DNA of 64,000 nucleotides from Eledone cirrhosa (GCA_964016885.1 OZ024743.1:301320001-301384000); one strand, 5' to 3'; shown: positions 1-64,000, counted from the first letter of the stretch. Made by a program: numbers and translations. Notes: generated from the letters alone by a model not told the origin.

Positions 1-742
1 CAGAAGGAATGCTAATGGCTGCGCAAGAGCAGGCCCTCAAAACGAAGTGGTTGAAACACCATATTTACAAGGGGAGGCTAGCCCACTGTGCAGGATCTGT
101 GGAGAGAGAGAGAGGAGACAGTGGCTCACATTGTATCCGAGTGTAAACACCTAGCCCAGACTCACTATAAGGGCTGGAGACATGATGTGATGGGCAGGGT
201 GATCCACAGGCACCTATGCTATGTAAACAATTTACCACATTCTGAGAAGTGGTATGAGCATAAGCCAGAGTCGGTGATAGAAAACGATCAGGTGAAGGTG
301 CTGTGGGATTTTAGGATACAGGCGGACAAGAAAATGGAACACAATAGACGTGACCTTTTGGTTTTGGACAAGGAAAAAAGATTGTGCCTGAATGTGGATG
401 TGACCTGCCCATTCGACACGAGAGTGCAAGAGAAGGAGAGGGAGAAAATTAACCGATACAGGACTTAAAGTGGGAGGTAAAAAGGATTTGGAACTGCCAT
501 GAAGTCAAAGTGGTCCCGATTGTCATAGGCGCACTAGGTACTATCTCAAAAAATTTCCAGGGATGGTTAAAGAAAATTGGCCCCGCCACGCCTTTGGGAA
601 CGCTTCAAAAGGCATGCTTTCTGGGAACAGCAAGAACCCTCCGATACGTCCTGAATATCTTAGGCTGTAGGTAGTGGATTTGATATTCATTTCAACAAAC
701 TTTCCAGTTAACTAACATCAATGACTTAGACTCAAAGAACAA
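1..742 (+). mobile_element. R4/Dong-clade non-LTR retrotransposon, family A, 3' part (runs off the window start)
   Basis: CCHC knuckle, RHD motif and RLE motifs; frameshifted; 3' UTR ends in (TAA)n; highly similar to 12757-13492. Confidence 0.92.
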
Positions 743-756
743 TAATAATAATAATA

Positions 757-945
757 ATTGTTTCTACTTTTGGCACAAGGCCAGCAATTACCCAGTACAT
801 TACTGGCACTTTATTTTATCGACCGCGTAAGGATGAAAGGCAAGGTTAACCTCGGCGAGATTTGAACTCAGAATGGCAAGGGCAGTAAATCTATGCGTCA
901 AAGCATGGCGTCCAACCCTCTACCGATACTGCCAATTCACCGCCC
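757..945 (-). mobile_element. tRNA-derived SINE with Meta-like core and (ATT)n tail
   Basis: On - strand: A box TGGCAGTATCGG, B box GAGTTCAAATC, core GCCTTTCATCCTTACGCGGTCGATAAAATAAAGT, 3' end GGCCTTGTGCCAAAAGTAGAAACAATTATT; about 10 copies in the window. Confidence 0.85.
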
Positions 946-950
946 TTAAA

Positions 951-982
<32 letters not shown>

Positions 983-1004
983 TAATAATAATAATAATAA
1001 TAAT

Positions 1005-1362
1005 ACGTGCCTGATTGTGGATGTGGCCTGCCCGTTCGACACGAGAGTGCAAGAGAAGGAGAGGGAGAAAATTAACCGATACCAGGACCTAAAGTGGGAG
1101 GTGAAAAGGATTTGGAACTGCCATGAAGTCAAAGTGATCCCGATTGTCATAGGCGCACTGGGGACTATCTCCAAAGGTTTCCAGGGATGGTTAAAGAAAA
1201 TCGGCCCCTTCACGCTTTTTGGAACGCTTCAAAAGGCATGCTTGCTTGGAACGGCAAGAACCCTCCGATACGTCCTGAATATCTGAGGCTGCAGGTAGTG
1301 GCTTGATATTCAATCCAACGCACTTTCCAGTTAACCAACATCAATGACTGAGAATCAAGGAA
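1005..1362 (+). mobile_element. Dong family A, short 5'-truncated copy
   Basis: RLE C-terminus CLIVDVACPFD...LRYVLNI plus 3' UTR; (TAA)n on both sides. Confidence 0.92.
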
Positions 1363-1396
1363 TAACAATAACAATAATAATAATAATAATAATAAT

Positions 1397-3987
1397 AGAG
1401 AAATTGGTAAGTCAACAATAGCTGCTAAATCAAGACAACCAAGGAGGAAGTGCAAGGATTCTGGGAAAAAATATGGGCCGAAATGCCCCATGGATAGATA
1501 GACAAATGAAAGATACAGCTCACCTTGAAGAAAAAATATTGGAAAATATAACAGTTGAACAGTTGCGTTTGGCTCTTAGAAAAAACAGCAAATGGAAATC
1601 CCAAGGAAAAGACAAAATACAACATATTTGGCTAAATGCCTTCACAGAGTCTCATGAGCTGTTAGCCCAACTTTACAATGAAATAGTTAAGGAGCCAGAA
1701 AAGATACCATCATGGCTAGTTAACGGCCTTACATTCCTGCTTCCGAAGAATGATGAGACAAACGATCCCAAAAATTACAGACCGATAACTTGCTTGACCA
1801 CAATGTATAACATTTTAACATCAGTCCTAACTGAATATACATATGACCACCTGATAACAAATGACCTATTTCCCATTGAGCAGAAAGCGTGTAAACGTGG
1901 CTCATATGGCTTTAAGGATCAGCATTTTGTTAACAAAATGATACTGGAAGATTGTCATAATAGACACAAAAATCTATCAATTGCTTGGATAGATTATAAG
2001 AAAACATTCGATAGTTTGCCACACAGTTGGATTGAAAAATGTTTAGAGATTTTCAAAATATCTCCCATTGTTAGGAGGTTCCTGTCGTTCAGTATGAAGA
2101 CATGGAAAACGACACTCCTTTTAAATAGTGAAACAAAATCACTGGAAGCTGGAGAAGTTAATATTAATTGTGGAATTTTTCAGGGTGACTCTTTATCACC
2201 GCTTTAATTCTACATCGCACTTATACCATTAAGTAAAATGCTCAATGAAACAAAACATGGATATAAATTCTATGACAAAACTATTAATCAATGGTTCTAC
2301 ATGGATGACCTGAAACTATATGCAAAAAATGATGAACAATTGCAAGGGCTATTATCCTCTGTGGAGCAGTTAAGTGATGACATTAAAATGGAGTTTGGAC
2401 TAGATAAATGCGCCAAAGCAACGTTCACCAGAAGAAAGCTGCTGAAAAGTTCAGACATTATTCTTGATCGGGGGAATGTGATAAGAGAACTTGATTAAGA
2501 GGAAAATTACAAATATCTAGGTGTTTGTGAAGGAGGCGGAATCAAGCACTCGACAATGAGGGAAAGGATAAGGAAGGAATGTTACCGCAGAGTAAAAGCA
2601 ATGTTAAGAACGGAATTGAATGCAAGGAATAGGATCGATGCCATAAACACGCTTGCCATACCAGTAGTAACCTACAGTTACAATGTCATCAACTGGTCAA
2701 GCACAGAGATCGGTTCGCTCGATACAAATATTCGAAAATTCTTAACCATGCACAGAATGCATCACCCGAAGGCAGAAACAGATAGCGTATATCTCCCTTG
2801 CAAAGAAGGGGGACGTGGGTTAATCCAGTTATACATTGCGTTGAAAACTGCAACAACTGGATTATCTACATATCTAAGGGAATCACATGATTGGATGATC
2901 AAACTCGTTTTGAAACACGAAAGCATCAAAAGATCATGCTCCATTACAAAATATGCACAAAGATAGAGTAATGGACTACAAATTTCAGAAGTCCCTTTTA
3001 CTGCTGAAATGGAAAACAGAAAAATCAAAGCAGGTAAAAGTAACTGCAAAGAAAGAGCTGCTTCAGAAACTGGCTAAGAAATGGCAAGAAAGGCCTCTGT
3101 ATGGAAAATATCCAGAACGAGCTAACAATACTGATGTTGACAAAACTTTAACCCATCAGTGGTTGGCCTCCTCTGGACTGAAATCGGAGACTCAAGGACT
3201 GATTATATCAGCACAAGATCAGTGTCTGCCAACAAAAATTACCAAGCCAACATAATAAAAAACGGATGCAGCCCATTATGCCGTTTATGTAAAAAACAAC
3301 CAGAAACCATTGATCATATAATTTCAATGTGCAGTCCTATAGCTCCAAACGAATACCTAAACAGGCATGACAGAGCTGCACAATACATACATTGGATAAT
3401 GTGTAAGCATTTTGACCTGCCCCATCAAAAGAATTAGTGGCAGCATCAACCACCTCCCATACTTGAAAAAGATCACATTGTCAATCTTGTAGAACTTTAG
3501 CATCCAAATAGACCGTAAAATAGATGCAAATAGACCTGATATAATACTGAAGGACTTTAAAAAGAGGGTATGCCTGCTAATTGATATGTCTGTTCCAATA
3601 GACAAGAATATATTTATGAAAACATTTGAAAAATTGAGCAAGTATAAGGACATGAAGATAGAATTTGTAAAAATGTGGAAATTGACAACTAAAACAATAC
3701 CAGTTGTTGTAGGCGCTCTAGGATTGATACGTGAAGGGTTTAATGATTACTTATCGCAAATCCCAGGAAACCCACGTATAGGAGAAATACAAAAGATAGT
3801 ACTAATGGGAACGTCCATATACTAAGGAAGTTGCTGTCAATATAAGTACATCACAAGTCTAAACACCTAAAGATGCATGTTTGTGTATGTATGTTCTTTC
3901 TTGAACATGGCGAACCTTGTTGTCTCTTGAGGTCACCGGTTGTGACTCGGTGATCACTCGTATGAACATAAAGCAAGATAATGCAAC
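1397..3987 (+). mobile_element. Dong family B, 5'-truncated decayed copy
   Basis: RT motifs NYRPITCL, GIFQGDSLSP, FYMDDLKL; CRLC..ETIDHIISMC; RHD; many stops and frameshifts; (TAA)n on both sides. Confidence 0.92.
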
Positions 3988-4047
<60 letters not shown>

Positions 4048-4076
4048 AAAAATAATAATAATAATAATAATAATAA

Positions 4077-4107
<31 letters not shown>

Positions 4108-4121
4108 AAGAAGAAGAAGAA
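3988..4121 (+). repeat. Compound (TAA)n(GAA)n microsatellite
   Basis: Direct reading. Confidence 0.97.
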
Positions 4122-4790
4122 GGTCATGAAATCGCTCCCGTAAGTTTTGAATTTTTAACATATTTAAATCATTTGTGAAATAACAACTCTTAGTACAAAT
4201 GCTACGTACAGCATCCGGCTTGAGCCCCAAAAAATTCGGACACAAAATATATTGTCATAAGGCTCAAATATTCAAATATTCAACTTTGTATTGTACATTG
4301 TATATTCAAACAAAGAAAATGGCTATAAATGGAAGAAGAACGCCCCCCTCCTCTATCTACGCTATATAGAACAGCCAAACAACACCAATCTCACCAACAC
4401 CAGAAACAACACCTACCCCATCACCTCTCTGTGTACACTAAGCACAACAGCCAGATAACGGCAATTTCACCACCACCACTCACTACTGCCATCATTACCA
4501 CCACTATCCCATCACTGCCGCCACCACTCCTTCATTGCTACCACCGCTACAACACCATCACTACAGTAATACGATCACATCACCACCACCACTGCCTTGG
4601 TATCGACATCACCACCACCACTGTCTCAGTATCGATACCGCCGCTACTGTCTCCCACATCTCCCCGCCGCCAACACTCCTCCAATGCTACCACCACTATT
4701 CCCCTGTTAACTTGAGAGAGAAAGGGGGAGGTGGCGGTATCACTAGACAAGGGAGAGGCTAGCAAAAGATATAAATAGATTGACTTAGTG
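4121..4790. repeat. Unclassified repeat X, copy 1, upstream of the full-length Dong B
   Basis: AGGTCATGAAATCGCTCCCGTAAG... is near-identical to 8968-9180; the CAC-rich segment is similar to 9180-9520. Confidence 0.85.
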
Positions 4791-5069
4791 ACCGGGCCAC
4801 GGCCAAACGTCAACATCAACAACTATGGGACTGCTGGCTCACCCCTTCCTCACCAACAATATAAAAATCCCCGGCACCACCACCGACGTAGCCAACAACA
4901 ATAACAGCCAACTACAACAAAAAGTATATTATATTATTGTAATGCACTGGGTGATTGCTGGCCTTGTGCCTGGAGTGGAGACAATTATTAATAATTTCAT
5001 TCTTAAGCCACGCAATGCTCACATTAAGGAACCACTCATGATAATAACAATTTAAAACAAACAACAAAA

Positions 5070-8000
5070 AGAAAACCCCGTGACCAAGAAATACCGGGAT
5101 GGCGGCCGGCGGGGAATAGCCGTGTCTCTAGGGGAGAACGACCCCTCTAGTCTTGGTTGACACTCGTTCTAGAAGTGGTAACACGAAATGATTACCCCTT
5201 GGCGGATAAGGATAAAACGCGACAAAATAAAGTAAATGTCTAATGATAACATCTCATACCGGATCGGCCGTCACCCAGTAAAAAAGGGCCGCGTCCCTGA
5301 GAGAGGAACCAGACTGGGGTCGAAAAATCAGCTAATGGTTCAAACCTTCCCATCACTTCGGAGCTGGAGACCTCCCATAACCGGAATACTCCTACTGTTG
5401 GCCCTCCATGCTCACCACCAAGAAATCCAAAGAAAAAGAGAGAAAAATGGTCAAGGGAAGATAATAAAGAAGTCCTTGAGGCTTTCTACACTGCCATGTA
5501 CTACCCATCAAATACATCGAATACAGAACAGACATATATCAACTGGAAAAAGAAACATCCCGAAAACAGAGGCTATATTGACAGTAACAAACTAGCCAAT
5601 ATACGAAGAAATATTGTAAGAAAAAAGTTACTAACTGATATAGAAATTGATCAGATCATGCTATTAGCACAAAGTCAGCGAAGGGAAAATGAAACATGTG
5701 TCAGTGAACACGAGGTAAACTGTAACACTTCGAATCCCAGGGTTGGGGCGGTATCACTGGCAACAGAACAAATTAAAGAAAGGATCGAAAAAGTGGAGGG
5801 AGTGCATGCTCAGGATGAAACTCCAAATGAAAATAATGAGATCGTAAATGATAAAGAAATGAATGAGAATAAACTTGCCAACTTGAAGGATGAAATTATG
5901 ATCGAATGGATGAAAATGAAAGAATCTGACATGGGGCAACGAAACACACTACCTAAGATCCAGAACTCCAAACAGAACCAAAAGATAATACACAAGACTA
6001 ACATAATTCTCAAAAACATTATCATCACAAACAAACTAAACATTACTGATTTAAATCATCTATATTATGCATCGGCTTAAGTCACCACTCACTTATGTGG
6101 AGTGAAGATGAAAAAACAAAGGAATTCCCACAAGAAATCTACTTGGCAAGAGAACATCAATCGCCAAATAAACCTTCTCCGATTTGACATAGAAATTTTA
6201 ACAAACTATAAAGTAGGTGAACATGTTAAACAAACTAAACTTAGAAAATTGAAAAAAAAGTACAGAATAAAATCAACATGTGACATAGACATGCTGATAG
6301 AAATAATCAAGCAAAAAGTGTCGGCCAAAGCTGCTCGTGCAAGGCGCTTTGAAAAACGATCTAGATTCTATAAGGACAATAATATGTTCAAAAACAACCA
6401 AATAAACTTCTACAGAAAAATTGATAAGTCAACAATAACTGCTAAATCAATACCACCCAAGGAGGAAGTGCAGGAATTCTGGGAAAAGATCTGGGCCGAA
6501 GAAAAAGTTCATAACATACATGCCCCATGGATAGACAGACAAATGAAAGATACAGCTCACCTTGAGGAACAAACATGGGAAAATATAACAGTTGAACAGC
6601 TGCGCTTGGCTCTAAGAAAAACCAGCAAATGGAAATCCCCAGGAAAAGACAAAATACAAAACTTTTGGATAAATGCCTTCACATAGTCTCATGAGCTGTT
6701 AGCCCAACTTTACAATGAAATAGTTAAGGAGCCAGAAAAGATACCTTCATGGCTAGTTAACGGCATTATATTCCTGCTGCCGAAGAATGATGAGACAAAC
6801 AATCCCAAAAATTACAGACCGATAACTTGCTTGACCACAATGTATAAAATTTTAACATCAGTCCTAACTGAATACACATATGACCACCTGATAACAAATT
6901 ACCTATTTCCCATTGAGCAGAAAGGGTGTAAACGAGGCTCATATGGCTGTAAGGATCAGCTTCTGGTTAACAAAAAGATACTGGAAGATTGTCATAATAG
7001 ACACAAAAATCTATCGATTGCTTGGATAGATTATAAAAAAGCATTTGATAGTTTGCCACACGGTTGGATTGAAAAATGTTTAGAGATTTTCAAAGTATAC
7101 CCCGTTATCAGGAGGTTTTTGTCATTCAGTATGAAGACATGGAAAACGACACTCCTTTTGAATAGTGAAACAAAATCACTGGAAGCTGGAGAGGTTAATT
7201 AATTGTGGAATTTTTCAGGGTGATTCTTTATCACCGCCTTTATTCTGCATCGCACTTATACCATTAAGTAAAATGCTCAATGAAACAAAACATGGATATA
7301 AATCTATGACAAAACCATTAATCACCTGTTCTACATGGATGACCTGAAACTATTTGCAAAAAATGATGAACAATTGCAAGGGCTATCATCCACTGTGAAG
7401 CAGTTCAGTGATGACATTAAAATGGAGTTTGGACTAGATAAATGCGCTAAAGCAACGTTCACCAGAGGAAAGCTGCTGAAGAGTTCAGACATTAATCTTG
7501 ATCGGGGGGAACGTGATAAGAGAACTTGATCAAGAAAGAACTTACAAATATCTAGGTGTTTGTGAAGGAGACGGAATCAAGCACTCGACAATGAGCGAAA
7601 GGATAAGGAAGGAATGTTACCGCAGAGTAAGAGCAATCTTGAGAACGGAATTGAATTCAAGGAATAGGATCGATGCCATAAACACGCTTGCCATACCAGT
7701 AGTATCCTACAGTTACAATGTCATCAACTGGTCAAGCACAGAGATCCGTAGGCTCGATACAAACATTCGAAAATTCTTAACCATGCACAGAATGCATCAC
7801 CCTAAAGCAGATATAGATAGAATATATCTCCCTAGGAAAGAAGGAGGACGTGGGTTAATCCAGTTAGACATTGCGTTGAAAACTGCAACAATTGGATTAT
7901 CTACATATCTAAGGGAATCACATGATTGTATGATCAAACTCGTTTTGAAACACGAAAGCATCAAAATATCATATTCCATTACAAAACATGCACAAAGATA

Positions 8001-8608
8001 CAGTAATGGACTACAAATTTCAGAAGTCCCATTTACTGCTGACATGGAAAACACAGAAAAAGCAAAGCAGGTAAAAGTAACTGCAAAGAAAGAACTGCTA
8101 CAGAAACTGGCTAAGAAATGGCAAGAAAAGACCGAAAAATAAATGCAAACAGACCTGATATAATATTGAAAGACTTTCAAAAGAGGGTATGCCTGCTAAT
8201 TGATATGTCTGTTCCAATAGACAAGAATGTATCTATAAAAACATTTGAAAAATTGAGCAAGTATAAGGACCTGGAGATAGAAATTGGAAAATTGTGGAAA
8301 TTGAGAACTAAAACAATACCAGTGGTTGTAGGCGCTCTGGGAATGATACTTAAGGGGTCTAATGATTACATATCGCAAATCCCAGGAAACCCGCGTATAG
8401 GAGAAATACAAAAGATAGTACTAATGGGAATTGCCCATATACTAAGGAAGTTGCTGTCAATATAAGTACATCAGAAGTCTAAACAATAAAGATGCATTTG
8501 TGAATATGTATGTTCTTTCTTGAACATGGCGGATCTTGTTGTTTCTTGAGGTCACTGGTTGTGACTTGGTGATAACTCGTATGAACATAAAGCAAGATAA
8601 ATGAAACT

Positions 8609-8610
<2 letters not shown>
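5070..8610 (+). mobile_element. Dong family B, near full-length, decayed, with an internal deletion at ~8130
   Basis: 5' UTR, ATG at 5236, N-terminal W..E Myb-like region, RT (YMDD), RLE RPDIIL..IDMSVP..KLSKYKDL; CCHC/RHD segment deleted; (TAA)n tail. Confidence 0.92.
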
Positions 8611-8643
<33 letters not shown>

Positions 8644-8648
<5 letters not shown>

Positions 8649-8901
8649 GGATTTGGAAATGCCATGAAGTCAGAGTGATACCGATTGTCATAGGCGCACT
8701 GGGGACTATCTCCAAAAGTTTCCAGGGATGGTTAAAGAAAATGGCCCCTTCACGCTTTTTGGAACGCTTCAAAAGGCATGCTTGCTGGGAACAGCAAGAA
8801 CCCTCCGATACGTCCGGAATATCTGAGGCTGCAGGTAGTGGCTTGATATTCATTCCAACGGACTTTCCAGTTAACCAACTTCAATGACTGAGATTCAAGG
8901 A
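8644..8901 (+). mobile_element. Dong family A, very short 3' copy
   Basis: Matches 13232-13492; flanked by (TAA)n. Confidence 0.9.
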
Positions 8902-8909
8902 ATAATAAC

Positions 8910-8944
<35 letters not shown>

Positions 8945-9600
8945 GGGAAGAAGACGCCGAGGTGACGGAGGTCATGAAATCGCTCCCGTAAGTTTTGAAT
9001 TTTTAACATATTTAAATCATTTGTGAAATAACAACTCTTAGTACAAATGCTACGTAAAGCACCCGGCTTGAGCCCCAAAAAATTCGGACCCAAAATATAT
9101 TGTTATAAGGCTCAAATATTCAAATATTCAACTTTGTATTGTACACTGTATATCCAAAAAAGAAAATGGCTATAAATGGAAGAAGAAGAACCCCCCCTCC
9201 TCTCCTCTGGCTACACTATATAGGACAGCTAAACTCACCAACACCAGAAACTAGATACACCACCCACCCCATCATCTGTGTACACTAAACACAACAGCCA
9301 GATAACGACATTTTCACCTTCACCGCCACCGCTCACTACGGCCATCATTACCACCACTATCCCATCACCGCCGCCACCACCCCTTGACTCCTTCACTACT
9401 GCCACCACTACAGCACCATCACTACAGTAATACGGTCACATCACCGCCACCACTGCCTCGGTATCGACATCACCACCACCACTGTCTCAGTATCGCTACC
9501 GCCGCCAGTCTCCCACTTCCCCCTGCTGGCTGCTACTTCCACATTATAGAATTCCTACTACTAACAAAGAGGAAGGCATCAAAATATATAGATAGACTCA
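8945..9600. repeat. Unclassified repeat X, copy 2, upstream of the full-length Dong A
   Basis: Starts GGGAAGAAGACGCCGAGG directly after (TAA)n; homologous to 4121-4790. Confidence 0.85.
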
Positions 9601-9839
9601 AAAGAAAAAAGAAAAAACAAACAACAAAACCAAAGCAGCACAGCAACAACAGCAAAAACGAGAAAAACAAACAGAGAAAAACAAAAACAAAAAAAGAAAC
9701 CCCCAAAACGTAAAGAAAATAAGAATGAAGACAGAAGCAGGCGGACGGACAGAGAAGAGGGGGGAAAAAGTAAAACTTAAAAAACAAAAACTAAGTCAGA
9801 CATTCGAACACTACATTACAATGAAACTTATGCTTATTC

Positions 9840-12800
9840 ATTTTTGGGGCCCTTTCTGCCTGTGTGTTTGTTTGTTTATGTGTGTTCGTATACAGCGTGG
9901 CGATAATGCCACACAAGGGCCAAGTGGGATGGCGGATCCACAGATGGCTATGTAACTATACATTCGCCGATCCTCGATAAGAGTGTTTAAATATCGAACA
10001 TAAACAGTTCGAATAACGGTGAAATGGAGACTAGAACGTCATGTGACAGACTCTCACCCAACAGGTGCCCCCTGGCTCAGCAGCAGGAACCTGACTGTCA
10101 ACCAAATACTGCTGATGTTGGAGGAAGAAGAAGAAGGAAAGGGGCCAGAACCAACTGGACGAAAGAATTGAATAGAACTGTTATGCAATGGTACCTGAAA
10201 AGTAACCCCAAGGAGAGGGGCTACAGGAGACGGATGCATAACATCTGGAACGAGATTGGTTTATTTAAATTAGATGAACAAAAATTGGCCGGGCAGGCTC
10301 GGGTAATAAGAACTAATGGGTGGATAAGCGAGCTGGAACTGGAGGAACTGAGCAGAGAGAATGGCTTGGAGATGGCGGGTGTAGTATGCCAGACAAGCGA
10401 GCCGGTGGGAAATGAAGGTGAGGAGGTCCTGAGAACGGAGGAACCACCCGAAGCAGACAATGATCTGAATACTGAGATAAATAATACCTGGAACAGAGAT
10501 ACGGCCACTGAGGAGATGAATGCTGACGGGCTAGGACAAGATTCGGTTGACATCCTAAATTTAGTGGTAGATGAATTGAACAATGATAGTGGGAGACCTA
10601 TGAACCTAAGATTTGTAGACAGGAAAAAGTTAAAAGAAACAACAGCTAAGGTAAACAAAGTCATCCCATACCTTGAGGCGAGGAGCCTTCACCAGTGCAA
10701 CAATATCCTCAAAGCAACAGCAAATACGGTGAGGAAACTATTTGGTATAAAAGCGAGAGGAAACAACAGACAAGAAAGAGCAGAGCCGTGGTGGAAGAAG
10801 CGACTGAGTGGGCAAATCGGGGAAATGAGAAATGACATAGGAAAGCTTGAGTCACTACTGAATAGGACACTAAAAAACATAGGCACTAAAAATAGACTGG
10901 AAATAAAATACAAAACTAGGAGTAAAAAGCTAAATATTATCATAGAGGAATTGAAGCAACGCATTGTAGCAAAGAGTGCAAAAATCAGGCGATACGAGAA
11001 CAGAGTCAGTCAGTATAAACAGAACCGCATGTTCGACAACAACCAGAAGATGCTGTTTGGACAGCTTGAGGGGAAAGAAAGAGGCAACGACTTGATCCCT
11101 GGGGCGGAACAAACTAAAACATTCTGGAGAGGAATATTGGAGCAGGATGTTAGACACAATGCCCAGGCAGGGTGGATTGAGACAGTACAGAGGGAGATCG
11201 GTGAGCAGGCACAACAACAGACTGATTTGAGTATCACAGTTGAAACTCTTAAGGGGCAAGCCAAAAAACTAACCAACTGGAAATCACCAGGCCCAGATGG
11301 TGTGCAGGGGTATTGGATTAAACATTTAACATCCCTCCACCCGAAGCTGACGGCCATGTTCAATGACTGCTTGGTGTCGGGTGAGGTGCCAGAGTGGTTG
11401 ACAAAAGGTACCACAGTTCTGATAATGAAAGACCGAATCAAGGGTGATGATGTTACCAACTATAGACCTATCACATGTCTGCCCGTAATGTGGAAACTGT
11501 TGACGAGCATTGTGTCTGAGGAAATCTACCATCACCTCCACACAAACAACTTGTTACCGGACGAACAGAAAGGATGCCGAAAGAAGTCACGTGGTACAAA
11601 GGACCAGTTGCTTATTGATAAGATGGTAATGGGGAATTGCAGGAGGAGACACACTGATCTTGCCATGGGATGGATAGACTACAGAAAGGCATTTGACATG
11701 GTGCCTCATTCCTGGATCACCAAAAGCCTGGAGATCTTCAGGGTGGCAGATAACATGAGACAGTTGCTAGGCAGGAGTATGGGGTCCTGGGAGACAGAGC
11801 TGACATCAACTGGAGTATCCTTGTGAAGCGTGAAGATCAAGAGAGGTATCTTCCAGGGAGATAGCCTGTCCCCTCTGTTGTTTGTCCTTGCCCTGATGCC
11901 CTTGACCATTATGCTGCGAAAAGTGAGAGCAGGATACAAGTTGGGAGGGGGAGAGCTTACCATCAATCACCTCCTCTTCATGGACGATCTTAAGCTCTTC
12001 GGGAAAAGTGAGAAGGAGTTGGATGTGCTTGTTGACACTGTCCGTATTTTCAGCAGTGATATATGTATGCAGTTTGGTATTGGTAAATGTGGAGTCATTG
12101 TGATGAAGAGGGGTAGGTTGAGCAGAAGTAACGGGATCCAGATACCAACAGGTGAGATGATAAAGGAAATTGACTCTGAGGAAGGATACAAGTATTTGGG
12201 CGTTCTGGAGGCTGATGGCATAAAGAACAAAAAAATGAAGGTATTGTTAAGAACTGAATACATTCGGAGAGTAAGGAGCGTATTGAAGTCACATCTGAAC
12301 AGCAGAAATGCCATGAGCGCAGTAAATTCCCGAGCTGTGTCTATTATTAGGTACAGTGCGGGAATTCTGAGATGGACTGTTGCTGAACAAAAAGAAATGG
12401 ATAGGAAGACTAGGAAGCTATTGACTATCTACAACATGTTCCACAAGAGTTGTGATGTCGATAGACTCTACCTAAGGAGATCTGAGGGTGGAAGAGGTCT
12501 TATCAGCATAGAGGACTGTGTTCAGATGGAGAAAAACAACCTATACAAATACGTGACCTATAGTAAGGAGCCAATGCTCAGAACTGTTCTGAAGAAGGGG
12601 ACAGTAGGCCAGGGGATGTCCAAGGAGGAAATAACATCAAGGAGGAAGAGCAGCCTTAAGGGAAAATCCCTTCATAGTACCTTCTTTGAGAAAACTGAAT
12701 TTAGAGATCCACAGACATGGAACTGGTTGAGAAGAGGAGACCTCAAAAAGGCTACAGAAGGAATGCTAATGGCTGCGCAGGAGCAGGCCCTCAAAACGAA

Positions 12801-13492
12801 GTGGTTGAAGCACCATATCTACAAGGAGGAGGCTAGCCCACTGTGCAGGATATGTGGAGAGAGAGAGGAGACTGTGGCTCACATTGTGTCCGAGTGTAAA
12901 CACCTAGCCCTGACACACTATAAGGGCTGGAGACACGATGTGATGGGCAGGGTGATCCACTGGCACCTGTGCAAAGTAAACAATCTACCACATTCTGAGA
13001 AATGGTATGAGCATAGGCCAGAGGCGGTGATGGAGAACAATCAGGTGAAGGTGCTGTGGGATTTTAGGATACAGACGGACAAAAAACTGGAACACAATAG
13101 ACCTGACCTGGTGGTTGTGGACAAAGAAAAAAGATCGTGCCTGATTGTGGATGTGGCCTGCCCGTTCGACACGAGAGTGCAAGAGAAGGAGAGGGAGAAA
13201 ATTAACCGATACCAGGACCTAAAGTGGGAGGTGAAAAGGATTTGGAACTGCCATGAAGTCAAAGTGATCCCGATTGTCATAGGCGCACTGGGGACTATCT
13301 CCAAAAGTTTCCAGGGATGGTTAAAGAAAATCGGCCCCTTCACGCTTTTTGGAACGCTTCAAAAGGCATGCTTGCTGGGAACAGCAAGAACCCTCCGATA
13401 CGTCCTGAATATCTGAGGCTGCAGGTAGTGGCTTGATATTCAATCCAACGGACTTTCCAGTTAACCAACATCAATGACTGAGATTCAAGGAA
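9840..13492 (+). mobile_element. Dong family A, full-length R4/Dong-clade element
   Basis: Structured 5' UTR, single ORF, short 3' UTR, (TAA)n tail at 13492-13578. Confidence 0.95.
10024..13416 (+). pseudogene. Dong A ORF (~1130 codons: Myb-like N-terminus, RT, CCHC, RLE endonuclease) with one nonsense codon at 11824-11826
   Basis: The 600 aa and 528 aa ORFs are in the same frame; motifs WKSPGPDG, NYRPITCL, IDYRKAFD, QGDSLSP, FMDD, CRIC..H..C, RHD, RPD..D..K; the paralog reads GGA where this copy reads TGA. Confidence 0.95.
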
Positions 13493-13502
13493 TAACAATA
13501 AC

Positions 13503-13578
<76 letters not shown>

Positions 13579-13579
<1 letters not shown>

Positions 13580-14694
13580 GGGAATCACATGATTGGATGA
13601 TCAAACTCGTTTTGAAAAACGAAAGCATCAACAGATCATATTCCATTACAAAAGTTGCACACAGATACAGTAATGGACTACAAATTTCAGAAGTCCCATT
13701 TACTGTTGAAATGGAAAACACAGAAAAACAAAGCAGGTAAAAGTAACTGCAAAGAAAGAGCTGCTACAGAAACTGGCTAAGAAATGGCAAGAAAAGCCTC
13801 TGTACGGAAAATACACAGAGCGAGCTAACAATCCAGATGTTGACAAAACTTTAACCCATCAGTGGTTGGCATCCTCTGGACTGAAATCGGAGACTGAAGG
13901 ACTGATTATATCGGCACAATATCAGTGTCTGCCAACAACAAATTACCAAGCCAACATAATAAAAAATGGATGCAGCCCATTATGCAGTGTATGCAAAATA
14001 CAACCAGAGACCATTGACCATATAATTTCAATGTGCAGTCCTATAGCTCCAACCGAATACTTAAACAGGCATGACAGAGCTGCACAATACATACATTGGA
14101 TAATGTGTAAACATTTTGACCTGCCCCACCAAAAGAATTGGTGGGAGCATCAACCACCTCCCATACTTGAAAAAGATCACATCTCAATCCTGTGGAACTT
14201 TAGCATCCAAGCAGACCGAAAAATAGATGCAAATAGACCTGATATTATATTGAAGGACTTTAAAAAGAGGGTATGCCTGCTAATTGATATGTCTGTTCCA
14301 ATAGACAAGAATGTATCTATAAAAACATTTGAAAAATTGAGTAAGTATAAGGACCTGGAGATAGAAATTGGAAAAATGTGGAAATTGAGAACTAAAACAA
14401 TACCAGTGGTTGTAAGCGCTCTGGGAATGATACCTAAGGGGTCTATTGATTAGTTATCGCAAATCCCAGGAAACCCGCGTATAGGAGAAATACAAAAGAT
14501 AGTACTAATGGGAACTGCCCATATACTAAGGAAGATTCTGTCAACATAGGTACATCACAAGTCTAAACACTAAAGATGCATGTGTGAGTATGTATGTTCT
14601 TTCTTGAACATGGCGGACCTTGTTGTCTCTTGAGGTCACTGGTTGTGACTTTGTGATAACTCGTATGAACATAAAGCAAGATAAATGCAACTGT
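13579..14694 (+). mobile_element. Dong family B, 5'-truncated copy
   Basis: CCHC, RHD, RPDIILKD; family B 3' UTR; (TAA)n flanks. Confidence 0.92.
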
Positions 14695-14725
14695 AATAAT
14701 AATAATAATAATAATATTAATAATA

Positions 14726-15843
14726 AGGGAATCACATGATTGGATGATCAAACTCGTTTTGAAACACGAAAGCATCAAAAGATCATATTCCATTACAAAA
14801 GATGCACAAAGATACAGTAATGGACTACAAATTTCAGAAGTCCCATTTACTGCTGAAATGGAAAACACAGAAAAAGCAAGCAGGTAAAAGTAACTGCAAA
14901 AAAAGAACTGCTACAGAAACTGGCTAAGAAATCTCATGAAAAGCCTCTGTATGGAAAATACCCAGAGCGAGCTAACAATCCTGATGTTGACAACACTTTA
15001 ACCCATCAGTGCGTTGCATCCTCTGGACTGAAATCGGAGACTGAAGGACTGATTATATCAGCACAAGATCAGTGTCTGCCAACAAAAAATTACCAAGCCA
15101 ACATAATAAAAAAGGATGCAGCCCATTATGCCGTGTATGCAAAAAACAACCAGAGACCATTGACCATATAGTTTCAATGTGCAGTCCTATAGCTCCAACC
15201 GAATACGTAAACAGGCATGACAGGGCTGCACAATACATACATTGGATAATGTGTAAGCATTTTGACCTGCCCCATCAAAAGAATTGGTGGGAGCATCAAC
15301 CACCTCCCATACTTGAAAAAGATCACATATCAATCTTGTGGAACTTTAGCATCCAAACAGACCGAAAAATAGATGCAAATTGACCTGATATAATATTGAA
15401 AGACTTTCAAAAGAGGGTATGCCTGCTAATTGATATGTCTGTTCCAATAGACAAGAATGTATCTATAAAATCATTTGAAAAATTGAGCAAGTATAAGGAC
15501 CTGGAGATAGAAATTGGAAAAAATGTGGATATTGAGAACTAAAACAATACCAGTGGTTGTAGGCGCTCTGGGAATGATACCTAAGGAATCTAATGATTAC
15601 TTATCGCAAGTCCCAGGAAACCCGCGTATAGGAGAAATACAAAAGATAGTACTAATGGGAACTGCCCATATACTAAGGAAGATTCTGTCAATATAAGTAC
15701 ATCACAAGTCTAAACACCTAAAGATGCATGTGTGAGTATGTATGTTCTTTCTTGAACATGGCGGACCTTGTTGTCTCTTGATGTCACTGGTTGTGACTTG
15801 GTGATAACTCGTATGAACATAAAGCAAGATAAATGCAACTGTA
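14726..15843 (+). mobile_element. Dong family B, 5'-truncated copy with the same breakpoint as 13579
   Basis: Starts AAGGGAATCACATGATTGG like 13579; (TAA)n flanks. Confidence 0.92.
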
Positions 15844-15869
15844 ATAATAATAATAATAATAATAATAAT

Positions 15870-16245
15870 TTTGCTTTCTTTATTAACCACAACGGTTTAC
15901 ATAAAGTAGATATTAAAGACAGTACAGGACAATACAGGACGGTACAAAATGGGCATGTCAGCGTTAAAAAACAAAAAAACAGGGGATGTAACATAAAAAT
16001 AACAACGAAAAATTCCCCGATAGGGGGGAGACTTCCGAGGGACATTTGTGGAAAAAGCCCATTAAAAGGCCACAGTGACCCAAACCACCAGGGCAAGTGC
16101 CCTCTCCCAGTTTTCCACTTTTAATTTACAGACACATACTCAGAGTAGGCCCATTCACTCGGGCCATACTTGCTTCTCTCACCCATCTTTAAACAAAATG
16201 CAGGGAAGAGAGCACTTCCTTCTCTAGCCTGATTTTCCTTTTCAA
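15870..16245 (-). mobile_element. Tx1/L1-type family 1, 3' fragment
   Basis: Homologous to 18579-18945; 3' end GTGGTTAATAAAGAAAGC followed by (ATT)n. Confidence 0.85.
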
Positions 16246-16315
16246 ATAATAATAAGTAAAGTAATAAGTAAAAGTAAAATAATAAGTAAATAAAATACTA
16301 ATAATAATAATAATA

Positions 16316-17050
16316 AGGAAAGTTTTAGCACCAGTAGAATACAAATATAGACATGACAGAGTTGGCCAATATCTACACTGTGTGATATGTCGGCATTACA
16401 AAATCAAACCTGATGACAAGTGGTAGAACCATCACTCTGACGCTGTAACTGAAGAAGAAAAAGTAACAATTCTCTAGGACTTTCTCGTTCATACTGACTG
16501 GACCATAAAAGCAAATAGACATGACATCATTATAAAAGATCAACATATCAAGGTTTGTTTGTTGATAGATATAAGCATCCCATGTGATCACAATATCGCG
16601 GCAAAAGAATTTGACAAGCTACGAAAATATAAATATCTGCTTATTGAAATTGAGAAAATGTGGCACCTCAAGGCCGTTACAATACCAGTGATTGTGGGAG
16701 GACTGGGAATGATGGAGAAAGGAACAGAACAATATTTGCGAAGGAAGCCTGGCTTACCCTCTCATACGAGGTGCAACAAATAGTTTTGACTGGTACTGCA
16801 CACATTTTGAGAAGAGCGCTATCTCTGTAAGATTGATATCCTTCGCTTTAATTAAATATGCATATGCACATGTGTATACTTTTTTTTTTATATATGTATA
16901 CTGTTTTTTTTATTATTATTATAATCAATGCGCTGTATTAATTGGCTTACCAATGCACACCGTGTATTTATTTGCCCTAGGTGTCAGCAAGACACTCGGC
17001 ATATATCTCAGAAACAATAATGAAAGAAAATAAAAATGATAATAATAATT
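16316..17050 (+). mobile_element. Dong family C, old 3' fragment
   Basis: EYKYRHDRVGQYLH, LIDISIPCD..KEFDKLRKY, TIPVIVGGLG; distinct 3' UTR ending in TAA repeats. Confidence 0.85.
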
Positions 17051-17059
17051 ATGATAAAT

Positions 17060-17270
17060 TGGTAGCAGAAACCTCTGCATGGCAAATATGTGGCCCGTAG
17101 CAAACAAGCACACCCATCAGTGGCTACGTGGTTCAGGGCTAAAGGCGGAGAGTGAAGGCTTCATCTTAGTTGCCCAAGATCAAAGCTTATTAACTCGTAA
17201 TTACCAGGCCAATGTGATGAGAAACGGAATAAAACCAAAGTGCCGATTCTGCAATGCTTGGTTTGAATAA
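17060..17270 (+). mobile_element. Dong-type internal fragment
   Basis: THQWLRGSGLKAESEGFILVAQDQSLLTRNY..KCRFC. Confidence 0.8.
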
Positions 17271-17292
17271 ATTAAAGTACCAATAATGCACT

Positions 17293-17585
17293 GGTTTCTA
17301 CATCTGGCACAAGGCCAGCAATTACCCATTGCATTACTGATACTTTATTTTATCGACCACTTAAGGATGAAAGGCAAAGTTAACATCGGCGGGATTTGAA
17401 CTCAGAATGGCAAGGAACGTAACTCTATGCGTCAATGCATGGCGTGTGACCCTCTACTGATACTGCCAATCCACGGCCTAATATAATAATTGTTTCTATT
17501 TTAGACACAAGGCCAGCACATACCCAGTACATTACTGGTACTTTATTTTATCGACCTCGTAAGGATGAAAGGCAAAGTTAACCTC
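17293..17585 (-). mobile_element. Two SINE copies (full 17293-17478, partial 17489-17585)
   Basis: Match 757-945. Confidence 0.85.
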
Positions 17586-17617
17586 AAATGAACAATGATA
17601 ATAATAATAATAATAAT

Positions 17618-18525
17618 CAGTTCTTTATTAACCACAAGGGTTTACAAAAAGTAAGACATTAAGGACAGTACAGGACAATACAGGACGGTATAAATGGTCA
17701 TTTCTGCGTGTAAAAAAATCCCCCCAAAACAGAGGATGTAACAAAAAAGGAACAATGAAAAAAAATTTCCCAATAGGGGAGAGAGGTCCGAGAGCCATCG
17801 TGGAGAAATCCCATTAATAAAATCCACAGTGACCCTGACCACCAGGACAAGTGCCCTCTCCCAGTTTTCCAACTTCAATTTACATGCACATACTTAGAGT
17901 AGGCCCATTCACTCGGGTCATTCTTGCCTCTCTCACCCATCTTTCAACACAATGCTGCGAAGAGAGCACTTCCCTCTCTACCCTGATTTTCCTTTTCAAA
18001 TAAAATTCGAAAAGAATTAATCAGACGCGTCCACCATACTATATCTTTCGCCATGGCCACCAGACAGATAGCAACTGCCTGCCCTTCCCGGCTAAAGGAA
18101 AAGGGCGAAGCAAACTTCACGATGGCCTAAGCTGATAGCGGGATCCGTTCTACACGCGGCAGCATGTGTTCGACATAAACCCACAAATCAGCAATGCTCG
18201 GAAACTAGAAGAGTGTGCGCAGGACGGTTTCGTCACACTGCGCGCATCTCGGACATGCCCGGCTGACGGCACTTACATGACTGTAGAGTTTATCCCGAAC
18301 TCGCAAAGCTCCTCGGTAGCAGTGCCAGGCCAGGGATTTCTGGAAATTGTCCATAGGCCCCGGCCCGGTAGTTCTTCCGAAGAGATTGGCTAGTTGATTT
18401 TCTTCGACGCCTAGACTTTCCCCTAGTAAGTCGTCGCTCTTCCCCTCCACTAATCCTCTATTGAACGACAAGGTGGAGTTTCCACCGATCACAATGCCCG
18501 ACTGGTCGAGGGCTGTGAGCGCTTG
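17618..18525 (-). mobile_element. Tx1/L1-type family 1, 5'-truncated copy
   Basis: WHCYRGAL..CPRCAQCDETV C-terminal zinc motif; 3' UTR as at 18579; AAT repeats at both ends. Confidence 0.88.
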
Positions 18526-18538
18526 AATAATAATAAAT

Positions 18539-18578
<40 letters not shown>

Positions 18579-18580
<2 letters not shown>

Positions 18581-21500
18581 CTTTCTTTATTAACCACAAG
18601 GGTTTACATAAAGTAGACATTAAGGACAGTACAGTACAATACAGGCCGGTTCAAATGGGCATTTCTGCGTGTAAAAAAAACAGGATGTAACACAAAATAA
18701 CAATGAAAAATTCCCCAATTGGGGGGAGACTTCCGAGGGACATTTGTGGAGAAAGCCCATTAACAGGCCACAGTGATCCTGACCACCATGGCAAGTGCCC
18801 GCTCCCAGTTTTCCACACTTAATTTAAAAACATATACTCATAGTAGGCCCATTCACTCGGGCCATACTTGCTTCTCTAACCCATCTTCCAACAAAAGCTG
18901 GGAAGAGAGCACTTCCCTCTCTACCCTGATTTTCCTTTTCAGATGAAATTTGAAAAAGTTAATCAGGGCATCACCGAAGCGTTAAATGCTCGTCTTCAAC
19001 CCTTTCAAACGTGCCCACATACTATCTCTTTCGCCATGGCCACCAGACAGATAAAAACTGCCAGCCCTTCCCGGCTGAAGGTAGAGGGCGGGGCAATCCT
19101 CACGGTGGACTCAGCTGATAGATGGATCCGTCCTACACGTGACAGCAGGTGTTCAACATAAACCCACATGTCAGCAATGTTCGGACACTGGACGAGTGCG
19201 TGCAGAACGGTTTCGTCGCCCTGCACGCATCTCGGACAGGCCCGGCCGACGGCACCTCCATGCCTGTAGAGTTTATCTCCAAATGGCAAAGCTCCTCGGT
19301 AGCACTGCCAAGCCAGGTATTTCTGGAAGTTGTCCATAGCCCCGGCCCGAAATTTCTTCCGAAGAGATTGGCTAGTTGATTTTCGTCGACGCCTAGAGTT
19401 TCCCCTAGTAATCGTCGCTCTTCCCCTCCACTAATCCCCTATAGAACGCCAAGGTGGAGTTTCCACCGATCACATTGCCCGATTGGTCGAGGGCTGTGAG
19501 CGCCTGAAGACATTCCAGTCTCCAAGCGCTCCCTCTCGGTCTTCGCTTGACCCAGGGCTCCAGCTCCCTCAAGGAGACGAGCTGGGCAAAGACGCGTCTA
19601 GCAAATGGCGACCACACCTGAGCACCGACGAGGAAGAGGTGGAGATGTCGTAGCCTGAGCGCGTGTCTGCGCATCATCAGCCACGGCATGCCCAGCTCTC
19701 CACGTAGCAACCCTGCTCGTCACATCGTCCCACTTTTTGTCCGTCTGGAGGTCCGGACCGAGCCAGACCCCTAGCAATTAAACCGGTCAATCTGTCCAGC
19801 GCCCGACGACGCTGTTGGACGGCATTGACCTGTCTCTCCAGGTGCCGATCTGCAGGCCCACTGACTTTTCCTGGTTGATCATTGCTTCTGTCACCGCTTC
19901 GTATTCTCTTAGTGTAGTGCCGATCGCCTCGATGTGTTTGGCGTTCGACACCACTACGGTGAGATCGTACGCATATGCTGACACGGATCTTCCGTATCCT
20001 AGTTCGCGCGGGACGCCCCTCAACGTCTCCGGTTTGTGCAGTAATGGCTCCAGAGGCAATACGTACATGAGGGACGAGAGGGGACATCCTTGGCGGACGG
20101 AGCGCATGATGTTGAACGGTTCCGAAAGGTGACCGTTCACTCTCACCACAGAGCAGATGTCGCTGTGCATGGCAGCGATCCAGCCTCTGGAGACAGGCGC
20201 TAAACCAGCCGCCCTAACGATAGGTAACGATGGTCGACCCATTGAAAGCTTTCTACTGATCTAAATTGATCAATGACCCACCCGTGCCATGTTCCCTAGC
20301 TACCCTCTCTACGATGTATCGTATGAGGTGGAGGTTGTCGTGGATGGATCTGTCAGGAATGGCGCATATCTGCGCCTCTCCCACCAGACCTAACGACAAG
20401 CGCCAACCTCTTTTCTAGCACCTTGGCCAAAATCTTGAACTCTGTATTTAGCAGAGTTATAGATCTAAAATTATCTATGTTACCCCCTTTGTTCGGATCC
20501 TTTCTCAGCAGCCCCACAGCTCCTCGGCTCACAGAGCTGGGAATTCTCCTGTTCTGTTGCCAGTTGCAGTAGACGTCCGCCAAGAGGCCTCCGAACAATT
20601 CTGGCATCTGTACGTAAATTTCATAGGGCAGACCAACCAAACCAGGGGATTTACCCCTTGTGCAGCCAGTCATTGCCTCCCGTACTTCAGCGGCTGTTAT
20701 CGGCATTTCGCAACACACAGCCTCAGTGGCCGAGAGCCGTGGCAGTCCGTCGAGGTAGACACTAAAGTCCATCGCTCGATTCGGCCCGCCGCTGCGCCCG
20801 AACACCTGTGCGAAGTGTCGCTGAAAAGCTTCACACATTTACCGGGGATCGAGTAGCATGCGCCCGTCGTGGTCCACCAAATGTCGGATCGTGGCTTTGT
20901 TGCCACGACGCGCCTCCACCACTCGGTCCCATTGAACAGCTTCGTCCCCTCGTGTCTGAGAGCGCGCAACCTAGATCTGACAACGCAGCCTTCATGCTTT
21001 GCATTAAAGAATTGGTCAAGGGCCAATTTCGCCGCAGGTACGTCTGTCGCGATGCCTTTGCTAAGCGCCTCGTCTAATTTCTAACTTGTTCTCCCTCTGC
21101 TCTATTTTTCTCTATTGCTAAAGCCTTACTAAACCTAATGGACTCTATTCTAATCGCTCTTTTCAGAGCAAACCACCACTTGTTGTTGACGATGGCCCCC
21201 GTCAACATCCGCTTAACTAGTTCGCTAATCCGGTCTCTGTATGCCTTGCGCGCCGGTAATGACGCGTTTAGCTTTCAGTAGTGGAGTCCTCGTCTATGAA
21301 GCCTATCTAAGTCAAACACACAGATCACGAATTTGTGGTCCGTGTAGCTGACTATCTTGAATTGTGGACAGCCTATGCTAGAGCTATCTATTTCCCTACA
21401 AAATACTCTATCTAGATATGATCTGGATGACCCTATGCGATTTGTCCAAATCCACATTGGCACATTCGGGAAATCCATATGGTACCTGTCAGACAGTTCA

Positions 21501-24200
21501 AAACGCCTCAGCAGGTTGGTGTGGCTCTTGCATCCTCCACCCCTATCCGCTAATCCCACACAGTCCCAGCCTGCATCTAAGATCCCGTTCCAGTCGCCTA
21601 TTAACACTACAGAGCGGAACGTCCCAAGAAAGGTCTCCAGACGCCGGAAGAAATCAGGCTGCCCTGCCCCTGTCGGGGCATAGAGGGGCACTAGCCTGAA
21701 AGCTTGCCCGTCTCCGCTGGTCACGTCCAGCACGAACAACTTACCTTCTGGGTCCAGGAAGATGGCCGGTATGGCAAGATCCAAACCTCACCGAAAAAGC
21801 ACAGCAACTCCACCCCCCGATCCAGGACGGCTGGGTGATGCGTACACATCGCAGCCGCCGAAGATCGGTGCGAAGGCACGTGCTTCGGACATTCTGGTCT
21901 CGCTGATGGCCACTACATCTATGTTCAGTGACCTGAGGTCGTTGAGCAGCTGGCCCTGCTTCCATGACGACCCCAAGCCACGCGCATTTATGCTGCCTAT
22001 TCTGAATGAGGTCATGTTGAAATGGAGTGGAACAGATGGGAAAGACCACTTACCTTACTTCTCGTAGAGGAAGGATTGTTGCTCCATCCTTTTCACCGCT
22101 TCTGGCCACCTCCTCAAGGATGTCCTTATAAATCCTCCTGGAGAGTGCTTGTCGGAAGTCTCCGATGTCTTTGGGGAATTTTTGTTTTAGTGTCGTGTAC
22201 GTTTTCTGTGTGATGCGAGTGATTTGTATGTGTGGTGGCGGTGTGAACTTTTGGGTTGTTGTGTAGTCTTTTTCTGTGATGCTGGTGTTGTGTAGGATGT
22301 AGTGTAATAATTGGTTGTTGTTCAATTTATTGCTGTGTAGAGGGTATCGATTTGGTTGTTTTGTTATGTTTGCGTTTGTTGTGGGTTTGTTTCTGTTTCG
22401 CTTTTTGGTGACTTTTGTGGCGTTGGTGATGGTGGTGTTGGGGTTAATGATGGTGATAGTGTTGGTGTTTGTGGTGATGTGGTTGGTGATGCTGGTGTGG
22501 ATGGTGGCATAGATGACCTAACTGTTTTGTTTGATAGTTTATTTGTTTCCTTCTGTATTTTGTTTTTCGAGGGGGAAGGAAGTGGATTTTTTCTTTTTTT
22601 TTCTGATACCGTTTCCCCCTCCTCGACGTCACAATCTGTCTCCAGTTGCGAAAGGTCGGGGAGTGGAAAATCCTCCACAGGCGTTGGTTTTGGTTGTGGC
22701 GTGGTGGATGGTGTAGGCGCTGGTGCCAGTTCTGGCCCGTTGGGTTGTGGTGGTGTTGATTTTGCTACTGTTGCTGGGGTTGTTGCTGTTACAGTTGCTT
22801 CTATTTTTGCTGCTACAGTTGTTGCTACCATTTCTGCTACTGGTGGTGTTGATGGTTGAGTCACTGGGGTGGGTAAGAAAGGTGGCCTCAACCTTTTAGC
22901 CTGAGGGCAGAAAACCCTTAGGTGGGTTCCTTCCACACAAACGACACAACTAGGCCTTCTGCCCTCGACGATTACGGTGAGGTGGCTGCCGTCAGTGTGG
23001 ACTATTACCTCTGGTGTCTCCTCAATGCTTTTTTGGTCCGCTTGGATCAGGAGCTCCATCCCAGTTCCGGACCAGTTCTCCTGCTTTCGTTCGGTATTTC
23101 GATTATCTTGGTGTTGGCTTCGATGCCGGCGAGGACGGCAGCCATTAGCCATGGAATTTCGATAGCGGGTGGCACGTGGGTCACCCTGATCTTCACGAGT
23201 CTCTGGCCACAATAGCTTGGGACAAGTGTGAAGTCCTCACTTCTTAATGGGGCCTTGGAATGTTCTCTGGCCTCCTGTGGTGTATCAAAGAATACGTCCA
23301 CGGTTCCATATTTCTGCCCACGTCTGATGTGGGTTTTCTTTTGCCCACACATGTCCCAAAGCCTTTGGGATTTGGGACTCGGATGCCCGTTCCACTCGGC
23401 GCGATTTTATGTTAATCGTCCGATCAGACACGGTGCATAGGCGCCGATGCTCCATTTTATTAGGTGTATGGGGTTGGGGGTTATGGGGCTGAGGCTGACA
23501 CTGCACCCATCTTTCTTTACCATTTTTTAGGCATCTACTAATTCCTCCTAAGTTACCTGGAATGCTTCGCAATTTTTCGCTACTCTGGAAAATACAGGGT
23601 TTTCTTATTCTAACTGTTGCTGTTGTTGTCATCGTTATTTTTGTTATTATTAATTTTAGTTTCAGTTGTGATGGTGGTGGCGTCAGTGGTGTTCTGTGTG
23701 GAAGAGTTCATTTTGGCTGAATTCGTTTCGATATCACGAGATAATTTATTTTTTTCTTTTGTTTCTGTTGTTGCTGTGGTGGTGGTGGGGATGGCTGCTT
23801 CAACACCTGCAGTCATTGGTAATGGCGGGAAATGAATGTTTGCCTGAGACAAACTTAAAATATTGCTACTGCTTATATTTTTAGTGTTGGCAAACGTAGT
23901 AATATTTACAATGGTGGTGTCGGTATGAGGTGTTAGTTTGTGAGGAAGGCTCTCAGCTACTGGGTTCAGCTGCGATTCGGCCATGAATTTTCAAAGAAAT
24001 TATTTTTTTTGTTTGATAATTATAAAAGTTTAAATTTTAGGTTCAAGGCCCCAATCTTTTTGAGTGTCCTTTTCAGAAATCAATCTATGTGCATTTATAT
24101 ACAGTGAACAATAAAAACTTTCCATAAATGGCAATTTTAAACAACTGAAAATAACAAACATTTGCGGAGCTCACGATAATACGATTTACTACGTGCAGGT
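18579..24200 (-). mobile_element. Tx1/L1-type LINE family 1, near full-length, decayed (ORF1 ~23984-22050, ORF2 ~22015-18850)
   Basis: ORF1 has CVVCVEGTHLRVFC gag knuckle and a P/T-rich tail; ORF2 has APE motifs (SINARGL, AISET, YAP, IGDWN, YLDR, TDH), RT motifs (KSPG, VRQGCPLS, YAYD) and CPRC..H...C; 5' boundary uncertain. Confidence 0.9.
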
Positions 24201-25757
24201 TTAAAGTGCAGGTCACTCTCATATCAGTTTTATCGATCAAAATTCGCATGAACGAAAAACGATAAATTGCTAGATTCTCGAATCCCGAGCGCTCATGACT
24301 AATCCCGCAATGCAGCCATACGATGCAGTGATATACAGCACGAAGTAAATCACGAATATAAATTCGTAACTTGAACGCTATAAAGAAGAGTTCACTAATT
24401 AATTTTAAAATGTCTTCTTGATTCCTATAAATAAATGGTGTTCAAAATACATTCCAGGTAATTAAATTCATTCCAGGTAATTTCCAGGTAATAACATCAC
24501 ATTTCCCAGTGTCATGAGTAAACAAAAACGTATCATCATTGAACGTCAAATTGCACAACAATCTTCTATAACAAATCTACTAATCTCTAATTGACAAACG
24601 CGTTCCATCACATAATACCTCAGCAGATCGACTGATGATCCATTGCAGTTATTTAATCAATGGGGAACCCTTCCATGAAATAACTGCAATGTATTACATA
24701 AGGAGGACTACATCATGACGCGTGTATAAACAAATTCGATGGTTAAGGAAGCAGTCATTACATAAAGTTGGAATTCAGGAAATATATCGGGAACAGCTAA
24801 GTTAGCTACAATTCAATTTTAAGGCGATATAATTTCAGGAAATAAAGTGCTGCAACACATCAACTCATCATTGTAACCAGTCTCAATAACGTAACTAATT
24901 TTGTCATCATCTGTTATCGACAATTTGAATAACGCATGTGAAAATAAATATTCCAAATGTAGAATGAATAGTAGCAATTAATAATTATATCATTTAAAAT
25001 TATCTAAAACACAGTTCTGCATGTTGAGATTATATTATTAGCATTGAAATGAAGAATTACACTATATGCCGTAGGTACAGCATATCTCTTCTACCTGGTC
25101 TTCGAGCAGCATAAGGGACAAGAAGTGACAAACCATCCTTTACAAAGTACATATCAATAAGATAAGGTAATCAGTTGACGCCATATATCAGCTCCCTTAG
25201 ATATTTAGTAATCAAACTTGTGGACTGCATTTTAACATGTGTGCAATAGGAAAACAGCTTTGAGATCATGCGTGCAAAATACTGCGGGTGGATAAAACTA
25301 TATATAGGAATTTAAATTCATATTGTTTTCATGTTTAAACAAAAAAAAAAAACTGTTTCATTATGTAAATGCTATCGTAACGAAATTAATTCGAGGACAA
25401 TCACAGATAGTTTATCAATGATGGTCACCATCGCTCCCACTGTGACTGCTATTTCCAGAGGATAAATGACTTGTATGGGAGGATTTATTTCCTAACCTAA
25501 TTTCGTAATATATGGAGCTGGAGCCTTTTCGAAGAAATAGGGTCGTCCCGGTGAAGACTATTTATATGTACCTTCTATCAGTCATCTATTATCGAAAATG
25601 TTTTTTTAAACTAGAAGGGTTAATGCTTGGTTCATTTTCTAAAATAATCAAACAAATATATATGGAAATCTGAACATCTTGGAACATGTACGCTCTGATA
25701 GGTTAAGTGGGTCTGTGTCCATATTTTCTCTCTCGTGTTATTCATTTGTCTCAATTA

Positions 25758-28180
25758 TCTATATATATAAAACTGAGGATGTATGTTTGTGTGTGTGTGT
25801 GAGTTTGAATCCCTAAAACTAGAGAAGCACCCAACCGACTGTTTTCAAACTTTACACATGAAATACCTATGTTTTAGGGAATGTTCTGAGCAAAGACAAT
25901 TTCAAACATTCAATGCCCTAGGGACCGCATTAGACGATTTAGCGATCTCTCTCTTAGTTTCTCCCTTTTTAGATAGATACATACATATAACGTCGCACCC
26001 TGATAATATATGTCAGTATGTCTGGCTGTCTGCATTACGTCACTTCCCACAATTCCCTCTGCGTCCAGAACGAGCCCTTATAATATATGTCGGTATGTCT
26101 GGCTGTCTGCATTACGTCTCTTCTCCAAATTCCCTCTGAGTGTAGATTTTTCCACTTACGGCTTCCATTTATTCAGCCACCCTTGCTCAAAAGGAATCTC
26201 ACACTCAATCCCCAAACAGTTGGTAAGTGCACACAACTTCTTCCCCACGTTTTTAGCCACAGTGTTGCTTACTTACGTACCACCAGACCCTTACTCCTTT
26301 GCCAGCGGTGGTTGTGGCAATACTAAGCTTAGCTAAGGCGGTTATATATTTCACACAGAACTATAAATGAAAGCCGGTAACTATGTATTAGTCAGTCTCT
26401 TCTTCTTACCGTGAGCAAAGAAAATCCAACTTTTAGTGGAGCGAGTGAAATAAAGTCAATGCTGCTGCGATTCAAATATCAGGTTTGCAGGTTATATATT
26501 TCAAACAAAACTAAAAATTAAAGCCAGTAAAGAAAAACATCTCTATAATAACTTCAATTTTCACAGTGTTGCTTACTTAAGTACCTTTACGAGAACAAAA
26601 GTTACTATTCTACGGCTTAGTGTTGTAGAAAATATATATATATATATATATTTTCGTTTTGATTTCATATTTTTATGCGAATTACTTTAGAAATAAAGTA
26701 TTGTATATATTTTATGTTTGTAAATTTAATACACGAATCATCAGAGGATTCTACTATCCGACTGTCACAAGTTGCTGATCATCGTGCCGTAAGAAGAGCA
26801 CTCGAAACAGATGACCAACGAGCCGCTCGCCGAACAACTATTGTCGTTTTCACTGCTACTACAAGAGCTACAGAGACTGAATACCAGCGTCGAAGCCACT
26901 ATACGGCTAGCGCGGCGTCAAATCTGCTGGAAGAGCTGCAGTGACTGAAGACCAGCGTCGAAGCCACCCTACCGCTAGCGCGGCGTCACATCTGCTGGAA
27001 GAGCTGCAGTGACTGAAGACCAGCGTCGAAGCCACCATACCGCTAGCGCGGCGTCACATCTGCTGGAAGAGCTGCAGTGACTGAAGACCAGCGTCGAAGC
27101 CACCATACCGCTAGCGCGGCGTCACATCTGCTGGAAGAGCTGCAGTGACTGAAGACCAGCGTCGAAACCGCCATACCGCTAACATGGCATCAACATCTGC
27201 TGCAAGAGCTGTAGAGACTGAAGACCAGCGTCGAAACCGCCATACCGCTAACACCGCGTCAACGTCTGGTGCAAGAACTACGGAGCCAGACCAACAGCGT
27301 AAACGTTGCCGGACCTCTGATACTGCGTTAACTTCTGCTTCCCGGGCTGCGGAGAAAGAAGAACAGCGCATTAGACGTCGGGCAACGGATGCTGCTAACA
27401 CTGCTGCTGCTCGAGTTTCCAAAACGGCGCAAGACCTCGATAACCGTCTAGAGAGTAATGTCCAACAAAGATCCCTTAGGCAAAGTGTTTCACAGCCGTG
27501 CAGCTCACAATGAGCCCTCAAAGCTTTCTAGTATAGCCCCATCTTTGATTACGGCAGCCAACCAAACTTGACATTTGCAATTATGTAAAAAACGTGCTCA
27601 TTTTGCAATGCCAAAAAGTGGACGGGCGAACCACCTGGTATGTGCTGCTCAAACGGGAAGGTCAAATTGCACCCACTGGAGGGCCCACCATAGCCGCTAA
27701 AGATCCTCCTTTCAGGCTCTAGGACCCGCATTAGGTGAAAAACTGCGTTCTTTTTAGCTTTTTAGAGGTTTTTTGAGGCGTTATGTCAGACCGATTTCCT
27801 TGTAATTGTAACTATTTACCGTGAGCAAAGAAAATTCAATTTTGTTTATGGGTTAGGGCCCGCATTAGGTGAAGCACTCCATGTTTTCAGCTTTTTAAGG
27901 TTTTTATGAAGCGTACGTTTAGCCGAATTTGCCGAAATTTCAAGGCGTATTATGCACATTAAAAACATTCATTTTCTTGATCCCCTAGGGCCCGCATTAG
28001 GTGAAAAACTGCAATTTTCCTGCTTCATCGAGGAAAATCTTAAAGATTATACAGCCATCAGAGTATTCGGTTTCTTTTCTTTACATATTGTCCAGGCTTG
28101 CAGTTTTTCCACGATTAGGGCTGTAAGTGGGGCGCGTTCCAAAATATCTTATCCCGTGCAACGCCGAGTACCACTGTTAG
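25758..28180 (+). mobile_element. Non-autonomous, internally deleted Helitron
   Basis: 5' a|TCTATATATATAAAACTG..; 3' CCCGTGCAACGCCGAGT hairpin remnant then TTAG|t (variant of CTAG); remnant CSFCNAKKWTGEPPGMCCSNGKV zinc motif at ~27590-27670; internal repeats TAGGGCCCGCATTAGGTGAA. Confidence 0.8.
26870..27300 (+). repeat. 68/69 bp tandem repeat encoding 23-aa E-T-E-D-Q-R-R units (Helitron N-terminal, STPR-like)
   Basis: Unit starts at 26941, 27009, 27077, 27145 and 27214. Confidence 0.9.
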
Positions 28181-28369
28181 TTATTTATAAAGATTGACTG
28201 TTATAAGAATCATAATTCAAATTTATTCAATGTTTCGTAAGTGAAGCACCTTGTTTGTAATATCTTCGTAACAAAAAATATTATATCTTTGGTAGCGAGG
28301 TTCCCATATGTTTATAATCATTGATGTACCCACTGATTACGCTTAATGGTATCTTAGTTCTAATGGCAA

Positions 28370-28528
28370 TACACACATATATCCCGGTCACACACAAGCA
28401 GATACATACACACCCACCCACACCCACACAAACACACACACATACACACACACACTCACTCTCTCTCTCACACACACACACACACACATACACACACACG
28501 CTCACTATCTCTCTCACACACACACATA

Positions 28529-28560
<32 letters not shown>
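28370..28560. repeat. (CA)n/(CT)n microsatellite
   Basis: Direct reading. Confidence 0.95.
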
Positions 28561-28563
<3 letters not shown>

Positions 28564-29352
28564 GAATGGTGGCTTTCACTTAATAATTCTTGCGAAACAA
28601 ATTTAGATTTGTCCGGGTATCAAAGGCAGTTGCCCGGTATAGGTGTGTTATGTTTATTGATATGCTACTTTAAATCGAGACAGGCAAACCATATTGTTTT
28701 AAATTAGTACTTTTTCCACCTAGCTAACTTGGTTATTTGCAATTGGAACACATGTAAAATTGTATCGGTGTTCATCCTCTCATATATTCAATTGCATTAC
28801 ACGGCTCGGAAAGATCCGCTTCTTTGAGTTATTTAATTGTAAAAGACTATTTTGAGTTTCTTATTCGTAAATGAGTTTAACTTAATTCCTATATATATGG
28901 ACAGAAAATAGAAGATGATGAAACCAAAACAATTATTTATTCCTGTTTTCGCATTAAAAGATATGGATTATTGGTAGCATATTATTTTACGTTAACAATC
29001 GAGAGCACTTTCGCAGCCAGAAATGCATTATAAAGGAAGAGGCAAATAAGTAGATGCCATTACAGGTAGGAGGGTCTTCGCAAACAGCTGTGTAATGAAC
29101 GTTATCCGTTTCCTGGTTAATCGATCGAGCACAAACATAGCACTGATCTCATAATTGACTACTGTTTTAGTTTGGAAATGAAATGTAAAATGAGTTCGGT
29201 ATTCTTCTATGAGCGAATTTAAACGGAAAATAATCAATGTGAGGTGTACTTCCTTTGTCTGAGATGAAACAAATAAATATACGAAAATAAGCGCGAATAA
29301 TGTAATATATGATAAATAATGAAAAATATACATATTTATACAGACACACACA

Positions 29353-29408
<56 letters not shown>

Positions 29409-29752
29409 CCCCCCCCCACACACACGTTATATATATATATATATATGATAATAAGATTAATAAATGCTATCTTTATAAAACCATATTTAATTTATTATAT
29501 ATGTGTCAAGGGTACCAATATTTTGGTACGCTCTCATCAGATAAAATACAAATGTTGGTTTACAGATAGTGATATATTCAGATAAAATGTTGGTACACTT
29601 GAAATATATATTATAACATATATATGGTTTTATATAGATAGGTTCCGTTTATTATTATTATTGATATTATACTCCAGAAGAAAATTGTTGAGTTCATCTA
29701 ATCTCGTATAAATTAAATTTGTTGAATAATCAACAAATTAAATAACTCATTG

Positions 29753-30189
<437 letters not shown>

Positions 30190-30964
30190 TAAAGCATGTC
30201 CATAGAATCATCGCGGCCAACCGCTATAGAACGTTTCAACAGCACGTGGAAATTAATTAAATATACAGTCAACCATACATAATTAGGTATATAATTAAAG
30301 TTAGAAATGCTTATATACATACCAGGATTAAATCCCGAAATCCCGACCCATGGTTTTCGTTCTGATTTTGAGATATCCTATTAAGGATAAATCTCGAGTT
30401 TCGAACTCTTCAGGGGACAAACTCGCAAGGACAGATTATTTTCTGAAGTGGCCCCCGCCAAACACGAATTCAAAATGGCTGAGAACTGTGACGTGGAAGT
30501 GGTCAAGTCAGAAATAGTATGATTGGTTGCTTACGGCGATTAGGTTGGTTGCTAGAAAGCGCAGCCCAATATCGCCCAAATTGCATCTCAACCTTATGGG
30601 AGATTATTAAATATAAATATTTACATATGCACCGATTAATCGAAGTCACAGATATATATGTGTTTTGGCAACCATTCACTATGTGGCTCAATGAAGATTT
30701 AATAAATTAAATAATCAGAGCAAAATACTATAAAGTAAAGCATGTCCATAGAATCATTTGATAATATGTATACATCATTTCTTCTCTCAATTAACATAAT
30801 TAACCACACAAAAAAATCAATTAGACCAGGCTATAAGAATAAAAGGCACCTTTGAAGAAACAGTAAATAAATAAACGAAAGCAGCGTCTTCTTTAATTAG
30901 CATTTCTAACTTTAATTCTATACCTAATTGTGTCTATTTGTATATATATATGTATATATATATC

Positions 30965-31425
30965 TATCTATCTAAGGCGGGTAAAATTCCCGAGATCCAT
31001 GGACGAGTTCTCTCCAGCGGTCTCTGTCCCTCATTCTCGCTGCCATGTCCTGCGTCTCCAACAGACCAGTGTCTGCCCTTAGGGCATCAACATACGTTAA
31101 CCTTGGTCTTCCTCTTCTAGTGTGTCCATGTAGGGGCTCCCAAAGGAGTGGAAGTTGGACCTTCTTAGAGACCTGAAAATCCGTCTCTTCATTGCTGTAG
31201 TGGAGACTGTGCTGCTGTATGGGTCTGAAACTTGGACACTGACCAATAAACTCACTCAGATAGTGGTTGGGTGCTACACGAGCATGCTGAGGATGGCTCT
31301 GAACATTAATCAGTATACACTGAGGATGAAAAACTCAGAGCTGTATGGGAGCATCCCAAATGTCAGCCCAAAAGTGACACAGAGGAGACTGAGGTTAGCT
31401 GGACATGCTCACCGACATCCAGAGT

Positions 31426-31426
<1 letters not shown>
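30965..31426 (-). mobile_element. RTE-clade LINE 3' fragment with an inverted 5' piece
   Basis: - strand 31150-30965 reads WEPLHGHTRRGRPRLTYVD..DRDRW then a TAGA/TA tail; + strand 31155-31426 reads VLLYGSETWTLT..RRLRLAGH. Confidence 0.85.
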
Positions 31427-31472
<46 letters not shown>

Positions 31473-31857
31473 CATAGTGATATATGTATATAATTAGACA
31501 TAGTCACAGATACATATATGAGAGTAGCTACCTTTCACGGTGTGACTCAATGAAGAATTAATTAAGCAAATAATTATTAATCAGAATTATATATAAAATT
31601 GCAAGTTTGAAGAATTATTAGATCATATATATATTCAGTCTTTCCTCTACCTAGTCCGTAGAAATCAACCACATAAATAATCATTAAACGATACTATAAG
31701 TTTAAAATGTAACTATGATGAAATAATAGACAAATAATACAAACTATCTTCCGCGACGGACAACCAGATCAAATTTACCTAGTCATTCCTTTAGCCCGTA
31801 GAAATTGACAAGACAAATAATCAACCTCAAATATATATGTATATATATATATATACA

Positions 31858-31935
<78 letters not shown>

Positions 31936-32779
31936 AATGTGTATCTGTTTGCATGTCTGTATGTGTTATTTAGGAACGAAGATCTAACTAGTACAATCTC
32001 ACTTCCTCTGAGTGAATTATTTGATATTTACTCAACACCTGTGCACAACGACCGAGCTGTTACTCTTTGCTACTAAATTAAGTATATGTGATTTGAACAA
32101 AATTGAAGAATATATCTAATGTGTAATACACATCAATTTATGGAATATTTATTGCAAGTTATTTCACGTGTTTTATGACACAATTTAAAAATCATGTCAA
32201 ATGTGTTCGACTAGCAGAACTCTAGCGATGCAGCGAATCGAACATTTAATATTTGACGGAGCATCATGACTGTACAAACCGTGAAGCGAAATAAGGTGAT
32301 TCCTCAAACCTTGGAAGGAACGATAAGTATATCAATATATAACACAATCTGCATTAGCATATAAGAATCGAATCATCGGCGAGTATTATACTTTCACGTC
32401 CATCGACTCCGATATGTTTTAATGTAGACATTAAAGATTTAATGTTGTAAACGTTAAACGTGTTATCACCCACTTAAGATTTAGAATGTTACGTGGGATA
32501 ACTGGATTATGAATTAGCGAAGTATAAGTGAGTCGGGGAATGGAATGTTAATGTTCCGCTAAAATAAATTTAATTTCCATGTAGAATTTTACACTCGCAT
32601 AATTCGTAAAGAAGTTGTCTAGGAATTAGTATAGGCATTATTCAATATCATTGAGTTTATAGTAATAAAACGTTAATTTTTGTTTACAAATGCTTGTTTT
32701 AAAATGCTTAAGGTTTATCTTAATTACACACACCAGCACAGACGCTCACATAAACGCGCACATACCTGGAAAGCGATCG

Positions 32780-33115
32780 CTGCAAGAAATACAGAAAATA
32801 GTGATGACTGGTACTGCCCATGTACTAAGGACGGCATTATCAATTATAAGAATTTAGTCAATGGGCACATATATGACGTCAGACACAATAGCAGTAGTTC
32901 AAACGAACTTGATGAACATTTTGCATCAAATGGCTGCAATTTTGGAAAAGACTTAAATGTTCATATTCTCAGTAAAATATTCTGAATCTGCTACACTTTC
33001 TGTACAAAAAATGCATGAGGAGAGATATGTTTGCGGGTAATTATTACCACGCCCTGGAGGAATGAAGAAAATGACAGGAGAATTTTATCATATTTTCACA
33101 AAACTGTTTGATTAA
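32780..33115 (+). mobile_element. Possible degenerate Penelope-like GIY-YIG C-terminal remnant
   Basis: HIYDVRHN..ELDEHFASNGCNFGKDLNVHIL resembles PLE endonuclease ends; weak. Confidence 0.35.
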
Positions 33116-33120
33116 ATATT

Positions 33121-33762
33121 CTCACTGTGTATGATCTGTGGAGAGAGAGAGGAGACTGTGACTCACATTGTATCCGAATGTAAACACCTAGCCCAGACTC
33201 ACTATAAAGGCTGGAGACATGATGTGATCCACTGGCACCTATGCAAAGTAAACAATTTACCACATTCTGAGAAGTGGTATGAGCATAAGCCAGACTCGCT
33301 GAAAGAAACGATCAGGTGAAGGTGCTGTGAGATTTTAGGATACAGACGGCCAAGAAACTGGAACACAATAGACCTGACCTGGTGGTTTTGGACAAGGAGA
33401 AAAGATCGTGCCTGATTGTGTATGTAGCCTGCCCATTCGACACAAGAGTGCAAGAGAAGGAGAGGGAGGAAATTAACCGATACCAGGACTTAAAGTGGGA
33501 GGTAAAAAGGATTTGGAACTGCCATGAAGTCAAAGTGATCCCGATTGTTATAGGCGCACTAGGTACTATCTCAAAGAGTTTCCAAGGATGGTTAAAGAAA
33601 ATTGGTCCCGCCCCGCTTTTTGGAACACTTCAAAAGGCATGCTTGCTGGGAACAGCAAGAGCCCTCCGATACGTCCTGAATATCCGAGGCTGCAGCTAGT
33701 GGGTTGATATCCATTCAAACAAACTTTCCAGTTAAATAACATCAATGACTGAGACACAAATA
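33121..33762 (+). mobile_element. Dong family A, 5'-truncated copy
   Basis: CGEREETVTHIVSEC, RPDL; (TAA)n tail at 33762-33835. Confidence 0.92.
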
Positions 33763-33764
33763 AC

Positions 33765-33835
<71 letters not shown>

Positions 33836-33837
<2 letters not shown>

Positions 33838-36765
33838 GATCTGAATACTGAGATAAATAATACCTGGAACAGAGATACGGCCACTGAGGAGATGAATGCT
33901 GACGGGCTAGGACAAGATTCGGTTGACATCCTAAATTTAGTGGTAGATGAGTTGAACAATGATAGTGGGAGACCTATGAACCTAAGATTTGTAGACAGGA
34001 AAAAGTTAAAAGAAACAACAGCTAAGGTAAACAAAGTCATCCCATACCTTGAGGCGAGGAGTCTTCACCAGTGCAACAATATCCTCAAAGCAACAGCAAA
34101 TACGGTGAGGAAACTACTTGGTATAAAAGCGAGAGGAAACAACAGACAAGAAAGAGCAGAGCCGTGGTGGAAGAAGCGACTGAGTGGGCAAATCGGGGAA
34201 ATGAGAAATGACATAGGAAAGCTTGAGTCACTACTGAATGGGACACTAAAAAACATAGGCACTAAAAATAGACTGGAAATAAAATACAAAACTAGGAGTA
34301 AAAAGCTAAATATTATCATAGAGGAATTGAAGCAACGCATTGTAGCAAAGAGTGCCAAAATCAGGCGATACGAGAACAGAGTCAGTCAGTATAAACAGAA
34401 CCGCATGTTCGACAACAACCCGAAGATGCTGCTTGGACAGCTTGAGGGGAAAGAAAGAGGCAACGACTTGATCCCTGGGGCGGAACAAGCTAAAACATTC
34501 TGGAGAGGAATATGGGAGCAGGATGTTAGACACAATGCCCAGGCAGGGTGGATTGAGACAGTACAGAGGGAGATCGGTGAGCAGGCACAGCAACAGACTG
34601 ATTTGAGTATCACAGTTGAAACTCTTAAGGGGCAAGCCAAAAAACTAACCAACTGGAAATCACCAGGCCCAGATGGTGTGCAGGGGTATTGGATTAAACA
34701 TTTAACATCCCTCCACCCGAAGCTGACGGCCATGTTCAATGACTGCTTGGTGTCGGGTGAGGTTCCAGAGTGGTTGACAAAAGGTACCACAGTTCTGATA
34801 ATGAAAGACCGAATCAAGGGTAATGATGTTACCAACTATAGACCTATCACATGTCTGTCCGTAATGTGGAAACTGTTGACGAGCATTGTGTCTGAGGAAA
34901 TCTACCATCACCTCCACACAAACAACTTGTTACCGGACGAACAGAAAGGATGCCGAAAGAAGTCACGTGGTACAAAGGACCAGTTACTTATTGATAAGAT
35001 GGTAATGGGGAATTGCAGGAGGAGACACACTGATCTTGCCATGGGATGGATAGACTACAGAAAGGCATTTGACATGGTGCCTCATTCTTGGATCACCAAA
35101 AGCCTGGAGATCTTCAAGGTGGCAGATAACACCAGACAGTTGCTGGGCAGGAGTATGAGGTCCTGGGAAACAGAGTTGACATCAACTGGAGTATCCTTGG
35201 GAAGCGGATACAGGTTGGGAAAGGGAGAGCTTACCATCAATCACCTCCTCTTCATGGACGATCTTAAGCTCTTCGAGAGGAGTGAGAAGGAGTTGGATGT
35301 GCTTGTTGACACTGTCCGTATTTTCAGCAGTGATATATGTATGCAGTTTGGTATTAGTAAGTGTGGAGTCATTGTGATGAGGAGGGGTAGGTTGAGCAGA
35401 AGTAACGGAATCCAGATACCAACAGGTGAGATGATAAAGGAAATTGACTCTGAGGAAGGATACAAGTATTTGGGCGTTCTGGAGGCTGATGGCATAAAGA
35501 ACAAAAAAATGAAGGAATTGTTAAGAACTGAATACATTCGGAGAGTAAGGAGCGTATTGAAGTCACATCTGAACAGCAGAAATGCCATAAGCGCAGTAAA
35601 TTCCCGAGCTGTGTCTATTATTAGGTACAGTGCGGGAATTCTGAGATGGAATGTTGCTGAACAAAAAGAAATGGATAGGAAGACTAGGAAGCTATTGACT
35701 ATCTACAACATGTTCCACAAGAGGAGTGATGTCGATAGACTCTACCTAAGGAGATCTGAGGGTGGAAGAGGTCTTATCAGCATAGAGGACTGTGTTCAGA
35801 TGGAGAAAAACAACCTATACAAATACGTGACCTATAGTAAGGAGTCAATGCTCAGAACTGTACTGAAGGAGGGGACAATAGGCCGGGGGATGTCCAAGGA
35901 GGAAATAACATCAAGGAGAAAGAGCAGCCTTCAGGGAAAATCCCTTCATAGTACCTTCTTTGAGAAAACTGAATTTAGAGATCCACAGACATGGAACTGG
36001 TTGAGAAGAGGAGACCTTAAAAAGGCTACAGAAGGAATGTTAATGGCTGCGCAGGAGCAGGCCCTCAAAACGAAGTGGTTGAAACACCATATTTATAAGG
36101 AGGGGGCTAGCCCACTGTGCAGGATCTGTGGAGAGAGAGAGAGGAGACTGTGGCTCACATTGTATCCGAGTGTAAACACCTAGCCCAGACCCACTATAAG
36201 GGCTGGAGACATGATGTGATGGGCAGGGTGATCCACTGGCACCTGTGCAAAGTAAACAATTTACCACATTCTGAGAAATGGTATGAGCATAAGCCAGAGG
36301 CGGTGATGGAGAACGATCAGGTGAAGGTGCTGTGGGATTTTAGGATACAGACGGACAAGAAACTGGAACACAATAGACCTGACCTGGTGGTTGTGGACAA
36401 AGAAAAAAGATCGTGTCTGATTATGGATGTGGCCTGCCCATTCGAGACGAGAGTGCAAGAGAAGGAGAGGGAGAAAATTAACCGATACCAGGACTTAAAG
36501 TGGGAGGTAAAAAGGATTTGGAACTGCCATGAAGTCAAAGTGATCCCGATTGTCATAGGCGCACTGGGGACTATCTCCAAAAGTTTCCAGGGATGGTTAA
36601 AGAAAATCGGCCCCTTCACGCTTTTTGGAACGCTTCAAAAGGCATGCTTGCTGGGAACAGCAAGAACCCTCCGATACGTCCTGAATATCTGAGGCTGCAG
36701 GTAGTGGCTTGATATTCATTCCAACGGACTTTCCAGTTAACTAACATCAATGACTGAGATTCAAG

Positions 36766-36768
<3 letters not shown>
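33836..36768 (+). mobile_element. Dong family A, long 5'-truncated copy with a 102 bp RT deletion and a +2 frameshift
   Basis: Nearly identical to 10459-13492; lacks GIFQGDSLSP (junction 35206/35207); extra GA at ~36135. Confidence 0.95.
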
Positions 36769-36800
<32 letters not shown>

Positions 36801-36802
<2 letters not shown>

Positions 36803-36899
36803 TGTTTCTACTTTTGGCACAAGGCCAGCAAATACCCAGTACATTACTGGTAGTTTATGTACTGTGTAAATGCTGGCCTTGTGCCAAAAGTAGAAACAA
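36801..36899. mobile_element. Two SINE 3' ends in inverted orientation (hairpin)
   Basis: TTGTTTCTACTTTTGGCACAAGGCCAGCA ... TGCTGGCCTTGTGCCAAAAGTAGAAACAA. Confidence 0.85.
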
Positions 36900-36907
36900 A
36901 TAATAAT

Positions 36908-39900
36908 GATTTCATTTATTGGCCACAAGGGCCGACATATAGGGGACAATACAAAAGACTGGGACAGAGGGGTTTTACAGAAAAATCGAGTAAACAATAT
37001 GAATAACAATAACAAAGTAACAATAAAAATACAACAAGAAAAATTCCCCAATAGCGGGGATGACCACCCAGGGTTCAGTCCGGTACCCCTTCAATCCTGA
37101 ACGACCCGACGCTTCGAGAGCATCTTGGAAGGGCACCCCTCTCCTCCTCAAATATACCCACCTATAGCCGCATGACCAGAGTAGACCTACTCACACTGGC
37201 CATTATCGCCACATTCACCCGCCTTTCAGCAAATGTACTGGGGGGGGGGGGGGGGGGCAGCACTTCTCTCTCCACCCTCAACTTCCTTTCCAAGTGAAAT
37301 TTGAAAAAGTTGATGAGGGATTGGCCGAAGAGAAAAGTGTCTCTCTTCAGTCATTTCAACTTCGTCCACCATAAAACCTCTTTCGCTACAGCCACCAGAC
37401 AGAGGAAAATTGCCTGCCCTTCCTGGCCAAAAGAAGGCGGCGGGCTAATCTTCCCTATGGACTCGGCCGACAGCCGAATCCGTTCTACACGCGACAACAG
37501 CTGTTCGACATAACTCCACAATTCAGTAATCCGCTGGAGGAATGCGTGCAAAACAGTTTGTCGCTCTGCGCGCATCTCGCGCAGTCCGTCTGACAGCACT
37601 TCCATCCCTGTAGATTTTATCTCGAACCGGCAGTGTCCCCCGGTAGCACTGCCAAGCGAGGGATTTTTGGAAATTATCCATCGTCCCCGACTCGAAATTC
37701 CTCCGGTACAGACTGGTTAGATCGACTTCGTCGACGCCCAGAGCCTCTCCGAGTGCGCGTCGCACTCTCCCACCACTAATCATCTATAGAACACGAGAGT
37801 GGAATTTCCACTGACCGCATTGCCCGCCTGGGAGAGGGCAGTGAGTGCCTGGCAACATTCCACATGCCAGTCAACCTGTCTCGGTCTATTCTTGACCCAG
37901 GACTGCAGCTCAGTCTAAGAAACGAGCTGTGGAAAGGCCCGTCTGACAAACCGCGACCACACCTGTTCACCGTTTAGGCAGAATATCTGGAGATGCCGCA
38001 GCCTCAGTGTATGTCTGCGCATCATTAACCACGGCATGCCCAGCCCTCCACGTAGAGGGTGCTGGCAGCAGATGGACCGCCTCACCAGCGGAACCTGACC
38101 CCTCCACAATAATTTGAAGAGGAGCCGCGTTATGATGGCGAGTCGCTAACGACGGTCAGATGGTAGTAGATGACGGACGCGATGTACGCTTCGCCACCTC
38201 CGCCCGACCTTTCAGTGATAACTTACTCCCAGCCCATTTCTAGGTGAGACTGGCTACCCTGCCCGTCACCTCGTCCCAATTCTTATCCACCTTGAGGTCT
38301 GGCCCGAACCAAATCCCGAGCAACTTTACCAGTCCGTCCGTCCAGCGCCTAACGACGCTGTTGGAAGGCATGGACTTGCCTCTCTAGGTGCCGAGTTGCA
38401 AGCCCACCGACGTTTCCGGGTTAAGTTTTGCCTCCGTCAACCTCTCATATTGCTTCAATAAGTTGCCGACCACCTCGACTTCTGAGGTGTCCAACACTAT
38501 CTCGGTGATGTCGTCCGCATAAGCCGGCACCTTTCCGCGTCCCGGTTTCAGCGGGATGCCCTGCAACAGCTCCAGCTTCTGCACTAAAGGCTCGAGAGTC
38601 AATACGTACAGAAGGGATGGAAGAGGGCAAGTCTGACGGAACGGTCGGGAGACCTGAAACGGTTCCGAGAGGTGGCCATTAATTTTGACCACCGAGCAGG
38701 TGCCGATGTGCATTACAGCGATCCAGCTTCTGAAGACGGGGCCGAAGCCAGCCGCCTTGAGGACAGTCTCCATGTACCGATGGTCGACCCTATCGAAAGC
38801 TTTCAATTGATCTAAATTGATCAGAGCCCCCGCCGAAGCCAGGGTTACACCATACCCTCTCTATGATGTATCGCATTAGGTTGTCGTGTATGGACCGGGT
38901 TGTGTTGCGCAAGTTTGCGTCTCCCCAACCAAATCCCCGACGACAAGCGCCAACCTCTTCGTTAACACTCTGGCCAAAATCTTAAACTCTGTTTTGAGCA
39001 CAGTTATGGGCCTGAAATTGTCTAATGTGTCCCTGTTGTTCTCGTCCCTCCTTAGGAGCGTCACTACGCCTCGGCTCACAGAACTGGGAATACTCGCGTT
39101 TTGCTGCCAGTTGCAGTAGAGGGCTTCGAGGAGATTGGTGTACAAGTCTGGCATATTTACGTAAATCTCTTAGGGCAGACCATCCAAACCGGGTGACTTG
39201 CACCTAATGCAGCTGGCAAGGGCATCCTGAATCTCGGCTAAAGTAATTGGCCTTTCGCAGCGCCCAGCGTCAGCCGTCGAGAGTTGCAGCAAGCCATCGA
39301 GGTAGGGACTGAAGTCCGCCACCGTCTCTGACCCGCCAATTCCCCCGAACAACCGAGCAAAATGTTGGCGAAAGGCCTCACACATCCGCTTGGAAACGTT
39401 CAGCTCGTGTCTGTCTCGGTCCGTCAAAGACCGAATCGTGGGTTTATTACCAGGCTGCGCCTCTGCCACGCTGTCCTATCGAACAGCTTTGGTTCTGTCG
39501 TTTCTTAGAGCACGCGCGTTAGCCCTGACAATGCAACCTTCGTGTTTTGCATTGAAGAAATGGTCTAATACCATTCTCATCGCTAGCTCGTCAGTTACTA
39601 TGCCACTACCAATAGCCTCGTCTAACTTATCTATCAACTCCCTCTCCATTCTATTTTTCTCTAAATTTTCTTTGCTAAATTCTATCGACATTACTCTAAT
39701 CTCTCTTTTGAGAGCCCTCCACCATCTATTTTTGACGACTCTCCCTGTCAACTTTTTTTAAACTAAATTGTTGACCCGGTCCCTGTAAGCCTTACATTGC
39801 GGAAATGACATGTTTAGCTTCCAGTAACCAGGTCCTAACCTACGCGTCTTATCTAGGTCGACCAAACAGATCACAAACTTGTGATCTGAATAGGCGACCG

Positions 39901-41590
39901 CTTTAAAACGTGGACAGCTTACATTATTTCTGTCTATTTTCCTAATGAATATGCTGTCTATATACGATCTAGATGACCCTATGCGGTTAGTCCAGGTCCA
40001 CACTGGCTGATTAGGGAAATCTAGTCGGTACCTGTAAGACAGTTGGAACTGGCTGATCAGGCTCTTGAGGCTTTTGCACCCCCGCTCCTATCGGATACTC
40101 CCACACAGTCCCAGCGTGCGTCTAAGATGCCGTTACACTCCCCCGCTAACAGTAAAGGGCGAGACGTACCCAGAAAGGCTTCCAGGCGTCTAAAGAAGTC
40201 CGACCGTCTTGCCCCAGTAGGGGCATAGACGGCCACCAGTCTAAATGCACCACCTTCGTTATTGTTCACATCCAGGACCACCAACTTACCGTCCGGGTCC
40301 CGGAAGATCGACCTTACGGCAATTACGTCTATTTCTAGAGGCCTGACGTAGTTGAGCAGGTGACCCTGCTTCCAGGACGATCTGGCTTCGAACATTTAAA
40401 CTTCCTCCTCTTAATACGGCATGTTGGTAGGTTAAAAAGAGAGAAGAAAGGTTTACTTACCTTCCGGGCTCTTGTGAAGGTCGGGTTGTTCGACCTCCAT
40501 AGTTGGTGGGGTTTCTTTTGGGGAGCCCTTTAAAAGTCTTGACGTGGGTTCCTACGTGCCGAGGAAAGCTGTCTCGTATTTCTTTGTATAAATCGAGCGA
40601 CATTCGCACCAGAAGCAAATCTTCCAGCACGCGAAATGTGCTCGATTTGAAAATTCCCCCCTCTGTTTGTATATTTTCATTTCGTGCTATGAAGGCCATC
40701 AGTTCCTTGTTGGCCCTCTTGACGAGCACGAAGTTTTGTATATTTTGTTGGTGTGATTTGTTTGCGTGGGTGTGGTGGTGATGGTTTTGTTGGTGTTGTT
40801 TCGGTTATGCCTGTGTTTGATGTGAGTGCGTTGTCTGTGGTTTCAGATGTTTGTGTGTGTATTTGTTCTTGCGTCTGTTTAGGTTGTTTGCGTTTGTGGG
40901 ATTCTGGTGATGGTGATGGTGGTGTTGATGTTGGTGTTATTGGAAAGATGTTTGCGTGGGTGGTGTCTGCTTTTTTTTATGTTGGGTGATTTTGTGCTTT
41001 GTTGATTTTCTTTTTCTTTTTGTGTTTCCTTTTTGGTATTTTGGGTGATTTTGGTTTTCCCTCATCTTCACTACTGGTAGATGAGGTGTCTGTGTCTGCA
41101 AGTGTGAATGCGTGTGTGTTTATGTTTTTATTGGTGTGTGTATGTTGGATGGGAGGAGGAATTTGACAACTTTCCTGGATTCCCTCCTGGGTGGTAAATG
41201 TTGGTGATGGTCTTTCTATTGGTGTTGTTGTTGGTGGTTTTGCCGGTGCTGGTGTTGGTTGTGGTGCTCACCTCGGCGTCGGCAGCAGTGGGACCTTTAG
41301 ACCCCTTGCATCTTTTAGCAGTTGAGGGCAGAAGGCTCGCAAATGGGTTTTTTCCCCATAAGCAAAAAATGCGGCCTTTTGCCCTCGGTCATAATATGAA
41401 TGACCGTCCAATTCAGAAGGCGAATGTGGTCCGGGATTGTCTTCACATTATCGGGCCTGATCTGGAGAAGAATCACTTCTATCGGGACGGTATCCGTCCC
41501 CTCCACATTCACACATCCCAGAAGCCACCACATGTCATGTCCTGGTGGGATTCTGGATATTTGGGCTTTCAGGATCCGAACATACATATC
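36908..41590 (-). mobile_element. Tx1/L1-type LINE family 2, decayed
   Basis: APE (VYAPTG, WTWTN..YID, YSDH), RT (KSPGLDGLP, NFRPITVL, KAFDRVDH, YADD), RGGLGMP, WQCYRG; ORF1 remnant at 40457-41590; (ATT)n tail. Confidence 0.9.
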
Positions 41591-41731
41591 GAAAACTATT
41601 GGCTATCAAATTAGCGATGAATCTGTCTTTCTCCATACATTAAGTCGATGTTAAGTGCACCGTGGAGTCCTAAATAACTAGCCGAATCACCAAGAGTTGT
41701 GAAAAGGTGATGATAATATAAGTTATTATTT

Positions 41732-41905
41732 TTGATTTGGACACAAGGCAAATACTGTTGGTGTATAGGTAAGTGGATTAAATCGATGCGAGTGAATTTC
41801 AGGTACTTTATTTTATTGACGAAATACCGATGAAAGGCGAAGCTAACATCGGCGTTGAACACGTCAATGAATGTTATCCGATGCTCAAGCGGTTCTGCCA
41901 ATCCA
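41732..41905 (-). mobile_element. Old diverged SINE copy
   Basis: GTACTTTATTTTATTGAC..GATGAAAGGCGAAGCTAAC..CTGCCAATCCA resembles the other SINE copies. Confidence 0.65.
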
Positions 41906-41914
41906 GGTAGCCAC

Positions 41915-41973
41915 TTCTACTGCTGCTGCTGCTGCTACTACTACTACTACCACTACTACTACTACTACTACTG

Positions 41974-42015
<42 letters not shown>

Positions 42016-42080
42016 ATACGTTACTACTACTACTACTAATACTACTACTACTGCTGCTCTTGCTGCTGGTGCTGCTGCTG

Positions 42081-42125
<45 letters not shown>

Positions 42126-42199
42126 TTACTACTACTACTACTACTGCTGCTGCTACTAATACATTACTACTACTACTACTACTGCTCTTGCTGCTGCTG

Positions 42200-42291
<92 letters not shown>

Positions 42292-42512
42292 ACTGATGCT
42301 GATGTTGCTGTTTCTACTACTTCTACCACTACTACTACTACTTCTACTTATACATTACTACTACTACTACTACTACTACCATTACCACTGCTCTTGCTGC
42401 TGGTGCTGCTGTGGCTACTATTACTACTACTAATACTACTACTACTACTTCTACTAATACATTACTACTACTACTACTACTACTACTACTAATACGTCTG
42501 CTGCTGCTACTA
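41915..42512. repeat. Compound (CTA)n/(CTG)n/(TAA)n microsatellite
   Basis: Direct reading. Confidence 0.97.
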
Positions 42513-42576
42513 CAAGTACCACCAACACTTCTATATATATATATATATATAGATAGAGAGAGAGAGAGATGGAAAA

Positions 42577-43081
42577 AATGAAACGAAATTTTATTTCTCA
42601 CTCTTAGCACGGCTGTTACTTAAATATAAGTATGTATACGTACATACATATATGTATACAGACGTACAGTGGTATATATATATATATATATACATACATG
42701 CACACATGCACACATATATACAAGTACGTATGGATTCACCGAACATCCACTATAATGTCCGGTGTGTTTGTAAACCAAGCCGTACAGCGTCCAGCAACCA
42801 TGGCTGCTCAGCCCTTAATATGCACAAGGAAAGTATATATTTCCAGACGTTCAACCATCTGGCAGGTAGGTATACGTTGCTGACGATAGCTAATAAGCTT
42901 GAAATTAGTACAGCGTTCCTTTGTCAGTGTTGAACAAGTGAGCAGCGATGGTTGCTGGACGCTGTACGGCTTGGTTCGGGATGTTTGTTTACAATCACAC
43001 CGAGCATTATAATGGATGTTCGGTGAATCCATACGTACATGTATATATGTGTGCATGTATGTATATATATATATACACATG

Positions 43082-43130
<49 letters not shown>
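42577..43130. mobile_element. Unclassified fold-back element Y, copy 1
   Basis: Terminal motif AATGAAACGAAATTTTATTTCTCACTCTTAG; inverted arms ~42690-42809 and ~42941-43070; homologous to 60613-61181. Confidence 0.65.
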
Positions 43131-43135
<5 letters not shown>

Positions 43136-46100
43136 TCAACTTCTATATATTGATACGCCAATGTATATCGTATGAATAAACGAACGAATATATTGTAAAG
43201 TCCGCACTTAAACGAACGCATGCAAGATATTTAATTGCATGTAACAATGTAAATGATAAGTTCAATGGAATCTTTGGATATTTATCAAGCTGTTCATTAA
43301 TCGTACATCCAGCTAATCATTAGGTTACTCTGTGCTTGTTAATTTTCTATTAACGAGAACTATTGTTTCGTAGTTTGAGCATTTGATCAGATTTAAGTGG
43401 TACAATTGAACGTTGACCTATCGATGTTAAAAGTATGTCTCGCTGGAATAGTCCGGCCGTAACCTCCAGTATTATACGATCGATATTGTATCAGTCATGG
43501 ATATATTGATTTACATCTTTTATTCATACATTCATTATCCACTAATACACTTAAAGGATGCTTCGGCTATGAAAAAGTCGCTCATTAAAAATAGCAAACA
43601 CAATAATATTTAATGTACGGAGGGAAATCTTGATTTAGATGAGGAATTGTGAATGCAATAACAGCATGAAAAATAAGCTGTCGTTGAGTTGGTGTTGCAA
43701 TCCTGTCTCAATTAAGTGATGAAAAATATTTATCATAGTATAGAACATAATTGATTAAAGTTAAGGATTATAGTTTCAGTTATGGTAACATATAACTAAT
43801 AAAAATATATCATGAGTGTCTACAAATGTAATGTAAAAAAACAATTAAATAAAAGTTGTTTTTTTTTCTTTTCAAAATCTGTGAACGTTACGAATAAGAA
43901 ATGAAATGCAATTGCAGAAAGTTTGCGTGCAAACTGGTGAATAATTGACATCAAAACTATGAGGTCTAGGACATTATTCCCCATAAATAAATGTATAATA
44001 ATATATAAGATTGCATTTTTGTCAGAGAGGATAAACAATTAATACACATTCTGATATATCTGGAATTGTGTACACCGTTAAGAACCTGTTAATATTCCAA
44101 ACTGTATAATTATTTATAATTTCCCTATATGCAGATGTTGTTCCCTTTTTTCACAAATGCACGTTGTATTAAACGGATGTATCATATAGATGAAATCCAG
44201 TTATATTTTGTAAAAATATGAAACTTCTTATAACAATATAGATGGAGAGGATAGCTTTAGGTAATGAGAACATGCAAAAATATTATTGAATTATATACCA
44301 CTCAATCTCTAATTCGATTCTTATATATCTTTAAACTACTTTTATGAGAACGTTCAATTTACTTAAAGAAAATTGTGAAATTTACTAATTATTATTTGTC
44401 TTCATTCAAATTGGGTATAATGACGTAAGTATTCATTTGATAGACTCATAAACTTTCCGTACACCATGAATATTTCAACAAATAACGAACTAACCATATG
44501 TTTGTGTTTTTATGTTAAATTCATAGTTCATCCATGTATCCTAACTACAAATTCTAGTGAATGATGAATGATATTGGATTTTCGAATGCGTTATCAATAT
44601 ATTCTAGATTCTTATCACGTTGTATTCCGTAGATAAATTATATTTAAAGCCGTATATGGTGAACAATTCCTGAAATATAATTTCTTGAAATGGTGTTAAT
44701 TATATGATGGTAAAATGAGTTGATTAGAAAATTAAAGAAATTGATACATCGGGTAACATTATTTATCTAGGATGGGATAATATTATCGTACATCAATATC
44801 GGTATATATATTGTTTTATGTACACTAACATCAGATTTTAATGGCTGATTTTCAAAACAGATTCTGTCAGAGAACTGCCTTAACATTATATCAGTCTGTG
44901 CAATACAGAACCTTTGCACATTAATTTCACACGCAATCGCTAAGAATCTTTATTAAATAAATGTTTATCGTGTAAATTAACAGAAAAAGGACCACCGTTA
45001 CTAAGATTGAACGCATGCATTTTTCGATAGAATTGATTTTAGTCTCAATCGAAGGTCACAATCAAGTGGATAGAACGCTATAATATGCATGGACATTTTA
45101 TGTAAGGAATCATTAATCAAAGTGAATTGAACGAGAACATTGTCTATCTGATATAAGTTTTAAGGAAGTGTAAATTCATATTAAAGACAAACATAGATTG
45201 TTTTGAAAGATATCCGTACTCCGATACAGAAATCTAGTAGAAAATTAAATATTCATATGGAGTTATTTAGCAAGTAAGAATGTGAGCAAATATGATTGGA
45301 GTATAAACCGTTCAATCGTGATTTAAATTCATAGGTGACTATTCCTTCCTTCACCATATCCTACGCTTATTAATTGCTAATAATATGGAATTGAAATATC
45401 ATCTCAAGATTTTATTAATCGATTTCCGGAAGGAAACGCCATCTGCAAGCTACTCTATAATATCGGCATATCTAACAAATTGTCATTAATCTCCTTGAGT
45501 TCTGAATGCATTCTTTCATGTGCTTAACGATCAAATCAGGCAAATCAGATTTATTCTTGTTTGATACCGGTATAGTCTACGTAGTAAGAGTTGTCACTAT
45601 TTTGTACAATGGTATTATTGACTGTGTTAAGTAAATGTCTGTACGATCATGACGATGTGCCTGTTCAATATTATTAAGCACAGTAAAACGTCAAATTTTG
45701 AGTTCATTGTTTTATTTTTACTTTATTTCTTTTTATTTAGACGTGGGTGTTGACATACACTGAAAATCGTGTATGATCCTGTAGGGGCCACATATTGATA
45801 TACGGTGTTTCTAGAGCATGATGTAAAACAGGTGGAGCTCAGTTCCTCACAAGTTCTGAATAGTGCAGATTTCTTCCAGAAAAGGCTAGAGAGTAAAAGG
45901 AGGAAACGAGAAGTATATATAGACGAAGAACCGATGCCAGTACCAGACTGTTGGTTTTTATCGACCTTGAGTAGTATAAAAGCATATATATATATATATA
46001 TATATATGTCGTTTCTGAATTTGTTTAGCAAGATTCTTTATCTGAAATCGTGTGTTGAAACCGATATTGTTATACTTTGGGAGGGTCATGTTGCCAATAA

Positions 46101-46216
46101 GAAACACACGCACCGGTTGCTTTCACTTCAATTTATTAAAATAAATTTATAAATTTATAAATTTATACATTTCTGGTTGGTTGGTTGGTTCCACAACCAG
46201 ATAGTTGTTTATATAT

Positions 46217-46261
46217 AGTCATAGTTCTTTCGTCACACACTATGTGACCTCTTCAGTGACT
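46217..46261 (-). ncRNA. Minimal type I hammerhead ribozyme motif
   Basis: agtca CTGAAGA g-gtcaca-tagtg-tgtgac GAAA gaac TA tgact. Confidence 0.75.
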
Positions 46262-46476
46262 GGGGATTCCTTTCTTTGTTTCTGTGCCTCTCCTTTGTTC
46301 TGTCCTACACCATTTTGTTTCTGTGTGTGTGTTGTGTGCTCAGTCTGCGCATGCGCCACATCCGGATGTCTGTGTGTGTGTTTATGTTCATTTATTTATT
46401 TGTTTATTTACCTGTTACTACAAAATGGCGTAGGACAGAACAAAGGAGAGGCACAGAAACAAAGAAAGAAATCCCC

Positions 46477-46521
46477 AGTCACTGAAGAGGTCACATAGTG
46501 TGCGACGAAAGAACTATGACT
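46477..46521 (+). ncRNA. Minimal type I hammerhead ribozyme motif
   Basis: agtca CTGAAGA ggtcacatagtgtgcgac GAAA gaac TA tgact; 5 bp stem I. Confidence 0.72.
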
Positions 46522-46733
46522 ATATATAAACAACTATCTGGTTGTAGAACCAACCAACCAACCAGAAATTTATAAATGTATAAATTTATTATAATAAATT
46601 GAAGTGAAAGCATCTTGTGCGTGTGTTTCTTATTGGCAACATGACCCTCCCAAAGTATAACAATATATATATATGCTTTTCCACTACTCAAGGTCGATAA
46701 AAGCAACAGTCTGGTACTGGCATTGGTTCTTCG

Positions 46734-46772
<39 letters not shown>

Positions 46773-46829
46773 TGACATACATATCAATTTCACACATATA
46801 CGAGATATATATACGAGTGTTGAAGTATA

Positions 46830-47721
46830 AAGATGTGTTTTCACTTCTCTCCTCGAGTAAGCAGCAAGTCACACAGCTACAAAACAAAACCAAAATACCA
46901 AATTGACCGGTTATTTACATTTACATACATCTATATTCTTATATATTTGAAACCACGTATTTACCAACTTGTGAGTACATTTTCCTTTAACTACAAATTA
47001 TTATATACTTTCGTCTTTTCATTAATTTCATTAATTTCAAACAACCAAATAAACAGGATATATTTATATACTCATATTTATATATACACTTCTCACTCAC
47101 ACACAAGAAAAACAAAAAAAAAATATATTGAAATACTTAACTAAAACACATACACACACAAAACTAGAATGGCTAACCAGCAAAAATCCAAACAAAACTG
47201 GTCTGATTATGAAATCGACATTCTAATAAACACATGGCATTGCCTTACCCAAACAGAAGACATAGATGCTTCATGTCTGAACCAAATTGCTAAACGTACA
47301 GTTCACCTTTTGAAAACCCGATCTGAACAACAGATTCAAAATAAATTAAAGCAAATCGAAGTTGCTTTTAAATTAATCAATAAACATTTGGATGAACTAC
47401 GGTGTGTTTTTTCTTCGGATGCTGTCCAGCATCAGCAGCAGCAACCACATCAACAACAACAACAGCAGCAACAACTGCAACAACAACAACAGCTACAACA
47501 ACAACAGGAACAACAACAACAACAACAGCAACAACAACAGCAACAACAACAACGGCAACAACAACAACAACAGTGTGAACCACTCCTTGATTCATCAACA
47601 ATGGCCGATCTACTAAATGAAACTATTGACCTCCCAGTAGCCACTGTCTCACAGCAGGAAACGCCTCTTCCTTTCTTTACCCCAGCAGTCCAATCATCAC
47701 CACTGCCAACATCTCCTCTGC

Positions 47722-47800
<79 letters not shown>

Positions 47801-50115
47801 ATCTTTGCCTACTGCTATCTCATGGAATGTACCTTCTAATAGCATTACAAGAACTCTCCCTCCCACAGCCCCAAAAGGTCGTCAAAACCTACTCAAACTA
47901 TCATCTACACCTCTCACACCTCTCACAACACACACACACACATACACACCCACTCGAAACCCCATCATTTGCCGCTACTCTCTACGCTATAGAATATGTA
48001 TGGATAGTGGCTGCAAATTCACCCATTTACCTAGGACAAAACGGTCTATCCCCACAAACAGCCACCACCATAATACATACTCTAATTTAACACCAACACA
48101 ACCACCAATAACTGAAACAAAGAATCCACAAATCTGCCGCTTTTTCCTGCGAGACAGATTGTGTTTACACCGGGATTGTCCCTTTACCCATCTCCCGGAG
48201 ACACGTCGGACAAATGAAAATAAAAATAAAAATAAAAGCAAAAACAAAAACCATAACCTACATAAAAATAACCACTACGACAGTCACCAACTGTCTCCTA
48301 AACAGTAAACTACTTCCTCTTTTTTAGCCATAATGAATCTGGCAAAAGAACTGGAAAAAAGCATTCGAGCTATCACCCAGCACCACCCTCCACTAACACC
48401 CCACTGCACAAACTCCCATTGCTGCCATTAACAAACAAACAAATTAACAACACACCAAAACAATTAAAACCATCCACTGTCGCCTCAACATTTTTGCTTA
48501 TCGCCCAAGGCATCAGCCCTTCCACCAATACTCAAAAATGGAAGATCAAATTCCTGGAGGACTGGGTTGATGTCCATCGAAACCACATCCCTTTCTTCGT
48601 CCTCACTGAAACCCATCTCAGTAACCTCCACTTGGAAGCCGAGGTGAAAGTGAAAAATGTCAAAGCCATCCGTGCTGATCGCGCTGGCTGAAGAAAGGGT
48701 GGGACTGCCATTTATGTCCATAATTCTTTCTCAACAGAGGCTATGAACATATTTTCTAATGGATACTGTGAAGCAGTCACTGTATTCAGTCAAACCAACA
48801 ACCTTATAGTAGTTGGGCTCTATAGGCCACCCCAAACGCCTCTACCATACTTCAAGTAATGCCCGAACATCATAAAGTGTTTCATCCAAGAGTGTCACCC
48901 CGACAACATCTTAATGATGGGGGTCTTCAACCTCCCCGGAGTTGACTGGTCCAGAAACAGCCTGCCACCAGGTTCTTCTGCCTCAATCTCTAACAGGGAA
49001 GCAGTGGAATCGCTTCTTGACTTCATGGATGATTTCTTCCTGTCCCAACTGGTGCTCGAACCAACGCGGTGCCACAAAAACGTCCTAGACTTAATTTTCA
49101 GCAATCACGCTGACACTATCCACAATGTTGCAGTGGAGAAAACTCTACTCTCTGATCATGACATGGTTCTCTGTGATCTGAGATCCCACCGTCCAATATA
49201 CAAACCCAATGTCATCACTCCTGTCCATCCGTTTGACGCTATGGATTTCCACAATGCAAACTGGGAAGCGATCAGTCATGATCTTGCACATGTCGACTGG
49301 TCCGTCACGCACACTCACACACCCACTAACATCAAACAGTCCTGGCAGAGATTTGTGGACACTGTTACAAACATATATGCAAAACACACCCCATTAAGAA
49401 CTATAAACAAATCTAAGAGCAGAATCCCTAGAAATAGGAAAACGCTCATCAGAAAAATTAAGAGAACTAACAAAAAAATCAACAAACTGAAACTGTCAGC
49501 AGCAACACATCAACTTGACTGCCATTTCATCACTAGAGATTCAAAAAGATAACCTACAAAACAATATGATGTCTATCATCAACAATCAGAGAAGAGCTGA
49601 AGAGGCCTGGGCCATTGAGAAGATCAAACTCAATCCCAAAGTGTTCTCTTCATTTGCAAAAAAACACAAAATCACTGGCTCTACTGTTGGCCCTCTAATT
49701 GATGAAAATGGCACTCTTCAAGACAATGCTAAAACCATGGGTGAGATACTGCAGAAACAATACTGCTCTGTTTTCTCAGTAGAATGTTGTAATCAACCCT
49801 GTCAAAGGCCTTGCTGAAATCAAGGTAGATAACATCAGTGTTGGAACCCTCTCCCAAGGCTCTCAAAATGTCATCAAAGTGATGCAGTAGCTGCGTCAGG
49901 CAATCCCTTCTATTACGGAATCCATGCTGGTTGGAGTTCAGCATATTGTTACTCTCAAGAAAGTGGGTCATTCGCGATCTCACCACTCTCTCAAATACCT
50001 TAATGATATGAGAGGTGAGTGAGATTGGACGGTAATTCACGGCAAGGGATTTGTTTCCTTTTTAGAAAACTGGGACAAAAGACTGGGATAGAAGGTGTTG
50101 CCAAAGCACCTCTGC
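46830..50115 (+). mobile_element. CR1-group (CR1/L2/Crack-like) LINE, 5' part, with an inverted RT fragment
   Basis: ORF1, then APE (LTETHL, GLYRPP, GVFNLPGVDW, PTR..LDLIF, SDH); RT motifs NYRPISLTS, QHGFR, YLDFSKAFD on - strand at 49775-50115; 5' boundary uncertain. Confidence 0.85.
47169..48308 (+). CDS. LINE ORF1-like protein, 379 aa: Myb/SANT-like N-terminus, polyQ, polyT, two C-x8-C-x4-C-x3-H fingers
   Basis: Open frame; WSDYEIDILINTW..RSEQQIQNKL; CRYSLRYRICMDSGCKFTH and CRFFLRDRLCLHRDCPFTH; lies directly upstream of the APE domain. Confidence 0.7.
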
Positions 50116-50349
50116 TTGTAGTATATATGATGCCCAATGTTATATAAACTTCTTTCTATCACGGTCAAAATGAAAAACAAAAGGAAAAGAAAAAACATGG
50201 TGACATTTTAGTCGATTAAATTGATTCTAGAGCAACAATTTAACATAATGTTTTCAACATCGGAAGGTTGAAACGGAAGGAAAACACATCTTCATGTAAA
50301 ATACTACATACATAGTGCTAATATTAATAGTACATATTACGGCCCTTTA

Positions 50350-50470
50350 TGGTCTCAGTTGAAATCCAGCCGAGGTTAACTTTTCTTTTCATCCTTACGG
50401 GGTCGATAAAATAGTGTACCAGTAATGCACTGTGATAATTGCTGGCTTTGTACCAAACGTAGAAACATTA
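50350..50470 (+). mobile_element. SINE, 5'-truncated
   Basis: CCGAGGTTAAC..TTCATCCTTACGGGGTCGATAAAATA..GTAGAAACATTA. Confidence 0.8.
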
Positions 50471-51282
50471 CTAATAGTACATATTACCGTATCACGTTAT
50501 TTCCCGTATTGAACATCAGTTCTCATATTGGACGCATTGTATTCTCTAAGAATTCGTTATAATGAGGAGAAAAATAAGAGATGCAACTTCGGACCTCAGG
50601 TTAATGTCAGCACATATTTTAGACAGTTCTAATAATTTACCTCAACTCGTGTAGTGAGATCCTACTTTTATGATTTCTTATATATTAACTTTCAATACTA
50701 TGCAACACTAACTAAACAACATTGCAGGTAATTCACTGCTTCTTTCAAATGGTATATTTTTTCCGCTTTCTGCATTCTATCATTATTCAACACATGAATA
50801 TGCCGTCTTCACTTTGCAGATCTAATACGCGTTCCTGAGTTATGCATCTTCTCATTCAGAATACTAATTGCTTTCAAATAAGATTCCAATTTTTCCTAGG
50901 CGCTTTGGAAATTCAATAGAACATTTCGCCTTTTCTTTCTATTTTATGCTAGTATCCTCACTGTTTCCATCAAAGTTATTTTACAATTTCATATGCACTT
51001 ATCTTTTCATATTTCTTAAAGTAGGTACGGATATATCATCCATCCACCCATCTATGAACATATGAAATTATGAATCTATCTAATTATCTATCAAACTCGA
51101 ATAAACTCTATGATTTAGCTCCCCAGTTTCTCTTTCTTTCTATTATATATATAAAAAAAAAAAAATATATATATATAGAGAGAGAGAGAGAGTATGCTGG
51201 CTGTTTACCGACACCTAAGTATGCAGATTGGAGCACTCGACGAAGTACGCAGGTTGGTTTGTTTACTCCGGTGTAATGTAAA

Positions 51283-51472
51283 TTAATTGTTTCTACTTTT
51301 GGAACAAGGCCAGCAATTATTCCAGTGCATTAGTGATACTTTATTTTATCGACCCCGTAAGGATGAAAGGCAAAGTTAACCTCGGCGGGATTTGAACTTA
51401 GAATGGCAAGGGCAGTAACTCTATGCGTCAAAGCATGGCATCCGACCCTCTACCGATACTGCCAACCCACCA
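51283..51472 (-). mobile_element. Full SINE with apparent TSD GTAATGTAAA, inserted into a PLE-tail repeat
   Basis: GTAATGTAAA at 51272-51281 and 51478-51487; the flanks rejoin to match 61315-61445. Confidence 0.85.
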
Positions 51473-51961
51473 TTGAGTAATGTAAAATAATTAAGTCATA
51501 TATGTAAAATTTGGCTTCGTTTATTATAAATGATAGATATACCCCATATATGTATATATATGTATAAACACACACATACACACACATATATGTTAATACG
51601 TTAATACTTCACTAAGAATTCAAGTGTTCACAACTTCCTTATTTACGAAATTACATAATACGTATGTTTGTTGTGAAATCGTCATGTCTTGATACCATGG
51701 CGCAAACCATGAAAGGTCGCCTTCAGATGGCCCATAAGGTAATCCATTTTTAAGGCAGAGTATTGTATTAATATATAGATATTGTTATTCCAAATGCTGG
51801 CCGTCTTATGAATGCATAGTTCCTCCCTGATGCTGTTGTAGCAGACAACACACTTGTGTTTTCAAGATTCATCAACTAGACTGCTGTATCAGGCCGAGAA
51901 GCGCGGTATTGTTTAAGGTCAAGAATAACAGACATCAATACAATTTAACATTTAGTTTGAT

Positions 51962-52049
<88 letters not shown>

Positions 52050-52068
52050 TGTGTGTATGTGTGTGTGT

Positions 52069-52117
<49 letters not shown>

Positions 52118-52140
52118 TGTGCGTGTGTGTGTGTGTGTGA
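51962..52140. repeat. (TA)n(TG)n microsatellite
   Basis: Direct reading. Confidence 0.95.
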
Positions 52141-52442
52141 ACACAACATTTCTATGTTACGTTATTAGATCATTTTAAATTGACATTTAATGTTGTGCTA
52201 TATTTAAATACAAGAACACACCAAAACTGATACGAGAGCTCTATTAAGTTGTAGAATGTCTATCACACTTTTGTTTCTATGATATATTTTCATAGGTCAT
52301 ATGGATGCGTAACATTATAAAAATGTATTATAAAAACGCCCATACACACACAGAAACACACACACACACACATACACGTGTGCACACACGCACACGCGCA
52401 CACACACATATATACGACATACACACGCACACACACGCACGC

Positions 52443-52499
<57 letters not shown>

Positions 52500-52504
<5 letters not shown>

Positions 52505-54826
52505 TTAGTTAAGCAAAACAAGACCACACATTTCACAAGGAAGACATTATTAAAAGATTGTCAACATACTTTAGTTTGATGTAAGGAAGTAGATAATAAT
52601 AATAATAATATTAATAATAATAATGTCTGTTTACAATTGTTTCGCTACTCCATATAATATTTCTGGATCAGATGACTATATATCATTATTGATCTGGTTC
52701 AGTTGAAAATAATTAACATATTTAAAAACAGAGCGGCTCATCGGGACTTCAAAGGAATATAAATTAAAATAAGGAGAGAATGTTACATAATGTAATCTTC
52801 CATATATTGGTATTTCACTATGGTGTCCTGGTTGTATCAGTTGTCAGCCATAATCAAGCAGTATTCGGCTGTCGAGGCTGCATTGTGTGAGATCTGCCTA
52901 GGGGTAACAGGATGGCTGCCAAAGGATATATTTACCTTACTAACTAGAGGGTGGTTTCAGGGGAAGTAACTCCTCGGAAAATTAAAAAAATTGAGGGTAG
53001 ATTATAGTTAAGTGCTAATTGTTAACTTGTTTAATTGAGAGACAATTTTGGGGAGGTAACTTATAATTATCAAGTTACTTATAGATATTTAAATTATTAG
53101 CTACAAGTAAAAATGGGGCTAGATGACTATGTTGGGTCAGATATTCTATTGGCGAAGGAATTAGCCCGTCGATGTTGACAGCTAATAGTTACCTCGGTTC
53201 TATCGTTAATCGGTAGAGGTCGTGATAGAGTTATGTTATTTTCTTCGGTAATACAGAGATCACAAGATTTTCTTCGTCCATTGAACGGTTGGGCCCTAGC
53301 CACGATATCCCATTTTAGTTAGTGTTCAAAGTCGCTTAATTTAAGGTTTTTAATGAGCCTAGCTAGAGATGTCGACCATCTGTTGCTAGAGTCAAGGAAG
53401 GAAAAAGATTGCGCGTTATAGCGTACCTTAAAATGGTTAGAGCTAGACCCGATACAAGAGCTGGTATTCGAAGCAGTTTTAAGCGTGCACCTATAGATTA
53501 TGTTGGGTCTCAAGCAGTGTCCATTTAATGGGCATGCATTAGGGTAACGGCAGATGCAGTTGCTTCTGTGGTTAGTGAGAGTAGGGTAGTTTAACCTAAG
53601 GGGTTGGGTAGTGCTAGAAGGATTAGATGGGGCAGGTGTGCAATTAGAGTAATTATTGGAGTAGTGGCGTGGTGTATTTGATAGGGTGGTGGTACCGCGG
53701 TGTGGTAGTTATAGTGTCTTAATTTATGATGGTTACTGAATGTGATGTGGCTAGCTAGGTTAGCTGTTGTGGAGAATGAATACATTAAGCAACATTGAAC
53801 ACTCACTAAAATGGCATATCGAGGCTAGGGCCCAACCGTTCAATGAACGAAGAAAATCTTGTGATCTCTGTATTACCGAAGCATATTACATAACTCTATC
53901 ATGACCTCTACCGATTAACGATAGAACGGAGGTAACTATTAGCTGTCAACATCGAAGGGCTAATTCCTTCGACAATAGAATATTTGACCCAACATATTCA
54001 TCTAGCCCCATTTTTACTTGTAGCTAATAATTTAAATAGCTATAACTAACTTAGATAATTATAAGTTACCTCCCATACATTGTCTCTCAATTAAACAATT
54101 TAAGAATTAGCACTTAACTGTAATCTACCCACAATTTCTAATCTCTCGAGGAGTTAATTCCCCTGGAAGTACTCTCTAATTAGTAAGGTAAATATGTCCT
54201 TTGGCAGCCACCTTGTTACGCCTAGGCACATCTCACACAAAGCAGCCTCGACAGACGAATACTGCTTGATTATGGCTGACAACTGATACAACCAGGACAC
54301 CATAGTGAAATACCAATATATGGAACATTACATTATGTAATATTCTATCCTTATTTTAATTTATATTCCTTTGAAGTTCCGATGAGCCGCTCTGTTTTGA
54401 AATATGTTAATTATTTTCAACTGAACCAGATCAATAATGATATATAGTCATCTGATCCAGAAATATTATATGGAGTAGCGAAACATTTGTAAACGGAGAT
54501 TATTATTAATGTTATTAATAATAATTAGACGGTGGATTGGCAGTATCGGTAGAGGGTCGGACGCCATGCTTTGGCGATAGAGTTACGGCCCTTGCCATTC
54601 TGAGTTCAAATCCCGCCGAGGTTAACTTTGCCTTTCCTCCTTACAGGGTACATAAAATAAAGTACCTGTAATGTACTGGGATAATTGCTGGCCTTGTGCC
54701 AAAAAGTAGAAACAATTATTATTATTATTCTCTACATTCCTTACATGAAACTAAAATATGTTCACAATCTGTTAATAATGTCTTCCTTGTGAAATGTGTA
54801 GGCTTGTTTTTCTTAACTAATGAATA
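52500..54826 (-). mobile_element. Penelope-like element remnant with a long inverted LTR copy (arms ~52500-53305 and ~53820-54826)
   Basis: The spacer encodes CICRYPNACPLNGHCLRPNIIYRC..CIGSSSNHFKVRY on -; arms ~800 bp, reverse-complementary. Confidence 0.82.
54528..54730 (+). mobile_element. Full SINE inserted in the right palindrome arm
   Basis: A box TGGCAGTATCGG, B box GAGTTCAAATC, (ATT)n tail; absent from the left arm. Confidence 0.88.
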
Positions 54827-54990
54827 CTTCCAGCTCTTAGCACCTAGCTTCTGCATGAACCCAGCCATCTTGCTGCTTCCTACTGCATATTGCACATTGA
54901 GCACATGCCTTTACGCTTTGGCTTCTAACTAATTCACCAATCTCTCCTCTCCTATCACCATCTCTCTCTTTAAGATTGGTTACTCTCGAA

Positions 54991-55230
<240 letters not shown>

Positions 55231-56617
55231 GTATTACCGAATAAAATAATAACACATGTTATGGCCTGCTGCAGACATTCATTATTCTATTTATTCTTAA
55301 TCTGCTGTACATTAACGATGACGTAATGCTTCGATTATTCTACCACCAACGCGACTACATCAGATAGCTTTTTTGGTAAAAAGGATGTTATGTAACATGT
55401 ATATTGCATTACAGGTTTTTGAAACGAAGTGGGTACCAGTTCGTTATTTCTCTTTTCAGAGTCCGTCCTCTGGTGAATCCGAATTACTCTGAACATTTTC
55501 TCTCATTCCCTCTGTATATCATTTAGAAATGGTTGTAGGGCCTCAGGGCAATTCTCCCAAGTATATATGATAATGCTTCACCCCGGACAGATTTTGATTT
55601 TGATATGAGTTCTATATACTCTAAAAGTTTCACAGACTGCTATATAACTTAGACGCTTATGTTATCTAATGGAATCTTATGTGTTAGTGGCCTTCAAAGA
55701 TATAATTGTATTTCGTCAAGTTTCTGAAGTGCACTGGAACTCAACATATACATTAATGACTTATTTCTCCATTATGTAGTTATTATAAATATATTAATAT
55801 TAAAATACATTAACAAATATTTCGATCATATTCATTGTGTCATGATCAAGATCTTTCAATGAACAAAATATAAATGTTATGAATTAAAATAGTGCAAATC
55901 ATGTAGTAGGTGCATATGTATTTGGATAAATGCCATAACTATAGGCAAATATAAAAATAGTAATATTTAATTCTATGAAATATGTAAAGGTATGAAAAGT
56001 GCAAAATGCTATAGAAATGAAACATTCATTGAAAGAGCAGACGAAAATATGAAACACATTACGTGTACAGTAAATTTGTATTTCGTCTTCAGGCTGAAAT
56101 ATAAATAGAACAGCGTTGTAAAAGAACGCTTGTATAAGACAACACACAAAGAAATAAAATACTTTTGTGTAAATTCGTATACAGTAGTTCATACCAGAGC
56201 TTGATTAAAATACATATATTCTAAAACACTAGCATGAGAAACATGTTCATGAAACACACCTTTTTCATCCCAGGGTACTTCAGTAGATTAAAGTAAATGC
56301 CAATTTATATATACCACATATATTTCAGTAAATTATTATTACATCACCTGACAATGTTAAAAAACAATATTTATTTCGAATGCTAAAATTATATATAATA
56401 TTGCGTAAACAAATAAAGAAAAGAGTATTTCTGGAAGATGATTATGTACCAAAACTAAAACTAAAATTGATTCACACTGATGCCATATGGGAATCTAATT
56501 ATTTAAACTGCCTGTCTCTAACCGCTGTGTAACTTTTAAATTGAGCACCATAATCGTATTATACACCGATGATAAGCACCTGAGGGGAACACCAACTATG
56601 CCACCATTATTATACCT

Positions 56618-56960
56618 GAATTGGCCATATCGGTAGAGGGTCGGACACACATGATTTCCAGCATAGTTACGTCCCTTTACGGTCTGAGTTCAAATCCCGT
56701 GGAGATTAACTTTGCCTTCCATCCTTTCGGGGTCGATAAAATAAAGTACCAGTAATACACAGGGATAATAGCTGGCCTTGTGCCAACAGTAGAAACAATT
56801 ATTATACCGTTGGATTGGCAGTATCGGTAGAGAGTCGGAAAACAAGCTTTGAAGTATAGAGTTCCGTCCCTTTATGATCTTTACGGGCTCGATAAAATAA
56901 AGTAGCAATAAAGTACTGGGTAATTGCTGGCCTTATGCCAAAGGTAGAAACAATTATTAT
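56618..56960 (+). mobile_element. Two tandem SINE copies, the second internally deleted
   Basis: Both start TTGGC..TATCGGTAGAG and end GTAGAAACAATTATTAT. Confidence 0.82.
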
Positions 56961-56997
56961 GCCTATGGGGTCAGGAATGTTATTGTACCAAACAAGA

Positions 56998-57134
56998 AGG
57001 TGAAATATAAAATAATTATGAAATATCCTCTATATAATATATCTAGCTACATCGCAATCGTGTTATAACACGATTGCGCTTTAGCTAGATATTATATATA
57101 GAGGATATTTCATAATTCTTTTATATTACACCTA
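56998..57134. repeat. Spacer-less palindrome of ~137 bp
   Basis: Centre GCAATCGTGTTA|TAACACGATTGC; arms TATGAAATATCCTCTATATA and TATATAGAGGATATTTCATA. Confidence 0.9.
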
Positions 57135-57573
57135 TTTGAGAACAAATCGCGCAGTCACACATATAGGCATACACAGGCAAACATGTACACACATACACAC
57201 ACACATGCAAATATAAGAATAGGTGGCTCGTAACAACGAAGAAAAAATAATTTCATTTGTATAATGTTTGTGCTGGGACGCCGAGTTTTCCATTTTCCTC
57301 AGAATTCTAATATCCTCGCGTTACAAAACGTAATATTCGAGTTAATTTTGTTTATTCCTTTTAATAGCTATTCCAGCTTTCTATTACGGATTTATCCCAT
57401 GCTTAAGTTGAGTTGTCTTTTTTTGCAACTTTCTGTACTCCTTTATTTCATTCTATCTTCTATCCATTCTATCTTACTGCTCCTTTTCATTCTTTCTCTC
57501 CCTTCTATAGACCAGTTCCGCTTACATTGCCATTGTTCACTCTTTCTCGCGACGACTTGAAGTCGATTAGACG

Positions 57574-57609
<36 letters not shown>

Positions 57610-57610
57610 G

Positions 57611-58924
57611 TGGGAAAGTAAAAAAATCGGAGAATAGACCGTTAAAACATGTTTATTTAAAACAGCACCTACGTACGTTTCGCCCAGTTGGGCTTCTCAA
57701 GGGCATAAATAATCAAAAGTGTTCCTTATATTGCTCAGAAAGAGATTTGGGGGTTAAATCCACATCAAGGTTCATTGCTCGCATAAATAGCTTGTTTTGA
57801 ATTTGCAGCAGGTCAAGGGAGGTAACTCTGGCCGGTGTTAGGGCAGTCTTTCCCGGACAATTTTTTTTTTTTTTTTGGCCGCATCTGTTTGTCTGAGGCT
57901 GGGTCTGGTATGCAAGGATTGTTTCATGGGTGTTATTTTGCAGCGCCTGCCCACCGGGGAGTTAAGACTTGTTGCAGGGAGATCCGGTGTACGGTTTCAC
58001 TCCGCATCCTTAACACATCTGAAGAAGGATATTTTTAAGCGATGTGTAAAACTTATCGCTGTTTCAGCTCTGCTGTTGATGAGCTCGTGGGGCGCAGTTA
58101 TGATGCGGTAGAGCTCCATGAGGCAGAGATCGAATTTCCTCTTTAAGTTTTACGGTGCAGCCCTACCGACAATCTCCCAGTGCGTGGAAAAGCTGATGTT
58201 TAAGTCCGTTAGTAATGTGATGTAGTCCGCGAGCGAGGTGGAGTGCCTTAGTTTTCTATTTGTGAAAGAGTGGAGATGTGTTCGAAACCTAATTTTGAAC
58301 GGGCTGGAGGTAGCCCCTATATAATGTTTAACGCTATTGTGGCTAGTATTAGTGCATCTATAAATAACCTTATCAGTCAAGCAGTATCCTCTAAGGGGGC
58401 AGCGTCCTCCGTCGCGGCAGTTGCAATTTCTGTCGCGGTTCCGTCTATTTCCTACGGTAAGGCTATCATTGTTGCTGCCTACTTTGTTACCTACGCTACC
58501 ACAGCTGTCGTTAGCACCATTACAACCCACAGCACGCGGGGTGGTGCGATTGTTATTCCGCACGTCATGTCCTGCATGTTCCCCAGTCATTTCGCGGTGT
58601 TGCTGGTTGTGTCTGCGAATGCCGTTGTCAACACTATTGGATGCTGCCAGGGAGTTGTTAAGGCCGAAAAAAAAATTGTCCGGGAATAACTGCCCTAACA
58701 CCGGCCAGAGATACCTCCCCTGACCTGCTGCAAAATTAAAACAAGCTATTTTTGCGAGCAATAAACCTTGATGTAGATTTAACCCCAAAACCTCTTTCCG
58801 AGCAATATCAGGAACACTTTTGATTATTTATGCCCTTGAGAAATCCAACTGGGCGAAACGTACGTAGGTGGTGTTTTAAATAAACATGTTTTAACGGTCT
58901 ATTCTCCGATTTTTTACTTTCCCA
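57611..58924 (-). mobile_element. Penelope-like (Neptune-type) element, 5'-truncated, with an inverted 5' LTR
   Basis: CNCRDGGRCPLRGYCLTDKVIYRC..YIGAT..FKIRFRTHLHSF..STSLA..DLCLMEL on -; arms 57611-57880 and 58660-58924; (TA)n on the left. Confidence 0.88.
57666..57705 (-). ncRNA. Minimal hammerhead motif, U3-A8 variant (inverted copy at 58833-58868 on +)
   Basis: cc TTGAGAA gccc-aact-gggc GAAA cgtacg TA gg; palindromic stem III; AATAAA just downstream; stem I is short. Confidence 0.65.
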
Positions 58925-59115
58925 AGGGCTTACGCTCTGCTAGCTCTCTAGCCCACTAAATATTAACACTTCGAATATTTAATACTGCCGGCACTAGTAT
59001 CGAGCACCTTTGGCATACGCTACTTGGCAAATAACTATATGTATCAAATATCCTCCCCTTTTTTTCTGTTTCTCGATACGTAAATACTGTATATATATAT
59101 ATATATATATATATA

Positions 59116-60425
59116 AATCAAGAAAGAAGAGTGGCACGGTTTGGTATACAAAAAAAGTTTTTTAATCTCATTGCTGACAATTGTTTCTCTGAACTGGTAG
59201 ATCTACAGATCGGTACCCGCTTGTTTTCACGTTATTCGATCACCAATACAAAGTTCTAACCAGTCAATTCATCGGAGCTTCTGAGAATGAAAGGAATATA
59301 CAGGCTTGGCTACTATATATAGTAGTAATGGCATTCAATCAGAACAATAACAAAAATACTAACAATGCTAGCAATAAATTAATTGAAATAATCACAACAT
59401 CAATCTAGGTCGGAAATATAGTATATCTACGATTTTAGCGTGTAAAACTAGCTGACATGAGGCAGATGTATAAAATTGACATGTAAAAGCTATCCTGGGG
59501 TGTATTATATATAGTGTAAAGATAAGCCGGTGGCTTTAAACAATGTAGGTCTGGTGGCCGTAAGAATCATTTATTATCTGACAGATGAAAAATGTATCAG
59601 TGTAGTGAGGGTAGTAATATTTGTGGTGTTAGGTTCAATATTTGTGTGGTCTATATTAGATGAAAGGGTTGTCTTGGTTTCTCATCATCAATAACATACA
59701 TGTATAAGACAAGATTAACAGAGTAGCAATATAATAGGCAAATTAATACAGAGGTTAATGAGGCAATATATATATACATATATATGTATATATATACATA
59801 TATATATATATATATAAAGAGAAAACATGCTGACTACAATTATAACAGGAGGAAGGTAAAGTTCTGCGGTAGTAGTATTTTGAAATGTTCTTGGATTTAG
59901 GTTCATTTGTTATAGACCACACAAATATTGAACCTAACACCACAAATATTACTACCCTCACTAGAGTGATACATTTTTCATCTGTCAGATAATAAATGAT
60001 TCTTACGGCCACCAGACCTACATTGTTTATATAATACACCCCAAGACAGCTTTTACATGTCAATTTTATACATCTGCCTCATGCCAGCTAGTTTTACACG
60101 CTAAAATCGTAGATATACTATATTTCACACCTAGATGGATGTTGTGATTATTTTAAATAATTTATTGCTAGCATTGTTAGTGTTGTTGTTATTGTTCTGA
60201 TTGAATGCCAATACTACTATATATAGTAGCCATGCCTGTATATTCCTTTCATTCTCACAAGCTCTGAGGAATTGACTGGTAATAACTTTGTATTGGTGAT
60301 CGAACAACGTGAAAACCAGCTGGTAGCGATCTCTAGACCTACCAGTTCAGAGAAACAATTGTCAGCAATGAGATTAAAAACCTTTTTTGTATAGCAAACC
60401 GTGTCACTCTTCTTTCCTGATTTAT
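59116..60425. mobile_element. Palindrome (arms ~59116-59660 and ~59908-60425), probable PLE LTR remnant with a decayed hammerhead
   Basis: Arms are reverse-complementary; CTGTAGA tct-accagttc-aga GAAA caattg TC at 59173-59211 on -, mirrored at 60328-60366. Confidence 0.7.
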
Positions 60426-60578
60426 CATTACTCCAAGTGTTTACAACATAGGAATTACAGCGTACTCGCAACATCACTATGGAACCGCATTGTTAAGTCA
60501 AACTTAGCCAGGTGTTGATATCATCAACCACCCGGAGTACCATAACTGGACTACACTTAAGTGGACTACCTATAACAA

Positions 60579-60612
<34 letters not shown>

Positions 60613-60615
<3 letters not shown>

Positions 60616-60672
60616 CATCTAATCGACTTCAAGTCGTCGCGAAAGAGGGTGGACATATTTATGTATGCATAC

Positions 60673-60742
<70 letters not shown>

Positions 60743-60798
60743 GTAAGTATGTATGTATACGTACATACATATATGTATACAGACGTACAGTAGCATGC

Positions 60799-60829
<31 letters not shown>

Positions 60830-61181
60830 TACATATATACATACAGGTACACATGTATATATATGTACGTATCAGTTTAGCGAACGTTTATTATAACGCC
60901 CGCTTTGTTCGATTGTAAACAAAAAGGTGACGTGGTTGCCTTAACACCGTATGGCATAAATCAGGCTGTTCGCTTGTTTACAAACGAACAAAGCGGGCGT
61001 TATAATAAAAGTTCGCTAAACTGATACGTACATATATATATATGTGTACCTGTATGTATATATGTATATATATATATGCATGCTACTGTACGTCTGTATA
61101 CATATATGTATGTACGTATACATACATACTTACATTTAAGTAAGTGCCGTACTAAGAGTGAGAAATGAAATTTCGTTTCAT
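60613..61181. mobile_element. Unclassified fold-back element Y, copy 2 (opposite orientation to copy 1)
   Basis: Arms ~60738-60921 and ~60975-61137; right end CTAAGAGTGAGAAATGAAATTTCGTTTCATT; left end GTGCATCTAATCGACTTCAAGTCGTCGCG also occurs inverted at 57540-57578; (TA)n on both sides. Confidence 0.65.
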
Positions 61182-61191
61182 TATATTACAA

Positions 61192-61288
<97 letters not shown>

Positions 61289-61314
61289 TGAGAGAGATTT
61301 TGAGTTCATGTTGG

Positions 61315-61990
61315 TTGTATACCAACACCTCAGTATGCAGGCTGGAGCACTCGACGAAGTGCGCAGGTTGGTTTGGTTACTCCGGAGTAGTGTAAAATAA
61401 AGTTAAATAAAAGTCAAATGATTAAAATTTAGCTTCGTTTATTACTGCTATATATATTTCAGTGACATCCATCTTTGGCTGTGACCTCTTCAGGCAGTTT
61501 GAATTAGTATGGTATAGAGAAGTACATATGTTGTTTAGGTGTATGATATTGTCAATACTCTGATATGCCCAGTTCCTTGTTGGGTTGTTAATTCACTGGG
61601 GAACTGGCGTCATATGAATTCAAACAAACGAATTTTCGTGTCACAGGTCCCCTTCTCCTCTCATTGGTCAGTTATTAGAACATTCTTCATTCTAAGTGTT
61701 GTTATTGTTGGAGTTAGCTTAAAAATTGATAAAATGGTAGAAGGGACAAGGTGTTGAAGGAACAAAATATCAAAACATGTGTCAAACTTCCCATTGTTCA
61801 GTTTTGAGAGCATTCCTCAGTCAGAAGTCTATAGAATTCTTTCTGGGGTGAGGCTCCCTGTAATGTTTTTGCCTGCTATTGTTCAGTACATTTGACCTCC
61901 ATCATTATTTTGGTACTGTTGTTGTTGTAGTGGTCAGCTTATATCTTGCTGCTGCTAACAATTTTGAAGTATCCAGTTTGTTTGTGTTTT
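61315..61990 (-). mobile_element. Probable old PLE 3' end (hammerhead, AATAAA, tail)
   Basis: Hammerhead followed at once by AATAAA and a tail also found at 51200-51530; upstream boundary uncertain. Confidence 0.55.
61444..61498 (-). ncRNA. Minimal type I hammerhead ribozyme motif
   Basis: actgc CTGAAGA ggtcacagcca-aaga-tggatgtcact GAAA tatata TA gcagt; 5 bp stem I, palindromic stem III. Confidence 0.8.
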
Positions 61991-62519
61991 CTCTTCCTCC
62001 CACCCGCCACCATCGTAGTGGTGGTGGTGGTGGGGTGGGGTGGGGGGGTATTTAATGTATATGAAGAAATATAAGGCAATAAATGAAGAAAACAGAAAAT
62101 AAATAAATAATATAATAAAATAAAATAATTAATATAATTTGTGTAATTTGAAAATAAAAAAATAAATAGAGAATAAATAATAAAGAGTAAATGAGAGATT
62201 GGTGAAAAAGTAATGATAATGTATATGGAGAAGTGAGAAACAATGTAGGATAAAGTGTGTGCGTGTGTGCTATAACCAATCTCAAGGTCAGAATATGTTG
62301 GATAGATTGGTATGATACAAGATGTTAAGATGAGATATTCAATGTGTTTGTGTTATAATCTATCTCAACTTAAAATAAATATAAGGTGATACAGTGAAGA
62401 GGGCAGAAAACAAATAACAAATTAATAAAGAGAAATCAAGATTTAAGATTGGAACTTTAAAGTCAGAAATCTGGTAAATTAAAAGTGTTTGTGTTATAGA
62501 TGTTGGCCAGATTATTATG

Positions 62520-64000
62520 GCTGTGTCGATTCTATCTCTAGGCTATCATGGTGTCTGCTCCGCCTGGGTTGTTCCCTATGGCTTGAAGGGAGTTCACAAC
62601 CTAGGGTGTTGTAATTGCCCATATAGCTTGAGGGAGGTCTGGCCGAGAGGTGTTTTCATGTTCTGTAGAAGTCCCTATAGCTTGAGGGGAGTTCACATCT
62701 TCTTGTGTTGCTACTGTCCATATATTTTGATAAAGGTCCCGGCTCTAAGGTGTCTGCATGTCCCGAAGAAGTCGGTTCTGAGGTTTATCAGGCCGCTTCC
62801 ACCTCTTAGTATCTTGAGGGTCTCGTTCAGGCATAGTTTGCATATGCAAGATCCCCCTTTATCGGGTGGTACTTTCCTGATTATGTACCATGCCAGTGAG
62901 TATGGGGTCCTGTCCAGCTTAAGCTTCCAGATCAGGTCGGAGAGAGCTGTGCTTTTCCTTTTGGCCTCCTTCTTGAATGAATGGCGATGGTTGTACCAGC
63001 GGTCCTTAAAGCTCGTTGATGTGGCTCCTATGTTGAGGTGTTCGGAGTTGGGGGTTTTAACCCTACAACCGTACACTATGTTCTTCTTGAGACATTCATT
63101 ACCAAGGGAGCATGATTAGGGGTTTCTACAGTTGCAGAGGTTGGTCGGCCTCTGCGTGCCTAGATTAGGGTTCTCATTATGTGTTACATGTGGTCTTCCC
63201 CCATGCTCGGTGGGGGGTCCTTGGGTCTGTTTGTGTTTCTTGGGTGGGCTCTGGGTCCCCCCTTTCCCTCCTTTCACATGGTTCTGCTGAGTGTTTGTAT
63301 TGCCATCTTCTGGTTGTGTGTGGTTTTTAAGCCTACTTCTGTTGATGCTAGCTATGTGTTGGGCCAAATTTCTCGTGGTGGAATACGAAAGCTTCACAGT
63401 GTGTCTGTTGAAGGTCCTGTGGTATCTGTGGTCCCTCGGGAAGCATTTGTCAAGTGCTCCAAAAAATAATCGGGCCAAGCTTTTCTTTAGGGCCGCTGAG
63501 TAGGGTGGGTTGTACCACGTGATTTGTCGGTGTCTCCTCCTATATGTGTGGGTTGGGGGCTTCGTGATTTGTTGGAGATTTGTTGGTTTGCTGGTGGTTT
63601 CCGCACTGTTGCTTCCCTTTTGGCCTCTATACTTTTTGTTATCTTCACGGCCCGGATTTGTGGGGTGGTTGTTGTCTTCCCCGGGAGATCCATCGTGGGG
63701 TGGTCGCCCGTTTCAAACCCCCCCCCCCCACGTGCCCTGCGGTTGGGGTTGTCCGTCCTGGGGTAGTTAGCATCACGCCTGAGACTACTACTCATATTGT
63801 GCTCCATCTCGTGGTCAAGCGCACTGGTCCCCACCGCCCGTGTGGTGGTGTCTGGTACATGGTGCCTATTTGATTCTGCTCTGCCTGTATTGTTAGGGTT
63901 CGCCCTCCCCCCTCTGGCAACGTGGTTGTGGGTGTCTGTTGGGCTATCCACCTCCCGGCTTTTCGGACTATATGTTATATTTTGTCCATGTGCCGCCTTC
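62520..64000 (-). mobile_element. Penelope-like (Neptune-type) element, linker plus GIY-YIG region, decayed
   Basis: RQITWYNPPYS, FNRHTVKLSYS, CNCRNP, VYGC..IGATSTSFKDRWYNHRHSF..STALS..CKLCLNE..GTCRH. Confidence 0.9.

What the first reader, a model, noticed from the sequence alone, without database searches (positions are those of the whole stretch)
4121..10023. One ~600 bp leader sits in front of both full-length Dong elements, although they belong to different families
Seen: repeat X (4121-4790 and 8945-9600) begins right after a (TAA)n or (TAA)n(GAA)n tract. In both cases it leads within a few hundred bp into the 5' UTR of a full-length element, family B (ATG 5236) and family A (ATG 10024). 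X is near-identical over its first ~200 bp, whereas the A and B ORFs are only recognisably similar as protein. No (TAA)n tract separates X from element A, and none of the truncated copies carries X. X contains TATA-like CTATAAAT (~4323 and ~9170). Established: R4/Dong elements insert into (TAA)n, so a true 5' end should abut TAA. Inference: X may be a 5' promoter or leader module swapped between, or shared by, divergent RLE retrotransposon families, or an upstream transcription unit they are co-mobilised with.
Basis: partly seen in the sequence, partly recalled or inferred. Interest (0 to 1): 0.78.

Follow-up and report, generated by a model that had tools for sequence, protein, structure and literature searches.

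The report
Distant jumping genes trade one leader
Two very distantly related families of jumping genes in this animal genome start with the same front-end sequence, likely their on-switch, and their dead copies record it passing from one family to the other and back again.

Summary
Confirmed and extended. X is the true 5' end of two (TAA)n-targeting, single-ORF RT/RLE LINE families, A and B, whose proteins share only 39% identity. It is neither a solo element nor a local duplication: one X 27-mer has 1,381 exact genomic matches, and 29 of the first 30 lead into A (21) or B (8). Older copies give the history. Old A subfamilies carry a ~700-nt B leader fused onto the stump of an older A leader (B to A). 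Later the youngest B took ~600 nt from a contemporary A subfamily (A to B; net leader divergence 0.0%, against 9.5% from its B parent). The window's B copy belongs to that second chimera. An older exchange is likely. X probably works as an internal Pol II promoter: 5' ends cluster at one position, a splice donor at +47 is nearly invariant, two separate copies lack a precise GT-AG intron, and no HDV-like ribozyme was found (Bombyx Dong has one). The TATA-like box is not the start. Leader swapping is known among close L1 families; I found no report of reciprocal swapping across this distance.

The parts
3989..4122 (+). (TAA)n target/tail tract followed by (GAA)15, which stands where the first ~28 nt of this B copy's leader would be
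   Evidence: intact copies begin GGGAAGAAGACGC
4123..4667 (+). A-derived leader segment (type x1) on element B, from the A-to-B swap
   Evidence: 95.5% to A-x1 copy L096 vs 74% to the B parent leader L106; net divergence A-x1/B-x1 0.0%
4130..4146 (+). Nearly invariant leader motif ending in a GTAAGT splice donor (GT at 4140)
   Evidence: at least 95% conserved in 58 leaders of all types
4140..4315 (+). Stretch equivalent to the 167-168-nt GT-AG intron removed in two B copies elsewhere (L173, L174)
4661..5235 (+). B-native rest of the 5' UTR; this copy is the short form, ~230 nt shorter than the long chimeric form
   Evidence: 97% to B parent L106; leader lengths 1145 vs 1373
5236..8609 (+). 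Element B ORF and 3' UTR, decayed (stops, frameshifts, ~415-bp deletion at about 8128)
8643..8944 (+). Short 5'-truncated A 3' end plus TAA tail, the landing site of the full-length A
8945..9410 (+). Leader core on element A (type x2), descended from the B-derived segment of the B-to-A swap; donor GT at 8988
   Evidence: 78.6% to old B leader L160 over 8947-9330; tree
9407..9895 (+). A-native leader (CAC-rich block, A-rich block) ending in a pyrimidine tract and TACAG acceptor-like site (AG 9894-9895)
   Evidence: homologous to old A leader L176; site present in 6 of 6 A leader types
9896..10023 (+). Structured A-specific segment just before the ATG
   Evidence: z = -3.8, 0 of 200 shuffles as stable
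10024..13490 (+). Element A ORF (RT, CCHC knuckle, RLE motif) with one premature stop, and 3' UTR before the TAA tail

Best explanation
X is the shared 5' end of two deeply diverged TAA-targeting LINE families and has been passed between them at least twice in opposite directions; it likely acts as their internal RNA polymerase II promoter. Shown: subfamily series, two junctions, tree nesting. Steps: (0) likely an old exchange gave both lineages the same leader stock. (1) A ~700-nt B leader was joined onto an A element that had lost the first ~190 nt of its own leader. (2) That leader evolved within A, and ~600 nt of it was joined back onto B at a short AT-rich microhomology, founding the youngest B subfamily, which includes the window copy. 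Inferred: because both families insert into each other's TAA tails they form head-to-tail arrays and are active together, so a microhomology joint puts an intact donor promoter on a recipient body. My odds for the route: rearrangement within an array about 50%, template switch during reverse transcription about 40%, other 10%. Any such chimera is at once transcribable and can spread.
For: X is the 5' end of both families: 24 of 30 A copies picked by their ORF start carry X and the other 6 are truncated onto TAA; 22 of 30 B copies carry X, 8 truncated. Positional samples: 29 of 30 X copies lead into A or B; of 40 B copies 27 reach X and none shows another leader. Deep split: A and B fall on opposite sides of the midpoint root of a 105-protein tree, each with closer relatives (60-66%, 55-56%) than each other. 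Swap 1: A copy L155 is 92-95% like old B over the first 700 nt, then 87-97% like old A (one 75% bin); same junction in L153, L155, L222, L223. Swap 2: B copy L104 is 94-99% like A-x1 over 600 nt, then 93-100% like B; same junction in L102-L105; leader net divergence 0.0% to A-x1 and 9.5% to its B parent while RT DNA of the two B groups is 97.2% between vs 97.3-97.7% within. Leader tree: 9 A/B label changes, at least 4 forced by well-supported branches. Pol II signs: 17 of 27 5' ends within the first 11 nt; donor motif at least 95% conserved; two B copies at different loci and tree positions lack the same GT-AG intron. Array route: 13 of 30 X copies have an A or B 3' end within 325 bp upstream; locus L175 is a one-off B-leader/A-body fusion inside a locally duplicated A-B array.
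Against: No RNA, cap or reporter data were available, so promoter function is inferred. Only 2 spliced copies were found, and none uses the strong A acceptor (0 matches; one search gave 8 point mutants only). The ribozyme search had no positive control. In the leader tree, A copies sharing the swap-1 junction do not form one clade, so there may be more exchanges or conversion than the two I can map. Direction of the oldest exchange is not shown: no B copy with a pre-X leader was found. Samples are the best 30-40 hits or the first positions on one contig, not a census.
Confidence: 0.85

Rival explanations
1. The swaps are real, but X is a processing or translation leader: the RNA comes from read-through of host or upstream-element transcription and gets its fixed 5' end by cleavage, as in ribozyme-bearing Dong and R2.
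For: Bombyx Dong self-cleaves at its 5' end (PMC3774820, passages). 13 of 30 copies sit downstream of another element.
Against: No Rfam match of note, no HDV-like descriptor hit in 8 of 8 leaders, and the first 146 nt fold no better than shuffles (z = -0.02). Spliced copies keep a 46-nt first exon, which fits a capped start.
Confidence: 0.1
2. A and B inherited X from their common ancestor and conserved it, like the trypanosome Pr77 hallmark.
For: A short motif is near-invariant across all leader types.
Against: Within A alone the leader core drifts 9-10% between subfamilies and far more to the oldest type; 98% identity between families cannot survive a split that left proteins 39% identical. 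Family C, ~55% identical to B, has an unrelated leader.
Confidence: 0.02
3. X is an independent non-autonomous TAA-targeting element, and Dong elements merely land behind it; or the two window copies come from a local duplication.
For: 1 of 30 positional copies stops after ~100 nt; local duplications of arrays exist.
Against: No 3' end or tail of its own; 28 of 30 best X hits and 29 of 30 positional hits run on into A or B leaders; the window copies belong to different genome-wide subfamilies, each closer to distant loci (95-99%) than to each other (86%).
Confidence: 0.03

Closest known systems
5' UTR recruitment and inter-family transfer in mammalian L1 (mouse, PMC3600994; perissodactyls, PMC5872511)
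   Same: A LINE body gains a new 5' leader, often from a family active at the same time; DNA recombination, heteroduplex and template switching are the proposed routes.
   Different: L1 exchanges are among families of one closely related lineage, and coexisting lineages tend to carry non-homologous promoters. Here two lineages 39% identical in protein coexist on one leader stock and pass it both ways, in an RLE-type single-ORF element.
R4/Dong clade: Bombyx mori Dong, Ascaris R4 (PMC3774820, PMC7998251)
   Same: Single ORF with RT and RLE, (TAA)n target, no N-terminal zinc finger seen.
   Different: Dong and R4 carry a 5' HDV-like ribozyme; these elements have a ~1.1-kb leader with a splice donor and no ribozyme detected.
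SpIREs, spliced integrated L1 copies (PMC5860796)
   Same: Rare genomic copies with a precisely spliced 5' UTR intron; a conserved donor near the 5' end, which in L1 overlaps a site needed for promoter activity.
   Different: Two copies only; RLE-clade element; effect on promoter untested.
Pr77 hallmark of trypanosomatid L1Tc/ingi elements (PMC4035085 abstract; PMC1874656 listing)
   Same: One 5' module shared by different non-LTR families and acting as internal promoter.
   Different: Pr77 is 77 nt, is also a ribozyme and is read as common descent; X is ~600-700 nt and moved by recent exchange with visible junctions.

Membership tests
R4/Dong non-LTR retrotransposons | Single ORF with RT domain | tested here: met
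   1141-aa open frame in L093; Pfam RVT_1 in A and B; best solved relatives are R2 proteins, E 3.5e-30
R4/Dong non-LTR retrotransposons | C-terminal CCHC knuckle and restriction-like endonuclease motif | tested here: met
   Read by eye in both translations; zf-RVT only weak, E 5e-4; no dedicated RLE profile was run
R4/Dong non-LTR retrotransposons | Insertion into (TAA)n | tested here: met
   28 of 30 copies have a TAA/GAA tract within 45 nt of the 5' end; 3' ends run into TAA
R4/Dong non-LTR retrotransposons | N-terminal SANT/Myb-like domain without zinc fingers | tested here: inconclusive
   No Pfam hit in the N-terminus; no C2H2 finger seen; no profile-profile test run
R4/Dong non-LTR retrotransposons | Placement in the R4 clade against named references | not testable with these tools
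   0 of 10 homolog clusters looked up carried a name; the label Dong rests on architecture and target
Ribozyme-led RLE elements (Bombyx Dong, R4, R2) | HDV-like ribozyme at the 5' end | tested here: inconclusive
   None found by Rfam, descriptor (0 of 8 leaders) or folding (z -0.02); the descriptor had no positive control, so leaning not met
L1-type 5' UTR recruitment | Leader tree conflicts with ORF tree, with mappable breakpoints | tested here: met
L1-type 5' UTR recruitment | The moved segment is a working internal Pol II promoter | not testable with these tools
   Indirect only: clustered 5' ends, spliced copies
SpIRE-like spliced integrants | Precise GT-AG deletion in a copy with normal ends | tested here: met
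   L173 and L174, 168 and 167 nt, TAA at both ends, different flanks

The most novel reading that the evidence does not exclude
Two LINE lineages as distant as separate subclades run on one jointly evolving, intron-bearing Pol II promoter that replaced the ancestral ribozyme. Sharing the TAA target stacks them in arrays, which makes promoter trading routine: a leader improved in one family is handed to the other, at least three times. This would be the opposite of the L1 rule that coexisting lineages need different promoters, and a full fossil record of how LINEs get new promoters.
Probability: 0.55. Interest if true: 0.75.

Novelty: new variant of a known kind. Interest (0 to 1): 0.62.

Why it matters
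Where LINEs get new promoters, and how, is an open question; in L1 the donor is often unknown. Here donor, recipient, junction and order are all preserved in hundreds of copies, across a protein distance where homologous recombination of the bodies is not possible. It suggests that a shared target site creates a pool of exchangeable regulatory parts, that target-specific RLE elements need not rely on a ribozyme, and that host silencing aimed at one leader would hit both families. It also warns that repeat libraries built by 5' similarity will merge or mis-split these families.

Tried and rejected
TATA box at +200 as the start: rejected (0 of 27 5' ends at 200-260; absent from old A leaders). 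Solo X and segmental duplication: rejected. Ribozyme: Rfam gave 7 sub-threshold chance matches; descriptor 0 of 8 leaders, 1 of 40 shuffles, no positive control. Splicing to the A acceptor: 0 genomic copies; 8 of 8 hits were point mutants. sees only spliced forms whose next base is not G and about three quarters of end bases; of its 21 hits 17 were point mutants, 2 precise, 2 one duplicated non-canonical deletion. One search was too loose to count spliced forms but revealed older leader variants. Looking for a pre-X B leader: one search listed exact matches first, so old copies were under-sampled; none found among 40. X on a third family: family C (39 of 40 best hits fetched) showed no X at its 5' end; about 6 copies extend into its leader and its 5' end was not defined. 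Expression: no RNA holder listed; contigs of runs of unknown kind were laid once and give no start or splice evidence. Context and names of homologs in other species were not obtained, so whether X exists beyond this genome is open. Earlier scan notes: none for this genome. Literature searches for prior reports of such swapping returned 0 papers; the library lacks most subscription journals and Repbase reports.

Full report
Observation. The two X copies are real: 4123-4667 vs 8971-9526, 86% overall and 211 of 218 over the first stretch. Coordinates of ATGs, CTATAAAT boxes and tracts are right. The window lies in a 3.0-Gb animal genome; the host taxon was not established. Element A (8945-13490) has one premature stop; element B (4123-8609) is 5'-near-complete but decayed.

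The families. Both have one ORF with RT (Pfam RVT_1), a CCHC knuckle and an RLE-type motif read by eye; an intact A frame of 1141 aa is 39% identical to B over residues 302-1141 and 34-35% in alignments that include the N-terminus. In a FastTree of A, B and 103 of 120 homologs (those covering the region), A and B lie on opposite sides of the midpoint root; A has relatives at 60-66% and B at 55-56%. The name Dong rests on architecture and the TAA target (PMC7998251, passages); no named reference was available.

X is the 5' end of both. An X 27-mer has 1,381 exact matches, reversed control 0. Of the first 30 by position, 21 lead into A, 8 into B, 1 is interrupted; 28 of 30 abut a TAA/GAA tract and most begin GGGAAGAAGACGC. 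Of the 30 best X hits, 26 lead into B, 2 into A, 2 are joined to an A 3' end. Picking by ORF start instead: 24 of 30 A and 22 of 30 B copies carry X, the rest are 5'-truncated onto TAA (each set includes the window's own copy). Of 40 B copies taken by position (40 of the first 47; the 7 skipped were already held and carry X), 27 reach X, 6 end in the B leader on TAA, 5 start at or in the ORF, 1 is joined to A sequence, 1 was mis-windowed; none shows another leader.

History. Leaders fall into types: xr (oldest A; ORF 85-93% to young A), xq (old A and old B), xp (B), x1 (A and youngest B), x2 (youngest A). Of the 30 best xr hits, 29 reach A ORF sequence, 1 only the A leader, none B. Swap 1, B to A: A copy L155 matches old B at 92-95% per 100 nt over the first 700 nt and old A at 87-97% afterwards (one bin 75%); L153, L155, L222 and L223 share the junction, where B sequence ends and the xr leader resumes at about +190 with a short stutter. 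Swap 2, A to B: B copy L104 matches A-x1 at 94-99% over 600 nt, then B at 93-100%; L102-L105 share the junction at an AATT microhomology. Net divergence of the leader core is 0.0% between A-x1 and B-x1 and 9.5% between B-x1 and its parent B-xp, while their RT DNA is 97.2% between and 97.3-97.7% within groups, with B-x1 a young clade in the RT tree. An IQ-TREE of 68 cores needs 9 A/B changes, at least 4 forced by well-supported branches, and none of 200 bootstrap trees separates A from B. The window B leader is 95.5% A-x1 over 4123-4667 and 97% B-xp over 4661-5235: its core went B to A to B. An older exchange is likely, since the oldest A and B leaders share their first 100-200 nt (63-86%) and a second block (73-78%). 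Family C, ~55% identical to B and also flanked by TAA, has an unrelated leader, which hints that B took X from A first, but this is not shown. Against a tidy story: A copies with the swap-1 junction are not one clade in the core tree, so further exchange is possible.

What X does. 17 of 27 X-reaching B copies start within 11 nt of +1, 9 at +39 to +86, 1 at +181, none at +200 to +260, so the TATA-like box is not the start of the copied RNA. The most conserved stretch in 58 leaders ends in a GTAAGT donor at +47. Two B copies at different loci and different tree positions lack exactly 167-168 nt from that GT to an AG, as in L1 SpIREs (PMC5860796, abstract and section 10). This shows that RNA containing X met the spliceosome, so Pol II transcription is inferred. 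A strong acceptor-like site sits 128 nt before the A ATG in 6 of 6 A leader types, yet no copy is spliced to it: unexplained. Bombyx Dong has a 5' HDV-like ribozyme (PMC3774820, passages); none was found here, though without a positive control. No RNA data were available.

How swaps happen. In both mapped swaps the donor gives the intact 5' part and the recipient loses its own, joined at a few shared bases. 13 of 30 copies have an A (5) or B (8) 3' end just upstream, so mixed arrays are common. L175 holds a one-off B-leader/A-body fusion next to a second copy of the same privately deleted B leader, that is a DNA-level rearrangement in an A-B array. Template switching fits as well, since donor and recipient subfamilies are of like age (within-group 2.3% and 1.8%). 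I favour the array route slightly.

Comparison. Mouse L1 replaced its 5' UTR 11 times, often from co-active families, and coexisting L1 lineages tend to have non-homologous promoters (PMC3600994, passages and section 11; PMC5872511, passages). Pr77 is a shared 5' module read as common descent (PMC4035085 abstract). Dong-R4 families are reported as abundant and recently active in octopus, with no mention of promoters or UTRs (PMC13282606 and PMC8967140, passages). Searches for reciprocal leader exchange between distant non-LTR families returned nothing. No supplements were read; Repbase-type family notes could hold an earlier remark.

Verdict. Real, and richer than reported: a new variant of known LINE leader recruitment, notable for the distance crossed, the two-way traffic and the complete record. 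Swap history about 0.9, promoter role about 0.8, overall 0.85. Interest 0.62.

Noticed in passing
window 9821-9895 and all A leader types: A strong acceptor-like site (pyrimidine/GT-rich tract, TACAG) is kept in every A subfamily 128 nt before the ATG, but no genomic copy is spliced to it. It could serve a translated, non-copied mRNA or trap host transcripts.
   Followed up: partly
window 9896-10026: Stable RNA structure (z -3.8) starting exactly at that site; possibly the element's older 5' end or a translation element.
   Followed up: partly
window 16310-17270; loci L275-L313: A third TAA-flanked Dong-like family (C), about 55% identical to B, older, with its own leader of 1 kb or more.
   Followed up: partly
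L211, about 2927 nt from its leader start: Single-copy A/B body chimera: A ORF joined directly to B ORF sequence.
   Followed up: no
window 4078-4122; L004, L011, L015, L016 and others: (GAA)n tracts occur at many 5' junctions, next to or replacing the leader's own GAAGAAG start, and short repeats of the first bases are common; the element may seed these microsatellites.
   Followed up: partly
L111, L120, L129, L134 (A, leader ~1250 nt): An A-x2 subfamily with a ~300-nt tandem duplication inside the leader.
   Followed up: no
L212, L213, L221, L292, L294; window 744-974, 17282-17585: A ~200-nt SINE-like repeat flanked by TAA sits inside old A and C leaders and throughout the window; it may be mobilised by these elements.
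   Followed up: no
window 15870-16247, 17591-21777, 37259-40322 (minus strand): Another repeated retroelement family, on the opposite strand, also inserted at TAA tracts.
   Followed up: no
run X4 laid on window 8900-13600: This run of unknown kind has much higher contig depth over the leader and 3' end than over the ORF, unlike run X1; contig depth cannot be read as expression.
   Followed up: no
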